Shown: positions 1 through 64,000 of the stretch, one piece after another
Numbering within the stretch: the stretch's first letter is position 1
How the letters are laid out: each line of letters starts with the position of its first letter
DNA from: Elusimicrobiota bacterium
GTDB lineage: Bacteria; Elusimicrobiota; Elusimicrobia; UBA1565; UBA9628
Assembly: GCA_023213235.1 (NCBI GenBank)
Contig: CP096137.1
Coordinates: 2,728,908-2,792,907 of the forward strand
Direction of reading: 5' to 3'
Length of the DNA: 64,000 bases
The notes under the pieces: generated by a model
What the model saw: the letters and a program-made list of their open reading frames with translations, nothing else
Databases searched by the model: none
Told to the model about the DNA's origin: nothing
Program-made: the position numbers and the translations under genes

Positions 1-1
1 C

Positions 2-97
2 AACGGGGGAACGCTCTACCTCAACCCCGGCGGGCCCGGACCGGCCTGCCGGCATCGCGGCTTCGGCTATGACCCGAACCGCGGCTGCGTCCAATAG
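2..97 (+). CDS. 3' end of an upstream gene entering from the window edge (product not assignable)
   Basis: Frame 2 is open from base 2 to TAG 95-97 (NGGTLYLNPGGPGPACRHRGFGYDPNRGCVQ*). Third positions are GC-rich like the neighbours. Only 31 codons are visible. Confidence 0.3.
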   Translation, partial: NGGTLYLNPGGPGPACRHRGFGYDPNRGCVQ

Positions 98-130
98 CCC
101 GTCCCGTCCGGCTTTGATACGATAGCCGGC

Positions 131-1473
131 GTGACCTACGACCTGGTCGTCGTCGGCGGCGGCGTGACGGGCGCGGGCGTGGCCCGCGACGCGGCGCTGC
201 GCGGCCTGAAGGTCGCCTTGGCCGAGCGCGGCAAGCCGGGCCAAGGCACGACCGCCGCTTCGACGCACCTGATCCACGGGGGCGTGCGCTATCTCCTCTA
301 CGACCGCCTGACCACCCACTCCTCGTGCTGGGACGCCGGCCACATCGTGCGCACCGCCGGGGACCTGCTCACCCGTCTGCCCATCCTCTGGCCGGTGTAT
401 AAAGGACACACGCGGGGACTCGAGACCGTCGAGACCTTGTTCGCGCAGTACGACCTGTTCCAGCCGATGAAGTACGGCAAGCCCCACCTGCGCCTGACGG
501 CGGAGGCCGCGCTCAAGGTCGTCCCGGGCCTCTCGCCCGAGGGCCTGCTGGGCGCGCTCGTCTTCGACGAGTGGTGGGTCGACGCCGAGGCGCTGGCGCG
601 CCGCACGCTCGAGTCGGCCCGCGCCGCCGGCGTCGAGGTCCTGCTCGACTCGCCGGTGACCGCCGTGCTCAAGGACGGCGCGCGCGTGGCCGGCGTGACG
701 GCCGGCGGCCGCGAGCTGCGCGGCCGGATCACGGTCAACGCGGCGGGGCCCTGGATCGACAAGGTCACGAGCCTCGCGGGCGCGCGCATGCCGCTGCGGC
801 TGATGAAAGGAACGCACCTCATCTACAAGGACAAGGCGCTGACGCCGGTCGGGCTCCTGCTGGAAGCGGAGGACCGGTCGCGGTACGTCTTCGTCGTCCC
901 CTCGCCGTTGGGGACCTGGGTCGGGCCCACGGACCTTCCCGGGCCCTCGGATCCGGACCAGACGCGCACGACGGACGACGAGGTCGGCTATCTTTCGCGA
1001 TCCGTGAAACGCTACTTCAGATCATGGCCGATCAATCATGACGCAACGATCGTCGGCTCGCGCCCGATCCTGGGCCAGCCCGGCGCGGAAAAGCTGCTCT
1101 CGCGCGACTTCGAGGTCTTCGACCACGAGACGCGCGACGGCCTGCCCGGGTTCCTGACGATCGGCGGCGGCAAGATGTCGGACTACCGCGTGATGGCCGA
1201 GGCCGCCGTGGACCTCGCCTGCCGCAAGCTCGGCGTGTCGGCGGAGTGCCGCACCCACCTGAGCACGCTCGACGGCCGGCCGGTGACGGACATCCCGGAT
1301 TTCCCCACCCCGACCCGGCGCTCAAGCGCTTTCTGCGGACCAAGCCGCTGCTGCGCGAGCTGCACGCGCTGTCCTACCTCGGCGCGGGGATGGCGGAGCA
1401 CCTGCTGCGCCGCGCCGGCGGCCTCTCGCCCATCGGCGACGAGGCCGAGTTCGCGCGCCGCTACCGTCAGTAG
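131..1473 (+). CDS. glpD: FAD-dependent glycerol-3-phosphate dehydrogenase (GlpD/GlpA family), frame broken once
   Basis: GTG start. Dinucleotide fold DLVVVGGGVTGAGVARDAALRG, HLIHGGVRY, GGGKMSDYRVMAE. ORF 131-1519 degenerates into Arg/Ala-rich text after about aa 395, while ORF 1246-1473 carries a plausible C-terminus (ALKRFLRTKPLLRELHALSYLG...). The join is at a C-run near 1305-1312. Confidence 0.8.
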
Positions 1474-1925
1474 ACGCCGCGCTCCTGGTACCAGGGCACG
1501 CCGCGCAGCGAGGGCTTGAGGCAGTCGACGAAGATCACGATCTGGTGGTCGTTGAACACGTAGCCCCAGCGTCCCGTTCCCCGGATGCGCGACCCGTCGA
1601 CCTGACCGTCGCGCAGGATGTCGGCCCGGTACGTCTCCACCCGGCTCGACTCGCGGCCGCACACGGGCAGGTCGAGAGCCGGGATTTCGGCGAGATATTT
1701 CGGAACCAGCTTCTCGAGCTTCTCGGGAATCTTCTTCTCGGCTTTGGTGTAGTCGGCCATGCGCGCTTCGAGCTGGGCCAAGGAAGACCGCACGCGGTCC
1801 TCCTTGACGCGCGCCTCATTGGCGGAAGTCTCCTTCTCGAAATCGGCGGTCGCTTCGTCCTTGCCGCCGAAAACGCCGGCGCAGCCGGCGAAAAAAGTGA
1901 CGAAGAATAAGATGGCGAATTTCAT
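1467..1925 (-). CDS. lipoprotein of unknown function
   Basis: MKFAILFFVTFFAGC signal/lipobox-like N-terminus, then a charged helical stretch and a compact C-terminal domain. Packed against both neighbours. Confidence 0.55.
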   Translation of the reverse strand: MKFAILFFVTFFAGCAGVFGGKDEATADFEKETSANEARVKEDRVRSSLAQLEARMADYTKAEKKIPEKLEKLVPKYLAEIPALDLPVCGRESSRVETYRADILRDGQVDGSRIRGTGRWGYVFNDHQIVIFVDCLKPSLRGVPWYQERGVY

Positions 1926-2980
1926 GGCTCACCTCTCAAGATGGTACCGCCGCCGAGAACGAAATCGTTGTCGTAAAACACCGCGGCCTGTCCCGGCGCC
2001 GGGGCTCGTTGAGGCGAGTCAAAATTGACGTTCGCGCCATTCGGAGTCCACACAATCTCGGCGGGCGCGGGCTCATGCCGATGCCGAATCCGTACCGACG
2101 CCCGGAAGGCCCGCCCATTCCGTTCGCCGTTGAAGTTTATTCGTCCCACCTGAATGGCCCCGCTCATGATGGCGGGGGCACCGCCGACGATCAAAGCGTT
2201 TTCCTCAGGCTCCAGGCGCACGACGTACGCCGCTTCTTTGATGCCCGCCAACCCCGCGCGCTGCCCGACGGTATAGGACGCCAGACCCGTGTGACGGCCC
2301 AGCTCCTTGCCGTTCACGTCGCGGATCGGCCCCGGCGCGATGCCCGGGGCGTTCGCCTCCGCGTGCGCCGCCACGAACCCCTTCACGTCCCGGTTCGGCA
2401 CGAAGCACGTCTCCATGCTCTCCGGCTTGTCCGCCGTCCTCAGCCCGAGCTCCCTCGCCTTCGCGCGGACCTCGTCCTTCGACAAGGAGCCCACCGGAAA
2501 ATCCGCCTTCCTCAGCGCCTTCTCCTCGAGCGAGTACAGAAAATAGCTCTGATCCTTCTTCGGATCCAGCGACCGCATCAGCTTCCCGTCCTTCACCCGC
2601 GCGTAATGCCCCGTCGCCACCGCCTCGCACCCCCACGCCTCGGCCAGCGCGAGCAGGTGCCCGAACTTCAGCGAGCGGTTGCACTCGACGCACGGATTCG
2701 GCGTCGTGCCCCCGAGATACGCGTCCAGGTACGGCCGGATCACCTTGTCGGCGAACACCTCGGCCATATCCGACACGTAATGCTTGATCCCGAGCTTCTC
2801 CGCCACGCGCTTGGCGTCGTCGACGTCCGCCGGCGAGCCGCAGCAGCCGAAGCCCGTCTCCGCGCGCGCGAGCAGCTTCATCGTGACGCCCACGGCCTCG
2901 TCGCCGCGCTCGTGGACGAGCGCCGCCGCGACCGAGGAGTCGACGCCGCCGGACATCGCGACGAGGACGCGCCGGCTCAC
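1922..2980 (-). CDS. mnmA: tRNA-specific 2-thiouridylase MnmA
   Basis: PP-loop VLVAMSGGVDSSVAA, CCGSPADVDDAKRVAEKLGI, NPCVECNRSLKFG, ATGHYARV. The likely GTG start at 2980 overlaps the iscS stop (GTGA). The N-terminal 60 aa of ORF 1922-3163 is read-through inside iscS. Confidence 0.9.
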   Translation of the reverse strand: MSRRVLVAMSGGVDSSVAAALVHERGDEAVGVTMKLLARAETGFGCCGSPADVDDAKRVAEKLGIKHYVSDMAEVFADKVIRPYLDAYLGGTTPNPCVECNRSLKFGHLLALAEAWGCEAVATGHYARVKDGKLMRSLDPKKDQSYFLYSLEEKALRKADFPVGSLSKDEVRAKARELGLRTADKPESMETCFVPNRDVKGFVAAHAEANAPGIAPGPIRDVNGKELGRHTGLASYTVGQRAGLAGIKEAAYVVRLEPEENALIVGGAPAIMSGAIQVGRINFNGERNGRAFRASVRIRHRHEPAPAEIVWTPNGANVNFDSPQRAPAPGQAAVFYDNDFVLGGGTILRGEP

Positions 2981-4139
2981 GCGGCCACCTTGGCGGCGGC
3001 GCGCAGCTTCTGCACGATGGCCGGCAGAATTTTGAGGAGCCGGTCCGCGTCGGCGTCCGTGCTGCCCCAGCCCGTCGAGACGCGCAGGGAGCCGGTCGCG
3101 ACCTCGGGCGGCACGCCCATCGCCGTCAGGACGTGCGACGGGGTCGACGCGCCCGAGGAGCACGCCGGCCCGCTCGAGACGCAGACGCCCTCGAGGTCGA
3201 GGGCCACGACGAGGTGATGCCCGTCGAGGCCGTCGAAGCTGAAGTGCGAGGTGTTCGGCAGGCGCGCGGCGCCCGCGCCGTTGAGGCGGACGCCCGGAAG
3301 ACGCAGCACGCCGGCCTCGATCTTGCCGCGCAGCGCGAGCGCGTGGGCGTGCGCGGAGGACAGCTCGCGCGCGGCGAGCTCGCAGGCGAGGCCGAAGCCG
3401 ACGATCGAGGCGACGTTCTCCGTGCCCCCGCGGCGGTTCTTTTCCTGGTGGCCGGTGACGAGCGGCGAGAGCCGGACGCCGCGGCGCACGTAGAGGGCTC
3501 CGACGCCCTTCGGGGCGTTGACCTTGTGGCCGGACACGGCGACGAGGTCGGCCCCGAGCGCCTTCGCGTCGAGCTTGAGCTTGCCCAGCGACTGCACCGC
3601 GTCGCAGTGCGCCAGCGCCCCGGCCGCGCGCGCCGCGGCGAAGACCTCCGCGCAGGGCTGCAGGACGCCCGTCTCGTTGTTGGCGTGCATGACGCTGACG
3701 ACCGACGTCGCGCCGTCGATGAGCGACTTCACGGCCGCGGCGTCGGCGGCGCCGTCGGCGCCGCAGCCCGCCTCGGCGACCTCGAGGCCGCGCCGGCGCA
3801 GCTGCCCGGCCAGGACCCGGATCGCGTCGTGCTCGATCCTGGTGGTCACGACCTTGCGCCGCGCCCCTTGGTCTCGTCGAAGGCCTGCCAGGCGCCGCCC
3901 GCGATGGCGAGCGCGTCGGACTCCGAGCCGCAGGAGGTGAAGACGATCTCAGACGCGTCGGCGGCGCCCAATACCGCGGCGACCTGCTCGCGGGCCTTCT
4001 CGACGGCCGCGCGCGCGCGCTGGCCGAGCGAGTAGGTCGAGTTCGGGTTGCCGTAGCCCTCGCGCAGCCACGGGAGCATCGCGTCGACCACCTCCGGGCG
4101 GACGGGCGTCGTCGCGTTGTGGTCGAGGTAGGCCGTCAC
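2977..4139 (-). CDS. iscS: cysteine desulfurase (IscS/NifS class), frame broken once
   Basis: The N-terminal part [21 protein letters not shown]...NPNSTYSLG...[11 protein letters not shown] lies at the C-end of ORF 3846-5600. The remainder (TTRIEHDAI...[19 protein letters not shown]...[17 protein letters not shown]) is ORF 2977-3849. Join near 3860-3870. The GTG start overlaps the stop of the upstream lipoprotein gene (GTGA). Confidence 0.85.
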
Positions 4140-4843
4140 TGTCCGAAGCCGAAGCCCTTGAAGAGGTCGTCGCCGCCGGCGGCCTCTCCGGCCGGCTTCG
4201 GCTTCTCGACGGGCTTGGGCGGCTCCGCTCCGGGCAGGGGCGCGGCCTTCGCGGCGCCCTTCGACGTCACGGGCGACACGACGGTCTTGCGCACGCCCTC
4301 GGAGAAGATGATGCGGCCGTTCTTGCGGTCGTAGTAAAGGCGGAACTGGCTCTGCTTGGTCTGCGGCTCGTAGGCCTTGCCGAGGTTGTCGCGCTCCTGC
4401 TCCCAGCCGGGGTTGTAGAGCATGCGGCCGCGGATGTCGACCTTCTTGGAGAGGATCGGCAGGGAGAAGCGGATGCGGTAGAAGCCGTTCGTGTCGGAGA
4501 CGCCGGGATCGAAGGACGAGGTCGCGAAGCCCGACGGGCGCGCCTCGCCCTCCTCGAGCGTGTTCTCGCCGCTGGCCACCGCGCGCACGACCACGCCCTG
4601 CACGGGGTTGTCCTGGTAGTCGGTGATCACGCCCTGAATGTAGCCGTCGAGGAACTGGGTCTTCTTCGGCGTGGAGAACAGCAGGAACTCCGAGGTGCCG
4701 GTGAGCTTCTCGGTGATCGACAGGTCGACGATGCGGCCCTCGGCGAAGTCCTCGACGACGACGTTCTTGTTCGAGGGGCCGCAGGCGGCGAAGATCGCCA
4801 GGAAAGCCAGGGGAACGAGGCGGCGCATGCGATATTCTATCAT
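4136..4843 (-). CDS. lipoprotein with carboxypeptidase-regulatory-like beta domain
   Basis: [17 protein letters not shown] lipobox. [12 protein letters not shown]...[11 protein letters not shown] resembles the CarboxypepD_reg pattern. Pro/Lys-rich tail. The start overlaps the inferred motB stop (ATGA). Confidence 0.55.
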
Positions 4844-5600
4844 TCGTTCCCCCCGGTCGTGGGAGGAGCCGCCGACGGAGAATCCGGATTCTCGAGAGGC
4901 GCCGCGGGCGGCGCGGCGGGCGCGGGGCGGCGGCCGCCGGCTCGGGCGGGAGCGCCTTGCCGTCCTTGTCGGTCTTCTTGATCGACTGGCTCTTCACGAA
5001 GATGACGACGCGGCGGTTCTTCGCGCGACCCTCGGGCGTCGCGTTGTCGGCGACGGGGCGGTTGCCGCCGTAGCCGACGGCGCCCAGATTCTTGGCCGGC
5101 ATGCCGTACTTCTCGATGAGCAGGCGGGCGACGCTCGTCGCGCGAGCGGTCGACAGCTCCCAGTTCGAGTCGAAATAGTCGTTGTGGATGTTCTGGCCGT
5201 CGGTGTGGCCCTCGACGAGAATCTCGTGCTCGGTCGCGAGCTTGGCGAGCGCCGGCGTCAGCAGCGCGAGCTTGTCGTCGATCTCGGGCGTCGGCTCGGC
5301 CGCGCCGGAGCCGAAGAACGAGACGCCGCCCTGCTCCTCGATCGAGATCTTGAGGCCCTCCTTGTCGATCTTGACCTCGCCCTTCATCTGCCCCTTGTCC
5401 ATCATCTCCTTGATCTGCTCGTTGGCCTTCTGAACGTCCTTGTTCAGCGCGGCGGAGAGCGCGTACAGGATGACGAAGAAGCACACGAGCTCGGTCATCA
5501 GGTCGGCGTAACAGACGACCCAGGCGGGCGCGGGATGGCCGACTTTCGCGACCTTGGGGTCGCTCTCGTCGATGAAGCCCTTCGGCGCGCGCATCGGCAT
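4840..5600 (-). CDS. motB: MotB-like stator subunit with OmpA-type peptidoglycan-binding domain, tail frame probably broken
   Basis: N-terminal plug/TM with the conserved Asp ([21 protein letters not shown]). OmpA-like LVEGHTDG...[17 protein letters not shown]...GYGGNRP...NRRVVIFV. In the frame of ORF 4840-5484 the Pro/Ala tail ends TTGGNE* with an ATGA overlap onto the next gene. Join near 4925-4935. Confidence 0.8.
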
Positions 5601-5609
5601 GGGTTTTCC

Positions 5610-6427
5610 TTAGGCGGCGGCGGCCGGCGCGCCCGGGCTCCCGGGGCCGGCGGCCCCTTGACGATCAGCCGCTTCGACGGCGGCAGGTACGCCTTGAGGT
5701 TGGCCTCGACGACGGACGGCGTCGCGCCGCTCTGCAGGAGCAGCACGCCGCGGATGATGATCTCCTTGATCAGCAGCTCCTCCTCGGAGCGGGCGCGCAG
5801 CTTGCCGCCCATCGGCAGGAAGATCAGGTAGCCGGAGCCGAGGCCGTAGAAGGCGGCCGAGAGGGCCAGCGCCATGCGGCGAGGGACCTGGGCGACGTCG
5901 TCGATCGAGGACAGCATCATGATCATGCCGAGCACGGTGCCGATGATGCCGAAGGCCGGCGAGTAGGTGCCGAGCGCGTTCAGGATCTCGGCGCCGCCCT
6001 TGTGCCGCTCGCGGATGAAGCCGATCTCGGTCTCCAGCATGTTCCGGATGAACTCGTGGTCCGCGCCGTCGACGACGAGCTGGACGCCGCGGCGCAGGAA
6101 GTCGTTCTTGATCCCCTTGAGGTCGTTCTGCAGCGCGAGAAAGCCCTCCTTCTTGGCCTTCTGCGAGAGGTTCACGAAGGTCACGACGATCTCGGAGGTG
6201 TCGTCGTCGGCGTGCGACAGCAGGGTCTTCTTGATGATCTTGCCCACGCCGATGACCTGGGCGAGCGGGTAATTGACGAGCGTGGCGCAGAACGTGCCGC
6301 CCATGACGATGAACACGGCCTCCATGTTCATGAACGGCTTGAAGCCGGCCACGCCTTCGCTGTGAAAGATCATGAAGACGGTCAGGCCGAAGAACGTGAA
6401 TATGCCGGCTATCGTCGCGATGTCCAT
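5610..6427 (-). CDS. motA: MotA-like proton-channel stator subunit (MotA/TolQ/ExbB family)
   Basis: Four-TM layout. LKGIKNDFLRRGVQLVVDG, YSPAFGIIGTVLGMI, ALALSAAFYGLGSGYLIFLPMGGKL. ORF 5498-6427 would overlap motB by 100 nt. An alternative frame ends AAAA-TAA at 5610-5612, 9 nt before the motB ATG and next to an AGGAAAA RBS, so a tail frame break near 5650 is inferred. Confidence 0.8.
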
Positions 6428-6442
6428 GAGGGGTTCGGCTCC

Positions 6443-9048
6443 TTAGCTCTTCTGCCTTTCGTAGCAGCCGATCGGGTTGACGGGCTTGCCCGACGTGTTG
6501 ACGGCCTTGCGGTATTCCACCACTTTCGCGACGACCTCGTCAGCCGTCTCGCGGACGGCGATCTTGTTGCCCGTGGCGAGCAGCAGCAAGGTCTCGTGGC
6601 CGGTCTCCATCGTCTCGATGAGCTCGGCGTTGACGACGACCGCCGTTCCGTTGAGCTTATGCAGGGTTATCACCGCCGCCTCCCTGATCCTTTTGAAGAG
6701 CTTGTCCGCCCACGACTGCTTGCGGCACTCCTCGAGCTTCGCGCCGAGGTCCGCGGCCTCGCCGCGGGCCGCGTCGAGCCCGGCCTGCAGCTCCGCGGCG
6801 CGCCGCTCCGCGTCGGCCGCCGACTCCTGCGCGCGCATCGCGTCCGCGCCGAGGCGCGCCCGCTCCGCGGCGATGAGCTCCTGGGCTTCCGCGCGCGCCG
6901 CCGCGGCCTCCTCGCGGGCCGCCTGCATCGCCGCCTCCGCCTCGGCGCGGGCCGCGGCCGCCGACTCCGCGATCCTGCGCTCGGCGTGCGCCGCCGCGTC
7001 GTCGGCGCGGGCGCGCTCGGCGCGCAGCGCCGTCTCGTGCTCGGCCTTCTGCGCCGCGAGCGCGCGGCTCAGCTCCGCGCGCGAGGCCGCGAGCGCCTTC
7101 TCGGCCTGCTCGCGCGCGTTCTGCAGGATCTTGCCCGACTGCGTCTCGCGGGCCAGCTGAAGGCGCGCCGACTCGAGCGCCTCCTGCGTGCCGGAGACCT
7201 GGGCGGCCTGCGCGGTCGACAGCCGCTCGAGCTCGGTCTTCTCGGCCTCGAGCTTCGCCTTGTCGGCTTCCGCCGCCGCGACGCGGTCCTGGAACGCGCG
7301 GATCGACGCCTGCTGGGCGCCGGACTGCTCGCGCAGCCCCTCGAGCTGCTTCTCGAGCTCGAGGCGGTCGCGCAGGGCGTTCGTGCGGGCGTCCTCCTCG
7401 CGGGACAGCTTGCCCGCGAGGTCGTCGGCGCGGGACCGCTGCGCGATGACCTCGGACTCCTTGGCGAGCAGGCGCTCGCCCCACGACGCGTCCTTCTGCT
7501 GCAGCTCGCGGCGCAGGCGCTGGAGTTCCTGCTCCGCCTGCAGCGCGCGCGCGTCGGCCTCCGCCTGCATCGCGTGGCGGCGCTCGGCGAGCTCCTGCTC
7601 GAGCTCGGCGCGCAGCTTGGACTCGAGGCGCTTCGCGTCGTGCTCCGCCTCCTGGCGGAGCTGGTCGGCGATCTTGGCGGCGCGCTGGTTCAGCTCGTCC
7701 TGGGCCTGGACGCGCAGGCGCGTCTTTTCGGCCTCGACCATCTGCAGCGAGGACTGCGTCGCCTCGGCGCGCACCTCCTTCTCGCGCTCGACCCACTTGC
7801 GCTGGAGGACCACGAACTCGGCCTTGTAGCGTTCCTGGGTCTTCTCCCATGAAACGGCCTGACGCCGCATCTCGTCGAGCTGGGCGCGCGCGGCGGCGCC
7901 CTGCCGCTCGAGAGCGCTCGCGACGGCGCGCAGGCGCGTCAGTTCGGACGTCGCCTTCTCCGCGGCGTCCCGATGCTTGACGAGCTCGGCTCCGTGCTCG
8001 GCCTGGGCGCGGCGCAGGTTGGCCTCGTGCTCGCCCTCGAGGCGCTGCTTGATCGACGCGAGGTCGCGCTGGAGGCGCTCCTGGTCGGACATCAGGCGCT
8101 CCTCGCGCTCGCGCGAGCTGTGCCGCAGGGCGGCCAGGTCGCGCTCGAGGCGTTCCTGAACCAGCGCGGCCTGCTGCCGCGTCAGCGTGAGGTCGGCGCG
8201 CAGCTGGATCGACTCCTTCTCGCGGTCCGACGCGGACTGCAGGCGCGCGACCGCCTCCGCCCTCTCCTGCAGGACCTCGGTCAGCCGCTCATCGAGAATC
8301 TTGCGCTCGGCGACGGCCTTCGTGAGCTCGGCGTCGGCGCCGCGCAGCTTCTCGGCCAGCGCGCGAAGCGTCCGCACCTCGTCGTCCTTGGCGAGCGCGG
8401 CCTTCTGCCACTGCGCCTTCTCCTCGAGCCAGCGCCGCTCCATCTCCTGCAGGCGCATCGCGAAGTGAGTCTCGACCTCCTTGTCCTGGGACTCGCGCGC
8501 GGCGAGCTGGCTCTTGAGCGTCGTGACCCACGTCTCGCGCTCCTGGGCCAGGCGCGCCTCGAGCTCCTGCGCCTTGCGCTCGAGCTTGAGCTTGACGTCG
8601 GCGGCCTCCTGGTCGGCGCGGTCGCGGCGCAGGCGGTCCTGGAGCTCCTTGAGGGACACCTCGACCTTCGCGGCCGTGACGTCGTCCTCGCGGCTGCGCA
8701 TCTGGGCGAGCAGGGACTTCTCGCGCTCCTCGGAGACCTTCTTCTCGAGCTGCTCGAGCTTGGTCTCGAAGTCGGCCTTCATGCGCTCGATCTTCTCCTC
8801 GCGTTCCTTCGAGCGGTCCGGCGCGGCGGCGGGCGGGGCGCCGAACGACGGCGGCGCGGGCGGCGCCGAGAGGGCCGGCGCGCCGAACGAGGGCAGCGGC
8901 GGCAGAGAGGGGCCTTGCCGGCCATTCCGGGCAGCGGCGGAGGCATGGGAGGCTTGCCGGCCGAGGGCGGCAGCGGCGGCGGCACGGGCGCGCCTCCGCG
9001 GCCCGGAGGGAGCGGAGGCGGCGGCGGGAACTTGTCGTCAGCGGCCAT
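6443..9048 (-). CDS. polyproline N-terminus + ~650-aa coiled coil + C-terminal FlbD domain protein, frame broken once
   Basis: ORF 8779-9048 (MAADDKFPPPPPLPPGRGGAPVPPPLPPSAGKPPMPPPLPG...) continues after a shift near 8905-8915 into the frame of ORF 6443-8782 (...PPLPSFGAPALSAPPAPPSFGAPP...). This is followed by E/R/A/L/Q-rich heptad-like sequence. The last 70 aa (ITLHKLNGTAVVVNAELIETMETGHETLLLLATGNKIAVRETADEVVAKVVEYRK) match the FlbD family pattern. AAGGAGAG RBS before the ATG at 9048. Confidence 0.7.
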
Positions 9049-9072
9049 GATGTTCTCTCCTTATGATGCTCG

Positions 9073-11116
9073 TCACGCGCGGGCCTTCATGCCGTCCACC
9101 CACTGCCGAAGACCCGGATCGGGGTTCGACAGCAGGACCTGCTCGAATTGCGCGACCGCGTCGTCCTGCCGGCCGAGCTGAACGTAGCAGTTCGCGAGGT
9201 ACTGGCGGCCCTGCCAGTTCCCCCGTCCAGCGACAAAGCGTACTCGAGATACTGCGCCGCCTCTTGAAAACGTCCGGCGTCGTGGTACTGCTGGCCGGCC
9301 GCGAAATAGGGCTTGGCCGCCTCCGCCTGCGCCGGCTGGGGCGCGGGAGGCGCGGGAAGAGCCGGCGCGCCGGCGCCGGTCGGCGCGGGCATCGCGCCGG
9401 CCTGGCCGCCCCCGCGTTGATGAGATTGGCGACGGCCTGCTCGGCCGCGCGCGTGCGCGGGGCGTACTTCTCGCCGCGCTCGCTGGCGACCTCCTCGTGG
9501 AAGCCGGAGAAGGCGTCGCCGCGGCTCTGCCGGACGTTGACCTTGCCCTCCTTCTCGAGCACCTTCACGACGTCCATGATCTTCGAGCGCTCCTCCTCGA
9601 TCTGCGCGGGCGTGAGCCCCGACGCGTACTCGATCGACTCCTTGAGCAAAGACGCCGCGCCGGCCGACATGTTCGAGAGAAACTTGTTGACGACGTCGGG
9701 CGCCGCGCCCTGGAGGGCCTTGGCCATCGACTCGGTCTTGAGCTCGCGCACGATCGTCTGCATGTCGCGGTCGGGGAACGTGACGGCGTCCTCGAACGTC
9801 AGGATGAACTTCCGCACGCGCGCGTAGACGTCGGGCTTCTCGTTCTTGAGGTACTCGAGGATGTTGGCGCGCGTGAGCGTGTCGGCCTCGTCGAGCATCT
9901 GCGTGAGGCGCTCCATGCCGCCGACGACGAAATCGACGGACTCCTTGATGTCGGCGTCGATGGCCATCAGCTGCTCGCGCGTGACCTGGCGGATCTTCAG
10001 CGCCTCGATGGCGATCTTGGCCTGCAGCTCGACGGGCAGGGACGTCAGCGTCGCGCGCGCGATCTCCGGCTTCAGGTAGCTCAGCACGACGGCGACGAGC
10101 CACGGCTCGTCCTGGCGGACGAGGAAGAGGTTCGCCAGACGCTTGAAGTTCTCCTCCGTGATGTAGGTGAAAGGCTCGAATTTCTTCATGGCATCCTCGT
10201 CCTCCTCCGTCGGAACGATCGGCGGCTCCGGCGGCTTGCGCCCCAGCATGATGTCGAGCTCTCCTTTGGAAAGCTCCTCCAGCGTGTCGTCTCCCTCGTC
10301 CTCGCCGTCCTTGCCCTCGTCCTCGGGCGACTTGTTGAGGACCTCGTACTCGCCCTTCTTCGCCTCGCGCAGAGCGGAGACGTACTGGCGGAAGAAGCGC
10401 GCGAGCGGCCCGAACAGGAAGGACAGGAACAGCAGCAGAAGCAGAGCATAAAGCAGCGGCAGGTAGACGGAGGGCTTCTTGAAGTCCTCCTTCCAGTCCA
10501 CGAGCGGCGGCTTGTCGAACTTCGTCGGCCGGAACGCGACCTGATCGGGAGCGAGCTTGTACTGCGCCATCGCGTCGACGATGCGCTCGCGCACGAGGTC
10601 GAGCCGCTTCTTGTCCTTGACCGGATCGAGCACGAGGTCGTCGTGGATGACGGTGACCTGGAAGCGCTTGAACACGGGCTTGAGCGAGAACCGCTCCTCC
10701 TGCACGCCCTTCATCTGCTGGGCCTGCTGGGCCTGGCTCTGCTCGGGCCGGTCCGGCGTCTCCGGGCCCTGGGTGATCGTCTTCGGCTTCGGGATGCCGG
10801 GCAGCACGAAGGTCGTCTGCATGCCGCCCTTGGGGCCCGGCGCCTTCTCCTTGTACTTTTCGGCCACGCCCATGCCGGAGCGCTGGGACTCCTCGCTCTC
10901 GAGCTTGATCTCCATCTCCACGTCGACGAACGGCGACGCCTTGCCCTTGCCGAGGATCGGGTCGAGCACGTCGCGCGCGATCTTGAGTTCGGAGTCGGCC
11001 TTGATGTGGTTCTGCTGCTCGAGCAAGGTCAGACTGGGAGCGACGACGCCCGCCGCGGCCCGGCCGGCGGCCAGGACGGACGACAGAACGAGGACGGCGA
11101 AGACGGGCGCGCGCAT
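9073..11116 (-). CDS. FliF(C-terminal ring part)-TM-FliG(middle+C domains)-TPR fusion protein, frame broken twice
   Basis: Signal peptide. ARDVLDPILGKGKASPFVDVEMEI and FKRFQVTVIHDD resemble the FliF RBM3/collar region. TM VYLPLLYALLLLLFLSFLFGP. FliG-like DEPWLVAVVLSYLKPEIARATLTSLPVELQAKIAIE, ILTFEDAVTFPDRDMQTIVREL, FLSNMSAGAASLLKESIEYASGLTPAQIEEERSKIMDVVKVLEKEGKV. TPR tail AAKPYFAAGQQYHDAGRFQEAAQYLEYALSLDGG / NWQGRQYLANCYVQLGRQDDAVAQFEQVL is recovered by shifts at G-runs near 9410 and 9214. Stop TGA at 9073-9075. Confidence 0.7.
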
Positions 11117-11173
11117 TCCTATAGAAGTGTAGGGGGCGGTGTTACGGATTCAAGGCGGAAAATACGCATCTTT

Positions 11174-12727
11174 TTACTGCCGTATGGACTGGAGGAATTC
11201 CCGGACGCTGCGGTTGTTCGGGTCGATCTCCAGCACGCGGCGCCACACCGCGACGGCCTTGTCCTTCTGGTCCATCAGGAAGAAGGCCGAGCCCATGATC
11301 TCGAGCGCCGTCACGTTGTTGGGCTCGAGGTCGAGGACGTCCTGCGAGCGGCGCACGGCGGCGTCGTACTTGCCGTCGTAGATGGACTGGCGGGCGTCGA
11401 AGACCTTCTGGTCGATGAACGTGAACTGCTCCGGGCCCTCGAGGCGGCGGGTCGCGTCCTGGACGCCGGCTTCGCGTTCGACCATGTTCAGCAGGCCGAG
11501 GAGCTTTTCATCCCGGGGGTTCTTATTGAAAGCGTAGCGCAGCGCGTTGACGGAGACCTTGAGGTCGCGGCCGTCGACGTAGGCGATCGCGCCGCGGCGG
11601 ATGAAGGTCACGTACTCCTCGCCGCCGGTGGCCTGCGGGACGAAGTTCGTCACGTTGCCGAGGCGCGCGATCATCTGCGCGACCTGCTTGTTGCCGGGCG
11701 CGGCGTCCTGCGCCTGGTTGAAGCGCTGGGCGGCGAGCGCGAAGTTGCCTTCCTGGAAGGCCTCCATCGCCTGCTTGATGAAGTTCTTGACCTGGGTCGT
11801 GGAGCGGTCCGTGCGCGACTGGCCGAAGCGGAAGCTGACCGAGAAGCGCGTCGAGGAGCCGAGGTCGTGGATGCCCTGCGCGACGTCGAGCGAGAAGCTC
11901 TTGAAGTTGAGGCCGAAGCCGAAGTCGGTCTCCTGGATCTGCGGCAGCCCCAGCAGGCCGAAGCGGAACGCGAACCAGCGCGACACCCAGTACTCGCCGC
12001 CGAAGCGCAGGTCGGTGCTGCCGTTGAGGACCTTGTTGATGTCGGCGGCGAGCGTCAGGCGCTCCTTGAACAGGCGCAGGGAGTTGCCGAGCTTGATGAC
12101 GACGGGCAGCTTGTCGTCGGTGTCGCCGGTGCGCATCGCGAAGACGTTCTGCATGCCGAGGCCCAGGCGGTAGGCGCTGCCCATCTGCTTCATCGCGCCG
12201 ATGTCGAGCGTCTTGAAGTTGTCCGACGAGCCGCCGAGCTTGCGCGTGACCTGCTTGAGGCCCATGCCGAAGCTGACGGTCTCCGTCACGTTCTTGCCCC
12301 AGGCGAAGCCCATCGCCTGCTGCTGGTCGGCGAACGAGCCGCCGGCGGTGATCGACGCCGGCTCGTTGGTCGCCGGGTTGAGGACCACGTCGACCTGCTC
12401 GAAGCCGGTGTTCGCGAGCTGGGTCATGTGCAGCGCGAAGGTGGAGCCGCCCTTGGTCGGGTATGCGAAGCTGAAGTAGGTGAGCTTGGTCTGCTGGAAG
12501 AGGGTCGCCTGCATCGTGGTGACCTCTTTGCGCTGAACCTGGGAGAGGCCGGCGGGGTTCCAGTAGGCGGCGGAGGCGTCGTCGGAGATCGCGTAGTAGG
12601 CGCCGCCCATCGCGAGCGCGCGGCCGCCGACGCCGTAAGTCAGGAACGCGCCGGGTTGGCCGCCGCTGCCGGTTTGGGCGCCCGCCGCGGAGGCGAGAAG
12701 CGCGATAAGAGCGCACGCGCGCGCCAT
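11174..12727 (-). CDS. outer-membrane beta-barrel (PorV/FadL-like N-terminal motif) with C-terminal TPR domain
   Basis: Signal MARACALIALLASAAGAQ. GGRALAMGGAYYAISDDASAAYWNPAGL is the motif I associate with PorV/UPF0164-type barrels. Alternating beta pattern up to ...FSVSFRFGQ. TPR-like C-terminal 200 aa (DGKYDAAVRRSQDVLDLEPNNVTALEIMGSAFF...). The start was chosen at Met24 of ORF 11174-12796. Confidence 0.6.
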   Translation of the reverse strand: MARACALIALLASAAGAQTGSGGQPGAFLTYGVGGRALAMGGAYYAISDDASAAYWNPAGLSQVQRKEVTTMQATLFQQTKLTYFSFAYPTKGGSTFALHMTQLANTGFEQVDVVLNPATNEPASITAGGSFADQQQAMGFAWGKNVTETVSFGMGLKQVTRKLGGSSDNFKTLDIGAMKQMGSAYRLGLGMQNVFAMRTGDTDDKLPVVIKLGNSLRLFKERLTLAADINKVLNGSTDLRFGGEYWVSRWFAFRFGLLGLPQIQETDFGFGLNFKSFSLDVAQGIHDLGSSTRFSVSFRFGQSRTDRSTTQVKNFIKQAMEAFQEGNFALAAQRFNQAQDAAPGNKQVAQMIARLGNVTNFVPQATGGEEYVTFIRRGAIAYVDGRDLKVSVNALRYAFNKNPRDEKLLGLLNMVEREAGVQDATRRLEGPEQFTFIDQKVFDARQSIYDGKYDAAVRRSQDVLDLEPNNVTALEIMGSAFFLMDQKDKAVAVWRRVLEIDPNNRSVREFLQSIRQ

Positions 12728-12804
12728 GGCCTCAACGGGCACCAACGCGCGCGCGCAGCGCACAGGGGACGAGCCCCTCGCAATTTTAGCGGGCATGACT
12801 ATTC

Positions 12805-12969
12805 GGTAGCCTGACGCTCCCCAACCATCGGGGAGTCATGGCTTTGCGCCCCCGCCTTGCGGCGGGTTTGCCGTTATCGCCTGTTGGGCGCCCGACGGCC
12901 CGGACCCCCGCTGGATCAACCAACCCCCGATCCAAAAACGAGTCCGGAAGCGCGAAACAGGATGCTACC
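12805..12969. ncRNA. candidate structured RNA / leader in a divergent intergenic region (identity unknown)
   Basis: Nested complementarity read by eye: GGTAGC/GCTACC (12805-10 with 12964-69), CTG/CAG, CTCCCC/GGGGAG (12817-22 with 12830-35), CCCGCC-TTGC-GGCGGG followed by TTTG (12851-66), CCGGAC/GTCCGG enclosing GGATC/GATCC. No family assigned. Confidence 0.2.
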
Positions 12970-13050
12970 CGACCAGTGTAACGGAATTGTGTCGATTGTC
13001 AAGGCCTCGGGTCTGGACAACCCGAACCCGTCCTGATACACTCCGGGAAC

Positions 13051-13724
13051 ATGAGCGCTCCGGACGAGGAGGTCCAGGAAAGCCGCAAGAAGCGCACCTA
13101 CCTGCTTCTGGCGGGCGGCGCCGCCTCCCTCCTCCTTCCTTTAGCCGGCGTCGTCTACATCAAGGTCAACGAGAGCAAGGCCGCTCGCGCCCCGGGGCAG
13201 GCGTCCTCCGTCTTCGACCGCCGCGAGGGCGGCGACGCCAAGGTCGTCGTCACCCAGACCGTCACGATCAACCCGGCCGTCGCCGCTTCCGCTTCCTCCC
13301 TGCCGGTCGGCGGCGGGACGACCGAGGCTCCGTCGGGCTCGTCGCTCGATTTCGTCAAGGGCGGCTCGAACGCCTACTTCCAGGACAAGGATAAGGCGGC
13401 CGAGCCGCCGAAAGCCTCGACGCCGACCCCCGCCGCGGCCTCCGCGCCGGAGCCCGAGCCGGAGCCGGTGAAGGCCGCCGGCAAGGGCGGAAAGAAGGCC
13501 TTCGTCATGCCGCGCCTCTCGGGCACGAAGAGCATGGCCGGCTCCAACTTCAAGGGCTCGGGGGCTCGCCGAAGCCGGGCGGGATGGCGGGGATGGCGGG
13601 CGTGGCCGACCCGCAGTCGGGCAAGGGCGGCCAGGACATGGCCGACATGCTCAAGAACATCCCCGGCGGCATCAACAACCCCGAAGTCCAGAAGCTCATC
13701 CAGAAGAACAAGGCCAAGAAGTAG
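13051..13724 (+). CDS. membrane-anchored Ala/Pro-rich protein of unknown function, frame broken once
   Basis: N-terminal TM YLLLAGGAASLLLPLAGVVYI and a low-complexity periplasmic part. After a G-run near 13562 the plausible continuation is ...SPKPGGMAGMAGVADPQSGKGGQDMADMLKNIPGGINNPEVQKLIQKNKAKK*, with TAG at 13722-13724. The rest of ORF 13051-14241 is Arg/Ser-rich read-through over the next gene. Confidence 0.5.
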
Positions 13725-13730
13725 CCCGGC

Positions 13731-14584
13731 GTGCGCCACCTCCTCCTCGCGGCCGCCGTCCTCTGCCTCTCCCTGCCCGCGCTGTTCATCCGCTTCGCCG
13801 CCGCGCCCATCGAGGCGATCGGCTTCTGGCGCCTCGCGCTGGCCTGCGCGGCGCTGGCCCCCTTCGCGTGGCGCCGCCGCGCCGCGTGGACGCCGGCCAA
13901 GGCCCGCGCGACGGCCCTGGCCGCGGCCTGCTTCTTCCTCCACCTCTGGACCTTCACCTGGGCCGTCCGCCACACGACGGTCGCCAACCTCATGCTCGCG
14001 TTCTCGACGCATCCGCTGTGGACGGGCGTCGGCGCCTGGCTGCTGTTCGGCGAACGTCTCGGCCGCCGGGAGCTGGGCGGCCTGGCGCTCGCGGGCGCCG
14101 GAATGCTCGTGCTCTTCGGCGGCTCGGCGCGCCTCGGCGGCTCCGGCCTGGCCGGCGACCTCTCGGCGCTCGTCTCGGCGATCACGTTCTCGGGCTGGGT
14201 GCTCGCCGGGCGCGGCGTGCGCCGCGGCCTCGACAACGTAAGCTTCCTCCTTGGCGCCTACGGCGCGACCGCCGCGTTCTTCCTCCTGCTCGGCGCCGCG
14301 CGCGGCTCGCCCATGACGGGCTACCCGCCGGCGACGTGGGCGGCCCTCGCGGGCCTGGCCTTCGCCGTGAGCCTCGGCGGCCACGGCCTGTTCAGCTACC
14401 TGCTCAACGAGTACGGAGTCCTGACGCTTTCCTGCGCCAAGCTCGTCGAGCCGGTGCTCGCGGCGCTCGGCGCGTTCTGGCTGTTCGGGGAGCCGCTGTC
14501 CCCCGCCTCGGCGCGGCCTTCGCGCTCATCGCCGCGGGCGTCCTCGTCCTCCTCCAGCGCCGAAAAACCGACATCGAAGCGTGA
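13731..14584 (+). CDS. EamA/DMT-family transporter, frame broken near the C-terminus
   Basis: About ten hydrophobic helices and two EamA-like halves (...LFGERLGRRELGGLALAGAGMLVL... and ...LFGEPLSP/RLGAAFALIAAGVLVLLQRR). The C-terminus is recovered from the frame of ORF 13868-14584 by a shift at C-run 14499-14504. Confidence 0.75.
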
Positions 14585-14630
14585 CGGCGCCGTGATGGGA
14601 CGCCGCCGCCTCCGGCGCTAGACTGAGGGC

Positions 14631-15508
14631 GTGAGAAGCGCCTTCCTCCTCGCCGTCCTGCTCGCCTCCCCGCCGGCGCGGCGACCGTCCTGCTCAAGGA
14701 CGGCGGCCGGCTCGAGGGCCGGGTCATCTCCGCCGGGGAGACCGAGGTCGTCGTCGAGACCGCCGCCGGCGTGCGCCGCGTCGACGCGGCCCTCGTGCGC
14801 GGAATCGAGTACGAGGCGCCCGCTGCGCCCGCCCCGGCGGCCCCGCCCGCCTCGGCCGCCTCCTCGACTTCCGGGCCGCCGGACAAGAACGTATTCTCCC
14901 TCGCCTTCGGCCTGGGCGCGCCGCTCGACGACGTGGGCTTCGGCGCGGTCGGCGGCGGCACGGCCAACGACGGCGACATCGGCCCGCTGCTCGGCGCGCG
15001 CTGGCTGCGCGAGCTCGACGGCAAGCTCGCCCTCGGCGCGGACCTCGAGTACTTCCACCGCGGCGCGACGAACTCTCCCGGCCTCCTTCCGCTCGCGAAC
15101 TCCTCCGTCAGCGGCGACAACTTCCTGTTCATGGGCGTGGCGCGCTGGTACCTGACGGAGCGCGGCAACGCGCGGCCCTACGTGCTCGGCGGAGCCGGCG
15201 TCTCGCGCTCGTGGACCCGCGTCGACTCCGCCCCGCGCCCGGGCTTCGCCTGGACCGACACGAACACCGACGAGGCCCGCCGCCTGATCGACGACGGCGC
15301 GTGGGCGCTCGCGGGCACCGCGCGCGCGGGAGTCGACTTCGGCTGGGAACTGATGGGCCCCGCGCTGTTCGGCCTCGAGGCGGGCTACACCTGGCTGCAG
15401 CGCCGCCGCTTCGAGGCGACGCCCGCCGGCCGCGACCTCGGCCTGACCGGCGTCGACGGGGCGCTGCGCGTGTTCACGTTCGCGGCGCGGTGGAGCTGGC
15501 GATGGTGA
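14631..15508 (+). CDS. secreted / outer-membrane beta-barrel-like protein, frame broken once
   Basis: Signal MRSAFLLAVLLASP. A shift near 14668-14672 joins it to the frame of ORF 14771-15508 (TVLLKDGGRLEGRVISAGETEVVVET...). Alternating aromatic/Gly pattern with a terminal ...FTFAARWSWRW, typical of OMP C-termini. Confidence 0.55.
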
Positions 15509-16397
15509 GGATCACCTTCCGCCTTCTCGCCCTGACCTCGCTCGCGCCGCTGCTCGGCGCCGTCGGCATCGGCCCGCGCCGCGACGACGGCGGCGGCCGC
15601 CGCGAGGAGCGGAGCGAGGACCGGACCTCCGCGCCGGCGCCCGCCGCGCCCGCGCATTCGGGCCCCGGGCGCGTCGGCATCCAGCGGCGCGAGCCCTCCG
15701 GCTCGTCCTGGTCCGGCCCGTCCGGCTCCCACGCGCCGTCGGCCGCGCCGGGACGAGTCGGCATCCACCGCTACGACGTTCCGCATTCGTCCTACCGCTC
15801 CGGCAACCGGTACCGCCGCTGGCACGGCGGCGGCGCGAATTGGCACGGCTACTACGGAGGCTCGCGCTGGTACTGGACGCGGCCCTACAACGGCTACACG
15901 TGGTGGTACGACGAGCCGTACGGACGCTGGGCCTGGTGGCACGGCGGACATTGGTGGCACGCCGGCCCCGGCGGCGCGGCCGTCGTCTACGTCCAAGGCG
16001 CCCCGCCGCCGCCAGTCGCCGTCGAGGCCTCGCCCGCCGCGACGCCGTCCGGCGACCCGGGTCCGTGGACGAGCCCGAGCGGCCGCCGCCTCGTCGAGGT
16101 CGTCGGCGAGGACCGCCAGGCGATCCTTTACGACAAGACCGGGCCCGCGCCCGCCTACCTGCGCCTGCTCGGCCGCGGAGCGTCGAAGGTGCGTTTCTCC
16201 AAAGCCGGCGCGGGGACCTCGATCATGGTCGAGTTCGCCGACGGCACCTTCGCGCTGTTCGACGAGGACGGCAAGCCGCTCAACGCCGAGGCTCATGCCC
16301 CCGCCGTCGCCGTCCCGGCGGCGTCGACGACGCCGGTGAAGATCCCCGCTCCTCCTCCCCTCCGCCGGGCGACCTGCCTCCGGCGCCCGCCGAATAG
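15502..16397 (+). CDS. secreted Trp/Tyr/Gly/Arg-rich protein of unknown function, frame broken near the end
   Basis: The ATG at 15502 overlaps the previous stop. Signal MVRITFRLLALTSLAPLLGAVG. Striking segment WHGYYGGSRWYWTRPYNGYTWWYDEPYGRWAWWHGGHWWHAGPGG. The C-terminus PPPGDLPPAPAE* (TAG 16395-16397) is reached by a shift near 16355-16360. Confidence 0.5.
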
Positions 16398-16484
16398 CGG
16401 GACGTCGCGGCGGGACTTAGGGCCCAGCGCGACACGGGCCCTCTACCCCAGGCCCCCGGCCGGCCACGCGGGCATACTGGGGGC

Positions 16485-16945
16485 ATGAAGAATGTCCTCG
16501 CCGCACTCGCGCTCGCCGTTCTCGCCGCGCCCGCCTTCGCAGGCGGCGAGGCGGTCGCCCAGTTGCGCGGCGCCGCCGCGGATCACCGAGCCGGCGCGAC
16601 GTCCTACGACGGCGGCTACGCCGGCGAGGAAAGCGGGGCCATTGCCGGCCGGCGCACGCCGGAGCAACTCCCCACCTTGTCCGGAGTCGTTCCCACCGCT
16701 GCGGTCAAAGCGCCCGAGAAGGCCGAAGTGCCGAAGCCGGACTGCCCCCGTGCCCCGACGACCGCCCGTGGTACAAGAAGCCCCTCAACATAGGCCTCGG
16801 CGCGGCCGCCGTCGGCGCGGCGATCGGCGTCGCCGCGGCTCCCGTCGCCTTTCCGCTGCTGATCTGCGCGGCGGTCGGCGCCGCCTACGGCTTCTTCGCC
16901 GGCTTCTGGGGCGGCAAGTTCGCCGAGAGCCGGGGCTGGCTCTAG
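16485..16945 (+). CDS. small secreted protein with C-terminal Gly/Ala-rich membrane helices, frame broken once
   Basis: Signal MKNVLAALALAVLAAPAFAG. After about 16745 the third frame gives PWYKKPLNIGLGAAAVGAAIGVAAAPVAFPLLICAAVGAAYGFFAGFWGGKFAESRGWL*, ending at 16945. Confidence 0.45.
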
Positions 16946-16946
16946 C

Positions 16947-17498
16947 TCAGCGCTTCCGGCGCCAGCACGCCTCGTCGTGGTCGTCGACGAGCCCGCACGC
17001 CTGCAGGAACGCGTACATGATCGTCGAACCGACGAAGTTGAACCCGCGCTTCTTGAGGTCCTTCGAGAGCGCGTCGGACTCCGGCGACGTCGCGCGGTAA
17101 GGCGCGCCCTTCTTCCTCACAATCGTCTTTCCGCCGGTGAAGGCCCAGACGTATTTATCGAAAGACCCGAACTCCTTCTGGATCGCGAGGAAGGCCTTCG
17201 CGTTCTCGGTCGCGGCCGCGATCTTGGCGCGGTTGCGGATGATGCCGGGATCGCGCAATTGGGCCGCATGCCGAGCCCTGTCATATCGCGCGACCTTTCG
17301 CGGGTCGAAGCCGTCGTAGGCTTTCCGGTAGCCTTCGCGCCGGCGCAGGATCGTGATCCACGACAAGCCGGCTTGCGCCCCCTCGAGGATCAGGAACTCG
17401 AAGAAAGTCCTGTCGTCGTGGACGGGCACGCCCCACTCGCGATCATGATAATCGCAGTAGAGAGGGTCCGTCCCGGCCCAGGCGCAGCGGGTCTTCAG
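16947..17498 (-). CDS. tag: DNA-3-methyladenine glycosylase I
   Basis: Only the last ~183 aa of ORF 16947-20522 make sense: [48 protein letters not shown]...[20 protein letters not shown]. The start is probably a non-ATG codon (CTG) overlapping the sucD stop, so it is uncertain. Confidence 0.8.
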
Positions 17499-18391
17499 GC
17501 CGCGAGCGGCTTGAACGACTTCGCGACGGTCTCGCCGATCTCGGAGAGGTTCTCGACGACGGTGATGCCCGCCTCGCGCATCGCCTGGATCTTGGAGGCG
17601 TGCGTGCCGGCCCCGCCCTCGACGATCGCGCCCGCGTGGCCCATGCGGCGGCCCTCCGGGGCGGACTTGCCGGCGATGAAGCCGAACACGGGCTTGGACA
17701 TCTTGTCCTTGAAGAAGCGCGCCGCCTCTTCCTCGCCGGAGCCGCCGATCTCGCCGATCATGACGACGGCGTCGGTGCCCTCGTCTTCCTCGAACTTCGC
17801 GAGGATGTCGGCGTGGCTGGAGCCGTTGATCGGGTCGCCGCCGATGCCGACGACGGTGGACTGGCCGAGGCCGAGCTTGGTCAGCTGGTCGACGGCCTCG
17901 TAGGTGAGCGTGCCGGAGCGCGACACGACGCCGATGCGGCCGGGCTTGTGGATGAAGCCGGGCATGATGCCGAGCTTGCACTGGCCGGGCGTGATGACGC
18001 CGGGGCAGTTCGGACCGATCAAGGTGATCTCGCGGCCGGAGCGCTCGATCTGCTGGATGTAGCGCTTGACCTTGGCCATGTCGAGGACGGGAATGCCCTC
18101 GGTGATGCAGATGACGACCGAGCAGCCGCCGTCGACGGCCTCCATGATCGAGTCGGCGGCGAACGGCGCCGGCACGAGGATCATGGAGACGAACGCGCCC
18201 GTGTTGCGGACCGCGTCGTGGACGGTATTGAAGACGGGGCGGTCGAGGTGGGTCTGCCCGCCGCGGCCGGGGGTGACGCCGGCGACGATCTGCGTGCCGT
18301 AGTCGATGCACTGCTTCGAGTGGAAGGTGCCCTGCGAGCCGGTGAAGCCCTGGACGAGGATCTTCGAGTCTTTGTCGAGAATGATGGACAT
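17495..18391 (-). CDS. sucD: succinate--CoA ligase subunit alpha
   Basis: Intact 298-aa [57 protein letters not shown]. Confidence 0.95.
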
Positions 18392-18394
18392 GGT

Positions 18395-19558
<1,164 letters not shown>

Positions 19559-19576
19559 GAGGGGATATTCCTTTTC

Positions 19577-20617
<1,041 letters not shown>

Positions 20618-20618
20618 G

Positions 20619-22493
20619 TTATTTGCCCCCGTTGAGGATCGCGTCGACGCCGGCCTCGATCTCGGTCACCTTGAACGGCTGGCCCTTGATCTTGTTGAGC
20701 CCCGTCGCCGGGACCAGGTACTTCGCGCGGATGATCTTGAGCAGCTGCCCCATGTTGAGCTCCGGGACCACGACGTGCTCGAAGTTCGCCATGATGTCGC
20801 CGAGGTCCGGCGGAAGCGGGTTCAAGTGGCGCAGGTGCACCGCCGAGACGCTCTTGCCCGCCTTCTGCAGGTTCTGCACGCCGGCCGTGATGGCGCCGTA
20901 CGTTCCGCCCCAGCCGATGACCAGGACCTTGCCCTTCTTCTCGCCGAGGATCTCGAGCGGCGGGATGTCCTGCGCCGCCTTGTTGACCTTGGCGGCGCGC
21001 AGGCGCACCATGCGCTCGTGGTTGTCGGGATCGTACGAGATGTTCCCGGTCACGTCCTGCTTCTCGATGCCGCCCAAGCGGTGCTCGTAGCCGGCCGTCC
21101 CGGGCGCCGCCCACGGGCGGGCCATCGTCTCGGGATCGCGCTTGTACAGCTTGAACTCCGACACCGGCGGCAGCGCCGGCGCGTCGAACTTCGCGAGCTT
21201 GGACGCGTCCGGGATCAGCCACGGCTCGGAGCCGTTGGCGAGGTAGCCGTCCGTCAGCAGGAACACGGGCGTCATGTACTTGACCGCCAGGCGCGAGGCC
21301 TCGTAGGCCATCGTGAAGCAGTCGCCGGGCGTCGCCGCCGCGACGACGATCGCGGGGCACTCGCCGTTGCGGCCGTACATCGCCTGGAACAGGTCCGCCT
21401 GCTCCGTCTTCGTCGGCAGGCCCGTCGACGGGCCGCCGCGCTGCACGTTGAGGATCACCAGCGGCAGCTCGGTCATCACGGCGAGACCGATCGCCTCCGC
21501 CTTGAGCGCGACGCCGGGGCCGGACGTGCCGGTCAGCGCCAGGTGGCCCGCGAAGGCCGCGCCGATGGCGGAACCGATCGCCGCGATCTCGTCCTCGGCC
21601 TGGAAGGTCTTCACGCCGAAGTTCTTGTTCTTCGAGAGCTCGTGAAGAACGTCGGACGCGGGCGTGATCGGGTAGGACCCGTACCACAGCGGGCGGCCGC
21701 AGACGCTGGACGCGGCGATGAAGCCGAGCGCGGTGGCCTCGTTGCCCGTGATATTGCGATACACGCCGGGCTTGATCGGCGCCTTGTTGACCCGGAAGTG
21801 GTGGCCGAAGATCTCGGCCGTCTCGGCGTACGCGTTGCCGGCGTGAAGCGCCTTGTGGTTGGCCTCGACGTACTTCGGGTTCTTCTTGAACTTCGTCTCG
21901 ATCCACTTCAGCGTCGCCGCCATCGGGCGGTCGTAGAGCCAGTACATCATGCCGAGCGCGAAGAAGTTCTTGCAGCGCTCGGTCTCCGTCGCCGTCAGGC
22001 CCATGCCGTCGAGCGCGTTGCGCGTCAGGCGCCCGAGCTCCACGGGGATCACCCGGAACTCCGAGAGCGAGCCGTCCTCGAGCGGGTTCTTCCCGTCGGG
22101 GTAGCCGGCCTTCTTCAGGTTGGCCGCGTTGAAGGTGTCCTTATTGACGATGATCATCCCGCCCTTCTTGATGTCGTGAAGGTTGGCCTTGAGCGCGGCC
22201 GGGTTCATCGCCACGAACACGTCGGGCGCGTCGCCGGGAGTCAGCACCTGGCGCGACGAGAACTGGATCTGGAAGCCGGACACGCCGGCGGTCGTGCCCA
22301 CGGGGGCGCGGATCTCGGCGGGATAGTCGGGGAAGGTCGCGAGGTCGTTGCCGGCGAAGGCGGTCGTCGTCGTGAACTGCATGCCGGTCAGCTGGATGCC
22401 GTCGCCGGAGTCGCCGGCGAAACGGATCACGGCGGATTCGATCTCTTCGACGGGAAGCGGGGCGGATTTCGGCGAGGTCGTGGTGTCGCTCAT
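20619..22493 (-). CDS. korA: 2-oxoglutarate/2-oxoacid:ferredoxin oxidoreductase subunit alpha (alpha/gamma fusion type)
   Basis: Intact ORF. N-terminal gamma-like part (IRFAGDSGDGIQLTG...) followed by the alpha part (NEATALGFIAAS...YPITPASD...GSAIGAAFAG). The start was set at MSDTTT (22493). ORF-track start is 22523. Confidence 0.9.
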   Translation of the reverse strand: MSDTTTSPKSAPLPVEEIESAVIRFAGDSGDGIQLTGMQFTTTTAFAGNDLATFPDYPAEIRAPVGTTAGVSGFQIQFSSRQVLTPGDAPDVFVAMNPAALKANLHDIKKGGMIIVNKDTFNAANLKKAGYPDGKNPLEDGSLSEFRVIPVELGRLTRNALDGMGLTATETERCKNFFALGMMYWLYDRPMAATLKWIETKFKKNPKYVEANHKALHAGNAYAETAEIFGHHFRVNKAPIKPGVYRNITGNEATALGFIAASSVCGRPLWYGSYPITPASDVLHELSKNKNFGVKTFQAEDEIAAIGSAIGAAFAGHLALTGTSGPGVALKAEAIGLAVMTELPLVILNVQRGGPSTGLPTKTEQADLFQAMYGRNGECPAIVVAAATPGDCFTMAYEASRLAVKYMTPVFLLTDGYLANGSEPWLIPDASKLAKFDAPALPPVSEFKLYKRDPETMARPWAAPGTAGYEHRLGGIEKQDVTGNISYDPDNHERMVRLRAAKVNKAAQDIPPLEILGEKKGKVLVIGWGGTYGAITAGVQNLQKAGKSVSAVHLRHLNPLPPDLGDIMANFEHVVVPELNMGQLLKIIRAKYLVPATGLNKIKGQPFKVTEIEAGVDAILNGGK

Positions 22494-22573
22494 CAGACGA
22501 TTATAGCCCCGGAAACGGGCCACGAGTATTGACCTAGATCAACGGTTTTGGAGTCCCCGGGAAGCGACGAAAG

Positions 22574-23113
22574 TTAGCGGGAGTCCGACGGAGCGGTCGC
22601 CATGGCGACCACCTCGAGCAGGCCCTGCGCGGCGCCGGCCTGGGAGGCCGGGGTCACGGGCCGGACGGCGACGATGCGGGGCCGCGCGGGAGCGGTCGAG
22701 GCGGCGATCTCGAAGGTCGGGATGCCGGACGCGGGGCGCATCGGCGGCAGGAGCGAGGCGAACACGCGTGTCCAGACGCGCGGCTGGGTCTGGGCGGGCG
22801 CCGTCACGGCCGGGCGCTCGTCGTCCTTGGCGGGCGCCGGGGCGGCCGACGTCGAGACGGCGGGCGCCTGACGGGCGGCGACGGGGGCCGCCTCGGGGTT
22901 CAGCGCGTCGGCCTCGTCGTCGGGGGCGGCGCCCTTTTCCTCGTTCCTGCGGTCGCGGCCCTGATCGGGCGGCAGGGCCGACTCCTCGGCGGCGGGGCCG
23001 CGGTCGGTCTTGGCCGACTCGCCCATCGCGAGCAAGGTCCCGTAGGCGTCGGTCGCCTCGGCGCGGGCCGAGAGCGGCAGGACCAGGATGGCGGCGAGAA
23101 GCAGGCGCTTCAT
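22574..23113 (-). CDS. secreted Ala/Pro-rich protein of unknown function
   Basis: Signal MKRLLLAAILVLPLSARA at Met27 of ORF 22574-23191. Low-complexity acidic and Pro/Ala-rich sequence. Confidence 0.4.
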   Translation of the reverse strand: MKRLLLAAILVLPLSARAEATDAYGTLLAMGESAKTDRGPAAEESALPPDQGRDRRNEEKGAAPDDEADALNPEAAPVAARQAPAVSTSAAPAPAKDDERPAVTAPAQTQPRVWTRVFASLLPPMRPASGIPTFEIAASTAPARPRIVAVRPVTPASQAGAAQGLLEVVAMATAPSDSR

Positions 23114-23224
23114 GACGACAGAATAGCGCCAGGACGGCTTTTTCAGGAGGGACCGACGGGGCAATTCGGGGGCGACAAGAGGCCCTGCCAAGTGGGGGCC
23201 TTACGGGGAGGCGTTATTGTCGGT

Positions 23225-23653
23225 TTAGCGCCATTCGAAACTGACTCGATCTCCAGCGACGTAGGCGAAGGTATTCAAATCGCTGAAGTAGAAATACCAG
23301 GCAAACCCTTTTCCTTCCGCCCGAGGCATCAACAATTTAGCTCCCGGCGTGGTGCATTCGCTAAGCGGTCCATCAGCCGTGAGCCAAGGGCAGGCATGCC
23401 ACCGATCGGCCGGAGCCGACGGCGGCTCCATGAACCAGAAGTCGAGCCCTTCAATTCTCAAGCGGCCCGGGACATACCGCTCGCGCTCGTTTCTATCCTT
23501 GCCATCAGGATCGCCTGCGCACAAATCAAAATCGGCGATGAGGATATTTTTATCGTAATCGATGCTTAAAGACAGGAGGCCCGAGTCATGGAAAGTGGCA
23601 CCGGGCGCATTTTCCCCGAGGAGACTTTCCAGCGTCTTGATTCCACTGTTCAT
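23225..23653 (-). CDS. hypothetical protein, candidate orphan immunity protein
   Basis: 142-aa ORF in a locally lower-G+C stretch downstream of the toxin gene. No signal peptide. No motif recognised. Confidence 0.4.
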   Translation of the reverse strand: MNSGIKTLESLLGENAPGATFHDSGLLSLSIDYDKNILIADFDLCAGDPDGKDRNERERYVPGRLRIEGLDFWFMEPPSAPADRWHACPWLTADGPLSECTTPGAKLLMPRAEGKGFAWYFYFSDLNTFAYVAGDRVSFEWR

Positions 23654-23677
23654 GGATTTCTAGTGGCGCCTATTCAT

Positions 23678-23944
23678 CTACTTCACGCTGCTGCATTCAA
23701 GAAAATAATCGTATTCGTCGAATTTAAAATCATGGGGCACAGAAGGGCTCAGGAGTTCAAGAAATGATTGATCCACTGGATAGACCTCATAGAGGGGATC
23801 CTCCGCGGGTAGTTCCAGTTTATTCCTGATAGGCCCCAGGTCGAATTTCTCCAAGGGAACTTCGCCGGACAATGAATCCTGTCCCTTTCGAAAATAAGTC
23901 AGATATCGGGAAACTGATATTTCCTTGTGCTCTTTAAAGGTCAT
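23678..23944 (-). CDS. hypothetical protein, candidate orphan immunity protein
   Basis: 88-aa ORF, same strand and lower-G+C block as its neighbours. No motif recognised. Confidence 0.35.
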   Translation of the reverse strand: MTFKEHKEISVSRYLTYFRKGQDSLSGEVPLEKFDLGPIRNKLELPAEDPLYEVYPVDQSFLELLSPSVPHDFKFDEYDYFLECSSVK

Positions 23945-23967
23945 CTTGTCGTCGGAAATTCAGGGTC

Positions 23968-24336
23968 CTAATGCTGAGACGCTTTCCGGTGCGCCGCAGC
24001 GGCCCGGCCCTTTTCATAGTCAAATTTGACGTACGCCATTCTCCCCGTCGAATCAAATCCGAATTCGGCATCGAGTTCTTCCTGGTCGCTCGACGAACGC
24101 TCCTTTCTAAGCACTATCCACGCCGCGTTTACGCTTGCATCAAAGGAAAGGCGAACACCGCTGGCATCGACAACCTCATCCGATGAAAATGGGCACCTCT
24201 TGAAATCAAAAGCTTCGATGGCGACTGGATCGCCGAGGAGGTTGTAATCAACGACAATATTCTTGATTTCGACGGACTGGGCGACGAGTCCTTCAACATG
24301 GAGCTCGACGCTGTTATCAGTAACAATTAATATCAT
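23968..24336 (-). CDS. hypothetical protein (DUF2283-like pattern), candidate immunity protein
   Basis: VDYNLLGDPVAIEAFDF resembles the short DUF2283 pattern (D..G.ivgiEi). 122-aa ORF in the lower-G+C block. Confidence 0.35.
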   Translation of the reverse strand: MILIVTDNSVELHVEGLVAQSVEIKNIVVDYNLLGDPVAIEAFDFKRCPFSSDEVVDASGVRLSFDASVNAAWIVLRKERSSSDQEELDAEFGFDSTGRMAYVKFDYEKGRAAAAHRKASQH

Positions 24337-24357
24337 CGGCGCGAAGTTGGAATTTCT

Positions 24358-24624
24358 TCACCCTTTCTGCCACTTTGCACGCAGCTTTTCGATGTCGAAC
24401 TTCATTCGTCGAGCCAAGGCGTAGAGTCGTTCCTTCTGGTTCTGTGGAATCGCCAGCCCTTCCATCTCGATGTCATATAGAAGCCCATGCACGACCAACC
24501 CCGGCTCGCCGACACTAAGATACTCGGCGTAGGATTTCGTGGCATTTTCGTCCAGAAGAGCCCGTATCCCTTGGAAGACATTCTCGGTTTCCTGATGAAT
24601 TGTTCGTATTTCGTCGTTGGTCAT
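24358..24624 (-). CDS. putative cognate immunity protein of the EndoU toxin
   Basis: The ATG at 24624 (MTNDEIRTIHQE...) forms an ATGA overlap with the toxin stop once one A is added to the A6 run. 88 aa, helical and cytoplasmic. The upstream 21 codons of ORF 24358-24687 lie inside the toxin gene. Confidence 0.55.
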   Translation of the reverse strand: MTNDEIRTIHQETENVFQGIRALLDENATKSYAEYLSVGEPGLVVHGLLYDIEMEGLAIPQNQKERLYALARRMKFDIEKLRAKWQKG

Positions 24625-27308
24625 TTCTGTTTTTTGGATATGCGGTGACAACTTCGCCGTAGTTCGGGTCCTTCGGTCCCTCGACAATAACTTTTATTGA
24701 AACACCGTCGCGAATGCCCTCAACGCCGATACGCCGGCCTTTTTCCTGAGTCACCTTTGATCCGGGATCAGCAAGAACACTCTGGATATTTTCCTTAATC
24801 TTCGAGCCATCCCATCCTTCAGGAAATTCGGATTTCCCCTTCCCTGCGCCCGCGCGGTGACCTCCGCCGTTGTCATCCCCGTCCAAAATATGGACAAGAC
24901 CGTGATCCGTGATAAAAGGCTGAAAATTCTCAAGATCGGCGACGGTCTTGGGAGGAACCTTCTCTCCCGTCTCCGGCTTAGTGGGTTCCGGAGCTTCAGA
25001 ATGCCACGTGCCCTCCGGCAGCGGCCGCCCGTTCTCCCCGAGATTCGGACGACATTGCAATTCACCGGGCGCGCCTCTCAACTCTTTGACGCCGTCGCAC
25101 GGACGATCCATGACGTCCACCAAGAGCTTTTCCATCATGCCAAGCAAAGACGCGCTGAGCGTCACACGATCCCCTTTGATCACGTACGGTTCGGGGTCCC
25201 CGGTATCGATAGTTTTGTCCAGGCCGGGCGTGTCCGTCCCCGTCATCGGCCGCTTCTCTTCCTCGATGACGAGCTTGTCCTGCGATCCTTCGGCTCGTTC
25301 CTTGAGCGTGGCGATCGGATCGCTCTTCGCCGGAGTCCGCTTCACCCGCCCCGGCGTCTTCTGTCCCCGGCGCCGTCGCGCCTCGTCCTCGAGCGAATCG
25401 AACGTGCGGTCGCCCTCGACGAGGATCGCAACGCACTTCACGCTCGCGATTCCGCCCGCGTCCGTGGTTCCCGGCGGGCACGTCAGCTTCCCCGCCGGCT
25501 TGACCGTGAACGAGACCAAGTGCCCCGCCTTGCTCCCCTCCGTGCCGGTGAAGCCGACCGTCGCGACAGTCTCGAGTTCCTCGCCCTGAGCGAGCGACGA
25601 CCGCGACACGGTCAATGATAAGGAAGAAGGCTTGAGCGGATCTGGCGGAGGTTGAGGCGCCTGGGCCGCGCGGGAACTAGGCCGATTGTCGATGAGCAGG
25701 TCCGCCGCGCTCGACTTCGATTTCTTGGAGAACAGTTTGCCAATCCCGCGAAAGAGCTCCGAGATGCCTTTAATGAGGAGTTGCGCCCCGAGTTGGCCAA
25801 GCGCCTGGCCAAGTTCCGCGCTCCCGTTGTTGGAGGAGTAGGAGGAAGAGCCGCTGGAATAGCTCGGCGAGGGACGTGCGCTCGGGCCGCCGCAGCGGGC
25901 CACGCACACTCCCGGAGGAGTCGGTGGAGGCGGCGGAAGAGGCTTGATGTACCAATTATGGTCGGCGTTCCCCTGCATGAGGCCGCTCGCCTCCGTGAGG
26001 CCGCTCGGCCCGGCCTTGGTGAGGACCGACGCGGTGCCCGCCGTCTCAATCATCTCCGGCGCCGCCGTCAGTTCGACCTCTCCGTCGAGCCAGCGCGCCA
26101 CCGTCGTCGCCGGAACCGCGACGGGCCAGAAGCCCTCGTCGGTATCGGCCGGCCGCGAGACGAGGACGCCCGCGAGCGCGCCCGAGCCGTCGAGCACCGG
26201 CCCTCCCGTGAACTCGGCCGAGATCGCGGCGTCTGTCTGGAAGGAGACCGCGCCCGACTTCACGACGAGGCCCTCGGTCTTCGTCCAGCGTCCCGCGACG
26301 AGGTCGTGGCCGACGGCGGAGACGAGCTCGTTCTTCGCGGGATTCGTCTTTGCGAGGACGAGCGCCGGCGTCTTGTCGTCGCCGGTGAAAGAGAGGATGG
26401 CCAAGCCCAGCGTCGCGTCGCGGCGCAGGACCGTGGTCGGAATCTCTTTGTTCCGAGAATGGAGCTTCGGCGCATCCCCTCGACGGCGCGCGCGTCGGTG
26501 AGAAGGACCAGCTTCCCGCCGACGCGGACAAGCGTCGCCGCCGCGCGGCGCGAGCCCTCGACGAAGTAGACGGCGGCCGTCGCGTCGGCGCCGTCGGCGC
26601 GGGACGCGAGGACGACGGTCCCCGCGCCGTGCGAGGCGGCGAGGTCCTCGAAAGCGTCGGCTCGCGCGCAGTACAGCTTCGAGCGCGCGGCGCCGACGGC
26701 CTTGTCGGACGCGAGCGCCAGCGTCAGCCGGCGGACTTGCGCGCGGCGGCGGGCGTAGGCGCCCTCGTCGAGCTTCTTGGAGGAGGAGGCCTGATCGAGC
26801 GCCGCCTCGGCGGATTTCTTGGAGACGCCGGGCCCCAGCAAGCTGACGAGCCACGGCGCCGCGGTCCCATCGGCGTTCCGGAAGAGGCCGTCGCTCGCGG
26901 AGAGCAGCTCCGCGCGCTCCTTGTCCGCGTCGCACGGCGGCTCGGGGAAGCGCTTGGCCCAGGTGTAGTCCACGACGGCCAAGGTGCGGTACAAGGTGCG
27001 CAGGCTCGTCGAGCGGTCGCGGAAGAAGGGGCGGATCGCAGGAGCGATGCGCGGCTCGAGGCGCACGAGCGACTCTTTGACCTGCGACTCGTCGCGGAAG
27101 GACTCGAGGCCCTCGGAGAGGAGTTGGAGATCGGCCTGGAGCCCCGCGAGGCCGTTGGCGTCGCCCTCCCCTCGGTTTTGGCCGCCGCTTCGTCCGCGGG
27201 CAGCACGGCCGACGTCAGGAGGGTCCAGAGCGGGTCGGAGGTCGTCTCGGCGCGGACGGGGAGCGACGCCGCGAGGAGGAGCGCGAGAACCGCCCTCGTC
27301 CTCTTCAT
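24621..27308 (-). CDS. secreted polymorphic toxin: trypsin-like domain, Pro/Ser linker, beta-rich repeat region, C-terminal bacterial EndoU-type RNase domain; frame broken three times
   Basis: Signal MKRTRAVLALLLAASLPVRA (ORF 26724-27308). Joins near 27168 and 26477 link it to ORFs 26260-27066 and 24515-26935. Protease-like FTGGPVLDGSGALAGVLV (Thr where Ser is expected). C-terminal HILDGDDNGGGHRAGAGKGKSEFPEGWDGSKIKENIQSV...GIRDGVSIKVIVE...VVTAYP matches my memory of the EndoU_bacteria toxin family. End inferred as ...AYPKKQK* at 24621-24623. Confidence 0.75.
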
Positions 27309-27324
27309 AGCCCGCCCCCTCGGA

Positions 27325-28041
27325 TCAGCGCAGCTCGAAGACCATCGTCGTCGCGCCGCAGTCGATCATGTCGCCTTCCCTGAGGACGACCGAGCCCGAG
27401 ACCTTGGCCCCGTTGACGACGGGATAGCCCTCGGTCACGGCGACGAGGACGAAGCCCTCGGGCTTGCGGTGGACGGAGGCCGCGACCTCGGGAGCGGAGC
27501 CGAAGAGGCCGGAGCCCTTGATCTGGATCTGCACGCGGTCGGACTTGCCGATGTAGGTGGACATGCCCTTGAGCTCGAACTCGGAGGTGCCGTCGGCGGC
27601 GCCCTTCAGGACGCGCAGCCAGCCGATCTTCTCCGGGCCCGCGGGTTTGGCGGCGGCCGCGGAGGCGGCGATGAGCTCGGCCTGCTTCTGGGGCGTGAGG
27701 ACCATGGTCTTGTCGGAGCCGGCGTCCGGTCCGCCGCCGGCGGCGGCGAGCTCGGCCTCGTTGAGGAAGACGAGGGCGTGCTTGGCGAGGCCGACGACGT
27801 CGTTGTGGTGCAGGCCGGACTTCTTGATCTTCTTCTCGTTGACGAAGGTGCCGTTCGTGGACTCGAGGTCCTCGATGTAGTAGCCCCCGCCCTCGAGCGT
27901 GAGGCGGCAGTGGTGCCCGGAGATCGCCGGGTTGTCGATGACGATGTCGTTGTCGTCCTTGCGGCCGACGGTCAAGGAGGGCTTGTCGAACGCCACTTCC
28001 TTAATGACGGCCGCGTTGAACTTCAGCAGCAGCTTCGGCAT
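27325..28041 (-). CDS. double FHA-domain protein
   Basis: N-terminal FHA: LTVGRKDDNDIVIDNPAISGHHCRLTLEGGGYYIEDLESTNGTFVN. A second FHA-like half: TYIGKSDRVQIQI...VAVTEGYPVVNGAKV...LREGDMIDCG. Confidence 0.85.
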   Translation of the reverse strand: MPKLLLKFNAAVIKEVAFDKPSLTVGRKDDNDIVIDNPAISGHHCRLTLEGGGYYIEDLESTNGTFVNEKKIKKSGLHHNDVVGLAKHALVFLNEAELAAAGGGPDAGSDKTMVLTPQKQAELIAASAAAAKPAGPEKIGWLRVLKGAADGTSEFELKGMSTYIGKSDRVQIQIKGSGLFGSAPEVAASVHRKPEGFVLVAVTEGYPVVNGAKVSGSVVLREGDMIDCGATTMVFELR

Positions 28042-28065
28042 CGAAGTCTCCCTTTGATCCTAATC

Positions 28066-28886
28066 TCAGCGCCCGAACAGGCGCGACACCAAATCCTTCA
28101 CGCCGCCGCCCCCGCCCGCGGCGGGAACCTTCGCGGCCACGATCGAGATGTTGTCCACCCCGCCGGCGGCGCGCGACTTGGCGATCAGCACGTCGACGAT
28201 CTTCTGCGGGTCCTGCTCGGCGGCGATGACGGCGGCGACATCGGCGTCGACGACCATCTTCGAGAGGCCGTCGGTGGCGAGCAGGACGAGGTCGCCGGGC
28301 AGCAGCGGGTGCTCGCCGACGTCGACCTGCACGTCCTTCTCGGCGCCGAGGGCGCGTGTCAGGATGTTCTGCAGGCTCGAGCGGGCGGCCTCGTCGGCGG
28401 TGATCTGCCCGCGCTTGACCTGCTCGCCGACGAGCGAGTGGTCCTCGGTGAGCTGGGTCAGCTCGCCGCGGCGCCAGAGGTAGAGGCGGCTGTCGCCGAC
28501 GTGCGCGACGGTCAGGGACTTGGCGTCGACGATCGCGGCGACGACGGTCGTGCCCATGCCGGCGTCCTTGGGGAAGGCGCGGCCCTTCTCGTAGATCATG
28601 GAGTTGGCGGTCTTGACGAAGAACTCGAGCTGGCGGCCGCGCGGCGAGAGGCCCGCGGTGCCGCCCTCGGGGACCATGTTCTGGGCGCCGCCGAGCATCT
28701 TGCGGGCGTACTCGACGATCGTCTTGCAGGAGATGTCGCTGGCGACCTCGCCGCTGTTGTGGCCGCCCATGCCGTCGGCGACGACGAGCAGGCCCAGGTC
28801 GGGCTCGACGGCGAAATTGTCCTCGTTGTTCTTGCGGACGCAGCCCGGATCCGTCGCGCCGGCGACCTCGACCCGGTCCTTGGTCT

Positions 28887-28890
<4 letters not shown>
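28066..28890 (-). CDS. PP2C-family Ser/Thr protein phosphatase
   Basis: MKTKDRVEVAGATDPGCVRKNNEDNF, VVADGMGGHNSGEVAS, GTTVVAAIV, VAHVGDSRLYL, LLATDGL, DNISIVAA. The ATG at 28890 overlaps the kinase stop (ATGA). Confidence 0.9.
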
Positions 28891-32082
<3,192 letters not shown>

Positions 32083-32165
32083 TAATAGCGAGGGTTTCGT
32101 GCCGGAATTCGCGAACCGCGCAAAGTATAAGAGGCTCCCCGGAGGCTGTCAACCCCGATCCGGTC

Positions 32166-32756
32166 TCAGCGGCCGGCCTTGCCGCCCGTGACCTTCCAGC
32201 CGAGCGGAAGGAGGCCGGCGGACGCCGCGGACTTGAGAAGGTCTCCCGGGATGAAGGGCCACAGGCCCTGGGCCAGCAAGGTCTCCGAGGGCACGAAGCG
32301 CGAGAGGCCGAGCAGGCCCAGAGCGAAGATGGGCGCGGACCCGGCGAGCATCGCGAAGAACGCCTTGGCGGGCGTGCGGTCCCAGCCCCTCTCCGCCAGC
32401 AGGCCGGTCGCGTAGGCGCCGGCGACGAAGCCGGCCAGGTAGCCGCCCGTCGGGCCCAGGAGATGGACGAAGCCCGCGGCGCCGCCGGAGAACACGGGCA
32501 GGCCCGAGGCGCCCTCGGCGAGGTACAGCGCCGCCGCGGCCGCGCCGCGGCGCGAGCCGAGCAGGACGCCGGCGTACAGCACGCCGAGCGTCTGGCCCGA
32601 CAGCGGCACGGGAGTGAACGGCAGCCGGATCTCGAGCTGCGCGCAGACGGCGATGAACAGGCTGGCGACGACGACGCAGGCGGCGTCCTGGGCGAGGCCC
32701 GTCGACGGCAGCACGCGGTCGGCGAGCACGGGGTAGTAGGCGGCGCGGGTGGTCAT
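32166..32756 (-). CDS. bioY: biotin transporter BioY
   Basis: MTTRAAYY...PFTPVPLSGQTLGVLYAGVLLG...LLGPTGGYLAGF...LWPFIPGDLLK. The ATG at 32756 overlaps the histidine-kinase stop (ATGA). The upstream part of ORF 32166-34175 is out-of-frame read-through. Confidence 0.85.
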   Translation of the reverse strand: MTTRAAYYPVLADRVLPSTGLAQDAACVVVASLFIAVCAQLEIRLPFTPVPLSGQTLGVLYAGVLLGSRRGAAAAALYLAEGASGLPVFSGGAAGFVHLLGPTGGYLAGFVAGAYATGLLAERGWDRTPAKAFFAMLAGSAPIFALGLLGLSRFVPSETLLAQGLWPFIPGDLLKSAASAGLLPLGWKVTGGKAGR

Positions 32757-34183
32757 GTCTTGATCCTCTCCTTGGGTATCTGAATCAGGGGCAGGCGCAC
32801 GACGAACTGGGCGCCGCCGGTCTTGGCCGGCTGGACCCAGATCTCGCCCTTGTGCAGCTTGACGATCTTGGCGCAGATGGACAGCCCGAGGCCGAAGCCG
32901 GACTTCGGCGCGGCGTCGAGCTGGCGGAACTTCTCGAAGATGACGGCGCGCTGCGCCTCGGGGACGCCGGGGCCCGTGTCGGTGACGACGAGCTCGACGC
33001 GGTCGGCTCCGCCGGCCTCGGCCTCGACGAGCACCCGCCCGCCCTTCGGCGTGAACTTGAGCGCGTTGGCCACGAGGTTGTGCACGAGGCGCTCGACGAG
33101 GCGCTCGTCGCCCTCGAACGAGGCGGGCGCCGACGTCGACAGACGCGTCTCGAGGATGACGCCCTTCTCGTCGGCCATCGGCCGGAACAGGCGCTCCGCC
33201 CGGCGCAGCACCGCCGCGGGCTCGACGGAGCCCGGCACGAGCTTGAAGTTGCCGTGGTCGATGCGCGCGGAGTCGAGCGCGTCCTTGACGAGCGCGGTCA
33301 GGCGCTCGCACGACTGGTCGATCGCCTCGAGCCAGCCTTTCTGGCGCTCGTCGGGCTCGATCGACTTCTTGAGGAGCCGGAGGTAGCCCTGCACCGCGAA
33401 CAGCGGCGCGCGCAGGTCGTGAGCGGCGGCCTGGAAGAACTCCTCCTTGAGCGCCTCGATGCGCTTCTCCGACGTCTGGTCGCGAAGCATGATCAGCACG
33501 CCGAAGTCGCCCGTCGCGGGGTCGGTGAACATCGTCACCGTCGTGCGGAAGCTGGACGGGGGCCCGCCGGCCGGATTGGGCACCTCCATGACGCCGCCGC
33601 TCGTGTGAGCCTTCAGCACGTCCTGCACGCGCAGGCGCCATTTCTGGGGGTCGCGCGGCTGCAGCAGCCCCCGGCCTCCGCGCATCACGTCGTCGCGCCC
33701 CGCCGCGAACAACGGCAGCGCGGCCGCGTTGAGGAAGGTCACCTCGCCGCGCAGGTTCGTGATGACGAGCGCGTCGGGAATCCGCTCGACGAGCGTCTCG
33801 AGCCGGGCGCGCTCGCGCGCCAGCCCCGCGTTCGCCTCGTCGAGGGCGCGCCGCATGTCCTCCTGCGCGCGCGTGAACTGCGCGCCGAGCGCCGTCCAGC
33901 CCGGCAGGCGGCCCTCGTCGAGCGGCGTCGACAGGTCGCCGCGCGTCCAGCGCTCGAGTCCCTTCTCGAGCTCGCGCAGCGGCGCGACGAACCAGCGCCA
34001 CGCGAGGTAGGAGGCGGTCAGGGACGCCGCGATCGCGGCGGCCGCGACGGCGTAGGCCGCGGGCGGCAGGGACTCGTGCCGCGCGCCGATCCACCACCCG
34101 GCCACTCCGGTGGGAATCGCGCCGGCGGCGAACATGATCCAGGACGCCCTGCCGAAGAGGTTCACGCGCGCCCATCGTAACAA
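32753..34183 (-). CDS. sensor histidine kinase (TM-HAMP-PAS-HisKA-HATPase_c)
   Basis: Intact 476-aa ORF. H-box EEFFQAAAHDLRAPL, N-box LVHNLVANALKFT, DTGPGVP, GFGLGLSICAKIV. No response regulator is adjacent. Confidence 0.9.
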   Translation of the reverse strand: MLRWARVNLFGRASWIMFAAGAIPTGVAGWWIGARHESLPPAAYAVAAAAIAASLTASYLAWRWFVAPLRELEKGLERWTRGDLSTPLDEGRLPGWTALGAQFTRAQEDMRRALDEANAGLARERARLETLVERIPDALVITNLRGEVTFLNAAALPLFAAGRDDVMRGGRGLLQPRDPQKWRLRVQDVLKAHTSGGVMEVPNPAGGPPSSFRTTVTMFTDPATGDFGVLIMLRDQTSEKRIEALKEEFFQAAAHDLRAPLFAVQGYLRLLKKSIEPDERQKGWLEAIDQSCERLTALVKDALDSARIDHGNFKLVPGSVEPAAVLRRAERLFRPMADEKGVILETRLSTSAPASFEGDERLVERLVHNLVANALKFTPKGGRVLVEAEAGGADRVELVVTDTGPGVPEAQRAVIFEKFRQLDAAPKSGFGLGLSICAKIVKLHKGEIWVQPAKTGGAQFVVRLPLIQIPKERIKT

Positions 34184-34224
34184 AATATGGACAGATCGGG
34201 CGTCCGCTGTTATGCTATTGAGGA

Positions 34225-34580
34225 ATGAGAATCGCGCTCCTGCTCGCGGCCCTGTCCCTCGGCGCCTCCGCCGCCCCGTCCGCGCCGCCGCCGACCTCGC
34301 GCGAGTTCACGGAGCTCCCCCCGGCCGCTACACGGTCAAGCTCAACGGCCTCATCTGCACCGTCTGCGGCCGCGCGATCGCCGCGGAGTGGGCCAGGCTC
34401 CCGGAGATCGAGTCCGCCTCCGTCAACTTCGACAAGTCCGAGGCCCTGATCTCGGTCCGCCTCGACCGCACCTTGAAGGTCGCCGTCCTCCAGCGCACTT
34501 TGCGCCGCGCCGAGAAGCTCGCCAACCTCGGCGCGAAGTACGAGATGCGCGGCATCGCGTACAAGCTCGGATCTAAGTAA
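34225..34580 (+). CDS. secreted heavy-metal-associated (HMA)-like domain protein, frame broken once
   Basis: Signal MRIALLLAALSLGASA (ORF 34225-34449). A shift at C-run 34317-34322 joins RYTVKLNGLICTVCGRAIAAEWARLPEIESASVNFDKSEALISV (frame of ORF 34110-34580). CxxC ferredoxin-like pattern. Confidence 0.6.
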
Positions 34581-34592
34581 TACTATCCCCAT

Positions 34593-34829
34593 ATGGAGCC
34601 GACCGATCCCGCCAAGCTCGCCGAATATCTCGAACGCCTCCTCGCCGGCCTCAACCAGACCGCCGAGAGCCTGAAGTTCGAGATCCCCTACTACAAGGCC
34701 GACGACATCCAGGGCCACTACGCGAAGAAGTTTCTCGGCTCCGTCGAGGAGCAGGCCTCCCAGACGAAGGCCCGCCTCGAGGAGCTGCGCAAGACCCTGC
34801 CCGCTCCCAAGCGCCCCGAGGGCGAGTGA
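34593..34829 (+). CDS. small helical hypothetical protein
   Basis: 78-aa ORF with ordinary composition. Its stop overlaps the next start (GTGA). Confidence 0.45.
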   Translation: MEPTDPAKLAEYLERLLAGLNQTAESLKFEIPYYKADDIQGHYAKKFLGSVEEQASQTKARLEELRKTLPAPKRPEGE

Positions 34830-35356
34830 GCGCCGACGACGGCCGCGTCGTCTTCCGCACCTCGCAGCCCGACGAGGCCCCCGTCATCGCCGAGCGCCTC
34901 TCCGACGCCGGCATCCCCTTCGAGATCCGGATCGTCGTGCAGGACGAGCGCGAAGGCGACGCGCTCGCGCTGATCGAGGCGCACATGCGCTTGATCGGCT
35001 CCGAGCCCGCGGCGGACGCCGCGCAGCCGCCGCACGAGGACGACGCCGATCTGCTGCCCTGCCCCAACTGCGAGCGCGTCGGCATCCGCCTCGGCGCCGC
35101 GTGCGGCGGCTGCGGCTTCGCCGTCACGTCGCTCAAGTCCGCGCCCGCGCCCGTCGACGGGCGCTCGTTCTGCCCGGAGTGCCGCCAGCCGACGACGTTT
35201 CCGTCGGGAACCTGCGCGGACTGCGGCGTCGAGCTTGAGCCCCTCGAGCCCGCCGACCGGCTGTGCCCCGAGAAGGGCGTCCACGTCCTCTACCGCGACA
35301 CCAAGGGCGGCGCCGCGTGCCCGGCCTGCAAGGTCGTCTGGGCCGACGTCGGCTGA
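34826..35356 (+). CDS. protein with small N-terminal alpha/beta domain and three CxxC...CxxC zinc-ribbon pairs
   Basis: CPNCERVG...CGGCG, CPECRQP...CADCG, CPEKG...CPACK. The N-terminal VVFRTSQPDEAPVIAERLSDAGIPFEI resembles DUF2007-type domains. Confidence 0.5.
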   Translation: MSADDGRVVFRTSQPDEAPVIAERLSDAGIPFEIRIVVQDEREGDALALIEAHMRLIGSEPAADAAQPPHEDDADLLPCPNCERVGIRLGAACGGCGFAVTSLKSAPAPVDGRSFCPECRQPTTFPSGTCADCGVELEPLEPADRLCPEKGVHVLYRDTKGGAACPACKVVWADVG

Positions 35357-35362
35357 AAAACT

Positions 35363-35434
35363 TGGGCCGTGAGGGGATCGAACCCCCGACCTTCCCCGTG
35401 TAAAGGGGTCGCTCTACCGCTGAGCTAACGGCCC
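35363..35434 (-). tRNA. tRNA-Val (anticodon TAC)
   Basis: The reverse complement GGGCCGTTAGCTCAGCGGTAGAGCGACCCCTTTACACGGGGAAGGTCGGGGGTTCGATCCCCTCACGGCCCA folds as a cloverleaf. 7-bp acceptor GGGCCGT/ACGGCCC, D arm GCTC/GAGC, anticodon loop TTTACAC, T loop TTCGATC. CCA is not encoded. Confidence 0.85.
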
Positions 35435-35435
35435 G

Positions 35436-36305
35436 TCACGGATTGCGCTTGAGGAGCTCCTCGCGCAGGTCCAGGATCACCTGGACGTAGTTGTCGGAGT
35501 GGTTGTAGGCGAACAGCGAGCGCCCGATCCGCGAGCCGGCCGTGAACGGCGCCGACGCGTCGTAGCCCGCCTTCTTCAAATAGTTGGCCGCGCTGCCGAG
35601 CGCGTCGGGCCACTGGTCGAGCCGCCGCTGTCCGTCGCCGTCGAAGTCGACGGCGCTCGCGGCGTAGGACGTCGGCATGAACTGGACGAAGCCGAAGGCG
35701 CCCGCGTACGAGCCCAGGACCGAGCGCGTGTCCATGCCCTGAGCGTGAGTCATCTTCAGATACTCCGCGAGTTCCCGCGCGGCCCAATCGGAGCGGCGCG
35801 GCACCTTCTGGACGATCGTGTTCAGCGCGTCGAAGATCGGATACTTGCCGGCCGCCGTGCCGTAGCGCGTTTCCACGCTGACCAGTCCGACCAAGAGGAC
35901 GTAGTCGACGCCGTACTTCGCCTGCACGGCCTGGAGAATCGGCCGGTTGGCGCGGATGAACTCGACACCGGCCTTGAGGTTCGCCTCGGTGACGAACCAG
36001 CGGCGGTACTCGTCGTACGGCGTCGGCGGGACGGGAGCGGCGGGCGTGCCGAACTTCGGCGGGATTTCGGGAAATATTTTTCCGCGCGGGTCGGCGAACG
36101 CCGCGTCGACGTAGGCGTCGGGCACTCCGGAGCCGGCGAGGCGAGCCTTCACGGCGGCCTTCGCCTCGTCGGGCGTGCGCTCGTTGACGGCGAGGGCGCG
36201 CACGGTCTCGAAGCGCGCGTGGAGCAGGCGGAACTCCTCCTCGAACGGGGAGAACTGCGCGGAGGCGGGCACGGCGAGAACCAGGAGGAAGGCGCTGATC
36301 CGCAT
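35436..36305 (-). CDS. lytic murein transglycosylase (MltB/SLT_2-like)
   Basis: Signal MRISAFLLVLAVPASA. VSVETRYG, GSYAGAFGFVQFMPTSY, DFDGDG, AGSRIGRSLFAYNHSDNYV. Only the last 289 aa of ORF 35436-36947 are in the true frame. Confidence 0.8.
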   Translation of the reverse strand: MRISAFLLVLAVPASAQFSPFEEEFRLLHARFETVRALAVNERTPDEAKAAVKARLAGSGVPDAYVDAAFADPRGKIFPEIPPKFGTPAAPVPPTPYDEYRRWFVTEANLKAGVEFIRANRPILQAVQAKYGVDYVLLVGLVSVETRYGTAAGKYPIFDALNTIVQKVPRRSDWAARELAEYLKMTHAQGMDTRSVLGSYAGAFGFVQFMPTSYAASAVDFDGDGQRRLDQWPDALGSAANYLKKAGYDASAPFTAGSRIGRSLFAYNHSDNYVQVILDLREELLKRNP

Positions 36306-36319
36306 GCGCCTATGATAGC

Positions 36320-38258
36320 TCAATCGAGCCCGAACAGGCGCTTCCACCAGGGCCGCTCCGCGGGCGCGGGCGCCGCCGCGGCGGGGGCCAGTTCCTCGCG
36401 CTTGAGCGGCATCGTGAAGTAGAACGCGGTGCCGCGTCCGACCTCGCTCTCGAGCCACATGCGGCCGCCGTGCAGCTCGACCATCGACTTGGCGATCGGC
36501 AGGCCGAGGCCCGTGCCGCCGACGTTGTGCGGCGAGGCGACCTGCTGGAATTTCTCGAAGACGCGTTCGCGGTTCTCCGGCGCGATGCCGCACCCGTTGT
36601 CGCGCACGGCGAAGGTCACGAAGCTCACGTCGCCGGTCAGCATCGCGGCGCCGACGGCGACGGTGCCCTGCTTCGGCGTGAACTTCAGGGAGTTCGAGAT
36701 CAGGTTCACGAGCACCTGGACGGTCTTGCCCTCGTCGGCGAGGACCTCGGGCAGGTTCGGATCCGGCGTGAAGACGAGGTTGATCTGCTTCTTCGTCGCC
36801 CACGGCTTGAGGCCGTCGACGGCCTGGGAGCAGAGCTTGTTCGGGTCGCAGGCCTTCGGGTACACGCTCATCTGGCCGGACTCGAGCTTCGAGAAATCGA
36901 GGATGTTGGTGACCAAGGTGGACAGCCGCGCGGTGTTCGCGAGGCACGCCGTGAACAGCGCCATCTGCTGCTCGTCGAGCTTGTTCTTGAACGCGCGCAG
37001 GAGCAGCTCGAGCCCGGCCTGGATCGAGGCCAGCGGCGAGCGCAGCTCGTGCGTCATGTGGGCGACGAACTCGTTCTGCATCGCCTCCACTTTTTGTGCG
37101 CGGCGAGGTCCGTCAGCGCGAGCACCATGCCGACGACGCGGCCGCTCTCGTTCTTGACGACGGCCCACGAGGATCGGATCAGCATCTTGGTCTTGTCGGC
37201 GCCGCGGACCTCGATGTCCTTGCTGAGCGGCTTGTCGATCGCGGCCTCGATCTCGGCGGCGAGCGCGACGACCATCTTCGCGTCGCTCTTCGCGTTGACG
37301 GGCTTGCCGGCGACCTCGGCGAGCTTGGAGCCGTAGATCTCCTCGGCGGCCGGGTTCATCATCATGATCCGGGCCTGCTCGTCGACGATGATCGCGCCGG
37401 CGCCGACGTTGCTGAGGATGTTCTCCGTGCGGGCGCGCTCGAACTCGACGACGCCCTTTTCCTTGCGCACGATGAGCGTCGCGCTCTCGACGTTCTTCTC
37501 GATGTCCTTGCGCAGCTTCTCCATGATCAGCTTGAAGAGGACGAACTCCTCCTCCGGAGTGCGCGCGACCTTCTTGATGAGGAGCTGGATCGACGCCTCG
37601 AGGCTCTCGCCCTCGATCTGCTTCTGGACGGACTCGCCTTTCTCCGCCTCGGGGAGTCCCCGCCCTTGCCGTCGCCCTTGGCCGCGGGCTTGCCGTCGGC
37701 GCCGACCTCGGCGTAGACGGCCTCGCTGAGGACGATGTTCTTGACGCCCGCGTCGTGGAGATACTGCTTCGCGTCGACCTTCTGGTCATACGGAAGGGAC
37801 GCGAGCTGGCAGATGACGATCATCTCCCGGATCTCAAGCCCTTCTCGGAACGTGACGCTGGAAAGCTTGTAGCGGTCGATGAGGACGCTGACGGGGCCGC
37901 CGATCTGCTTGACCGTGCCGATGATGCGGCGGTTGACGATCCACTTGTCCTGATCCTTCGCGTAGACGAGCGCGCCCTGCGGCGCGCCCTTGAGCGCCGC
38001 GACGATCAGGGCCTGCGCGCCCTGCATCGTCTCGAGGACGGACGGGTGCTCGGGGCCGTACAGGCCGAGCTGGGTCACGGTCTTGCCGAACGCCGACAGG
38101 GCCTCGAGACACGACGCCTCGAACTCGGTCTTCACCGGCGCGGCGGCCGGCGCCGCCGTCTCGGCGGCGGGCGCGGGCGACACGGCCTCGGGCTCGGACG
38201 GCAGCTCGATGGAGAAATCGCCGGAGGGCGGAAGGTTCAGCGGGTCGAGAGGATCCAT
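36320..38258 (-). CDS. sensor histidine kinase with N-terminal unknown domain and PAS domain, frame broken twice
   Basis: ORFs 37527-38258, 37054-37524 and the end of 36320-37789 join at about 37655 (G/C run) and 37091-37095 (T5/A5 run). PAS: ILSNVGAGAIIVDEQARIMMMNPAAEEIYG. H-box FVAHMTHELRSPL. HATPase NLISNSLKFT, DNGCGI, GTGLGLPIAKSMV. Confidence 0.8.
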
Positions 38259-38330
38259 ATTAAAGAGAAGGCGGTAGGAGGGTAACGTCCCTTTCGATTT
38301 TCGTCAAGCGGCGAATTTGGAATCTGGATT

Positions 38331-38339
38331 TGCTATACT
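38331..38339 (+). promoter_or_regulatory. possible extended -10 promoter element for tRNA-Asp
   Basis: TGcTATACT at 38331-38339, 11 nt upstream of the mature tRNA 5' end. No convincing -35 hexamer. Confidence 0.3.
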
Positions 38340-38350
38340 CAGCGTGTTGC

Positions 38351-38428
38351 GGGGCCGTGGTGTAGCTGGCCTAACACGCCGCCCTGTCAAGGCGGAGATC
38401 GCGGGTTCAAATCCCGTCGGCCCCGCCA
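38351..38428 (+). tRNA. tRNA-Asp (anticodon GTC), CCA encoded
   Basis: GGGGCCG-TG-GTGT-AGCTGGCCTA-ACAC-G-CCGCC-CTGTCAA-GGCGG-AGATC-GCGGG-TTCAAAT-CCCGT-CGGCCCC-G-CCA. All four stems pair, with one G-T in the T stem. Confidence 0.9.
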
Positions 38429-40122
38429 GTTTTGACACTCGACGAACCCGTCTCCAGAACAATTCTGGAGGCGGGTTCGCTTGTTTCCGGGCCAAATTCC
38501 GGCCCCTGGAGACCGGCGCAGGGGTCACTATCCAGCCCCACGGCCATCCGCAGCTCCGAGAGCCGGACCTGGCCGATCATCTTCTTGACCAGCTCCCTCT
38601 TCTTGTAGGGCGCCATCTCGGAGAAAACGCGCCCGAAGTCGCGCAGCAGGTCCTTAACGGCGGTCTTTTGGATCATGTTTTTATCCATCTCCTGCGACAT
38701 CCGGTCTAAGGACTCCAGGCTCTTAAGGACCTGACCCCGTCGGCCGATGATCGCGTCGAGGCGCTCCTGCAGAAACTTCTGCGCCTCCCCGGTCATGACA
38801 TCCTTCGTGGCTGCGGCCGAGTGCGCCTCGGCCGTGAGGCGCTTGAGTTCCGCGGCCTGCAACTCTCGCTGTTCGGCGATCTTAGGCAGCTCCTCTCGCA
38901 GCTTGAGGTTGGCCATGGCGACGAGCTTGTCCACCTTGCTCTCGTCACCCAGGAGGTGTTGAAGACGCCATCTGACCAGATCCTCCACCGCCCGCGCCGG
39001 AATCCGGGTGCGGCACTTACGGCACTGGTAATACGAGTGGACAGTCTTGTTCCGACTCGTGCCGGACACGCCGCGCATCTCTCCCGTGCACTTCTCGTCC
39101 GGCTTGTTCTTATCGATGATGCGGTCGCAGCGGAGCAAGCCCTCCCCGAACAAGTAAACATGGCTCGGCTTCCTCACGCCGTTGTGCCTCGTCTTCAAGT
39201 TCGTGCCCATGAGCTTCTGCACGTCGTTGAAGAGCTTGTCGGTCACGATCCGATCCCAGACGGCCGGCACGATCCGATACTCGCCCTGTTGCTTTCCCTT
39301 CTTAGGCTTGTGGTCCAAGCTCCACTTGTTGATCTCGGCTTGACCGATATAGGCGCGGTTCGTCAGGATGCGCTTCACCGTGCTGAACGTGAAGGGTCTA
39401 TCCGTATGCCGCACGCCGCGACGGGACCGGAATCCCTGCATCCTAAACCCGGCCGCGTTGGCCGCCGCCTTCACGGCCTGGATGGAGCCGAGCTTCAAGA
39501 ACTGCCGGAAGAGCCAGACGACGATCTTAGCCTCCCGAGGATTGACCCTCAGATATCCCGGGCGCTTCGGATTGAGATCGAACCCGAACAAACGGTTGCT
39601 CACCCACAAGCCTCTCTCCGAGCGCGCCTGGATGCTGTCTTTCATTCGCTGGGAGTCGACCTCGATCTCGAATTGATTCAGCGCCATCAAGATCGTCATG
39701 ATCAGCCGGCCGTGAGCGCTCGTCGTGTCGATGTTCTCGCGAAGAGAAATGATCGCGCCGTTCTTTTCCTTGAGGATGCGCACGAAGGCGAAGAAATCCT
39801 CGATCGACCTTGAGAAGCGGCTAAGCCCCATGCAAACGATGGTGTTGATCCGGCCCCGCTTCAGGTCCGAGATCAGCCTCTGGTATTCATATCGGCGCGT
39901 GGCCTCGGCGGCCGTCTTAGGTTCCTCCAAGTAGTAGTCGACGACGTTCCACGTATTGGTGGAACCGTCTTCGTTCCGCGAGTCCAACACTTCCTCCGCC
40001 TCCTTCTTCCCCTTAAGGAACTTGTCGACGAATTGCCGCTGATTTTTCAGGGAGCCTTCCTTAACCTTCGCCTGCTTCTTTCCCGACACTCGGATATAAA
40101 CGCCCACGTTTCTGATCATCAC
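38407..40122 (-). CDS. large serine recombinase (resolvase catalytic domain + recombinase domain + zinc ribbon + coiled coil)
   Basis: VGVYIRVSGKKQ (catalytic Ser region), LSRFSRS, GAIISLRENIDTTSAHGRLIMTILMALNQFEIE, then RILTNRAYIGQ, Cys pairs C...C / CRKC, and a long helical tail. The last 22 nt including the stop overlap tRNA-Asp. Confidence 0.85.
   Translation of the reverse strand: MMIRNVGVYIRVSGKKQAKVKEGSLKNQRQFVDKFLKGKKEAEEVLDSRNEDGSTNTWNVVDYYLEEPKTAAEATRRYEYQRLISDLKRGRINTIVCMGLSRFSRSIEDFFAFVRILKEKNGAIISLRENIDTTSAHGRLIMTILMALNQFEIEVDSQRMKDSIQARSERGLWVSNRLFGFDLNPKRPGYLRVNPREAKIVVWLFRQFLKLGSIQAVKAAANAAGFRMQGFRSRRGVRHTDRPFTFSTVKRILTNRAYIGQAEINKWSLDHKPKKGKQQGEYRIVPAVWDRIVTDKLFNDVQKLMGTNLKTRHNGVRKPSHVYLFGEGLLRCDRIIDKNKPDEKCTGEMRGVSGTSRNKTVHSYYQCRKCRTRIPARAVEDLVRWRLQHLLGDESKVDKLVAMANLKLREELPKIAEQRELQAAELKRLTAEAHSAAATKDVMTGEAQKFLQERLDAIIGRRGQVLKSLESLDRMSQEMDKNMIQKTAVKDLLRDFGRVFSEMAPYKKRELVKKMIGQVRLSELRMAVGLDSDPCAGLQGPEFGPETSEPASRIVLETGSSSVKTGGADGI
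38445..38487 (+). terminator. intrinsic terminator-like hairpin after tRNA-Asp
   Basis: GAACCCGTCTCCAGAA-CAA-TTCTGGAGGCGGGTTC (16-bp stem with one T-G pair) followed by GCTTGTTT. It lies inside the 3' end of the recombinase ORF on the other strand. Confidence 0.6.
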
Positions 40123-40484
40123 ACGCTCTCCTTTTCAGCAGAAATCTCGCGGAGCAGTTCCCGCGCCGTCGTGACCAACTTCTCCGCCTTCTCGACGCAT
40201 GGCTGAAGCCCATCGGACGCGCGTCGGCGCAGGTGCAATTCCAGCAGCACTTCGCTCAGGCACTCGAGGCTCATGGCCTCGGCATCCTCTCGCAGAGGTT
40301 TAACATGGCCCTGCGGCAAGTCGCACTCGTGGTAAGGCGGCGGCTGAATCCGGCCGCCCTTCTTGACTCCACGAAGCAGCGAATCGAGTTCGCTCTTCTC
40401 CATGAAGCCGACGCCGGACATATAGATGAACATGGGTTCTCCTGGACGCAGTAGGGTTCCCCATGACAGAACAGGCCAGCGCAC
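40119..40484 (-). CDS. hypothetical protein upstream of the recombinase
   Basis: 121-aa ORF (shorter if it starts at MFIYM or MEKSEL). Its stop overlaps the recombinase start (ATGA). No motif recognised. Confidence 0.4.
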   Translation of the reverse strand: MRWPVLSWGTLLRPGEPMFIYMSGVGFMEKSELDSLLRGVKKGGRIQPPPYHECDLPQGHVKPLREDAEAMSLECLSEVLLELHLRRRASDGLQPCVEKAEKLVTTARELLREISAEKESV

Positions 40485-40636
40485 GGGGTGTGTCCAGAGC
40501 CGCAGGAATCAGCGGCTATAAAGTCCGACAATTTTCCGACAAGAGGCGCAGCTGGGAGCCGCGCTCGAACGCCTGTCAGCATTGTGGCACGAAAATTCCA
40601 AAGTTTCAATGCCTTTGGCGCCTTCATAACGCACCC

Positions 40637-41914
40637 TTATACCTGCTCCTGCTCGAGACAGGTGGGCTCTGGCGCCGGATCGTGGAGGAGATAGTGGTGC
40701 GCGACGCCCGACAAGCTGTTCGCCTTCACGAGAACAAGATCGCGTCCCTTGCCGATCTTGTCGAGCATCCCTTTAAAAACCAGCGCGGAGGCCGCGTCCA
40801 TGACGATCGTGCGGCTCCGCATGTAGAAAAAGTCCTGGTCGATGAGAGCGGCCAACCGCTGCAACAGGCTCGGATGGAGCGACCGTAGCTCGCCGTCGAG
40901 ACCAAGCTCTCCGCACAGGATCGGATCGTCCCGAAGAGGCAGCTGCAGATAGGAGCTAAGGAACGCCATGGCTATCGCCAAGTCGTGCTCCGGCAGATAC
41001 TTCCGAGAACCCGGCAAGCTGCAGGTCACCAAACTGCCGAAGCCTCCGACATCCACGCTCATGCCCCTAAGAATGCTCGTGATCTTCTGATATCCGTGTT
41101 TTGCCAACCCGTTCAGCGCCGGCCGCCGGGATCGGCAGTTGATGTTGAACTCCACCTTCGCCTCGATCTCGGCAATCCCGTGCGAGTCAAACGCCGCGGT
41201 CTTGGCCACGACCACGTCCTCGTTGCGCTGGGCGAGGAAAAGCCGCCCAATGCGGTCGACAGTGCAGACGACAGGCTCGGCCGAGGATGGGCCGAAGCGG
41301 TTCTTCGAGACGTGCAGTAGGCGATAGGCGAATGCCCGCCTTATACTGAAGACCGCGTCCACCTCGTGCTCGAGCTTCTTTGGTCCGGCGATCTGGAGGT
41401 CCTTGCGGACGTGAGCGACGTAGAACGTCGCGATATTCTGAATTCGAAGAAACTGCATCAGCCCGAAGAGCTTCTCCCATTCCCCCTGCGCCGAGGGGCC
41501 AATTCCAAGCCCCTGAAGCGAGTCGACGACCAGAACCCGATGCGGGAACGATACACTGGGCCGCGAGATAAGGTTGCTGAGCGTTTCGAGACTGTCCGCC
41601 TCGTGGATTTTGACCAGCGGAATTCCTTTCTCAGTTCCCACCGCCTGCAGGCGCCTCTGGAGTTCAGGCCGCTTCTGCTCGCTGGTGATATACGCGCAGG
41701 GGACTCCCGCCTCAGCGAATCCATTCAGCGCCTGCAGAAGTAACGTCGACTTGCTGACGCCAGGTTCGCCGGACAGCAGCAGTTGCTGGCCAGCCACAAT
41801 CCCATCGGGGAACAGCCTCTCCGAAAGTAATTCCATCGCGCATGGAATCACCGCAGGCGCCTGAGCATCCTTTCTATCGTTAGACGGCGTCATACTATCC
41901 CCCTCGCGCCCCAC
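40637..41914 (-). CDS. RadA/Sms-like ATPase with Lon-protease-like C-terminal domain, lacking the N-terminal zinc finger
   Basis: Walker A LLLSGEPGVSKSTLLLQ, Walker B RVLVVDSLQ, RadA-specific VSKNRFGPS, Lon-like C-terminus ...LCGELGLDGELRS... Confidence 0.75.
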   Translation of the reverse strand: MGREGDSMTPSNDRKDAQAPAVIPCAMELLSERLFPDGIVAGQQLLLSGEPGVSKSTLLLQALNGFAEAGVPCAYITSEQKRPELQRRLQAVGTEKGIPLVKIHEADSLETLSNLISRPSVSFPHRVLVVDSLQGLGIGPSAQGEWEKLFGLMQFLRIQNIATFYVAHVRKDLQIAGPKKLEHEVDAVFSIRRAFAYRLLHVSKNRFGPSSAEPVVCTVDRIGRLFLAQRNEDVVVAKTAAFDSHGIAEIEAKVEFNINCRSRRPALNGLAKHGYQKITSILRGMSVDVGGFGSLVTCSLPGSRKYLPEHDLAIAMAFLSSYLQLPLRDDPILCGELGLDGELRSLHPSLLQRLAALIDQDFFYMRSRTIVMDAASALVFKGMLDKIGKGRDLVLVKANSLSGVAHHYLLHDPAPEPTCLEQEQV

Positions 41915-41943
41915 GATGCAGCCCTAGATGCCCAGCGCGCCGA

Positions 41944-42276
41944 CTACTTGGTCTTCTTGTCTTTTCCTACGACCATCTGCATCAACGCCTCGATCGTCTC
42001 ACCAGCGTCTTTAAGTCGATCGCCCTGGAGCGAATACCAGACGAACTGCCCGATCCGCCGCTTCTGAACGAGCCCAGCCTTCTCAAGAATTTGCAGTTGC
42101 TCGCAGATGTGCGACTTCGACATCTTGCGAAACGCCGAGAGTCCGTCGACGATGGTGTTCAATCCCATAGAGCCGACCGGAGTAGCCTTCAAGATGGCGA
42201 CAATCTGCAGCCGCACAGGGCTGGCGAGAGCCTCCAGGACCTCCAAGGTCTTCTTCTCGTTGCTTTGTTTCGTCAT
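41944..42276 (-). CDS. ArsR-family winged-helix transcriptional regulator
   Basis: ALASPVRLQIVAILK...MSKSHICEQLQILEKAGLVQKRRIGQFVWYSL. Confidence 0.8.
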   Translation of the reverse strand: MTKQSNEKKTLEVLEALASPVRLQIVAILKATPVGSMGLNTIVDGLSAFRKMSKSHICEQLQILEKAGLVQKRRIGQFVWYSLQGDRLKDAGETIEALMQMVVGKDKKTK

Positions 42277-42314
42277 ATTCGTATATACCTACCGATAAGC
42301 CCTAAAAAAAGCGC

Positions 42315-42746
42315 CTACTCTCGATGCAATATCTCCTTGAGTTGCTGCAGCCGCCATCCCACGAACTTCCGATTCAAGTAGCAATTCGTATGAATGCCGT
42401 TCTTCTCGGTCACGATCACTTTGGCTTCCCGCAAGATGGTCAAGTGCTGTGAAATCGTGCTCGATCTTACGCCCAGAGCCTGCGCGAGTTGCCCGACATC
42501 CATCGGCTCCTTCTTCGCCAGCAGCGCGATGAGCCGCAGCCTCGTGCTGTCCGCCACCCCACGAAGAAGTGGCATCACACGATCGACCCACTTGCCGGTC
42601 AAGAAGAAGTCGTGCGCGGCGCCGGAGCCCAAGCTCATGGACTTCGCCTGCTCGCGGGCCACAGCTTCCTCCGCCTCATCCGCCTTAATGGCGGCCTCGG
42701 CGACGTGCTCAATCGAAAATCCTGCCCGGTTCTTGGTTCGAGTCAT
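42315..42746 (-). CDS. ArsR-family winged-helix transcriptional regulator with N-terminal extension
   Basis: VADSTRLRLIALLAKKEPMDVGQLAQALGVRSSTISQHLTILREAKVIVTEKNGIHTNCYL. Confidence 0.8.
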   Translation of the reverse strand: MTRTKNRAGFSIEHVAEAAIKADEAEEAVAREQAKSMSLGSGAAHDFFLTGKWVDRVMPLLRGVADSTRLRLIALLAKKEPMDVGQLAQALGVRSSTISQHLTILREAKVIVTEKNGIHTNCYLNRKFVGWRLQQLKEILHRE

Positions 42747-42892
42747 ACGGTATTTCAGTATCTACCGAATAGTCTACCAGTGCTTTTAGTTTCTGTCAAG
42801 GGGCGCTCCGATCCCCTCAGAGGGGGCTTCTGGGAACCCCTACCCCAAAGAGGTATGATATACATTCCAAAAATATAGAAATTGCGTGACAA

Positions 42893-45174
42893 TTGAAGCT
42901 ATTTATTAACTCGTTAAATGAATACCGTGACGCCACGTTTTTCAAAAACGCATTCCGCCTACTCGGCTTGCCTGGGATTTCCCAGTTGGATTCAATCCAA
43001 AAGGCCGAGGGAGCACTGCGTCGAGCGCTAAAACTTAAGGCCCTTAAGCCGACAGCCTGGGATCTCCCTGGCTGGGCCCCCTCGATCGCACGGAGCCGAG
43101 CGTTCGCGAAGCCCTCGGGAACCTCACAAGCAATCCGCTGGGCCGCTTGAACGAACGCATCTTCTGGTTCGATGGCGATATTCCTCCGGCGTCGCTTGGC
43201 AAGGACTTGCTCGATCAGGCCCTAGAGAACACTTTGGCCGGCGGAGCCATGGAGAGCGTCCATGATCACGCCCTCTTATGCCTTCTAGCAGCAATTCACA
43301 ATGACCCCGATTTTCGAGATCCTCAGCGCTGGGCTAAGGCCTTCGAAGCCTGGAAACGCCTCGCTGATGACGAAGATTATTGGGGTGCTGTCCTGGAATC
43401 AGAGATGGGCGGCGGGTTCGAGCCTGCCGCGACTGCCGATGAGATCGAACAAGTCCGCGGCAAGATTCTCGCCCAAGTCGCCGACATCGTGGCAGGGATG
43501 GCTCGTGAAGCCGTAGCACAAGGGCAGGATGATCGCTTTCAGCGCGCTGTAAAAGCACTCCGCGCCTCTGATCTGCCGACAGACCTGGTGACCAAGGTCG
43601 AGAACGAGACCTTCGGCTCACGAGAAGACAGCTTCTCGTCGAGGTGCACGGCCCTCCGCCGCGAATGTGGCGATAAGATTGAACGGGATGAAGCCGGCGT
43701 GGACGGCAATAGGGCAGCCTGCGCCGCGGCGTTAGCGAAGTTTGATGCGGAGCTTCAGCCCGAACTGTTCAAGCTGACGAGCTTAGCCGGTGCCACCAGT
43801 GACATTAGCCGTCGCTCGCGAGAAGCTGCTGCGTCGCTTTTGATGAGCATCGCGATCGACTACACTTGGGCCAACGAATTCATCACTAGCGAGAAGCTCC
43901 TAAACCGAGCTAAAGAATTGGCCCCCGAGGACTCGATAGTTAGCGAGAAGATCGAGGAGCAACTATCCGACGTCGCCGAGGCCGCTCAAAGTCAGCGGTT
44001 TCCGAAGGGATCTAAGCCTCTTGGCGACACCCCAGAGGATAAATTCGAGGCGCTTTGCATGGCGGTTCGAGTGAAATGCCGAGACAGCATTCGCCGAGAG
44101 GATGACGGCGTGTCGGCGAACCGGAAGGCCTGCGAAGCAGCCCTCGGTCGCTTCGACACTGAAATAAAACCCTCTCTAGAGCAATTGCTCAAAACAGTCG
44201 GCGCCGACTCTCCCGAAGGCCGCAGGGCACGGGACACAGCTGCGATGTGCCTGCATAGCATAGGGATCGATTTGACTTGGGCTAACGAGTTCAAGATCGC
44301 GGAAGCCACTCTCGGTGAAGGACTCGCCCTCGTGCCGCCAAAATCCGCAACAGCCCGCAAAATTGCGGATTCTCTCGAGAAGTTTCCTCGCTCGAAGTCC
44401 AAAAAGGAATCACCGAAGGCCCCCTCCGGGCGGTCCAGCGCCGCCAACGACAAGCCTGCTGCTCGGAAGCGTGAATGGGAACGGATAGACCCAATAAAAT
44501 CGGCGCCGGAGCTGCGCACGATCAACGGGATAGGGTTCACGCTCTATGGCAACACGGACCCAGAACCAATTGATCCCAAATCGGGTTACACAGGAAATTC
44601 CTACCTGACGACGTATTATTTCGTTGTTCTCGCAATCCCGGTCATTCCAATCGCTCGGTATCGAGTCATCTACACGGGAGATAAGCGCTACCTGTTCCTG
44701 CACAAAGCCCCTCTCAGGACTTTCGACAAAGTGCACCTTGGGATTTCAATCGCTCTCTGTCTCTGGTTCTTCTTCGCAGTGAATCAAGGCTCAAGCAGCT
44801 CCAGTTACTCAGGTAGCACGTCTTCGAGTTCCAGCTACTCATCTTCTCAGCGCAGCAGATCTTCCCTCCGAACGGATATCGAGAGCAATAAGCGCCGCAT
44901 CCAGGAACTCGAAGGTCAGCTCAAGATCGGGGGCGCGGAGATCGAGCGACTCAAAGGCGAAATCATGCCGCTCAAAAAACAAATTGAGGATTACGAGTCT
45001 GATGCCAAGCTCGGGAACTACGTCGATCAAGATGCCTATCAGAAGGCGATTGACGATCACAACGCTCTGGTTGGCCAGCTGAAGGCCGAAGGAGCAAGCT
45101 ACAAGAAGATTTTCGCGGAATACGATCCACTAGTCGACAAGACGAACGGTCTGATTCGGGAATACAAGAGATAA
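42893..45174 (+). CDS. J-domain-like (no HPD) N-terminus + two internal ~110-aa repeats + two TM helices + Ser-rich linker + coiled coil; frame broken once
   Basis: ORF 42893-43150 (…FFKNAFRLLGLPGISQLDSIQKAEGALRRALKLKALKPTAWDLP) joins the frame of ORF 43147-45174 (WLGPLDRTEPSVREALGNLTSNPLGRLNERIFWFDG…) by a 1-nt shift near 43070-43075. TM helices YYFVVLAIPVIPIA and VHLGISIALCLWFFFAV. SSSSSYSGSTSSSSSYSSS. C-terminal heptad-like region. Confidence 0.6.
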
Positions 45175-45176
45175 AC

Positions 45177-45566
45177 ATGGCAGACGCCGCGACCATCGAG
45201 ACCCCGCTGCAAGCGTTGATCGACTTGGCGATTGACCACTGGCGACTCAGCCGCTGGCTATTGGGCTCCGAGAACGATCGGACCAAGGCGACGCCCAGAC
45301 AGACAGTCAGGCGTTTAGAATCGTTTTTTGCTGATCGTGAGATTTCCATCCTCGACATCACCGGCAGGCCCTATGAAGCCGGGCTGCCCGTTGAGGTGCC
45401 GGATACAATCGACGATCCGAATCTGCCGAACGGCGAAATTGTCGTTGATGAAGTCCTGTCCCCCATCATTCTGTGGCGCAAGAACGTGGTCCGTCACGCC
45501 AAAATTGTAGTCCGCCGCGGCCAAGGCGCGCCGAAGGCGACAAGCAGCGAGGACTCTAAGTCATGA
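45177..45566 (+). CDS. mini-GrpE-like nucleotide-exchange-factor homologue
   Basis: 129 aa. LQALIDLAIDHWRL and ITGRPYEAGLPVEVPDTIDDPNLPNGEIVVDEVLSPIILWRKNVVRHAKIVVRRG align by eye with GrpE (LLPVIDSLDRAL ... G.PFDP..H.A......pg.vv.v...GY....r.lR.A.V.V). The long N-terminal helix of GrpE is absent. Confidence 0.6.
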   Translation: MADAATIETPLQALIDLAIDHWRLSRWLLGSENDRTKATPRQTVRRLESFFADREISILDITGRPYEAGLPVEVPDTIDDPNLPNGEIVVDEVLSPIILWRKNVVRHAKIVVRRGQGAPKATSSEDSKS

Positions 45567-48072
45567 GCAACTTCATCAAATACGGCATCGACCTCGGCAC
45601 CACCAACTCATGCATCGCTCGTTGCGAGGGCACGGATATTCGGGTTTACCCCAACAACGAGCAGATGAACGTCACCCCGTCTGCCGTCCGCCTCCTGAAG
45701 TCGGGACGGCTGATCGTTGGGCAGCGTGCCTACGCAGCTCTCTCAGTCGATCCGGATAACGTCGCCATCGAATTTAAGCGCTGGATGGGCCAAAAGAACA
45801 CAGCGAATTTCCCTGTGGCCGCTCGGACGCTGTCCGCCGAGGAGCTTTCGGCCGAGGTCTTGAAGTCTCTGTGCGAGAACGCCCAACGACACTCGGGCGA
45901 GGAGATCAGGGCTGCAGCCGTCACGGTGCCTGCCGCGTTTGGCGCTCTTCAATGCGAAGCCACTGCCCGAGCTGCACGCCTAGCCGGGCTCGAGGAGAGC
46001 CCGCTCCTGCAAGAGCCGATCGCCGCCGCAATCGCGTATGGCATTGCTCCGGGAGCCAAGGACCAGCGCTGGCTCGTCTTCGACCTTGGCGGCGGAACGC
46101 TCGACGTGGCGATCATTTCTACGCGAAATGGCCGGTTGGCCGTCCTGGAACACCGCGGCAACAATCTTCTGGGCGGCAAGGACATCGACCGCCGGATCGC
46201 GGAGGAGTTCTTGCTGCCTGCGTTGGCCAAGGACTTCGCACTCCCTGAGCCGGGAAGCCCCGAGCACAAACGCCTCCTCCGTCGTCTGATCGCCAAAGCA
46301 GAGGAAGCGAAGATCGAACTCAGCACGGCGCCCAAGGTAGTGGTTAGCCTGATCGATCTTGGGGAAGATACCGCGGGAGAGTCCCTGGAAGGGGAGGTCC
46401 AACTTTCACGCGCGCAACTTGAGCGCACGATGCAGCCCGTTGTCGAAGAATGTCTCCGCCTCACGAAAGAAGCAATTGCAGGCGCCCGGATGGCGGCTGC
46501 GGACCTGGATCGAATCCTGCTGGTAGGCGGCCCGACGCAGAGCCCCCTGATCCGGGCAGCTCTAACAGAGCAGGTCAGCAAGAACGTGGATTTCTCCCTC
46601 GATCCTATGACGGTAGTTGCTCGCGGCGCGGCTCTGTTCGCCGCATCTGTCGAACGAACCTCAAACGCCCCGGCTCCGGCAGCGACCGGGAAGCTTTCCG
46701 CCCAGCTGGCTTTCGACCCGGTGAGTTCGTCTCTACAGTGTCCTGTCTCAGGGCGAGTTGATCATGGCGATGGCGTTCACGCCCATGAGATCAAGATCGA
46801 CTCAGAGGATGGCTTCTGGACGAGCGGCTGGGTGCCCTTGGCGGATGATCTTTTTGAGGTTAACGCCGGACTACAGGAAGACAAGGTTTCACGTTTTTGG
46901 CTCTACGCGCGCGACAAGAATGGCCAGCTCCTTGAAATTGAACCTGGGGAATTCAGCATCCGACAAGGCCTCGTGGTGTCAGCGCCTCCGCTCCCCCATA
47001 CTATTTCGGTCGAAGTCGCGGGCGCCAACGGCAAACCCATGCTCGAGCCCGTATTTGCCCGGAGCACCCCGCTCCCCAACCAGCAGGTGAAGAAGTATCG
47101 GGCTAGCCACACGCTGAATCCAAACGAACCTGGAACTGTCCTGGTTATCAAGCTCTGGGAGGGCGAGGAGCTTTCCGATCCCGAAGCGAACGTCTGGGTG
47201 GGCAAAATGCTCATCGCTTCGGACGACATTCAGCGCGCGATTCCCGAAGGCTCTGAAATTGAACTCTCGATCAATATCGATGCGTCACGGCACATCACTG
47301 TCGAGGCCTTCGTCCCCCATCTAAACAAGCACTTCGCGGATCATGTCTATGTTCCGCAGCGAGACGAGCAGGACTACTCCCACCTGGCCCGCGCCGTCAG
47401 CTCGGAGGTGGAGACCCACAATCAGCGCCTGGAAGAAATCGAAAAGCGTATAGGCGATGGGGATGGCAAGGAAGGAGTTCAAGAGCTTCGCAAGGAGATC
47501 GACAGCCTCTCCCGGGAGCAGACCCCGAGGCCGAGACCTCGGGCACGAGCGATCCAGACAAGGACAAACGGGTCGTCGAACACTCCCGAAGAATCCGCAT
47601 TAAGATCGCCGAACTCGAACGAGGCGCGGGAGTTGAACACGAGAAGGCTGCGCTTACCAACGAGCTGGAGTCCAACGCAGCCGGCACTACCGATGTTATC
47701 GGCCGGTATGGATCAGCCCTTGAAAAGAAGGAACTCGAAATCTTGAAGCGGGATCTCGAGCGCGCCCTCCAAAAGGACGATGATCGTGGCCTTGAGAAGA
47801 TCAACAGCGCGCTCGTCGCTCTTCGCCTGCGGGTCCTCTTTAAGCAGGACTGGTTTTGGAAGGAAGTCTTTGAATCGATGCAGGAGCCGGGTTGCAGCTA
47901 CTTGAACGAAGCTGAGGCGAAGCGCTGGATCGCGCAGGGAAACGCGGCCGTAAAACAAGGCGACGGTGATGGCCTCAGAGAAAGCGTTCGGCAGCTCTGG
48001 AAGCTCCAGACTCCTACGCAGGCGCAGGCGGAGCAGGAGAAGGCTCTACGCTCTGGGCTGAGCAAATACTAG
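45563..48072 (+). CDS. atypical Hsp70-family ATPase with inserted domain and long helical C-terminal extension, frame broken once
   Basis: YGIDLGTTNSCIA, VFDLGGGTLDVAI, LLGGKDID, ILLVGGPTQSPLIR. SBD-beta-like ...ELSINIDASRHITVEAFV. ORF 45563-47746 turns into Arg/Pro-rich text after about 47520, while the frame of ORF 47743-48072 is open upstream (DPEAETSGTSDPDKDKRVVEHSRRIRIKIAELER...). ATGA overlap with the GrpE-like gene. Confidence 0.8.
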
Positions 48073-48074
48073 CC

Positions 48075-49640
48075 ATGAAACCACTCGCGCGCAAACCTAG
48101 CCTGCCGGCGGGAACGGCTATCCCAGACTTCCCGGCGATCACGAAGGCGCTTCATACTGACGCCCTGTGCGAAGTCTATCTTCTGGACCAGACCGAGCAG
48201 GGCAGCCTCCTCCTTGTCGCTCTCCAGGGCACGGGAGACAAGGAGGCCGCGCTTAGCCGGCAACTTACCCAGTGGTGGGCGGATCTTGCCCCGGCGCTCG
48301 AGGTCAAGAGCGCCTTCCGCAAGGGTTCCACAGGAGCCAAGAGACTGGAAGCCGTCATCAAGGTCACCGGGGAGTGGCTTGGCGCACGAAAGGACGAAGT
48401 TGTTGAAGAACAGGAGTTGTTTGCCGTCCTGGGCGCGCTCACAAGTCTCTCAGAGCGCGCGGCTGATGCCGACATGCTTCCGAACCTTCTGCCATCGTTG
48501 CTCTGGAAATCTTTCGCCGGAGCAAAGACACAAATTACGTCCGTTTTCGCTTCCACCCAATCACCCGAGCAGGAAGACGGCCACGTCCGACAGCTGGCCT
48601 CGGTTTTCTATTGGCTTGCTGCAGGAATCGATGTTTCCATTTCAGCTCAGGAGCCCAAGCCTCTCAGCCGCTGGTGCAAGACGGCCGGAACGCGCCTTTC
48701 CTCCGTGATCGGCAGGTGCCTGACCACCGCTAAGAGCCCCGATCGCATTGTTTCCATCGAAGAACTCAGGCAGGCCCTCTCTCAGAACACCGAGGGGCAA
48801 CCTCACGTTCCAAAGAAGAAGAGTCGCGCCGCCAGCGGCAAGTCCGCGAAGGGTCTGGCCAAGGTCGCAGGGATGCACACCTTGAAGGCTCTTCTTGAGC
48901 GTGACATCGTGAAGCCGCTTCGCGATCCTGAGCCGTTTCGACGTTACGGCCTCACAATCCCCAACGGCGTATTGCTGTATGGGCCGCCTGGCTGCGGGAA
49001 AACCTATATCGCACGCCAGCTCGCGGAGGAACTCGGATACTACTTCGCGGAGGTCATCCCCTCGCAAGTCGCCGGAATCCACATCCATGAGACGGTCATG
49101 CGCATCCGCGAGGTGTTCGACACTGCGGCAGAGCGCGCGCCTGCCATCGTCTTTATCGATGAATTTGAGGCCCTGGTGCCCTCCCGCTCAGACCTCGGTG
49201 GCCACCAGCAGTATAAGTCAGAGGAGGTCAATGAGTTTTTAGCACAGCTGAACTCCTGCGCGGATCGAAAGATCTTCGTGATAGCGGCGACAAACGAGCC
49301 GAATAAGATCGACCCAGCGATTCGACGCACGGGCCGCCTCGACAAACTTATCTATGTTGGCCCTCCTGATGCCGAAGCTCGGACCGAAATGCTTCGTCTT
49401 CACCTAGATAGCAGGCCGCTCGACAAATCTCTCGCGGCCGGATCGGTCTCACTGACTCTCGAAGGCTATTCGGCTAGCGACATCAAGTTCTTGGTGGACG
49501 AAGCAGCCCGCCTTGCTCTTGGGCGCGGCGCGCCGATCTCATCTGAAATTCTGATGGAGGCAAGCCGGCAAATCCCTCCTTCAGTGACGAAGGCGGACGA
49601 AAAGCGCTATCAGTCGTTCGAGGAGCGCGGCTCAAAATAG
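48075..49640 (+). CDS. AAA+ ATPase (classic CDC48/FtsH-like clade) with unique ~280-aa N-terminal domain
   Basis: GVLLYGPPGCGKTYIARQLA (Walker A), APAIVFIDEFEAL (Walker B), VIAATNEPNKIDPAIRRTGRLD (sensor 1 / Arg finger), lid SASDIKFLVDEAARLAL. The start is 2 nt after the Hsp70 stop. Confidence 0.85.
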   Translation: MKPLARKPSLPAGTAIPDFPAITKALHTDALCEVYLLDQTEQGSLLLVALQGTGDKEAALSRQLTQWWADLAPALEVKSAFRKGSTGAKRLEAVIKVTGEWLGARKDEVVEEQELFAVLGALTSLSERAADADMLPNLLPSLLWKSFAGAKTQITSVFASTQSPEQEDGHVRQLASVFYWLAAGIDVSISAQEPKPLSRWCKTAGTRLSSVIGRCLTTAKSPDRIVSIEELRQALSQNTEGQPHVPKKKSRAASGKSAKGLAKVAGMHTLKALLERDIVKPLRDPEPFRRYGLTIPNGVLLYGPPGCGKTYIARQLAEELGYYFAEVIPSQVAGIHIHETVMRIREVFDTAAERAPAIVFIDEFEALVPSRSDLGGHQQYKSEEVNEFLAQLNSCADRKIFVIAATNEPNKIDPAIRRTGRLDKLIYVGPPDAEARTEMLRLHLDSRPLDKSLAAGSVSLTLEGYSASDIKFLVDEAARLALGRGAPISSEILMEASRQIPPSVTKADEKRYQSFEERGSK

Positions 49641-49660
49641 CATTCATGGTGATTTTCTAA

Positions 49661-52600
49661 ATGCAGTCTCCCAGCAAAAAGCGGCTTGGCCAACTCTTCG
49701 GCTTCCTGGATAGCCTCAACCAGCTCCGGAACCAGCCGACAAAACTCATTGGAGATCAGCCCTGGGCTCTCTCGTTCCAGGACCTCCCCGATCACCCCTC
49801 GATCGAGCGCGCGGCAATTCTCGATGTCGATGATGATGCCGAGCAGGAAGACAAGAAGCCTCCCGAGGCCGCCGAAGTCGTCAACGACTTCGTTCTCAGA
49901 GTCAGCCGTCCCGAACTGACGAACGCCCCGACTCCCCCGACAACGTCAAGGAGTGGCTTAACCTCGGCTGGGAGCAGCTCGACGGCGTCGTCACCTGCCG
50001 GGAGTCGCGCAATGAAACCACTCCCGAGGGACAAACGGTTATCGTTAGGTTTGACGCTGATCCGGCGCGCGTCAACTCGCTTAAAGAATGGGAGGCGGTC
50101 CGAGCCCAGTGGGTCATCAACGAGCGCCCAGCGCGAGCCGCCATGGCTCTCTTCGAGCGGCTCTACGAGCTTCATGGGCAGATCGAGCGCGAAGGCGAGC
50201 GCTTCGAGCTGATACTAGGCGACGGCATCCTGTCGTGGCGCCGGCCCGAAGGCGGGGTCCTTCATCCCATCCTGCTCAAGAGAATCCAACTGCAGTTTGA
50301 CGCCGATGCGCCTGAATTCAAGTTCGTTGAGACGGGCACTCCGACCGAGATCTATTCGGCGCTTTTCCGCTCGATGAATGATGTCGACGGCAAGCTCCTT
50401 GGAAAGTGCCGCGAGGAAGTTGAAAAACGCGGCTACCACCCCATGGGCGCGGGACTCACCAGCGGGTTCCTCCGCAAATTCGCCCAACTGCTGAACGCTC
50501 AAGGGCAGTATGCCGATTCGCTCCCTTTACGCATAGAGACCGATCATCCCCGGATCAGCCGAAATCCCTACATCTTCCTCCGCTCACGCTCCCTGGGTTT
50601 TACGACGGCCATCGAAGCCATCCTCGAGGACATCCAGAAGCGCGACGAGTTCTCCCCGTCGCTGATGAATATCGTCGGCATCGAGACCCGCCCAAGCGTC
50701 GGGGATATAGACCCCGAGGACTACGTGGAGCCCACTGCCCCGATGGGCAACGAGGACGTCGACATCCTGCTCTCGAAGCCGGCGAATCCCGAACAATTGA
50801 AGCTCGCCCAGCGCCTTGAACAGCATGGGTCCGTCGTTGTCCAAGGACCTCCTGGCACCGGGAAGACGCATACAATCGCCAATCTCCTGGGACATCTTCT
50901 TGCTCAGGGTAAGAGTGTCCTCGTCACCAGTCATACCTCAAAGGCGCTTCGCGTCCTTCGCGAGAAGGTCGTCGAGTCACTCCAGCCCTTGTGCGTCAGC
51001 GTTCTGGAGAGCGACCTGGACAGTCGCAAGCAGCTCGAGGGCTCTGTTTCGAAGATCGTTGAACGGCTGACCTCTTCAGATACAAAGGACCTCCAGCGGC
51101 GCGCCGAGACGCTGACGAAAGCCCGGGCAAACCTGCTGGGGAGATCGAGCAGACGCGTCGCGATCTCATCGGCGCCAGGAATGGCGAATACCGCGACATC
51201 GTGGTGGCAGGCCAGGCCCTCACGCCCAGCGCAGCCGCACGACTCGTTACCTCTCGCCAGAACGACGACTCCTGGATTCCCGCGCCGGTGGTGCTCGGCG
51301 CTCCTATCCCGCTTAGCGAAACCGAACTCCACGAGCTTTATCGAAGCAACGAGGCAGTGACTGCCCACGACGAGAACGAACTTGGCCTCGAACTGCCGGA
51401 GCTGGATGACCTTCCCCATCCCGCTCAATTCAGGCGCGCGGCTGAAAACTATCAGCAACTGTCCCAGCTGGATCGAGACCACGGCATCCGCTTTTGGAAA
51501 GATCAGGCGCCTGAAATCGCGATTCTCTGCGTTAAATGCAACAAGCGAAACAGGGGCCGGGTCCCGCAGGGCGCTGATCGAAAGGAATTTCTTGCGAAGC
51601 TGCGCTGCGGCAACGCCAAGTGCAAGGCGCCTTTCGAATCTTCTGCGACGGAGCCCTTCCACACGGTCGCCCTGACTCCCGAGCGACTGGAAACCCTCCT
51701 CGAGACGACTCGAGAGGCCGCGCAGCTGATCCCTCCCGATCCGCACTGGTCGGCAGAAGCGATCATGGCAGGACTCAAAGGTGGTCCACACCGAGAGCCC
51801 TGGGACAATCTTGTCGCAGAAATTGACGCGCTGACCAAGCTCGCCGGCGAAACCAAGGAACTGATTCTCCGCCACAACCCCTCCATCGCTGCGGCCGTCA
51901 CGCTGGACGAAGCCGAAAGTCGTCTGGTTGAGATACAACAGCACTTTGCTACAGGCGGCAGCCTCTCCTTCTGGAGCTTGCTGACGAAGCCGGCGTGGAA
52001 GAAGCTAATCGCGGCTTGCGCCGTTGAGGGCTCCACACCGGCCAAGAAGGAACATTTTACGGCGCTCCATGCCCATGTTCGCCTCACCGTCTCTCGCAAT
52101 CGTGTCATCACAAGATGGGAACGCATGGTGTCCACGTCGGGCGGCGTAAGCAAAGAAGATCTGGGCGTCAATCCCGAAGCGGTGCTTGAGCAGTTCCGTG
52201 CCGAACTGATTCGCCTGCTCAATTGGCACAGCGACAAGTGGCAGCCGATCCAGACCGAACTGGATGAGATCGGCCTGCTGATGGAGCAGATAATCGAGGG
52301 CATCCCGCCTATCACGTCCGCGACGGGGCCAATCCTTCGTATTCGCACAGCTGCCACGCAGAACCTCCCGCCGATCCTCACCGCTCGGGCCAGCAAGATA
52401 CGGTGGGAGGAAGCGAAGACCTTTATCGACTCGCTGACCACTCGCCTCAAGAGCGCCCCGCGGAAGGCCCGCTCCGAGCATGTTGCAGGTCTGCACACCG
52501 CCGTGGAGACGCTCGACGCCGACAAATATTCCATCGCCTTCGACGGCTTGAGCGTCCTCCTGAACAAGCGCAAGCTGTTGGCCCGCCGCAAGGAATTGCT

Positions 52601-54740
52601 GTCCAAGCTCGCCGCCTCAGCACCTGGATGGGCGGCGGCTATCGAGCATCGGCGCAAGCCCCATGACGGGAGCATTGTTCCCGATGGCATTCAGCAAGCA
52701 TGGCTTTGGCGGCAGCTCCACGATGAGATTGAACTGCGGAATAGCGTTTCTGCCGAAGAGCTGCAGGCCCGCCTCGAAACCCTAACGGGGACGCTCCAGA
52801 CGACTACGGCCGAGCTGATCGACAAACGGGCCTGGGCAGCGCAGGTCGATAAGACCTCCCATACCCAGCGCCAAGCCCTCACTGGGTGGGTCGAGACGAT
52901 CCGCCGCATCGGGCGAGGCACCGGCCGCCGCGCGCCGCGACTTGAGGTCGAAGCTCGCAAGCTGATGGGAGATTGCCGCTCAGCCGTTCCCGTTTGGATC
53001 ATGCCCCTTTCTCGAGTAGTCGAGAATTTTGACCCCGCAAAACGCGCTTCGACGTGGTCGTGGTCGATGAAGCGAGCCAGCTCGATGTCATGGGCCTAAT
53101 AGCGCTTTATATGGCCGATCAAGTCGTCATCGTCGGCGACCATGAGCAGGTCAGCCCCGAGGCCGTCGGCCAGAAGCTGGACGAAGTTCAGCACTTGATC
53201 GACGAGCACCTGGGAGAAGTGCCGAACGCGAATCTATACGACGGCAAGCTGTCAGTCTACGATCTGGCGAAGACCGCCTTCGGCGGTCAGCTCTGCCTTC
53301 GCGAGCACTTCCGCTGCGTCGAAGAGATCATTCAGTTCAGCAATCACCTCTGCTACCACGGCCAGATTAGACCCCTCCGGGACTCCTCCACCGTCCCCCT
53401 CAAGCCCCACATCCTCGAGCACCGAGTCGATGGGCAGTGCGATCAGAACAACGTAAATCACAACGAATCTCTCGCAGTTGCGTCGCTAATTGCAGCGGCG
53501 ATTAAGCAGCCCGAATACCGGGGCAAGACCTTCGGAGCCATCTCGCTGCTCGGCGACGAGCAGGCACGCGACATCGAGAGCATGCTCCGCAGGCATTTGG
53601 CGCCCGCCATCTTCGAGGAGCGCCGCATCAGTGTGCGGCAATGCAGCGCACTTCCAAGGTGACGAGCGCGATGTGATGTTCCTCACCCTCGTGGATTCGC
53701 CGCAGGGAACGCCCCACCCCTTCCGGGATCAACCCCTGTTCAGAAAGCGCTTCAACGTGGCCGCCAGCCGTGCCCGCGACCAGATGTGGATCGTGCACTC
53801 CCTCAACGCGGAGCGAGATCTCCAGCCCGGCGACCTTCGGCGCCGTCTGATCCAGCATGCACAGGACCCGATGGCGACCGTCCGTTTGCTTCAAAAGGAA
53901 GAGGCCCGAACGGACTCTGAATTTGAGCGCCAAGTCCTTGCCAGGCTCGTAGACGCAGGCTATCGCGTCAAGACGCAGTGGCGGGTGGGCTACTACCGGA
54001 TCGACATGGTCGTTGAGGGCAATGCGGCCCGCCTGGCTGTTGAATGCGACGGCGACAAATACCACACCATGGAGAATCTCCATGAAGACATGGCTCGCCA
54101 GTCGGTTCTCGAGCGCCTCGGCTGGAAGTTCATCCGGATCAGAGGCACTCGGTTCTTCCGCCGGCCCGACCAAGAAATTCAGCGCATCCTGGACAAGCTC
54201 AACGCGCTCGGCATTGAAAAATTGGGGGCGTCCAACGATCAGCAGCAAGCCCAGGCTGGCAACCAAGAATTGACCGACCGCCTGAACCGTGCTGCGGAAG
54301 AGATTCGCCAGCTATGGGCCTCAGACCCAGCCTACGTCTACGAGGAGGTGCCTGCCAAGCAACGGCGCTCCTCCTCCTGGAAGAAGCAAGCCCCCGGCAC
54401 CGCCTGGGGCAGGCAGCGGCACCCCGAGCCGCCTGCAGCACCCAAACCGGCCCAAGAAGACGAGCTGCCTCTCGAGATCGATGAGCCCGAAACTGATGGC
54501 CGCAAGATCGACGACATCCCGCAAGAAGATATTCGCGAAGCCCTCCGGAACCTTGTCCCCAAAGGTGCTCGAGTTCCCCGGGAAGAGCTTTTAAAGAAAC
54601 TCGTGTCCGCTCTGGGGCAACAGCGCCTCGGTCGCAAGATTCGCAGTCGCCTTAACCGGGCTATTGGCGGCGAGACCCGGGCTGGTAATCTTGAGACCGA
54701 TTGGGACTTTGTCTGGAGGTCGCCTGATTCAGGGTCTTAG
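49661..54740 (+). CDS. DUF4011-type Upf1/DNA2-like SF1 helicase with large inserted region and C-terminal Vsr/DUF559-like endonuclease domain, frame broken four times
   Basis: Joins near 49935, 51140, 53040 and 53630 link ORFs 49661-50212, 50143-51360, 51201-53099, 53054-53662 and 53490-54740. [16 protein letters not shown] (DUF4011-like). [18 protein letters not shown] (motif I). [11 protein letters not shown] (motif II). [67 protein letters not shown]...[12 protein letters not shown] (nuclease). Zn ribbon CVKCNK...CGNAKC in the insert. Confidence 0.8.
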
Positions 54741-57167
54741 GAAACAGCTCAACCGAGTAAAGAGCTATGGGCAACACCTAACCAAGAAAGGCCGAATATA
54801 TTTCTGGTTCGCTTCCGCCTGGGTCCGGCGAAAGAAGCAAAATATCCAAGAAGGTTCGAATTGGATACTGCGCGGCGTCGCCCTTCTAGCTTGCATTGCC
54901 GCCGCTTACCTCCTCCCTAGAGCAATACCGCCATCAGTATCCAGCTCAAGCTGGATGACAATTTTCCTCACAGCCGGCGCGATGGCTGGAGGCATAATTG
55001 CGATCGTATTTTCTCTATCAACATTTTCCCTTCAAAACTCTGCGGACCTATTCTCATCCGAGTTTTTGAACGCTACGCATATGGCTGGAAGGACAAGCTC
55101 ACATATTGGTTCGTCGCGGGCTCAGTTCTTGCACTTTTCGTCGGCGCCGTTGCTATCGATGGACCCTCGACCCTCGGCCGAGACCACCCCTCACTAGCGC
55201 TCCTGGTTCTCCTGTTAGCAATTGCAATCATTTTCGTTCTAGTCGACTGGCAGTATGAAAGTGTCCGGCAACGAACAAGCCCCCTACACGCACTTCAATT
55301 CATGGAGGCTCAAACAGCGGAGTTCCTACAGCGGATACACCGAGCCGCCATCGATGCATCCCGTCTTGTAAAACTTGAGCAAGCGGAACTGCCTGATGAG
55401 GCCGCACTTGCGCGTGTCTACAACCTGGGACTCCGATCTGCTCTAGGGGCATTCGATAGGCGATTAGAGGTGCTTTCGGATATTTCGCTTCGCTTGGCAT
55501 CAAGGCAGGACTCGTTCGCAGCCAAGAGAGGATTTGACTGCATTACGCGTCTTTTGGGCGCCTATCTCGAAGCCCGCAAGGGGTCTTCATTAATTTTGCC
55601 GACCGATATCCCCTTCGCCTTCGAGAGCGACAGCAGCAATCTACTTCGGCGGACTTTTGAACGGATGAATGCCGCCGGCGAAAGCTTTATGACCAGCGGT
55701 CAGAGCGCCATCGCCGCGCATCTCGTCTATGTATACGAAGCTCTAGCAGACAAGGCCCGTTCAATTCGTTTCCTCGGTGCCCAGCGAAATGAGAACCCTA
55801 TATTCTCAGACATCCAGGGCTACCATAGGCAATATCTAGACGCTGCTGTGCGGAAGAAGGATCTCGAGGTCGTTTTCCAGGGGTCCCGAGTCCTGGGACG
55901 GATGGCTCATTGGGCAGTGCAGCACAATTTAAATTACATCCTTAGCGCCGTTCAGAAGGACCTTGGTCACGTCGCACGGATTGGAATCCTAAACGGGGCG
56001 ACCTACATAACCCAAAATTCCTTCGACGCCTGGCTCGGCATCATCTCTCAGGCATTCGCCTCGGGCTATGAACCCCTAAAGCATGAGCTTAAGGAAGCGT
56101 TCAGGAATATCACGGGCACAACGGCACTTTATCATCAAGCGATCAAATCGGGTCTAGTCGCGAACGATTTCTCAGATCATCTCTTGCTCTCTAGACCCTA
56201 TGATGGCCTTCCTGCAATTCTTGCTGCAATCGTGCGCAGGCACGACGAGCTAACTGAAGCCGGACAGCAAGCCCGCTACCGCCGAGGGATCGTCGATTTG
56301 TTCGACGAAATGAACGGGAGCCTCAGACTCTTAAGCGAACAACTCCGCAGCTGCGATAGCCCGGCTATTGGACCAATTGGCCGATTACTATTCGCAAGCA
56401 ATCAGATCATCCTACATCTCCTGGCCAAGCCAGATTTCGCGGATGTCCACGCTGACCTTTTAAGAAGGCTACGGTGGAATGTTCATCTTCCCGAATGGTT
56501 TTACCATCATGCCGACTCGATCCAGAGCAACGTCCTCGATAGAGAATTGTCGGAGAGTGTTTTACGAACTGGAATCCTGCTCTTCTCAAATGGGCGAGAT
56601 GTTGACACGATCAAGGATTGCATCAATGCCATCTCATCGATAGCCCACTCTTGTCTCAAGAAAAAGAGCAAGAGCTATGGCTTTGATGAACCGCGTCTCA
56701 TGCTGGGGGTCTGCTACCTCGGCATTCTTGCCCGTAAGCATGGCCTCGAGACTGTCTGGGTTCATGCAGGATTGAAGATTTACGAGTTCGAAGATTCCTA
56801 TGCCCAGAAATACCTCAAGGACGTTGTGCTCCCCGAGGGCGTTGACCGGAATTCTGTAATTGGCCTTCCTCGGGAAGACCAGCTATTCACGGAACTCTTC
56901 GGATGGGCAAGCGATTTCAATCACCGGCGCCTGAACGACATGCGTCTTGGAACATCAGCCGATGAGATGCTCTATGACTTGATTAGCACGTCCGATATCC
57001 ATCGCTTCATGTATGAAGTCTGGGAATCCTATCCGGCCAGCAGCCCTATTGCTGACGAAATTCGCGAACAGCGGCAGCGAGCAGCTATAAATTCGCGACT
57101 TCTTCGGGTTTTCCGCCAGGTGCTCGCTCAGAAGCGACGCGAGGCCGGGCCTAGGGTGCAACAATGA
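54664..57167 (+). CDS. large membrane-anchored all-helical protein of unknown function, frame broken once; start uncertain
   Basis: Four hydrophobic helices ([73 protein letters not shown]), then about 620 aa of helical sequence. A shift at T5 run 55062-55066 joins ORF 54664-55197 to the frame of ORF 55302-57167. Confidence 0.5.
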
Positions 57168-57607
57168 AGTTGCTCGTGGATTCATGCGTATTCATCGCCT
57201 CCTTCGACAAGCGATCTCAGCATCGTGCGACCGCTATTCAGCTTTTCGATGAGCTTGCAAAGCGCCAAATCGTAATCACGATGCCGGCGCATGGCTGGTT
57301 TGAAGTTCAATGCACTCTGCAGCGGCTAAGCAGCCTCGACAAAAGCTTCTCCGGACCTACAATTGCCGGGAAGATGAACTACCTCCTGGAGCTTCTGCAT
57401 ATCGACAAGCCGTTCATCCAAAAGTATTCGATGGCCCCTATTCCCTACATCAAGGCCGCCGATCATATTTTCTTGGCAGTCGCGAAGCTTAACAACGTCC
57501 CTCTTATCACAACTGACAACAAGATGCTTTCGATCGCCAGCCAATGCGGCGTTAACGCTCTTCCTCCCGCCGATTTTCTGGCGAAGATCGACCAACTCAA
57601 CCTCTAA
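57164..57607 (+). CDS. PIN-domain protein (VapC-like)
   Basis: [14 protein letters not shown] (first acidic residue), central FEVQ (Glu), PLITTDNKML (third acidic residue). 147 aa. ATGA overlap with the upstream gene. No small antitoxin ORF precedes it. Confidence 0.7.
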   Translation: MKLLVDSCVFIASFDKRSQHRATAIQLFDELAKRQIVITMPAHGWFEVQCTLQRLSSLDKSFSGPTIAGKMNYLLELLHIDKPFIQKYSMAPIPYIKAADHIFLAVAKLNNVPLITTDNKMLSIASQCGVNALPPADFLAKIDQLNL

Positions 57608-59039
57608 TGCAAGAATACGCCATCAAGAAGTTGAAGTGGTTCCTCGAGACCATTGGTCCTTTCCGCCATCTGTGGCAAAGTGTCTTGGTTCGCGCTACCT
57701 GGTCCCACCTCGACGGTGAGGACCGCATTCTTTCGATCTCAATCACTCTTGAGTCATTGGCACCGAAGCTTCTCCGCCCTCCCGCAGTCCGGCCGGACGT
57801 GGGACCTCTACGCACTGCTTGGCAAGCGTTCGATATTGCTCACCTCGAGTCTCTTGTCGATGAGTTTGCAACCGGAAGCATCCAGGTTGAGGGGCGCAAA
57901 CTTCTGCTCGAAAGCCACACCGGCAGCAAATGGGACAAGTGGAGCTCGCTCCACCAGGCATTTGATCGTCCGGAGGGATCTCCGTATTCCACCTCCAGGC
58001 TACCTACCGTTCGCGTCCACGACTTCAACTCAGGGAGCAGCTCAGCGTATGAGAGCGTGACGGACTCAGCCCTCGCATTACAGCTCCGAGCGCTGCATGT
58101 TCCCTTTGAGAACATGCAGGATGTCCTCGAGAGCTTCCTTGGAATTCCCCGCAGCCAAAGGGACCAAAACCTGATCATCGTCTCGATCCGAGCCGAGATT
58201 CCGATTCACTTCGGCGAGGCCAGTATCCACGATGGGAAGCTGAAGGCTAAGGTTTCAATGCCCAAGAGAGCCGACCTCCAGAAGGTCTCCGTTGGCTTGA
58301 TTGAAAGCGCGCCGGACCGAGTTATTCGTCGGTCAACAGTCCCAATTGCACCTAAGACCTGGAAGAAAGTCGGGGATCAGTGGCAGGCAAGCATAGACCA
58401 GTCCGCGGCGCCAGGGACGACAAAGGCCCTTCTCTTTCTGAATTACTCCGGCATATTTATCGGCCAGAAGTCAGTGATCGCCCTTCAGTCTGATTCTGGG
58501 AATCCCGGGATGCGTCTACATGAGTTGCTCGACCGCGACAACCAGCAGCTTCTGAAATGTCTGGCTGGCCAGGGTAAGAGACGTGATGAGCACTTTGAGC
58601 AAGCGGTCTCCTGGCTGTTCGGATTCTGCGGATTCCACACTCAGCTGTATGCCCATTTCCTCCAGTGGAGGAAGAGGCCGTGGACCTCATTGCATACCTG
58701 AAGGAGGCAGCGGTCATTCTTGGCATCGAGTGCACAATTTCACATCCGCAGACTCTCGGCAAGATGCCGAAGTTGGTTACCCGCTGCCGCCGGATGGAGG
58801 AGACTGTCAAAGATCTTGGACTCGAAGTTATTCCTGTCCTGGCCACAGCTCTCGATGAGGTATCTCAATCTGAAATTGAGACGGCCGCTCATGATGGAAT
58901 TTCGCTTCTAACCCAGAAGGACCTCCTTAAGCTGCTTCAGTTGGCCGGTGCCGGGGCACAGCCCACCGCTATCCTGCGCCATATTAGATCCCGAATAACG
59001 AACAAGGACGCTGGGCCGTTCGGCGCCCAATTCGGATGA
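57607..59039 (+). CDS. protein with C-terminal restriction-endonuclease-like (Mrr-cat/PD-(D/E)xK-like) domain, frame broken once
   Basis: HFEQAVSWLFGFCGFHTQ...EEEAVDLIAYLKEAAVILGIECT follows the FE..v..ll...Gf / D-lia / vEC(K) pattern, but Thr replaces the Lys. A shift near 58655 joins ORFs 57607-58701 and 58665-59039. TAATG overlap with the PIN gene. Confidence 0.5.
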
Positions 59040-61797
59040 ACTGGTTCGGCAAGGTTTCCCACAAACTGGGCTCGCTGCTGCGACGGCCCTCCCCAAATCT
59101 GAATCCCGCGGTCATCGCAGGAGAACAGCCGCTCGTCGTCTTCATCTCCAGCGTGATGAATGACGATCTCAAATGGGCCCGTGAAGCGACTGCGAAATCC
59201 TTAGATCGAGTCCCATACCTGCACCGTTGGGCCTTTGAGTATACCCCCGCCAGTTCAGACTCAACTGTTAACTCCTACCTCTCGAAGGTTAGAGAGGCGG
59301 ACATTGTTATCTGGCTTGTTGGGAATTCAACTACTGTGCCTGTCCGGAATGAAATCCGCGAGGCAATCTCCAGTGGGCTCAGACTCTGGGCATTCAAGCT
59401 CCCCGCGACTTCGCGAGACGCCGCCACGGAGGACTTAGTCAAAGAGGTTTCCGCGCACGTAAAGTGGGTTGAAGTCGCCTCGAAGGAACAACTCCCGGAG
59501 CTAATCGATCTAACCCGGGGGACGAGTTTGTGCGCGCTATCCGAAAGCGCCCGGGGATGGGACGAATTGCCCACCTTGAGGAACTCGCGCGAGCCTCGCG
59601 CGCTCGTTGTATTGCTCGCTGGCAGGCCACTGGGTTATCCCACCTGGATGCTGCCTCACTAGCCGACGATCAAGCAATAGGCGACCCTACCAGCACCCTT
59701 GGCACGCCTCTGAAAGAGCCAGTTTGCGTCATTGCAGGAGAATTCGGGTCCGGCAAATCTCTCGTTGCGGAACGAATTCTTCAGCGCTCTCTTCGAGAGG
59801 GCATCGAGTCGATCAGCGCACCGCTCCCCGTCTTCCTACGAGCACGCGAGGCAATAGGCCACCTGCAAGAGAAATCGGCGGCAATATGCTCTGAGATTGG
59901 CGATCCTCGCACTCAAGGCGCGACGATCGTGATCGACGGCGCGGATGAAGTGGGCGTTGATTCCGTGTTGGAACTACTCGCCGAAGCTCGTCTTTTGGCT
60001 AATACATGGCCAAACACGAGGATCGTCGTTACTACTCGACCGATTGGATTCCCTTTGGCCGCGGATGAGTTGATACGCATCGAGCCGCTGTCGGAAGATT
60101 CCGTAGATCAAATCATTGAAAGGATCATTGGTCGCCCTGTTACGGGTGGTGAACGCGCATCCTGGCCGGATTCCATTCGCTCTGCAATCAACCGGCCCCT
60201 TTTTGCGGTGCTCATGGGAATACATCTGCAGGAACCGCACAGTCATTCTCCGAAGTCCATTGCGGAGCTTCTGGATTGGATGATTCGCGCTTCTCTTGGC
60301 GGTCACAAGGAGACATCTGGCAAGATAGATGAAGCCCTCCAGTCCATCGCAGTGCTCAGCACCAGCAGGACAAACTCGCCGATACCGGCAGCCGAAGTAT
60401 CCGCAATCGGCCCGCTCCAGGACCTATTGAACTCTAGGCTAGTTGTCTCTGATGGCAATTTGATTTCCTTCCCGCTCCCGATCGTTACCCAATGGTTTGC
60501 CGCGAAAGCCATTCTCAATAAGAAAGTGCCTATAGAGCAGATCACTTCCGATCGGAAGCTCTTGGAGTCCTGGTATTACCCTCTCGTTATCGCGCTCGGC
60601 CTGGCTGATCACGAACAGGCAAGCTCGATCCTTAAGCCCCTGGCAAAACTGCATCCCAGTGTAGCGGCGATGGTAGCCGATGAGGCATTGGCTCGGTCGG
60701 GGATGGAGACTGACGTAAAGCCTCCGCCATTCCAAGAAAGTGGGCGGCGAATTCGAGAAGCAATGCAGGCCTGGGTCGATGGCATCGGCCCCCTAAAGTC
60801 TCTTATTGCACCCCTTCGTCAAGATGGAAGCCTCCCTCCGATCGGCGTAGCTATCAACGACGCTTGGTTAGATGCGGGATGGTATTTCGGAACAGAAGCC
60901 ATCCCCGATGTGGTTGAACTACCGGCTGCTGCACGCCCGTTCGGTCCAGGCGCGCCTGGCTGGCACTTTTACAGGGGCGCGCGGCCCGGCCGACAACCCA
61001 GCTGGGCGTGGCGATGGGCTCTTGAAAAGCTGCGCGAGAATCTCGCCGAGTTCGTAAGGAAAGCCGCGTTGCCCATTTCTGAAGGGCCTCTGCACCACGA
61101 AAAGATTTGGGAATTGGTTCTCGTTCTCGCAGGCAAGGGATCGTTGCATTATCAGCCCGTGCCCCTCACCAAGGTTGAGGAACGAATTACACTATTCGGA
61201 ACGCACGGGCCAAAACTCATATTGAACGGACACCGTATTGATCTAGACGAAATGCGTGGAGAGATCGCGCGCTTACGCCACGAAGGGAAGACCGACTTTC
61301 AACCTGTTTGGCCGTCTCCTAACCGAAATGGGGGACGTTGGATTTGGAGCGGGTATACCGATCAGCAAGTTGTGGCTCGAGCAAATGCAGTGTTTGAGGG
61401 CGCCCTCAACGGATACGAGTTGCTGATTCAGCGCTGGTTTCCTCAGCTGGCGCCCAGAATGGAGCTCGCGGCCCTCCTTCCAGTGAAGGTCGTCGGGTAT
61501 GTCGCGATGGAACATGAGGAGCCTCATGCAGCCTGGCACCTCGAGCCTTTGCCCAAGGGTTCCAAATCTAAGGCCGAATTCCAGCTAGCTCCTGCAAATC
61601 AAAACCCAGCCATCGCTCATGGGGAGACGCTGAAGGGAATTGTTCCGAAGGTCCATGCTCTACGGCCCGAAATTGCCGAATGGTATAGCTATACCTACCA
61701 TCACGGAGGCCTGGAGGTCTTTCAGGTGCGCTCAGCAACAGAGCTGGCCTACCGCTGGCTAGAGAGCGACCTGCGCAGGTTGAGCTGGATTGGATAG
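59036..61797 (+). CDS. DUF4062-like N-terminal domain fused to a NACHT/STAND P-loop NTPase and a unique C-terminal region, frame broken once
   Basis: VFISSVMNDDLKWAREA...ADIVIWLVG (DUF4062-like). A shift at G-run 59516-59520 joins the frame of ORF 59530-61797. Walker A VIAGEFGSGKSLV, Walker B TIVIDGADEV, VVTTRP, then about 500 aa without recognisable repeats. ATGA overlap with the upstream gene. Confidence 0.7.
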
Positions 61798-61995
61798 TTC
61801 CGCATTCGCTCGCGCACCGGTTCCGAAATTGAACCAATAGACGACTCCCACTGTAATCTCTCCTCGAGAGAGTGCAACTTTGGTCCTAGCCGAACTTCAT
61901 GAGGTCTGTTTAGCACATCAAGCCCAGGACACAGTCCTCCGAGCTTTTTGCCACATCAGGTTCCGCTTTTGCATATGCACGCGTTCCGATTCTGA

Positions 61996-63191
61996 CTACG
62001 CATCTTGAGCCTTCTTCTCAAGCTCCAGCAGCCGCTTAACCAGTTCGTCCCCGGCTAGCTTAGTTTCGCCTGGGAGCCGGAAGACAAGCTTGACGACCTC
62101 CTCAGCGATGCTGCTCGACAGATCGGCAATCTGTTCAGGCTGAACAACTCCGGTCCCAGCGAGCGACTGCGCCGTTGCCTTGCCGATCATTTCCTCTTGC
62201 CACAATTCGACTGAGCGCTCCTTGGCGCGCGTGAGGAGTTTAATGACTCGTTCGCGCATCTTGGGCAGATCAACGACGAGTGAATCAAGGGTTGCTGGAG
62301 CGCGGAGGGGACCAGGCGGCGTATCGAAATAGGTTGAGACCGTGGTCAGCGGGTTTTGCGCTATACCGCAGAAGGCGTTAGGAGTCGCGCCGGAGACACA
62401 AAGTCGGATGGCGACATGAATGTGCCCGAATAATTGATAATGCCCAACAACGCGTCCGTTGGAGTCACTCCAAAGCAGCATCACATGCGAGAATTCATTG
62501 GCTGAATACTCACTGGGGAGCTGCCAGTCCGGATCCGCTCCAGCGAACAACGCGAACCAGCTCGCGTGCATACCGGAATTGACGAACTCTCTAGCCTGCT
62601 TAAAAGGCTCCGCCAGAACCTCCTTCTTGCCCACCCGTAGCGCCCACAGTTCAAGCGCGGTTTTTATAACTGACCTTTCTTGAGCTGGGCTTCCCAAACT
62701 GAATTGCGCGTTGGCGGTCTCCGTAACGAATTCCGAGCGCACGGTTGCCTGGACCCCGCGCAGTTTTTCAAGGAACTCTTCGCGTGTCAGACCCGAGCCC
62801 TTAGAGAAGTTGCCGATCTGCTTCGCGAGCTTCTCGAGAGTTGGAACGCCGATTTTCACCTCGCGCTTACCATCCCCCTCTGTTCGGAGGTAGACAACCT
62901 TTCGCGCTTGAGGTCTGCCGCCAGGCAGCATGTCCATCTGTGTGCCATCCGAGAAGGTCAATGTAATCGTCGGGGAGAATCCCCGCTACCGCTTTTCAAA
63001 CCGGCGTAATTTCGAACAAGGGCGAAGGTTTCGGCGAGATCCCTGTCGGCAACGTTACTAAGGCGGTTGTTGCAGGTGCTGCAAACAATCCTATTTGATG
63101 TTCGGCGCCCTCCGAACGCGTCCAAAATCAAATGCTCTGGAGAGGTCGTATTAGGGTCGAACGGATTCGGACAAAAGATGCAGTCTTCCAT
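61996..63191 (-). CDS. HNH-endonuclease N-terminal module with ~320-aa uncharacterised C-terminal domain, frame broken once
   Basis: MEDCIFCPNPFDPNTTSPEHLILDAFGGRRTSNRIVCSTCNNRLS (CxxC...H...CxxC HNH-type zinc module). A shift at 62972-62975 joins ORF 62958-63191 to ORF 61996-62961. Confidence 0.65.
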
Positions 63192-63194
63192 CGG

Positions 63195-64000
63195 TCAAAA
63201 CAGCTCCGGCTGAGGTCCACCGCGCTTGGCGTGGCCTTCCAACCAGCGCCCTAAGGATTCCGGCCCTCCATCAAATGGCGCCGGGATGGGAATCCCCCGC
63301 GCGAGATCAGCTGCCGGTTGCCCTCCGGCTGCTGCGCATACTGCGCGATGAACACGGACGCCCAGTTCTCACGCAGCGCTTCCGTCGCCCCGGACCATGT
63401 CCCCCGGTCTCCACGTCGCTCTGGACCACGACTCCGTAGTCCGCCAGCGCATAGATCAGCTTGTTGCGGCCCATCGCCGTGCCCACGCTGAAGGGTGCAT
63501 TCGGCGAGAACGGAGTAATAAGAACGAGGCGCCCATCTTCAAGGAGTCCCTGCGTATCAGTCGAACGCACGGTCTTTTCCAGGCTGTCGGCGAGCACCCC
63601 CGACACCTTGCCGCGTTGCTCGATAGCCGCGCGCATCGAGAGCTGATCTACTCCACGAGCCGCGCCCGAGCACAGCACCAGGTCGCATTTCGCCGCCGCG
63701 GCGCCTAGAAAGCGAGAGAACTCGCTACCGTGGTAATCGACGTTTCTCGACCCGACAACGGCCATTCCGCGCCGAGAGAGAATGGAAACATCGCCTGCCC
63801 CAAAGAGAACCCAAGGAGCGGTCTTGCCGAGTCTGTCGATGTAGCGCTGAGGATAACCCTCGTCCTCGCGGGTCAAAGCCCAAATTTTGCTCGACCCCAG
63901 GCGTTCCACCTCTCCGTCGATCAGACGTTCTCCACTGAGAAGCACCTGCATCCGCGACGCATCCTCCACAGGCACGTTCAGCGCAGACTTGATCGCATCC
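63195..64000 (-). CDS. DprA/Smf-like (Rossmann-fold DNA-processing) protein, 5' end outside the window, frame broken once or twice
   Basis: GYPQRY...WVLFGAGD...MAVVGSRNVDYHGSEFSRFLG...LVLCSGAARGVDQLSMRAA...SGVLADSL...MGRNKLIYALADYGVVV. After about 63403 another frame gives TWSGATEALRENWASVFI...GNRQLISRGG. The end is either TAG 63251 or, with a second shift, TGA 63195, 3 nt before the HNH ATG. The frame is open to base 64000. Confidence 0.65.

Follow-up and report, generated by a model that had tools for sequence, protein, structure and literature searches.

An apparent FlbD domain on a polyproline and helical rod protein of Elusimicrobiota is very probably a separate gene of a flagellum-free motor operon

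The order flbD-motA-motB is found in the flagellar operons of spirochaetes and Thermotoga, and AglZ is the cytoplasmic coiled-coil scaffold of the Agl-Glt gliding motor of Myxococcus xanthus. At the protein level, SwrD forms hexameric rings with an interleaved β-sheet, its conserved core consists of Asn15, Ile19, Glu23, Pro26, Asp27 and Thr28, and MotA is its top predicted partner, although this contact has no biochemical confirmation in the same paper (PMC13740483). The window, i.e., the whole 64,000-nt stretch of Elusimicrobiota DNA analysed here, contains a flbD gene preceded by a gene for a long rod-like protein, with which it appears fused in the assembly. The features of the locus are the following.

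12801 to 12881, minus strand: c-di-GMP-I-GGC riboswitch aptamer heading the operon (Rfam RF03167, full model, 67.4 bits for a gathering cut-off of 59, E 9.9e-16)
11174 to 12796, minus strand: first operon gene, an outer-membrane barrel (UPF0164/FadL-like) with C-terminal TPR according to Pfam, intact relative to the orthologue of the closest relative (L031)
9076 to 11116, minus strand: FliF-like membrane protein with FliG_M (38 bits) and FliG_C (83 bits) and a C-terminal TPR tail
6657 to 9048, minus strand: rod-protein gene, about 795 aa, spread over three frames by two apparent single-base deletions
8790 to 9048, minus strand: Pro-rich N-terminal region of the rod with four to five PPxLP-type tracts, predicted to be disordered
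8908 to 8911, minus strand: frame break 1, at a C-run (GCCCCT) that lacks one base for the frame to continue, with a 1-nt window gap in the DNA alignment to L031
6691 to 6694, minus strand: frame break 2, an A-run (TTCAAAAGG, A4) which produces the apparent FlbD fusion
6443 to 6673, minus strand: flbD, read as a stand-alone FlbD/SwrD-family protein of 76 aa (PF06289), with GTG at 6673-6671 preceded by GGGAGG (6684-6679) as Shine-Dalgarno sequence
5610 to 6427, minus strand: motA (Pfam MotA_ExbB, E 1.4e-26), with a break near 5630-5640 and an inferred stop TAA at 5612-5610
4840 to 5600, minus strand: motB with plug and OmpA-like domains (Pfam MotB_plug, OmpA) and a frame break in the Pro/Ala-rich tail

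Proteins of the FlbD/SwrD family are small and stand alone, with a 48-residue core followed by a tail. Read from its own GTG, the FlbD of the window resembles SwrD (YlzI) of Bacillus subtilis and FlbD of Borrelia burgdorferi in being a stand-alone protein of about 70-76 aa that matches PF06289 well above the cut-off and whose gene lies directly beside motA-motB. Asn15-xxx-Ile19, Glu20, Glu23 and Thr28 are kept, at the same numbers from the GTG as in SwrD (PMC13740483). In contrast, the surface motif Pro26-Asp27 is replaced by His26-Glu27 in the window and in the closest relative, and by Pro-Glu/Gln in most of the aligned close relatives. Moreover, the C-terminal tail, which is variable and disordered in SwrD (PMC13740483), is nearly invariant among the aligned Elusimicrobiota relatives (GKPVNPIxGYER). 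The AlphaFold2 monomer (pLDDT 67) was predicted with the order β-β, short helix, β-β, α-helix, compatible with a subunit of the SwrD hexamer, and the PDB copy searched by sequence contained no SwrD entry. Finally, unlike the described systems, no flagellum is encoded here: FlhA was found in none of 41 genomes (that of the window plus 40 relatives). FlbD could not be assigned to a flagellar motor across the phylum sample either, FlhA (PF00771) being missing in 60 of the 61 FlbD-positive Elusimicrobiota genomes.

As assembled, the minus-strand frame from 9037 to 6443 is open over 864 codons, up to a stop at 6443, and no stop separates the rod from its FlbD-like end, as the initial annotation had described. 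The FlbD-like end itself is genuine: residues 705-761 of a 779-aa ORF match the FlbD/SwrD profile PF06289 with 61.5 bits (gathering cut-off 24.7; E 5.8e-17; profile positions 2-58 of 59), and the score was 66.3 bits in the whole-genome profile search. The Pro-rich start at ATG 9048 sits in a different frame, in which it reads MAADDKFPPPPPLPPGRGGAPVPPPLPPSAGKPPMPPPLPGMAGKAP, and the main frame of the gene runs on as ...SLPPLPSFGAPALSAPPAPPSFGAPP...; the frame shift suspected near 8910 is thereby confirmed, and the four to five PPxLP-type tracts are present in the translated frames. The possible separate start proposed near 6672 corresponds to the GTG and the GGGAGG listed above. Together, the rod-gene frames MAADDKFPPPPPLPP...GKAP, SLPPLPSF...KLF and KDQGGGGDNPA followed by a stop are colinear with orthologue P0002 (758 aa, 87% identity). 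Break 1 moves the frame from -2 to -1, which is the direction of a deletion, and both breaks of the rod gene run in that direction.

The proposal that FlbD is a covalent C-terminal domain of the rod was not supported by the comparison with relatives, in which the two are separate genes and from which the window differs at one homopolymer base. flbD was its own gene in 16 of 16 related loci, and in 15 of these, all but one distant locus, the rod stop overlaps or abuts the FlbD start: the two genes share GTGA or ATGA, overlap by 17 nt or stand about 10 nt apart. Within the genus, AAGGAGG is found upstream. In the closest relative (88% DNA identity), the gene calls are 758 aa and 76 aa with a 4-nt overlap, and the rod-gene indels in the DNA alignment are all multiples of three, except 1 nt near 8912 and 7+1 nt at 6691/6674. 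The same picture was obtained from protein searches: PF06289 was detected in a single one of 120 rod homologues, which is the window's own protein, the database protein search found the FlbD of the window in no other protein of 430-1360 aa, and more than 100 relatives (63-89% identity) have their FlbD annotated at 74-76 aa from the same start. At the scale of the phylum sample, the FlbD open frame was 61-159 aa long in 59 FlbD-positive genomes out of 61; of the other two, one is the window itself and one a high-GC relative, in which the long open frame is non-coding. From these comparisons of sequence, two genes, a rod gene (9048 to 6657) and a stand-alone flbD (6673 to 6443), lying within a flagellum-free motor operon and artificially joined by a single-base deletion, would be the best description of the locus, with a probability of about 0.88.

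The apparent fusion is best explained by a deletion in the A-run, which lies 18 nt before the FlbD start and puts the rod frame into the FlbD frame. The run is AAAA at 6691-6694 in the window vs AAAAA in some relatives; the junctions of relatives read TTCAAAAAGGAGGG or TTCAAGAAGGAGGG. The rod of relatives ends in ...KLFKKEGDGDxPA and a stop, and the same frame in the window holds KDQGGGGDNPA and a stop, so that one extra A in the run would restore a relative-like end, ...KLFKKDQGGGGDNPA followed by a stop. The rod stop would then be the TAA at 6659-6657, giving a 17-nt overlap with flbD. The junction differs from that of the closest relative by 8 nt in total, with no clean single-base difference; the A4-vs-A5 reading is taken from relatives that are more distant and from the third frame, whose relative-like tail is partly constrained by the overlapping FlbD codons. 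The missing A at 6691-6694 is a deduction from the relatives and from the genome-wide error pattern, and a stop ahead of FlbD after polishing, which the initial annotation had named as evidence against its fusion, is what the relatives predict. Biological in-frame continuity could not be confirmed, because it depends on a single base of an A-run, unique to this assembly among the 120 rod homologues and the relatives compared, in an error-rich genome. A real rod-FlbD weld would have given direct evidence on what the poorly understood SwrD/FlbD family binds; conversely, exposing the missing base keeps a false FlbD domain architecture out of the annotation.

The error pattern was examined in a genome-wide sample of conserved genes of at least 200 aa. 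Thirty-four of 105 orthologues were frame-broken, and 39 of the 41 breaks counted in 135 kb of sampled coding sequence were in the direction of a 1-nt deletion, so that a single base is lost about once every 3.3 kb of conserved coding sequence. Between positions 3000 and 13000 of the window, seven deletion-type breaks were found, one of them in a NifS-like gene outside the operon; the break density in the GC-rich operon (about 0.7 per kb) is about twice that of the genome-wide sample. The FliF/FliG gene carries two of them, near 9311-9374 and 9210-9222, with three frames by tblastn using the L031 orthologue. MotA is 96% identical to G005 MotA over residues 1-264 with its tail in another frame, as is the tail of MotB, which matches that of G005 MotB. 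The excess of single-base deletions is an error signature of the assembly, and the breaks most likely come from consensus errors left uncorrected in this assembly, a single contig of the long-read type. The genome is a single 3.8-Mb contig with a completeness of 83.6%, for 97-100% in relatives. With about one third of the conserved genes broken, frame-based readings anywhere in this genome need comparison with relatives. A uniformly high error rate was rejected, since no frame break was seen in the 12.7 kb that make up rpoB and three large genes for tRNA synthetases.

These unbroken housekeeping genes, which indicate that the error is not everywhere, are also an argument for a real, strain-specific fusion allele, i.e., a true deletion in the A-run yielding a rod-FlbD chimera, alone or beside a separate FlbD started at the GTG. 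The frame is indeed open in the assembly, and homopolymer slippage occurs in nature too. However, the second break in the rod gene would sever the N-terminus and the start codon of such a chimera, five more breaks affect neighbouring genes, including the NifS-like gene, and a third of the sampled conserved genes is broken likewise in the deletion direction. Moreover, the fusion exists in no relative and in no other database protein, and no linker is present at the junction before strand β1 of a domain whose hexamers are interleaved (PMC13740483). A fusion allele is hence improbable. Decay of the operon in this strain, with the breaks as real inactivating mutations and the fused frame as a by-product of pseudogenisation, would account for the local density of seven breaks in 10 kb. 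It is contradicted by the 77-96% identity to orthologues outside the breaks, where triplet indels only and neither premature stops nor large deletions were observed, by the breaks outside the operon, in the NifS-like gene and genome-wide, and by the 39:2 bias toward single-base deletions, typical of consensus error rather than mutation; we consider it still more improbable.

Programmed ribosomal frameshifting could also make some fusion near the A-rich site, the window then being the shifted product hard-wired. In many relatives an A-run followed by the Shine-Dalgarno-like AAGGAGG lies just upstream of the rod stop, an arrangement that loosely resembles the prfB-type +1 frameshift site. Yet the slippery site is not conserved (AAA AAG, AAG AAG and other variants, absent in some relatives), and the rod frame is +1 or -1 relative to FlbD among relatives, so that no single shift serves all. 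Besides, A-AAA-AAG promotes -1 shifting, the opposite of the +1 that its carriers among the relatives would require, and rod and flbD are mostly unlinked in other classes (adjacent in 2 of 24 genomes). Frameshifting is the least probable of the explanations considered.

Once separated from FlbD, the rod belongs to a family in which all named members among the 120 homologues come from Elusimicrobiota. At least one PP[LMAVIF]P tract occurs within the first 150 aa of 86 of 119 family members, and at least two in 63 of 119. Residues 1-150 of the orthologue were non-helical with pLDDT below 55 in the AlphaFold2 model, which places helices at 151-346, 361-517 and 525-734 (157-210 residues each). The long E/R/A/L/Q-rich, heptad-like middle reported by the initial annotation was found again: about 700 residues are A/E/R/L/Q-rich and devoid of proline, and on a large-hydrophobic scale amphipathic periodicity (3.5-3.67 residues) was above the shuffles' 95th percentile in 24-32% of the 35-aa windows. 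Such helical periodicity, about five times commoner than in shuffles, is a moderate signal, and opposite-charge pairs i to i+4 gave z = 4.3. The heptad test on the Kyte-Doolittle scale showed no signal because Ala scores as hydrophobic there, hence the use of the other scale. The layout would be a disordered PPxLP N-terminus (about 90 aa), then about 240 aa of strongly conserved helical core and a helical remainder that varies more. Neither a signal peptide nor a membrane segment was detected (maximum 19-aa Kyte-Doolittle mean 0.55). The rod is a conserved protein with about 600 helical residues, of an Elusimicrobiota-restricted, cytoplasmic family. Pfam returned sub-threshold coiled-coil noise only (HAUS1, PKK, TPR_MLP1_2, FH1), the conserved-core profile had no significant hit among PDB sequences (best, ribosomal uS15, E 0.014), and Foldseek with the AlphaFold2 model gave no match in the PDB. 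The similarity to formin FH1 and ActA/WASP-type FPPPP ligands lies in several close FPPPPP/PPPLP tracts in a disordered region. It is compositional only, in a free-living bacterium, and the FH1/profilin-like character put forward initially holds in composition and fails at the profile level: formin FH1 identity (Drf_FH1, PF06346) was rejected at 14.7 bits vs a cut-off of 40 for orthologue P0002.

The operon order is outer-membrane barrel, FliF/FliG fusion, rod, FlbD, MotA and MotB, and the L061 orthologue of the FliF/FliG protein also matches YscJ_FliF_C and TPR. In the phylum sample of 201 genomes, rod and FlbD occur together in 50, FlbD alone in 11, rod alone in 6 and neither in 134; FlhA is present in five, just one of which also has FlbD. 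The rod and flbD genes are adjacent in 22 of the 27 FlbD-positive genomes of the window's class vs 2 of 24 in other classes, in which the rod gene neighbours those of the barrel and the FliF/FliG-TPR protein, and flbD has motAB as its neighbour. In the window's class, the two genes are translationally coupled. Since the rod gene travels with FliF/FliG-TPR and the barrel, and flbD with motAB, the junction would be where a rotor-side module meets a stator-side module. What lasts is a family of conserved rod proteins with a polyproline head, whose gene regularly accompanies the FliF/FliG-TPR rotor gene.

Under the two-gene reading, FlbD would be translated from its own GTG with its own ribosome-binding site, and both proteins would take part in a riboswitch-controlled, flagellum-free rotor-stator machinery of Elusimicrobiota encoded by this operon. 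The rod may be a cytoplasmic scaffold on the rotor side, and FlbD a ring-forming accessory of the MotA5B2 stator, by analogy with what was proposed for SwrD. The earlier idea of a filamentous scaffold working with FlbD and the stator is hence plausible. Of the two TPR partners suggested initially, just the cytoplasmic FliF/FliG tail is topologically reachable, because the barrel TPR would be periplasmic and neither a signal peptide nor a membrane segment is present in the rod; the polyproline tracts may dock on this tail. Co-occurrence was uninformative on this polyproline-TPR idea, both features being present in every case examined. A long, enzyme-free cytoplasmic helical rod, encoded and presumed to work with a non-flagellar, proton-driven, envelope-spanning motor of the MotA/TolQ type, recalls AglZ by analogy. 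The two have no sequence or domain relationship: the rod lacks a receiver domain and any significant Pfam match, it has a polyproline N-terminus, and its operon encodes true MotAB and a FliG-type rotor whereas Agl-Glt is of the TolQR type. Likewise, as the sole cytoplasmic protein encoded with the FliG-type rotor, the rod could fill the space under the ring that the C-ring (FliM/FliN) occupies in flagella. It differs in being fibrous and helical instead of a SpoA-domain ring, without FliM/FliN homology, and nothing in the window cluster points to switching or CheY input.

A wider scheme, unlikely in its entirety, would make the rod the missing cytoplasmic part of the rotor-stator machine, with polyproline-TPR docking, a helical-core cage or spoke replacing the FliM/FliN C-ring, and a C-terminal end near the tail of the FlbD ring positioning or gating MotAB. 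If true, polyproline tracts and a TPR tail would be coupled in a way that has not been described in bacterial rotary motors. The rod head and the unusually conserved FlbD tail are concrete targets for binding experiments. Besides, about a quarter of the rod family carries a basic amphipathic C-terminal end (SWxxKLFKK): 27 of 119 members have the motif [LMVI][FW][GAKSHN]x0-2[KR] within their final 35 aa, for 0.012 expected per 35 aa of body, and the motif is thus enriched yet far from universal. This end may be a candidate membrane-binding end, comparable to a targeting helix of the MinD/FtsA type.

The coordinates given in the initial annotation, which placed an FlbD domain at the C-terminus of a long proline-rich and coiled-coil protein (hereafter the rod protein), correspond to a minus-strand open frame of 864 codons, with the following features:

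8782..6443, minus strand: ORF of 779 aa, within the 864-codon open frame, which extends up to 9037
8908-8911, minus strand: first frame break of the rod gene, in a C-run homopolymer
6691-6694, minus strand: second frame break of the rod gene, in an A-run homopolymer

The FlbD profile search proposed at that stage returned a clear match to PF06289 (61.5 bits for a cut-off of 24.7, residues 705-761), the FlbD/SwrD domain being the last 75 residues of the ORF, and the GTG at 6673, mentioned as a possible separate start, is present. Upstream, an AAGGAG followed by an ATG at 9048 opens a frame different from that of the main ORF, reading MAADDKFPPPPPLPPGRGGAPVPPPLPPSAGKPPMPPPLPGMAGKAP and nonsense beyond, while the main frame resumes with SLPPLPSFGAPALSAPPAPPSFGAPP...DRSKEREEKIERMK. 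The frame shift suspected near 8910 is thus borne out, and the PPxLP tracts of the N-terminus are present in the window translation.

The fusion itself did not withstand comparison with 16 related loci (11 of the genus, five of further families within the order), each of which has flbD as a separate gene. In 15 of the 16, the rod gene stops either by overlapping the FlbD start (GTGA/ATGA), 17 nt into FlbD (...KLFKKEGDGDQAP*), or about 10 nt upstream, and AAGGAGG precedes the GTG/ATG of FlbD in loci of the genus. Long open frames upstream of FlbD in some high-GC relatives were rejected as non-coding, being the rod gene read off-frame and rich in Arg, Pro and Ser. In the closest relative (contig CAZURZ010000072.1; 88% identity in DNA and 87% in protein), the gene calls are 758 aa and 76 aa, with an overlap of 4 nt. 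When the operon DNA was aligned with this locus, the rod-gene indels were of 3, 6, 87 and 21 nt, with two exceptions: the window lacks 1 nt at ~8912, and the gaps at 6691/6674 measure 7+1 nt. The junction sequence is CTCTTCAAAAGGATCAGGGAGGCGGCGGTGATAACC in the window and CTCTTCAAAAAGGAGGG..GGTGATC in some relatives, with AAGAAG at this position in others. With five A's, the rod protein of the window would end in ...KLFKKDQGGGGDNPA* (TAA 6659-6657), an ending found in the relatives and encoded in the third frame of the window.

Among 120 rod homologues, PF06289 was detected only in the window's own protein, which was also the only one to carry this FlbD part in a restricted search of 430-1360-aa proteins. 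The FlbD open frames in a sample of 201 Elusimicrobiota genomes span 61-159 aa, the exceptions being that of the window and a single off-frame case, and FlbD is called as 74-76 aa with the same start in over 100 relatives, whose identity is 63-89%. With separate genes in all 16 related loci and no other fused protein found in these searches, the FlbD domain on the rod protein is not real.

The assembly of the window's genome, an Elusimicrobiota bacterium by the names of rod homologues, is a single contig of 3.80 Mb with a marker completeness of only 83.6%. A congeneric genome, 98% complete, supplied 149 ORFs (high-GC3 frame, 200 aa or longer) from 20 of its contigs as tblastn queries against this whole genome; orthologues (at least 60% identity and at least 70% coverage) were found for 105 of them, of which 34 were split between frames. 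This amounts to 41 frame junctions in 135 kb, i.e., about one per 3.3 kb, 39 of the 41 being shifts of the kind that losing one base from the assembly would give. Both rod breaks have the deletion direction (frames -2 to -1 to -3), and window positions 3000-13000 contain seven frame breaks, all in the same direction, those outside the rod gene being:

near 9311-9374 and 9210-9222, minus strand: two breaks in the FliF/FliG-like gene
near 5630, minus strand: one break in the MotA tail
near 4920-4960, minus strand: one break in the MotB tail
near 3865: one break in a NifS-like gene, outside the operon

Judged from this comparison of sequences, such one-sided single-base deletions, breaking a third of the conserved genes, are the mark of an unpolished long-read-type consensus and not of evolution. 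The fusion being a real strain-specific allele is unlikely, and a real decay of the operon as the source of the frame breaks is highly unlikely: rpoB and three large synthetase genes showed no break, so that the error rate is uneven and a small probability is kept for both, but the one-directional character of the breaks and the proportion of conserved genes hit argue against them. ORF-based readings anywhere in this genome need to be checked against relatives.

Though the fusion as reported is unreal, the underlying operon is of interest. After a riboswitch, its order is an outer-membrane barrel with TPR, a membrane FliF/FliG-like protein with a TPR tail, the rod protein, FlbD, MotA, MotB and a lipoprotein, the two ends being:

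12801-12881, minus strand: c-di-GMP-I-GGC riboswitch aptamer, immediately ahead of the operon's first gene (RF03167; 67.4 bits for a gathering score of 59)
4139-4843, minus strand: intact lipoprotein of 241 aa, probably the last operon gene, with an overlapping start after motB; its orthologue in genome G005 (88% identity) has a Cys-containing signal peptide

This riboswitch explains the unassigned structured RNA previously noted at 12797-13050. FlhA was found neither in the window's genome nor in the 40 relatives searched, and is present in only five of the 201 genomes of the phylum sample, only one of these five also having FlbD. Free-living, flagellum-less Elusimicrobiota were described as keeping motAB, flbD and fliG in a role called unclear (preprint 10.1101/2022.07.08.499144), and the gene content of the operon is already in print; the present analysis adds the exposure of the fusion as an artefact, an estimate of assembly errors across the genome, the assignment of rod and FlbD to the rotor and stator sides, and the conserved FlbD tail.

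Across the phylum, the rod core and FlbD are both found in 50 genomes, FlbD only in 11, the rod only in 6 and neither in 134, an association inflated by relatedness. Within the window's class, 22 of 27 FlbD-positive genomes have the rod gene adjoining flbD, versus only 2/24 in other classes. In the five other-class loci inspected (L061, L063, L065, L067 and L069), the order is each time barrel, ORF of ~611-631 aa, giant protein of 1,546-2,103 aa and rod, except that two of the stretches fetched hold only part of the barrel, or none of it, at their edge. In L061, the one locus verified by Pfam, the 611-aa ORF contains YscJ_FliF_C, FliG_M, FliG_C and TPR; the giant protein there has a C-terminal TPR. 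An ORF of ~1,200-1,400 aa follows the rod gene in 4/5 of these loci, that of L061 encoding an fn3/Ig surface protein. Away from this block, flbD accompanies motA-motB in four of the genomes, the fifth having no motAB beside flbD; a pyruvate phosphate dikinase-like gene is a neighbour of flbD-motA-motB three times. Since in these loci the rod gene belongs to the FliF/FliG block and flbD mostly accompanies motAB, the rod is assigned to a rotor-side module and FlbD to a stator-side one, and, as judged from gene order, the junction read as a fusion is the seam of these two modules. Production of the fusion by programmed frameshifting is extremely unlikely, because the A-rich site is not conserved among relatives, the rod frame compared with that of FlbD is +1 in some of them and -1 in others, and the two genes are not adjacent in other classes.

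FlbD here keeps the SwrD core, the conserved residues Asn15, Ile19, Glu20, Glu23 and Thr28, numbered from the GTG, matching the published numbers (PMC13740483). In the window (6590-6600, minus strand), His26-Glu27(-Thr) replaces the SwrD surface Pro26-Asp27(-Thr); as the closest relative has the same change, it is a true substitution of the lineage and no assembly error. Most aligned close relatives have Pro-Glu/Gln-Thr at positions 26-28. Whereas the tails of SwrD proteins were described as variable and disordered (PMC13740483), the C-terminal tail GKPVNPIxGYER (residues 52-76; window 6446-6520, minus strand) is nearly invariant in 25 aligned close relatives, and the AlphaFold2 monomer has an extra beta-strand at residues 68-73. 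The tail may be a lineage-specific binding motif.

A long helical rod is supported by periodicity, charge pairing and AlphaFold2 helices. The ~700 residues between both ends contain zero prolines (A 20%, E 15%, R 13%, L 12%, Q 8%). With large hydrophobics scored, the signal at periods of 3.5-3.67 was above the 95th percentile of shuffled sequences in 24-32% of 35-residue windows, the test on the Kyte-Doolittle scale being negative, and opposite charges at i/i+4 are enriched (z = 4.3). In the AlphaFold2 model of the intact orthologue, residues 1-150 are disordered and followed by helices at 151-346, 361-517 and 525-734, with pLDDT mostly 70-90. No significant relative of the rod was found in Pfam, PDB sequences or Foldseek, and all named homologues are from Elusimicrobiota, the family being confined to the phylum as far as names show. 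The proline-rich head is a family trait, with at least one PP[LMAVIF]P within the first 150 aa in 86 of 119 members, and many of those without it resemble N-terminally truncated gene calls. The rod core (~140-240 residues) is strongly conserved, with 33 invariant columns, including ERETW...QEMERRWLEEKAxWQ, in 17 sequences at 52-81% identity to the reference. At the other end, about a quarter of the family carries a short basic amphipathic motif (SWTKKLFKK, RVFGKKE, GLFGGK or RLKWAIKGK elsewhere in the family), ~19-fold enriched over the protein body, which in the window is:

6695-6725, minus strand: C-terminal basic amphipathic motif SWADKLFK of the rod protein

Its resemblance to MinD-type membrane-targeting helices is a lead only. 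The rod has no signal peptide or membrane segment and is therefore cytoplasmic. It would serve as a scaffold of the FliF/FliG ring, on whose cytoplasmic TPR tail the polyproline tracts may dock, the TPR of the barrel being presumably periplasmic and beyond reach of the rod; that such a polyproline-TPR link makes the rod a C-ring substitute is doubtful. FlbD, as a ring beneath MotA, would exert its effect on the stator, following the AlphaFold3 suggestion for SwrD, whose authors could not confirm the contact biochemically (PMC13740483). Besides, a second, weaker match to the rod-core profile (E 1.6e-10, first 89 profile positions) lies outside the window on the plus strand (G000:C1:2470628-2470894), in a 543-codon open frame with counterparts in seven relatives, and may be a rod paralogue or merely generic coiled-coil similarity.

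Follow-up and report, generated by a model that had tools for sequence, protein, structure and literature searches.

A FliF-collar/FliG fusion protein encoded beside motAB in Elusimicrobiota: a candidate rotor subunit of a non-flagellar envelope machine

Results

A fusion gene within a conserved six-gene operon

The DNA analysed here (the window) is a 64-kb stretch of an Elusimicrobiota contig, and its reverse strand carries a six-gene operon. Coordinates below are window positions, and every feature named lies on that strand. The genes encode, in order, a PorV/PorQ-family barrel with TPR motifs, a fusion of FliF- and FliG-type domains, a coiled-coil–FlbD protein, MotA, MotB and a lipoprotein. 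All 80 Elusimicrobiota loci compared, some with as little as 44% identity, keep this order as far as their contigs extend, and housekeeping genes surround the operon.

The gene upstream of the fusion (11174–12796; assigned by NCBIfam, Pfam and synteny) encodes an outer-membrane β-barrel at residues 51–324 followed by C-terminal TPR motifs. It scored 104.2 bits against the NCBIfam subfamily model NF033709 (cut-off 90), and the equivalog models for PorV, PorQ and PorV2 were not reached. Directly upstream of the operon, giant co-oriented ORFs are present in 22 of 71 loci and also in an Endomicrobiia locus (17,141 aa), and their C-termini weakly resemble T9SS-CTD/FlgD-Ig domains, with all T9SS-CTD similarities under the curated cut-offs. 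Downstream of the fusion, a gene at 6443–9048 (Pfam FlbD, 61.5 bits; synteny) encodes a Pro-rich N-terminus, a ~700-aa coiled coil and a C-terminal FlbD/SwrD domain (FlbD at 6500–6670), and is interrupted by a 1-base deletion near 8905. The sixth gene (4136–4843), present in 58 loci, encodes a 235-aa lipoprotein with an FKGFGF-containing C-terminal tail.

The two genes between them encode a stator. MotA (5498–6427) is of flagellar-stator type according to Pfam, NCBIfam and key residues, and its nearest similarity is to stators of flagella, with E 3e-51 for C. sporogenes MotA. MotB (4950–5600; Pfam, NCBIfam and residue mapping) has a plug, an equivalent of Asp32 and an OmpA-like peptidoglycan-binding domain; its stop is lost in the window through a frame error. 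The invariant stator residues are kept throughout, with MotA P173 and P222 present in 65/65 sequences and MotB D32 in 57/57. NCBIfam equivalog cut-offs were not reached (215 vs 340–394), and an Endomicrobiia locus, L093, had no motAB within 10 kb. Pfam detected no further flagellar gene in the window ORFs to which it was applied. None was noted either within 8 kb on each side of the 80 loci, where the comparison was limited to the operon genes of the window and to the flanks against one another; homologues of PorK/N/SprA were likewise not seen in the loci. These conserved operon partners, which a preliminary description of the fusion gene had missed, matter most for function.

Two single-base deletions conceal a 681-aa protein

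As assembled, the fusion gene is an ORF of 692 aa (9038–11116), the final ~125 residues of which are out-of-frame Arg/Pro-rich junk. Two 1-base deletions account for this. At the first, within GCGGGGGCGG, the reading passes from frame 0 to frame 2 in a G5 run at 9409–9413; at the second, at GACGGGGGAAC, it passes from frame 2 to frame 1 in a G5A2 run at 9218–9224, where the closest relative (L005) reads G5A3, one base more than the window. Insertion of one base per site yields a protein of 681 aa at 9073–11116 with a TGA stop at 9073–9075. Consistent with this, an intact orthologue mapped onto the window in frames 1, 3 and 2, with breaks that coincide with both deletion sites.

The single ORF is real, since more than 100 orthologues of 600–690 aa are intact; the corrected protein matched over 100 intact orthologues of 650–690 aa at 56–89% identity and 96–100% coverage including the TPR tail. 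The preliminary description had proposed one polypeptide after two shifts at about 9410 and 9214. This proposal is confirmed: its end coordinates match the corrected stop exactly, and the strings that it quoted, LDPILGKGKASPFVDVEMEI (residues 51–70), FQVTVIHDD (152–160), DEPWLVAVVLSYLKPEIARATL, FEDAVTFPDRDMQTIVREL, NMSAGAASLLKESIE and AQIEEERSKIMDVVKVLEKEGKV, are all present. No genuine stop was found between the periplasmic/TM part and the FliG-like part, which lie on a single stop-free ORF in 79 of 80 related genomic loci. Single-base homopolymer deletions of the same kind occur in the neighbouring conserved genes iscS, motB and the FlbD gene, which indicates an assembly error. A programmed frameshift was rejected, because the shifts are deletions relative to the relatives and the neighbouring genes are broken likewise. 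The fusion gene is under strong purifying selection, with a dN/dS against five relatives of 0.09–0.15 overall and of 0.02–0.05 in FliG_MC.

Domain layout of the fusion protein

The corrected ORF, Pfam and the orthologues together define a FliF(RBM3/collar)–TM–FliG(M+C)–TPR fusion. As read from its sequence, the protein begins with a signal peptide at residues 1–23 (11048–11116; MR, a hydrophobic core and GRAAAG), whose h-region is kept in kind across orthologues while its sequence is not conserved. The periplasmic domain follows (residues 22–215; 10472–11053) and holds ILDPILGKGKA, a long β hairpin, a conserved loop LPGIPKPK, and KRFQVTVIHDD-helix-VAFRPTKF. A single TM helix with an invariant LFGPL...F..Y spans about residues 216–241 (10394–10471; sequence and alignment), and the Arg/Lys-rich residues after it suggest, by the positive-inside rule, that the C-terminal side is cytoplasmic. 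Next comes an acidic, low-complexity, Pro-containing cytoplasmic linker at about residues 242–312 (10181–10393; sequence and alignment), which, judged by the alignment, stands where the FliF C-terminal peptide and FliG_N would be. The FliG middle and C-terminal ARM domains occupy residues 313–530 (9527–10180; Pfam, PDB sequence search, residue mapping and NCBIfam). A Pro/Ala linker separates them from two TPR motifs, conserved in orthologues, in a cytoplasmic C-terminal tail (corrected residues 601–668; 9115–9317; Pfam).

The signal peptide, the one TM helix and both linkers had been named in the preliminary description. It also placed the periplasmic part and the TPR motifs correctly, and was less exact on their extent: the mature periplasmic part is ~190 aa long and not 230, and Pfam finds two TPR motifs where two to three had been given.

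The periplasmic domain is homologous to FliF RBM3 and β-collar

Pfam found no FliF or SctJ match in the periplasmic domain of the window protein, even at E 10, and when the family profile was run over the whole set of PDB sequences, only chance matches came back. We used an AlphaFold2 monomer prediction from a 68-sequence alignment, which replaced a model from a shallow 15-sequence alignment (pLDDT 64 in the insertion; FliF matches at E 4e-5 to 1e-2). The new model (pLDDT 80.5) predicts a helix, a 27-residue strand, a loop, a 29-residue strand, a helix and a strand, and the long β hairpin formed by residues 60–86 and 131–159 would be compatible with a collar. In a Foldseek search against the PDB, each of the 18 best matches was an S-ring chain of FliF, in its RBM3/collar part (E 2e-9 to 1e-5); SpoIIIAG ranked next (E 3e-5), and all others had E of at least 0.08.

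Profile-profile alignment and Pfam point the same way. With hhalign, 177–179 columns of the family profile aligned collinearly with E. coli FliF 226–446 in the FliF profile (probability 79–89%, P 3e-6 to 2e-5, score 44), while three kinds of control (RBM1–2 of FliF, the profile in reverse, and 20 shuffles of its columns) scored 8–15. In nine Endomicrobiia orthologues, Pfam YscJ_FliF_C (PF08345) spans the domain end to end at 25.5–28.2 bits, above its gathering score of 23.8 bits. Since Foldseek, profile-profile alignment and Pfam agree, we conclude that the domain is homologous to RBM3 and the β-collar of FliF. The preliminary description had called it RBM3/collar-like and had suggested profile-profile comparison and structure prediction as checks; both bear it out, the alignment being confined to FliF 226–446 and the fold neighbours being FliF S-ring chains.

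What surrounds this domain in FliF is missing, as had been anticipated for RBM1/2. RBM1/RBM2 (Pfam YscJ_FliF, SctJ-like) gave no Pfam match, and hhalign against FliF RBM1–2 scored 13.3, at noise level. The FliG_N-binding peptide of the FliF C-terminus was not found either; the TM helix leads through the acidic linker directly to FliG_M. In paralogues, an RBM3-like domain is fused directly to MotA/ExbB-type channels, and the domain may therefore serve roles besides ring building.

The FliG part retains its M and C domains and hinge and has lost most torque-helix charges

Sequence evidence leaves no doubt about the middle and C-terminal domains of FliG, in line with the FliG-like helices first noticed. 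FliG_M matched at residues 332–393 of the corrected protein (E 2e-9, 38 bits; Pfam cut-off 25 bits) and FliG_C at 422–527 (E 2e-23, 83 bits; cut-off 23.3 bits), and a PDB sequence search reached E 6e-31 to T. maritima FliG_MC. The Gly-Gly linker is kept as VGGME, with VGG conserved in orthologues. An identity as MgtE_N was rejected (E 7e-5 vs 2e-23 for FliG_C). The NCBIfam FliG equivalog TIGR00207 was not reached, an intact orthologue (P0004) scoring 100 bits vs the cut-off of 226.7.

FliG_N was not found, as the preliminary description had proposed: homology starts at about FliG residue 104–118, and a weak FliG_N Pfam match overlaps FliG_M. The FliM-binding EHPQR motif was not found either. 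In its place the family reads D/E-E-P-W ... E (DEPW...E in the window), and by residue mapping Q128 is replaced by W and R160 by E, each in 80/80 sequences.

The torque helix reads NMSAGAASLLKESIEY. Four of its five charges (E. coli K264, R281, D288, D289 and R297) are lost: K264 is replaced by Q, R281 by G in 79/80, D289 by S, I or A, and R297 by T or S, and D288 alone is retained, as E in 80/80. This E is paired with a MotA in which R90 has become K (65/65), so that one rotor-stator charge pair survives. The other pair is neutral on both sides, FliG R281 being G as above and MotA E98 being Q in 52/65. Strict MotA–FliG charge covariation was rejected, since MotA E98 is retained in 12/65 loci despite the missing FliG arginine; the covariation is loose.

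Discussion

A probable rotor subunit of a non-flagellar machine

A conserved operon with MotA, MotB and a PorV-like protein, and with no other flagellar genes, points to an undescribed non-flagellar motor. We consider the fusion to be, probably, the rotor subunit of a MotAB-driven envelope machine conserved across Elusimicrobiota.

In the flagellum, FliF self-assembles into a ring of ~33–34 subunits; its RBM1 and RBM2 seat the export gate, and its C-terminal peptide binds FliG_N. The fusion is like the flagellar FliF/FliG/MotA5B2 joint in that its periplasmic domain shares homology and a common fold with FliF 226–446, its TM helix follows directly, like FliF TM2, FliG_M and FliG_C are joined by a Gly-Gly linker, genes for flagellar-type MotA, MotB and FlbD adjoin it, and FliF and FliG parts stand at 1:1. 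In contrast to the flagellar joint, the link is covalent and dispenses with the peptide/FliG_N contact; without RBM1/2 there is no seat for an export gate; EHPQR is missing, and so are fliM and fliN nearby; most torque-helix charges have gone and a C-terminal TPR has been gained; and the operon partner is a PorV/PorQ-family barrel, not rod or hook genes.

It is from homology, and only from homology, that we infer ring formation and rotation. The RBM3/collar domains would assemble into a periplasmic ring, as in FliF, which would carry one FliG_MC per subunit on the cytoplasmic side, together forming a torque ring, with the covalent connection substituting for the flagellar joint. Peptidoglycan-anchored MotA5B2 units, with the MotB Asp and the MotA prolines kept, would conduct protons and push the FliG C-terminal domain, so that the ring turns. 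With the FliM-binding motif gone and no fliM/fliN nearby, the motor is probably not CheY-switched, and lacking RBM1/2 it would hold neither a type III export gate nor a rod. Such a simplified rotor, which would need no export gate, fits both the operon and the literature. More speculatively, the TPR domain of the PorV-like barrel and the FKGFGF-tailed lipoprotein might receive the output of the periplasmic ring, which might serve in the movement or secretion of surface proteins of very large size that bear T9SS-like CTDs, in gliding-type motility or adhesin handling. Counted against this reading are the four lost torque-helix charges, the missed TIGR00207 cut-off, the loose MotA–FliG covariation, the T9SS-CTD similarities under their cut-offs, the RBM3-like domains on MotA/ExbB-like channels, and locus L093 with no motAB within 10 kb.

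Alternative readings

The strongest alternative is a static docking platform, in which a fixed ring or smaller oligomers recruit and activate MotAB through FliG_C, and an ExbBD/TolQR-like stator powers the PorV-like protein for transport or secretion. The loss of most torque-helix charges, a partner from a secretion-associated family of outer-membrane barrels, and the fusions of RBM3-like domains to MotA/ExbB-type channels, which suggest a stator-associated rather than rotor-specific role, would all suit it. However, MotB has a peptidoglycan-binding domain and a plug, like flagellar stators, and there the stator itself is what stays fixed. All 5:2 motors with a solved structure that we know of have an A-pentamer that turns around B, and whatever binds the cytoplasmic face of MotA would then be pushed. 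FliG_MC is, moreover, the most strongly conserved region, with its Gly-Gly hinge kept. We therefore regard a static platform as rather unlikely.

The fusion could instead belong, in diverged form, to a true flagellum, with the remaining genes elsewhere in the genome. The window is 64 kb of a 3.8-Mb contig, MotA, MotB and FlbD are of flagellar type, and a few Elusimicrobiota genomes hold complete flagellar gene sets (bioRxiv 10.1101/2022.07.08.499144). However, the protein lacks the RBM1/2 that house the export gate, FliG_N and the EHPQR for FliM; no other flagellar gene appeared among the Pfam-tested window ORFs or in the 8-kb flanks of the loci, as far as these were matched to the operon genes and to one another; and the operon partner is a PorV-like barrel. 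According to the same source, structural genes of the flagellum are missing from most free-living Elusimicrobiota, in which motAB, flbD and fliG nevertheless persist, with their "role unclear" (10.1101/2022.07.08.499144). We consider a flagellar assignment improbable.

The two frameshifts could hint at a pseudogene or decaying remnant of a flagellum since lost, but this is very improbable given the like deletions in iscS, motB and the FlbD gene, the dN/dS of 0.09–0.15 on the window lineage and the intact orthologues. A Zorya-like anti-phage system using MotAB homologues was excluded with PADLOC, where MotB matches ZorB models through generic MotB similarity, while MotA, closest to flagellar stators, has no ZorA match, ZorC/D/E-like proteins are not matched and the operon lies among housekeeping genes, conserved phylum-wide; the chance that we leave to it is negligible.

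Relation to other systems

A natural FliF–FliG fusion has already been described in Chlamydiaceae (Bergeron 2016, PMC4768692). That protein, of ~330 aa, has RBM2 and a second segment resembling an RBM, while its FliG portion is limited to a FliG_M-like region; it is thought to work with the injectisome, with no MotAB partner described (PMC4768692). Both are natural polypeptides that combine FliF-type ring-building motifs, a TM segment and a cytoplasmic FliG-like domain in a host without a flagellum; by that description, the Elusimicrobiota protein differs in having RBM3/collar only, both FliG_M and FliG_C, a TPR tail, and MotAB and FlbD neighbours. Engineered or mutant FliF–FliG fusions in Salmonella and Vibrio still assemble S-rings (e.g. 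PDB 8z4d/8z4g; PMC11481574). A PDB FliF–FliG fusion chain matched our query by sequence in its FliG part and our model by fold in its FliF S-ring part. In contrast, those fusions join full-length FliF to full-length FliG in a complete flagellum, whereas the Elusimicrobiota protein is a natural truncation of both partners where they meet. SpoIIIAG of the sporulation channel, the only non-FliF fold match, shares a ring-building RBM fold with a large β insertion, but ranks below all 18 FliF chains compared by fold and has no FliG or MotAB context.

The Bacteroidota T9SS/gliding motor, with its GldLM/PorLM 5:2 motor, PorKN ring, PorV/PorQ barrels and giant SprB-type adhesins, is alike in that an inner-membrane 5:2 motor driven by protons goes together with an outer-membrane barrel of the PorV/PorQ family. 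Part of the Elusimicrobiota family adds a neighbouring giant protein whose end is CTD-like. The Bacteroidota system differs in using GldLM where MotAB and a FliG/FliF-type rotor stand here, and in the PorK/N/SprA homologues not seen in our loci, where the CTD similarities stay under their cut-offs. Searching the literature on the Elusimicrobiota architecture, on FliG with PorV/T9SS and on non-flagellar FliG, we found only a KEGG-level remark (10.1101/2022.07.08.499144) and the Chlamydia fusion.

Implications

A wider proposal, which we hold only tentatively, is that of an unrecognised rotary envelope machine: a FliF-collar/FliG ring without a type III core, turned by MotAB, coupled to a PorV-like barrel and driving gliding-type movement or giant-adhesin secretion, either as an exaptation after flagellum loss or as a surviving relative of a pre-flagellar rotor-stator. 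To our knowledge, all study of the flagellar torque module of MS-ring, FliG and MotAB has to date dealt with forms built around a type III export apparatus. In a version that is minimal by nature, a single chain would carry both the ring and the torque domains, there would be neither a seat for the export gate nor an interface for FliM/FliN, and the outer-membrane partner would be another one. If the rotor reading is true, the rotor-stator pair would be able to work as an independent module, which bears directly on flagellum evolution. The rotor should be built wholly from one gene, making it a simple structural target. The machine would also be a candidate means of movement, or of surface-protein handling, for free-living Elusimicrobiota that have no flagella, including magnetotactic ones, whose motility has been called enigmatic in the literature.

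The fusion is a single open reading frame

As assembled, the minus-strand fusion gene (9073-11116) begins with an ATG at 11116 that starts a 692-aa ORF, the final ~125 residues of which are nonsense rich in Arg/Pro. The preliminary description held that two frame shifts needed correction, and both were located: the reading switches to frame 2 past GCGGGGGCGG (G5 at 9409-9413) and to frame 1 past GACGGGGGAAC (9218-9224). Putting one base back at each site yields a 681-aa protein ending at TGA 9073-9075, in which every peptide string quoted in that description is present. An intact orthologue mapped onto the window breaks at both runs (frames 1, 3, 2), and the second site is G5A2 in the window versus G5A3 in the nearest relative. 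Because single-base losses of like kind disrupt the FlbD gene (~8905), iscS (~3865) and the motB stop, the shifts are best read as homopolymer errors of long-read assembly, not decay. Many single-base frame breaks fall in conserved genes across 3846-9420 and 13000-17100, with several ORFs at 13-17 kb and probably the motA 3′ end also affected; such a pattern fits a ~70% GC genome assembled from long reads without polishing.

Elusimicrobia/Elusimicrobiota MAGs supply more than 100 intact matches to the corrected protein, 650-690 aa long (56-89% identity, 96-100% coverage) and all with the identical Pfam set, TPR tail included; the domain order first described recurs at full length. When one genome per species was scanned, 200 relatives emerged; the best 80 are all from Elusimicrobiota, and 79 of these 80 loci have a stop-free single frame across the periplasmic, TM and FliG parts. 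The single ORF is therefore real, as had been claimed.

The periplasmic domain is FliF RBM3 plus beta-collar

Pfam returned nothing for residues 1-330 of the corrected protein, and sequence searches with the window's own periplasmic domain against Pfam and PDB sequences were without success. Three independent lines identify the domain as FliF RBM3 plus beta-collar, bearing out the earlier reading. Firstly, an AlphaFold2 model (68-sequence alignment, pLDDT 80.5) has the order helix, 27-residue strand, loop, 29-residue strand, helix, strand, a predicted RBM fold in which the extended first two strands form a long hairpin. In a Foldseek search of the PDB with this model, ranks 1-18 were all FliF S-ring/RBM3-collar chains (E 2e-9 to 1e-5) from Salmonella, Vibrio and a Bacillus-type FliF model; rank 19 was SpoIIIAG (3e-5), and the following match had E 0.08. 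Secondly, hhalign of an 81-sequence family profile against an 11-sequence FliF profile (E. coli and plasmid-borne fliF genes) aligned E. coli FliF 226-446 collinearly over 177-179 columns (probability 79-89%, P 3e-6 to 2e-5, score 44), compared with 12.7 for the reversed profile and 7.7-14.6 for twenty column shuffles. Paired motifs (fusion/FliF) are ILDPILGKGKA/ILSPIVGNGNI, LPGIPKPK/GVPGALSNQP and KRFQVTVIHD/QRLSVAVVVN. The FliF RBM1-2 region scored 13, within the range of the controls. Thirdly, the Pfam model YscJ_FliF_C spans the whole domain (1-147 of 147) in nine Endomicrobiia-branch orthologues, at 25.5-28.2 bits against a cut-off of 23.8.

The family is narrow, since no more than 98 relatives came out of a profile search that covered 1.84 billion representative proteins. 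Some are full-length fusions, others are secreted copies that stand alone, and three are fused to MotA/ExbB-type channels. In these three proteins (P0150, P0167, P0137) the FliF-RBM3-like domain is joined to the channel domain in either order, with Pfam MotA_ExbB over cut-off at 27-35 bits.

The cytoplasmic part has FliG domains

Pfam places FliG_M at residues 332-393, FliG_C at 422-527 and two TPR motifs at 601-668 of the corrected protein; the TPR tail was thus described correctly, with two motifs where two to three had been counted. Residues 313-530 match T. maritima FliG_MC (E about 1e-30), in keeping with the FliG-like helices first reported. Mapped onto E. coli MG1655 FliG, the Gly-Gly linker is retained, whereas EHPQR, the motif that binds FliM, has given way to other residues (in 80/80, Q128 is W and R160 is E). 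One of five torque-helix charges survives, D288 (as E, 80/80), and a G stands at R281 in 79/80. FliG_N is absent, and the NCBIfam FliG equivalog score is missed (100 vs 226.7); the fusion contains domains of FliG without being its orthologue. The FliM interface and RBM1/2 are lost, and the absence of RBM1/2 and the FliG N-domain had been noted correctly. The domain identities are established; the original observation holds, and the structural reading built on it is supported. The natural FliF-FliG fusion of Chlamydiaceae differs in having RBM2 plus one RBM and a FliG_M-like region only, without a stator (PMC4768692).

The fusion lies in a conserved six-gene operon with a flagellar-type stator

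The gene order is common to all 80 loci as far as contigs reach: an outer-membrane barrel with a TPR tail (11174-12796), the fusion, a Pro-rich long coiled-coil protein with a terminal FlbD/SwrD domain (6443-9048), MotA (5498-6427), MotB (4950-5600) and, downstream of motB in 58 loci, a 235-aa lipoprotein (4136-4843, minus strand). The barrel clears the NCBIfam PorV/PorQ family cut-off (104 vs 90 bits). The lipoprotein has no Pfam match, and its extreme C-terminus is [DE][DE]DLFKGF[GD]FG[QP]-COOH in about 45 related loci. The FKGFGF motif resembles a short ligand that one of the TPR domains might bind; it recurs in an inserted loop of the stand-alone RBM3-like paralogues P0135, P0144 and P0163.

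The FlbD/SwrD domain is usually a stand-alone protein of ~60-70 aa; here it makes up the C-terminus of a ~865-aa protein. In an Endomicrobiia locus (L093), tblastn with the window's FlbD domain found no match in the homologous coiled-coil protein, and a second coiled-coil+TPR protein (1604 aa) is present. SwrD/FlbD forms hexameric rings, with MotA a predicted, unvalidated partner (PMC13232269).

The nearest kin of MotA are flagellar stators (E 3e-51, C. sporogenes MotA). MotA P173 and P222 are retained and MotB D32 is invariant; the stator is of flagellar type with its catalytic residues present. MotA R90 is K in 65/65 and E98 is Q in 52/65, so that, with the FliG-part residues, one classical rotor-stator charge pair is kept (K92 with E493) and the other is neutral on both sides. 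Covariation between rotor and stator is not strict.

A giant co-oriented ORF ends directly upstream of the PorV-like gene in 22/71 loci and in the AT-rich Endomicrobiia locus, where it encodes 17,141 aa (L093 1-7241); in another related locus (L046, 2-6058) it encodes at least 2,019 aa. The giant-ORF C-termini bear a weak likeness, below cut-offs, to T9SS sorting/FlgD-Ig domains. In the window's own clade this position is taken by a divergent gene for a membrane-anchored product (13051-~14241, plus strand).

Elsewhere in the window, at 38351-64000, a serine recombinase (38407-40122, minus strand) comes after tRNA-Asp (38351-38428), as does a lower-GC stretch (53-61% vs ~70%) encoding KaiC-like, Hsp70-like, AAA, helicase-like and NACHT-like proteins; this stretch probably represents an integrated element or defence island. 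Grouped at 24515-32082 (minus strand) are an 806-aa trypsin-like + EndoU nuclease protein, an FHA protein and a 1338-aa CHASE2-Ser/Thr kinase-PP2C protein, a signalling or toxin-like cluster with no relation to the fusion.

A candidate rotary machine

We infer that the RBM3/collar domains would build a periplasmic ring carrying an equal number of FliG_MC domains beneath the membrane, and that this ring would be turned by MotA5B2 and work without an export gate or a C-ring switch. Its motion might, more speculatively, be handed to the TPR domain of the PorV-like barrel and to the FKGFGF-tailed lipoprotein, with the moving or secreting of giant surface proteins as a conceivable output.

A rival to this rotary reading is that the fusion is a static, Ton/Tol-type docking platform for MotAB. 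Another makes it a divergent component of a genuine flagellum whose genes are at other sites; among window ORFs tested with Pfam, none is another flagellar gene. A decaying remnant, as the broken frame might suggest, is poorly supported, and purifying selection acts on the fusion: against five relatives, dN/dS is 0.09-0.15 for the whole protein, with 0.02-0.05 in FliG_MC and 0.10-0.18 in the periplasmic domain. A Zorya-like defence system is likewise poorly supported, as PADLOC matches are generic ZorB/MotB only.

A preprint on magnetotactic Elusimicrobiota reported that most free-living members of the phylum lack flagellar structural genes and keep motAB, flbD and fliG homologues in an 'unclear' role; neither the fusion nor its FliF-like domain nor the PorV-like partner is described there (10.1101/2022.07.08.499144). 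As far as our searches show, the operon is undescribed at this level. It is conserved across the phylum, and in it flagellar rotor and stator parts are reused in a non-flagellar setting.

Follow-up and report, generated by a model that had tools for sequence, protein, structure and literature searches.

An island-borne operon of a J-like membrane protein, a truncated GrpE, an atypical Hsp70 and an AAA+ ATPase: a candidate envelope-acting conflict system

Canonical J domains carry an HPD tripeptide that they require for Hsp70 stimulation, and GrpE, the partner nucleotide exchange factor, is a dimer. The window analysed here, a stretch of 64,000 nucleotides from an Elusimicrobiota bacterium, encodes relatives of all three components next to an AAA+ ATPase, in four adjacent plus-strand genes (g1–g4, 42893–49640 by ORF calls), whose molecular assignments are solid. 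No PADLOC model matches g1–g4 and no paper on the system was found in the literature, in agreement with the sequence-only reading, which had recognised no named defence family.

The genes g1 and g2 are separated by a 2-nt gap, g2 and g3 share a 4-nt ATGA overlap, and g3 and g4 are again 2 nt apart, coordinates that match the layout described earlier; the four genes form one operon. Both g1 and g3 contain one single-base frameshift, each in a G/C run. Insertion of one base at each break (placed in g1 by three-frame translation and repair) yields proteins of 760 and 836 aa, which can be aligned from one end to the other with intact relatives (747 and about 837 aa, respectively), over 100% of the length in the case of g3. 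In GenBank, g3 is annotated as a truncated Hsp70 of 727 aa (P0005). The features of the operon, all on the plus strand, are as follows.

42893–45174, plus strand: g1, membrane protein with a TTG start, 760 aa once repaired (ORF pieces 42893–43150 and 43147–45174)
42944–43170, plus strand: J-like domain of g1, residues 18–93, no HPD
43077–43081, plus strand: frame break of g1, C5 run with a 1-nt deletion
43258–43278, plus strand: HDxA(L) motif of g1, near-invariant, about 30 aa past the J-like domain
43624–44376, plus strand: internal helical repeats of g1 (43624–43965 and 44035–44376)
44599–44751, plus strand: juxtamembrane motif NGxGFxLYG...TTYYFVxLxIPxIP and TM segment(s) of g1
44788–45171, plus strand: Ser-rich linker and C-terminal coiled coil of g1
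45177–45566, plus strand: g2, truncated GrpE-type nucleotide exchange factor, 129 aa
45563–48072, plus strand: g3, atypical Hsp70, 836 aa after repair (ORF pieces 45563–47746 and 47743–48072)
45584–46657, plus strand: nucleotide-binding domain (NBD) of g3, phosphate-1, phosphate-2 and adenosine motifs intact
46712–46972, plus strand: extra six-stranded beta-domain of g3 between the NBD and the substrate-binding domain (SBD), residues about 384–470, roughly 85 aa
46985–47353, plus strand: substrate-binding beta-sandwich of g3, residues about 475–597
47372–48069, plus strand: helical lid and long helical tail of g3, ending in a conserved RSGL[RS]K[FY]
47511–47516, plus strand: frame break of g3, cccggg, where one added base restores the frame
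48075–49640, plus strand: g4, AAA+ ATPase, 521 aa
48075–48860, plus strand: private N-terminal domain of g4, about 262 aa
48861–49640, plus strand: single classic-clade AAA+ module of g4

The first gene encodes a membrane protein whose J-like domain, on the cytoplasmic side, is followed in order by the HDxAL motif, two helical repeats, the juxtamembrane/TM module, the Ser-rich linker and the coiled coil. The J-like N-terminus, FFKNAFRLLGLPGISQLDSIQKAEGALRRALKL, contains no HPD, and the HPD position of J domains aligns to 'lgv' in the g1 family. J domains account for 25 of the 26 PDB matches of the family profile A3 (best E=4.7e-4), which bears out the HPD-less J domain suspected from the sequence; the Pfam DnaJ match is marginal (2/41 members, E=0.03), and hhalign against E. 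coli DnaJ covers helix I–II only. Because its J-like domain lacks the HPD present in canonical J domains, g1 may bind g3 without stimulating it. In alignment A3, conservation of H112, D113 and A115 is 90% or higher. The two internal repeats, noticed previously, are 46% identical over 114 aa (E=8e-33) in a BLASTP comparison of the halves.

A hydropathy scan places hydrophobic segments at residues 570–588 and 614–632 of g1, and all 13 relatives scanned have TM segments; loci L099 and L100 share the juxtamembrane/TM module, with only the second segment scoring as TM. These segments, the Ser-rich stretch and weak coiled-coil Pfam matches (residues 558–664 of the fragment) agree with the two TM helices, poly-Ser linker and coiled coil proposed before. 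The linker and coiled coil are probably extracytoplasmic. At the same position, after the TM, the L099 orthologue has an inserted SH3_3 domain, and in related operons the partner proteins carry peptidoglycan-binding domains (LysM, PG_binding_1 and SH3_3), which together with the TM segments strengthens the idea that the system acts at the membrane through g1.

The product of g2 is a truncated GrpE consisting of two helices and the beta-domain, the long N-terminal helix being absent, as the comparison by eye with the C-terminal half of GrpE had indicated. Its AF2 model (pLDDT 93.9) retrieves only GrpE among the top 12 Foldseek matches (probability 1.0, TM about 0.57–0.59), the family profile finds GrpE 4ANI as its best PDB match (E=0.026), and 13 of 71 g2 relatives match Pfam GrpE (best 2e-6).

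The Hsp70 encoded by g3 is complete, though atypical: it is ATPase-competent, its substrate-binding domain is genuine, and it is extended by an additional beta-domain and a long tail of helices. Residues 8–361 match Pfam HSP70 (1.4e-72), and the three signatures quoted for its ATPase (IDLGTTNS, FDLGGGTLDV and LVGGPTQSP) are all found, the NBD motifs being near-invariant among 57 relatives. In an AF2 model of residues 385–650 (pLDDT about 90), the extra segment of some 100 aa noted between NBD and SBD takes the form of the beta-domain, its strands (model positions 8–84) lying outside the Hsp70-SBD match. The top 50 Foldseek matches of the SBD are all SBDs of Hsp70, DnaK or HscA (probability 1.0, E down to 5e-8), and hhalign sets it in register with the SBD of E. 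coli DnaK. From model residue 222 on, the model is helical; about 230 aa of helix follow the SBD beta-sandwich, close to the tail of about 240 aa estimated earlier, and the C-terminal conservation is seen in alignments A2 and A4.

The fourth gene, g4, encodes a single-ring AAA+ ATPase of the Cdc48/p97-like kind (Pfam AAA 2.6e-33 and AAA_lid_3), with the D2 domains of Cdc48, p97 and VAT as its best PDB matches (E about 1e-83). Both GPPGCGKT and IVFIDEFE are found, and the family alignment defines Walker A (GPPGCGKT), Walker B (IDEFE), sensor-1 (ATN) and Arg fingers (RRTGR). N-terminal of residue ~226 there is no Pfam, PADLOC or PDB match, and no relatives of this domain were detected outside the family; the classic-clade AAA+ module thus does sit behind an N-domain of its own. 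Pore loop 1 in the window reads GIHIH, without an aromatic residue, versus SPY[IV]H in most relatives.

The operon is supported as accessory cargo of a tRNA-Asp genomic island. The G+C content falls from about 0.69 upstream to 0.52–0.61 over the rest of the window from 38 kb on, and the left part of the island comprises three features.

38351–38428, plus strand: tRNA-Asp(GTC) (ARAGORN; Rfam tRNA 67.8 bits), left boundary of the lower-G+C island
38407–40122, minus strand: large serine recombinase, the island integrase (Pfam Resolvase 6e-23, Recombinase 3e-16), adjoining the tRNA
42315–42746, minus strand: ArsR/HTH_5-family regulator (Pfam HTH_5 5e-12, HTH_20 1e-11), divergent from g1

The ArsR/HTH_5-family protein possibly regulates g1–g4; the intergenic region between it and g1 holds one sigma-70-like site (minus strand, 42799–42771), a count not above that in shuffles. 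Neighbours in the window are a PDC-S37/Hhe-like helicase-nuclease and a DUF4062-NACHT gene, broken into at least four pieces and into two, respectively.

The family search found 95 stretches among 185,579 species genomes. The g1-g2-g3 triad occurs in about 80 species of at least 10 phyla, adjacent at nearly all 80 loci, with g1 preceding the genes for mini-GrpE and Hsp70; carriers belong to Elusimicrobiota, Acidobacteriota, Myxococcota, Cyanobacteria-related Melainabacteria and Alpha- and Deltaproteobacteria, and also to Armatimonadota, Bacillota, Planctomycetota and Chlorobiota. About 22 of these 80 loci include g4. Cultured Proteobacteria have versions of all four functions at about 25% identity, arranged as mini-GrpE, Hsp70, AAA+, J-like, and Firmicutes-like contigs combine them again, there with another AAA+ subfamily and a fused mini-GrpE-TM-LysM protein. 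Across phyla, the J-like protein, mini-GrpE and Hsp70 are found as a set, usually accompanied by an AAA+ protein, in varied gene orders and fusions. This rare, patchy distribution, together with the island boundary and the G+C drop, supports the horizontal acquisition that had been proposed.

The AAA+-bearing version mostly lies in integrative, conjugative or defence settings: L100 is flanked by ICE genes, a type IIG RM system and GmrSD; L101 by T4SS genes, SNF2, a methyltransferase and ResIII; and L001/L093, listed as an IMG/VR viral contig, by an integrase and a methyltransferase. The distant versions of Shewanella and Aeromonas are Tn7-like cargo, that of Polaromonas adjoins ZorA/ZorB (Zorya), that of E. 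coli HeN100 adjoins rdrB (RADAR) and dptF in a CP4-like island, and a methyltransferase gene and a pair of Gabija-like genes lie beside the Sinorhizobium version. Flanks of 21 loci match Hhe, PDC-S37, DrmA/B, BrxL, integrases, resolvases, TrwC and TrwB; a second batch of flanks gave few defence matches. At about 50 Pyrinomonadaceae/Acidobacteriota loci, the triad without g4 keeps a conserved synteny with housekeeping genes (molybdopterin oxidoreductase, NrfD, peptidase, glycosidase and an ABC-F gene), an arrangement that suggests a cellular function inherited vertically. L099, which bears the AAA+, and L003 also have housekeeping flanks, L003 with Hsp20 and ClpB nearby.

With about even confidence, we read g1–g4 as a self-contained, membrane-anchored Hsp70 machine on an island, an envelope-acting conflict system in its mobile, AAA+-bearing form; guilt by association with the neighbouring genes makes a defence role plausible. 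That the operon is instead the housekeeping grpE-dnaK-dnaJ set of the genome, as adjoining Hsp70, GrpE-like and J-like genes might suggest, is extremely improbable: PMC11019930 reports dnaK in 98.9% of bacteria, against the scarcity of the present family. The lower-G+C island with a tRNA and a recombinase at its boundary, the truncated GrpE, the missing HPD and an 836-aa Hsp70 with an extra domain argue against it as well. E. coli, whose strain HeN100 carries a distant version, has canonical DnaK too. Decay of the operon into a cluster of pseudogenes without current function in this genome is unlikely, and would be compatible with functional readings for intact copies. The frameshifts, the fragmented neighbours and the truncated GenBank Hsp70 would fit, but single-base losses in G/C homopolymers, the lesion in both genes of this 3.8-Mb contig, are typical long-read consensus errors; the frames are otherwise open, free of internal stops, conserved throughout and cover intact relatives completely, and a similar frame overlap is present beyond the island, in a histidine-kinase gene of the core genome.

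Possible, if on the unlikely side, is a specialised proteostasis or envelope-stress module, a dedicated membrane-tethered Hsp70 system for the upkeep, extraction or assembly of certain proteins of the membrane or envelope, with or without the AAA+, vertical in some lineages and elsewhere a mobile fitness or stress-tolerance trait like plasmid- or island-borne heat-resistance loci. The housekeeping-flanked loci, intact catalytic motifs, a genuine peptide-binding domain and the absence of a recognisable toxin or nuclease effector among the four genes suit this account, and partners that bind peptidoglycan would suit upkeep of the envelope no less than sensing. However, the AAA+-bearing version is rare (present in 1–2 of 5426 complete E. 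coli genomes), patchy across phyla and repeatedly associated with mobile elements or defence islands, a pattern not expected of a generally useful proteostasis factor. It is very unlikely that the module works for its carrier element instead of the host, by aiding a prophage, ICE or transposon in establishment, transfer or morphogenesis, or by counter-defence. Many phages need host DnaK, DnaJ and GrpE, two IMG/VR viral contigs have the full four-gene set, L001 lies among amidase, methyltransferase, integrase and RadC genes, L101 abuts T4SS genes, and the Tn7-like cargo points the same way; yet none of 50,697 GenBank phage genomes matches the family, which also occurs outside any recognisable element, and no single element function is served because the carriers (tRNA island, ICE, Tn7, plasmids) are unrelated.

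We note that the non-aromatic pore loop of g4, the HPD-less g1, the frameshifts in g1 and g3, the effector-less core and the housekeeping-flanked relatives sit uneasily with the conflict-system reading, which makes g1–g4 a candidate new kind of bacterial immunity, mobile between bacteria and open to testing. In such a system, g1 would tether and load g3 at the inner membrane via its J-like domain, and g2, presumably dimeric, would free ADP and reset g3. The extracytoplasmic part of g1, whose counterpart in relatives is an SH3, LysM or PG_binding_1 domain, would connect the machinery in the cytoplasm with the condition of the envelope, and the mobile, AAA+-containing version would be an anti-phage or anti-MGE system sensing or acting there. 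Bound polypeptide would pass from g3 to a g4 hexamer that unfolds or extracts it, a handover that may be likened to the DnaK-to-ClpB logic or to the mitochondrial import motor.

The four plus-strand genes at window positions 42893-49640, g1 (membrane J-like protein), g2 (mini-GrpE), g3 (Hsp70) and g4 (AAA+ ATPase), encode a complete, atypical and membrane-anchored Hsp70 machine. In many lineages this machine is both accessory and mobile. The window lies on a 3.8-Mb contig of a metagenome-assembled genome (MAG) of Elusimicrobiota. The layout of the open reading frames (ORFs) shows the spacing given by the sequence-only reading, with gaps of 2 nt between g1 and g2 and between g3 and g4 and an ATGA overlap of g2 with g3; all the motifs cited there are found in the window proteins. 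The 129-aa g2 is identical to GenBank M0D55_15055, and a three-frame reading places one break each in the reading frames of g1 and g3. Insertion of one base in the C5 run at 43077-43081 makes g1 a continuous protein of 760 aa, and insertion of one base in cccggg at 47511-47516 makes g3 a continuous protein of 836 aa; the repaired g3 aligns over 100% of its length with more than 100 intact proteins of ~837 aa. These two homopolymer frameshifts are probably assembly errors, a point that decides whether the copy in the window is alive. A scan for promoters and terminators gave no signal above shuffled expectation. We note that at 36320-38258 of the window a histidine-kinase ORF shares ~260 nt with a 243-aa ORF in another frame, and that the latter ends in an Arg/Ser-rich tail that looks out-of-frame. 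A core gene may be frameshifted here, in which case assembly error would be favoured as the origin of the shifts in the island.

The nucleotide-binding domain (NBD) of g3 is canonical (Pfam HSP70, PF00012, 1.4e-72, residues 8-361), and the motifs GIDLGTTNS, FDLGGGTLD and LVGGPTQ, as befits an actin-fold NBD, are near-invariant among 57 relatives. The substrate-binding domain (SBD) in the C-terminal half is missed by Pfam and by the sequence profile. In the AlphaFold (AF2) model of residues 385-650 (pLDDT 89.9), a six-stranded beta-domain is followed by an eight-stranded sandwich and helices, and the best 50 Foldseek matches are all SBDs of Hsp70, DnaK or HscA; by model and structural match, the peptide-binding beta-sandwich and the helical lid are present. 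The extra segment of ~100 aa, noticed earlier between NBD and SBD, takes shape in the model as the six-stranded beta-domain of ~85 aa. It intervenes where a short hydrophobic linker of the VLLLDV type would join the two domains directly, a join that g3 lacks; the stretch 'GLVVSAPPLPHT', just N-terminal to the SBD, is a candidate counterpart of that linker. The long helical tail, put at ~240 aa before, spans about 190-230 aa and terminates in a conserved RSGL[RS]K[FY].

The g2 family comprises 304 representative clusters, with most members 110-135 aa in length. g2 itself has no Pfam match, and so lies below the gathering threshold of GrpE (PF01025), while 13 of 71 relatives match GrpE weakly (best 2e-6). 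The assignment to GrpE is nevertheless upheld by profile and structure: the best PDB match of the family profile is GrpE (4ANI), in register, and the AF2 model (pLDDT 93.9), made of two helices and a small beta-domain, returns GrpE in each of its best 12 Foldseek matches (probability 1.0). The C-terminal helix pair and the beta-domain of GrpE are both present. In GrpE, the helix pair forms a four-helix bundle in the dimer and the beta-domain contacts the Hsp70 NBD, whereas the long paired N-terminal helix serves as thermosensor and substrate-release region. As the sequence-only reading had it, that helix is missing, and the model of only 129 aa begins at the helix pair. Together, model, Foldseek and profile matches describe a GrpE of which only the portion in contact with the Hsp70 NBD is left. 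Some members of the family are fused to a transmembrane (TM) helix and a C-terminal LysM domain (proteins P0185, P0250 and P0268; loci L096 9001-9975 and L098 491-1261), a fusion whose predicted domain order puts the putative nucleotide-exchange factor on a peptidoglycan-binding membrane protein.

The N-terminal ~75 aa of g1 form a strongly conserved domain. When the g1-family profile is searched against the PDB, J domains account for 25 of the 26 matches, which are weak (best E=4.7e-4); Pfam DnaJ (PF00226) is reached by two of 41 relatives (E=0.03), and hhalign coverage is limited to helix I-II. The absence of HPD, the tripeptide of canonical J domains, extends from g1 to all 41 aligned relatives, in which the corresponding position reads 'KLG' and is followed by a helix II-III loop ~8 residues longer. 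A near-invariant HDxA motif lies ~30 residues past the J-like domain. The two internal repeats seen by eye share 46% identity over 114 aa (E=8e-33), and hydropathy places at least one TM segment in all 13 relatives scanned. The motif NGxGFxLYG...SY(L/V)TTYYFVxLxIPxIPIxRYRV, strongly conserved ahead of the TM helix and itself scoring marginally as a TM segment, occurs at window 44500-44700 (residues ~540-600) as well as in the Desulfobaccales locus L099 and in L100, the locus within an integrative and conjugative element (ICE). Two loci carry duplications: in a Bacillota MAG (L071 3285-6695) g1 has two tandem J-like domains, and in a Terriglobales locus (L004/L005 4945-9604) two g1 paralogues stand in tandem.

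The AAA+ part of g4 is a single classic-clade module (PF00004; Pfam AAA 2.6e-33, residues ~263-521), whose best PDB match is the D2 ring of Cdc48/p97/VAT (E ~1e-83). Walker A, Walker B, sensor-1 and the arginines of the second region of homology are conserved in 22 relatives. The N-domain, described as unique and ~280 aa long, measures 262 aa and has no detected relatives. The aromatic residue of pore loop 1 is missing in the window protein and in loci L001 and L024 (GIHIH), whereas in most relatives the site of p97 MWFG reads SPY[IV]H or SPF[IV]H. Against the pattern of ClpB/Hsp104, g4 shows one AAA module and no match to Clp_N or M-domain.

When 185,579 species genomes were scanned with the profile of the Hsp70 C-terminus, 95 coding stretches matched, from which 80 loci, MAGs throughout and from at least 10 phyla, were kept. 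In nearly all of them g1, g2 and g3 are neighbours; g4 comes next in ~22, and in the window. The same Hsp70 C-terminal architecture, at ~25% identity, recurs on plasmids of cultured Proteobacteria and on one E. coli chromosome, the cultured strains being E. coli HeN100, Shewanella xiamenensis, Polaromonas naphthalenivorans CJ2 and Vibrio rumoiensis. There the gene order is mini-GrpE, Hsp70, g4-type AAA+, single-pass membrane proteins and, last, a soluble protein with a shortened J-like domain at its start. The single-pass proteins share an N-terminal GFAGLSSLVSDVD motif and carry PG_binding_1 or SH3_3 ectodomains. On Firmicutes-like metagenome contigs, the mini-GrpE carries a fused TM helix and LysM domain, the J-like domain is found in two proteins (g1-family profile, E ~3e-9), and the AAA+ belongs to another subfamily, with AAA_lid_6. 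That the four functions stay together despite changed order, fusion and AAA+ type is strong evidence of one working unit.

In the Desulfobaccales locus, whose Hsp70 is 57% identical, g1 has an SH3_3 domain, which follows the TM segment and precedes the C-terminal coiled coil. This position and the LysM and PG_binding_1 domains of the partner proteins point to a putative extracytoplasmic C-terminus of g1 and to a system that would link the cytoplasmic chaperone engine with the cell wall. The single-pass proteins named above and one other kind of membrane protein in the relatives' loci are located as follows.

Membrane proteins beside the chaperone genes in relatives
L086 11696-13141 and 16364-17413, L087 5884-7158, L089 16281-16967: membrane proteins with the motif GFAGLSSL(V/E)S(D/N)VD
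L074 1269-2696 and 10 other Pyrinomonadaceae loci, same strand as Hsp70: DUF805-family protein

The motif GFAGLSSL(V/E)S(D/N)VD of the proteobacterial proteins is conserved, N-terminal and cytoplasmic; the TM segment comes after it, followed by a PG_binding_1 or SH3_3 ectodomain. The motif could offer Hsp70 or AAA+ a docking or client peptide. In loci without AAA+, the start of the DUF805-family membrane protein (475 aa) often lies ~41 nt 3' of the Hsp70 gene, and this protein may be an alternative partner there.

In the window, the island starts at a tRNA-Asp gene with a large serine recombinase and continues with a KaiC/RadA-like ATPase, two ArsR regulators, g1-g4, a helicase-nuclease, a DUF4062-NACHT pair and a DprA-like gene.

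Genes flanking g1-g4 in the window
40637-41914, minus: KaiC/RadA-like ATPase with a ChlI/Lon-like C-terminal piece
41944-42746, minus: two ArsR-family HTH genes, between the recombinase and g1
49661-54740: helicase-nuclease (AAA_11/AAA_12, MTES_1575/DUF559, DUF3320), at least four overlapping ORFs through frameshifts
55302-58701: unannotated 621-aa and 364-aa ORFs, upstream of DUF4062-NACHT
59036-61797: DUF4062 ORF and overlapping NACHT ORF in another frame
63307-63975, minus: DprA-like gene (DNA_processg_A / SLOG), inside the low-G+C island

The lower G+C persists to the window end, and no repeat of the tRNA att site was found within the window, so the right boundary of the island is not in view. 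Apart from the island, G+C falls to 0.53 amid ~0.69 at window 23000-25000, a dip with no Rfam match at the gathering threshold and no rRNA. The DUF4062 and NACHT ORFs are probably one frameshifted bacterial NLR-like gene. The helicase-nuclease, with PDC-S37 and Hhe as best PADLOC matches, starts just 21 nt past g4; as a fifth component it was rejected, since its homologues adjoin the module only in the Terriglobales locus L004/L005 and, more weakly, in L009, and it is more plausibly an independent defence gene next to the module.

Many relatives with the AAA+ gene have similar company. The ICE locus is flanked by a type IIG restriction-modification (RM) gene and GmrSD; L101 adjoins type IV secretion genes and a SNF2/methyltransferase/ResIII cluster; L001/L093 is an integrase-bearing element that is also found as an IMG/VR viral contig; and one further locus adjoins an Hhe-type helicase. 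Among the proteobacterial versions, there is Tn7-like cargo, the copy on Polaromonas pPNAP01 adjoins zorA (Zorya), the E. coli copy lies in a CP4-like island beside RADAR and Dnd remnants, and one copy stands beside a methyltransferase and a Gabija-like pair. The E. coli HeN100 locus comprises WP_076487106, WP_076487107 and WP_076487108 and two genes downstream of them. Across 21 loci, 148 flanking proteins were scanned in bulk and gave matches to Hhe, PDC-S37, DISARM DrmA/B and BrxL, along with integrases, resolvases, transposases and TrwB/TrwC. Other loci speak against a defence neighbourhood: ~50 loci of Pyrinomonadaceae and related lineages lack g4 and have ordinary metabolic genes as conserved flanks, housekeeping flanks are also found at L099 and L003, and defence matches are scarce in a second batch of flanks. 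The 50,697 phage genomes of GenBank gave no match.

By analogy with the established mechanisms of Hsp70 and AAA+ proteins, g1 would tether and load g3, g2 would reset it by predicted nucleotide exchange, and the client would then pass to g4. What this cycle serves is read from the neighbourhood of the genes. It is about an even call that the Hsp70 machine works in this way and, in its AAA+-bearing version, is a conflict system that senses or acts at the envelope; the ICE, Tn7-like, RM and Zorya contexts favour this role. The main rival is a specialised function in envelope or membrane proteostasis, which we regard as possible rather than probable for the module at large; it best explains the Pyrinomonadaceae clade, with its metabolic flanks, and may well be the ancestral role. 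That the module serves its carrier element is improbable.

The conflict reading can be taken a step further, to g1-g4 as the founding example of an envelope-spanning, Hsp70-centred immune system, in which the chaperone cycle itself senses and executes antiviral defence; this is a speculative proposal that we put forward as rather unlikely. In such a system, the wall-contacting ectodomain and the HPD-less J-like domain of g1 would report envelope perturbation or phage proteins to a dedicated Hsp70, with its minimal GrpE, and to a Cdc48-like unfoldase. Both would go on to remodel or extract a viral or host target, or to destroy it. 

If the association with defence islands reflects function, the module would represent a new anti-phage class driven by the remodelling of proteins at the envelope, and its presence in cultured strains makes this hypothesis directly testable. 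Apart from its role, the four-gene family is defined here as a complete, portable machine, and it offers natural experiments on the Hsp70 mechanism: a minimal GrpE, an HPD-less partner, a domain inserted into the allosteric linker region and, in the place of ClpB, a partner resembling Cdc48. The HPD motif is thought to be essential for Hsp70 activation; g1, if functional, would be a J-like partner that works without it.

Like DnaK-DnaJ-GrpE with ClpB, the module brings together the genes of an Hsp70, whose ATPase motifs are intact and whose SBD has the peptide-binding beta-sandwich, of a GrpE-fold factor, of a putative J-type partner and of an AAA+ ATPase that likewise retains its motifs. Unlike the core chaperones, it is accessory and mobile, and its island location, rare and patchy distribution and atypical parts, the missing HPD among them, lead us to reject a housekeeping dnaK operon. 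g2 is without the long N-terminal helix of GrpE, the J-like domain is without HPD and within a membrane protein, and in g3 an extra beta-domain replaces the simple linker of DnaK and a long helical tail is added. ClpB/Hsp104 docks Hsp70 through a coiled-coil M-domain and has two AAA+ rings, whereas g4 is a single Cdc48-D2-like ring without M-domain, so any docking between Hsp70 and AAA+ must work differently. The mitochondrial presequence translocase-associated motor combines mtHsp70, Mge1/GrpE, the membrane-anchored Pam18 and the HPD-less, J-like Pam16. There, as predicted for g1-g4, a membrane-tethered J or J-like protein places Hsp70 at the membrane and a GrpE-type factor exchanges its nucleotide, and an HPD-less J-like domain is a natural component. 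However, g1-g4 have no translocon or Tim44-like partner and add an AAA+, and there is no homology past the domain level; the resemblance suggests a possible working mode, not a family.

Among bacterial Hsp70s, HscC has a shortened lid, its partners DjlB/DjlC retain HPD, and no dedicated GrpE or AAA+ is known for it; g3 is far longer and represents a separate family. Both systems pair a specialised bacterial Hsp70 with a membrane-anchored J-type or J-like partner, and the function of the non-housekeeping E. coli HscC with DjlB/DjlC is poorly defined (PMC13580251). Bacterial DnaK derivatives are largely unexplored, according to the same 2026 review (PMC13580251).

Kaur et al. 2020 (PMC7159879) predicted conflict systems centred on GAP1-N2 GTPases, with Hsp70, GrpE and DnaJ-FNIII proteins. 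Their defining parts are TRAFAC GTPases, in some cases together with tubulin, and proteins with FNIII repeats, and they are found mainly in Actinobacteria and Firmicutes (PMC7159879). They share with g1-g4 the Hsp70, the GrpE and a J-domain or J-like protein and differ in the partner, which is here an AAA+ ATPase; Pfam detected no GTPase-family or FNIII domain in g1-g4 and the window flanks, and membership is rejected for want of these defining parts. The CoCoNuT/NxD-McrBC systems of Bell et al. 2024 (PMC11090510) contain an Hsp70-like CnuD, which has degenerate Walker A-like motifs and is tied to McrB/McrC homologues and HEPN nucleases (PMC11090510). Unlike CnuD, g3 has intact ATPase motifs and comes with a putative exchange factor and a J-like partner of its own; identity with CnuD is rejected, as McrBC is absent. 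The two published conflict systems that contain Hsp70 are, in sum, defined by parts absent here. PADLOC-DB v2.0.0 gave no match for g2 or g3, a marginal JetC coiled-coil match for g1 (E=0.016) and only generic AAA-domain matches for g4 (IetA and TRIP13), so membership of a PADLOC system is rejected for want of a system-specific match. No description of the four-gene system was found in the full-text literature, also when queried by RefSeq protein accessions; with neither a matching PADLOC v2.0.0 model nor a published account found, the earlier view that this is no named defence family stands.

In Zorya, ZorAB is a peptidoglycan-anchored envelope sensor with an ion-driven stator. Like Zorya, the module has a membrane-spanning part with a predicted peptidoglycan-binding ectodomain, cytoplasmic machinery and a location in defence islands; unlike Zorya, to which it has no homology, its engine is an ATP-driven chaperone. 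As a chaperone system it is a variant of known machinery; if proven to confer immunity, it would found a new class among defence systems.

Follow-up and report, generated by a model that had tools for sequence, protein, structure and literature searches.

Positions 49661 to 54740 (+) of the window, by which we mean the whole 64,000-nucleotide stretch of Elusimicrobiota bacterium contig CP096137.1 analysed here, hold one gene for one protein of about 1,693 amino acids, split by four single-base frame breaks. The best explanation overall, to which we assign a probability of roughly 0.6, is a one-gene, single-polypeptide helicase-nuclease that would act as a stand-alone anti-phage or anti-mobile-DNA enzyme and whose breaks would be artefacts. 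The protein belongs to a large, unnamed and patchily distributed family, the genes of which stand alone in other genomes.

Gene layout and domain architecture

In the preliminary description of this DNA, five ORF fragments had been re-joined to a protein of ~1,690 aa, and this reconstruction was borne out. The read-through of 49661-54740 (about 1,693 aa) contains zero in-frame stops, and intact homologues of 1,500-1,770 aa with 44-52% identity span 91-100% of it, the alignment to a homologue starting at residue 6. Because of this coverage, together with a match of the nuclease domain to the Pfam profile MTES_1575 at 1.1e-32, the one-gene layout is far beyond chance. The underlying plus-strand ORFs (49661-50212, 49837-51360, 51063-53099, 53033-53662 and 53490-54740) lie in frames 2, 1, 0, 2 and 0, respectively.

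The first piece (49661-49939) encodes the N-terminal 93 aa and ends at a -1 break in a C run (49935-49940, junction at about 49937-49940), for which a genome-wide detector flags position 49924. The second (49939-51138) comprises the alpha/beta N-domain and helicase motif I as well as ~90 residues from the start of the insert that separates motif I from motif II, and is followed by a -1 break in a G run (51135-51141, junction at about 51138-51141; flagged at 51133). The helical domain that forms the bulk of this insert makes up the third piece (51141-53036), which is terminated by a further -1 break at C/A runs (53034-53044, junction at about 53036-53042). The fourth piece (53042-53629), which contains [10 protein letters not shown], supplies motifs II and III and the beginning of RecA domain 2. 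Its end is marked by a +1 break at no homopolymer (53627-53633, junction at about 53629-53631; flagged at 53626), and the fifth piece (53631-54740) encodes motifs V and VI as well as the nuclease, a Pro/acidic linker and a basic tail. All pieces and breaks are given on the plus strand, as are the motifs and domains of the gene, its upstream spacer and the upstream module described below.

The resulting domain order is a 380-aa alpha/beta N-domain, motif I, a 728-aa helical insert, motifs II-VI, a Vsr-like nuclease and a weakly DUF3320-like tail. Each of the motifs quoted earlier was found at its position, namely [16 protein letters not shown] in the N-domain part of the second piece (50206-50253), the Walker A sequence of motif I ([10 protein letters not shown], 50845-50874, placed by motif position and Pfam match), motif II (VVVVDEASQ, 53054-53080), the cysteine pairs of the insert and the nuclease motifs YRIDMVV (53994-54014), VECDGDKYH (54039-54065) and GWKFIRIR (54120-54143). 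The piece with motifs II and III additionally contains VGDHEQVSP (53132-53158), and FQGDERDV (53652-53675) and NVAASRARD (53754-53780) are present in the piece with motifs V and VI.

The proposed combination of an Upf1/DNA2-type SF1B helicase with a C-terminal Vsr/DUF559-like nuclease was supported by all four profiles concerned. AAA_11 matched the two halves of the window protein with 42.9 and 27.9 bits, above its gathering score, and intact homologues reached 61-68 bits with AAA_11 and 39.7-48.8 bits with AAA_12. Membership in the Upf1-like SF1B group is further indicated by the location of motifs I, II, III, V and VI, and the family profile matched Sen1, Upf1, DNA2 and IGHMBP2 in the PDB. 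The nuclease domain (53922-54200) scored 112.4 bits with MTES_1575 (cut-off 38.2) over profile positions 1-96 of 96 and 37.5 bits with DUF559 (cut-off 20.6), and its residues RID...ECDGD.YH, with the acidic and histidine catalytic positions, are kept family-wide and are also common to DUF4011 proteins. As judged from the sequence, the helicase core and the Vsr-type endonuclease domain are both intact. A small basic C-terminal domain is indeed present behind the Pro/acidic linker (54516-54647); its likeness to DUF3320 (PF11784) stays under the threshold, with 21.9 bits and an E-value of 1.8e-4 against a gathering score of 25 bits, and the control DUF4011 protein L113 obtained 26.9 bits. The tail motif occurs in 14 of 103 family members.

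Motif II lies 728 residues beyond motif I. The insert of ~730 aa described before was confirmed with respect to its length, its helical character and its four-cysteine ribbon, but it is not restricted to this copy: it represents a domain conserved throughout the family, in which it measures 675-728 aa and always occupies the same position. Its only optional part is the zinc ribbon, a mini-insert of 40 aa (Cx2C...Cx4C, 51528-51623, with CVKCNK at 51528-51545 and CGNAKC at 51606-51623) that is found at the same site in 10 of 103 members and marks the sub-clade of the window protein. AF2 predicted the insert with a mean pLDDT of 90.5 and a pTM of 0.71, and residues 1-230 of the N-domain with a pLDDT above 90. 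Foldseek searches of both parts against PDB and BFVD yielded best E-values of 0.08-0.24 at TM<=0.17, the weak matches being generic long-helix proteins (e.g., SbcC and SMC); the insert fold had no match in PDB or BFVD, and the N-domain fold no counterpart among solved structures. Both the alpha/beta N-domain and the ~700-aa helical domain are family-specific.

The family and its named relatives

The homologue search returned more than 1,800 proteins, and the 120 listed have 1,500-1,780 aa at 44-52% identity. Intact relatives occur in many phyla; clustering at 50% identity resulted in 447 clusters at E<=1e-30 and 1,971 at E<=1e-3. None of 37 same-genus genomes has the gene, and among 100 genomes of the order it occurs in one other (G222), whose protein, the sole full-length copy elsewhere in the order, is 52% identical. 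Plasmid carriage of the family was limited to 2 weak plasmid records, and a literature search found no paper on this helicase-nuclease family.

The former label "DUF4011-type" could not be maintained. A six-frame search of the genome with PF13195 gave no match at E<=10, none of the 120 listed homologues was matched, and there was no hit at E<=0.1 in P0002 and P0024; control DUF4011 proteins scored 79-135 bits with the same profile. The assignment is ruled out at the Pfam level, while a weak profile signal remains: the N-domain is collinear with the DUF4011 core in an hhalign profile-profile alignment, although the N-domain on its own reached only an E-value of 0.46 against DUF4011. This collinear alignment hints at a remote relation. 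The family is a sister of those DUF4011 proteins that are covered by PADLOC PDC-S37 and by NCBIfam Hhe and ProA; in these sister proteins, the site of the family's helical insert is occupied by an insert of ~620 aa.

PDC-S37, Hhe and ProA were the best matches in the PADLOC and NCBIfam searches, none of them at member level, in accordance with the previous view that an assignment of the protein to a named family is not possible. PDC-S37 (PDLC05009), itself only a candidate defence system in PADLOC, comprises DUF4011 helicase-MTES_1575 proteins (e.g., G053:C5 and G065:C40). It shares with the window's family the single gene and the order of N-domain, motif I, giant insert, motifs II-VI, MTES_1575 and sometimes DUF3320; the helicase C-half and the nuclease align at an hhalign E-value of 1.6e-36, and the stretch that extends from the N-domain to motif I is collinear at 5.6e-13. 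In contrast, true members score 1,296-1,326 bits over profile positions 4-1543, whereas the window's family obtains 186-234 bits over ~44% of the profile, the 234-bit match covering only positions 298-410 and 891-1459 of 1,550. Furthermore, PDC-S37 has PF13195, which the family lacks, and the inserts of the two do not align. The literature search found nothing on PDC-S37 or ProA.

Hhe (NF042953, PDLC02194) is a single-gene anti-phage system of E. coli. Like the window protein, it combines an SF1 helicase and a Vsr-type endonuclease in one protein in which motif II lies very far from motif I, but intact homologues of the window protein score 155-172 bits and the window pieces 35-82 bits against an equivalog cut-off of 2,000, and the window's family has another N-domain, another insert and no DUF4011 match. 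Defence by Hhe depends on its nuclease and is abolished in the mutant E1731A (10.1101/2022.06.16.496414), and T7 DNA-metabolism genes are triggers of the system (PMC11482910). ProA (NF058533), the best NCBIfam match, shares motif I, the last ~200 insert residues, the helicase C-half, the nuclease and the tail, yet its score of 210-232 bits falls far below the cut-off of 1,500. Membership in any of the three is ruled out by score and coverage. The helicase parts of Sen1, Upf1, DNA2, IGHMBP2 and of MkoA/MkoC (Mokosh) have the helicase motifs, AAA_11 and AAA_12 in common with the window protein, but these Upf1-like SF1B helicases and MkoA/MkoC contain small 1B/1C insertions instead of a 700-aa helical domain and differ in their accessory and nuclease domains.

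Proposed role and origin of the frame breaks

The kinship to anti-phage proteins suggested in the preliminary description was substantiated insofar as the closest named relatives of the window protein are such proteins, and by analogy the protein is likely a stand-alone anti-phage helicase-nuclease. According to this proposal, it would act alone against phage or mobile DNA; the N-domain and the helical insert may sense or gate, ATP might drive translocation on foreign or aberrant DNA, presumably in the 5'-3' direction, and the Vsr-like domain would cut that DNA, as has been proposed for Hhe.

It is unlikely that the protein instead serves as a repair or recombination helicase-nuclease of the host or of the island in which it resides, for instance at damaged forks or in island maintenance, with no immune role. 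Such a function would be consistent with the work of the solved relatives Sen1, DNA2 and IGHMBP2 in nucleic-acid maintenance, with one homologue located directly downstream of a lexA-imuA-imuB-dnaE2 mutagenesis cassette, and with a DUF4011 gene that belongs to the core genome of Pseudomonas aeruginosa (PMC10250203). However, the very patchy distribution, with no copy in the same-genus genomes, and the anti-phage nature of the nearest named relatives argue against it. The same holds for the surroundings of the gene: the low-GC island, which starts with a tRNA-Asp and a large serine recombinase (38351-40122), also bears PIN and DUF4062 genes, the latter adjoining a weak, borderline NACHT match, and some genes adjoining homologues elsewhere are components of type I restriction-modification, PsyrTA, MADS, Dpd or Wadjet systems.

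The four frame breaks probably arose as assembly errors of the homopolymer type, and the gene is probably intact in the organism. The detector reported 1,146 frame-switch candidates, i.e., 30 per 100 kb, spread evenly over the one-contig genome, compared to 4.1-5.5 per 100 kb in same-genus control genomes. Of these breaks, 86% are of the deletion type and 67% are located at G/C runs, and the break rate per run climbs with its length, being 2% for 4-mers and reaching 23-29% in 6- and 7-mers. The completeness score of this single-contig genome is only 83.6%. The adjoining Hsp70-like gene is broken likewise, and its orthologue in G128, a genome that shares the family of this one but belongs to a different genus, occupies one frame. 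Programmed frameshifting was dropped as an explanation in view of four sites, both directions and a genome full of such breaks.

That one or more of the frameshifts are real and the gene was recently inactivated, e.g., via self-toxicity, we regard as distinctly unlikely. In favour of it, the genome-wide rate predicts 1-1.7 breaks in 5.08 kb, and the four observed are a slight excess (P about 0.07-0.13). Of five breaks located in the part of the window that belongs to the island (25.6 kb), four lie in the helicase-nuclease gene, and the +1 break lies away from any homopolymer. Against this stand a genome-wide excess of ~950 similar, run-length-dependent and mostly deletion-type breaks, the lack of in-frame stops and of larger lesions, and the conservation of the protein, which retains 426 of 464 alignment columns conserved to at least 90%, many of them inside the insert, and 156 of 159 invariant columns, the latter within the range of intact homologues. 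A near-identical copy to settle the junctions was sought in 40 relatives, with no DNA-level match. In a genome with about a thousand homopolymer frame errors, calls of a "pseudogene", a "split gene" or a "fusion" need polishing first.

Genomic context and implications

The preliminary description had suggested co-expression with the Hsp70 module, and only the local part of this claim stood. The ATG follows the stop codon of the AAA+ gene, the last of the upstream Hsp70-like/AAA+ module (43147-49640), after a 20-nt spacer (49641-49660). A weak ribosome-binding-like element, GGTGA, is placed 8 nt ahead of the ATG, and promoter or terminator signals did not exceed chance. Solely because the island cargo is tightly packed, co-transcription of the helicase-nuclease with the upstream genes is probable here. 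As a conserved feature the link is ruled out: no genes of the module were present within 10 kb at 85 homologous loci, nor at the G222 locus or in three annotated homologue contexts, and G128 possesses the module without the helicase. The module is context rather than a conserved partner. The neighbours of homologues vary from genome to genome, and no conserved partner gene was found, as is expected of a single-gene defence candidate.

That the module activates or unfolds the helicase-nuclease upon infection, with the latter being the effector of a multi-gene system, is very improbable on account of these absences, even though the co-directional array with its short spacer would allow it; tight packing is normal for island cargo. 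In G128, other genes, including a NucS_C-like one, trail the module just as closely, which would fit a variable effector slot, but the idea that a mobile chaperone module controls whichever nuclease-type cargo follows in such a swappable slot appears even more doubtful.

Our results define a large sister family of the Hhe/PDC-S37-type helicase-nucleases that extends across phyla and is unnamed. Current defence-finder profiles detect it only in part. If this family defends against phage, the N-domain and the 700-aa insert, both confidently predicted and without a solved structural counterpart, would be the obvious sensor candidates. Cultured carriers, among them Tengunoibacter tsumagoiensis, Steroidobacter gossypii, Desulfosporosinus metallidurans and Selenomonas ruminantium HD4, make the family testable.

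One gene in five reading-frame pieces

The helicase-nuclease gene is real and single. Five plus-strand ORF pieces (frames 2, 1, 0, 2 and 0) tile positions 49661-54740 of the window, and the read-through protein obtained by joining them comprises about 1,693 aa, is free of in-frame stops and has intact helicase and nuclease motifs. Used as a query, this protein retrieved over 1,800 relatives, of which the 120 listed span 1,500-1,780 aa and share 44-52% identity with it at 91-100% query coverage. In intact relatives, conserved sequence continues unbroken across each of the four junctions, which bears out the preliminary description of one protein of about 1,690 aa, and every motif quoted there was found in its place. 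The window protein retains 426 of 464 alignment columns conserved at >=90% and 156 of the 159 invariant ones, while intact homologues, each tested singly, retain 90-99.8% of conserved columns.

The frame breaks lie on the plus strand at about 49937-49940 (-1, at a C run), 51138-51141 (-1, at a G run), 53036-53042 (-1, at C/A runs) and 53629-53631 (+1, no run), and the fragmentation is probably an artefact. A codon-usage Viterbi detector trained on this genome gave 1,146 direct same-strand frame-switch candidates, evenly spread over the 3.80-Mb single contig (30 per 100 kb), compared with 4.1 and 5.5 per 100 kb in same-genus controls (same detector; 284 kb from two draft genomes). A run of at least four identical bases lay within 15 nt of 75% of the switches but of only 21% of random sites; 86% of the switches were of deletion type, 67% occurred at G/C runs, and the rate per run climbed with length (4-mers 2%, 5-mers 8%, 6- and 7-mers 23-29%). 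Completeness of the closed contig is just 83.6%. The Hsp70-like gene lying just upstream (45563-48072) has a break of this kind near 47520, amid CCC/GGG/CCCC, and its C-terminal tail appears as a "109-aa ORF" at 47743-48072; its orthologue in G128, a genome from a different genus within the taxonomic family, is 81-86% identical and occupies a single frame. A real lesion is quite unlikely, and we keep a small share of probability for it because four breaks in the 5.08-kb gene are a little above the expected number of about 1-1.7 (P 0.07-0.13) and break 4 lies away from any run. Gene calls from this assembly are unreliable before polishing. The downstream gene is likewise divided between two frames (ORFs 54664-55197 and 55302-57167), and the first ORF shares 77 nt with the 3' end of the helicase gene; a further frame error together with a start codon that is uncertain probably accounts for this.

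Domains and family placement

The Upf1/DNA2-type helicase and C-terminal Vsr/DUF559-like nuclease recognized earlier are both supported by profiles. The core consists of AAA_11, split by the insert, and AAA_12 (Pfam), and matches of the family profile to Sen1, Upf1, DNA2 and IGHMBP2 in the PDB assign it to SF1B. The nuclease matches MTES_1575 over its full length (1.1e-32) and DUF559 (2.4e-9); in the tail, DUF3320 scores 21.9 bits, under the Pfam cut-off.

A stretch of 728 residues separates motif I (50845) from motif II (53054). The intervening insert, described before as carrying a zinc ribbon, proved to be a family-wide domain (675-728 aa, with invariant Trp, Arg and Pro positions), the four-cysteine ribbon alone being an optional 40-aa addition (10 of 103 members). 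AlphaFold2 predicts it confidently (mean pLDDT 90.5, pTM 0.71) as mostly helical plus the small ribbon, a fold with no match in the PDB (best E 0.21) or BFVD (best E 0.08). An insert-only search of 1.84 billion representative proteins matched 1,971, and the insert occupies the same internal position in the 150 full-length matches listed. A public 162-aa fragment (P0264) is 78% identical to the insert end, a value that no full-length homologue approaches; public data thus contain a closer relative.

The N-domain is predicted as alpha/beta (230 residues with pLDDT >90), without a Foldseek match in the PDB (best E 0.24). Its assignment to DUF4011 did not hold: PF13195 matched neither in a six-frame search of the genome at E<=10 nor in the 120 listed homologues, and the N-domain alone reached E 0.46 against DUF4011 proteins in profile-profile comparison. 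In the same comparison, the helicase C-half and nuclease aligned (E 1.6e-36), the region from an 11-residue motif through motif I was collinear (E 5.6e-13, signal mainly from the Walker A region), and the inserts did not align. The best PADLOC match was PDC-S37 (7.9e-70), followed by Hhe and MkoC. PDC-S37 members share the module order and have a ~620-aa insert between motifs I and II, but true members are DUF4011 proteins scoring about 1,300 bits across the whole profile, against 234 bits here. The best NCBIfam matches, ProA (210-232 bits) and Hhe (155-172 bits), fall far under the cut-offs of 1,500 and 2,000. The low scores and absent PF13195 rule out membership in PDC-S37, Hhe, ProA or DUF4011, in line with the initial view that no named family is assignable; together with the partial profile alignment, they place the family, as judged by sequence comparison, as a sister clade of these proteins. 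Two PDC-S37 proteins (L112 and L113, on G065:C40 and G053:C5) have the order DUF4011 - SF1B - MTES_1575 (+/- DUF3320) and reach 560-590 bits against the C-terminal half of NCBIfam's Hhe model, making PDC-S37 and Hhe close relatives.

A stand-alone accessory gene

A low-GC island (0.53-0.61 versus 0.686 for the genome), beginning with tRNA-Asp (38351-38428) and a large serine recombinase, harbours the gene along with PIN, DUF4062 and a NACHT match that is weak and borderline. Between the AAA+ stop codon and the ATG are 20 nt, as originally measured, with a weak GGTGA 8 nt before the ATG and no promoter or terminator signal above chance. Co-expression with the Hsp70 module (43147-49640, plus strand), read from this spacing, is probable in this genome, but the pairing did not recur at the loci compared, and a chaperone-coupled effector is very improbable. 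Homologues are solitary with variable neighbours, tblastn with all of the window's neighbouring proteins found none within 10 kb of 85 homologous loci and none in G222, another genome of the order, and G128 carries the four-gene module followed by other genes instead of the helicase-nuclease. That Hsp70-like/AAA+ module (contig C15, 6576-16763, minus strand; 69-86% identity) is tightly followed by 403- and 424-aa proteins without Pfam match, a DUF6804 protein and a NucS_C-like protein; the position behind it may take variable cargo.

None of 37 same-genus genomes carries the family, and among 100 genomes in the order one other does. A scan of the genome collection gave matches in at least 527 stretches, and the loci retained come from Acidobacteriota, Chloroflexota, Bacillota, Planctomycetota and further phyla. 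The helicase-nuclease is a stand-alone accessory gene. At L021 (2319-6918), one homologue lies directly 3' of a lexA-like/imuB-like/DUF6504/dnaE2 mutagenesis cassette; after the homologue come an AAA_21/AAA_15 ATPase with DUF6946 and then RmuC.

Putative role in defence

Some homologues are immediate neighbours of type I restriction-modification, PsyrT, MADS, DpdF or JetA genes, an observation made without a control and hence only suggestive of a defence role. Hhe is a single-gene, nuclease-dependent defence (10.1101/2022.06.16.496414), and what triggers it is linked to phage DNA metabolism (PMC11482910). A role in repair is unlikely; by the precedent of Hhe, we infer that the helicase-nuclease may be a single-gene defence protein reliant on its nuclease, in which the N-domain and insert would gate an ATP-powered 5'-3' translocase that brings the Vsr-like nuclease to foreign DNA.
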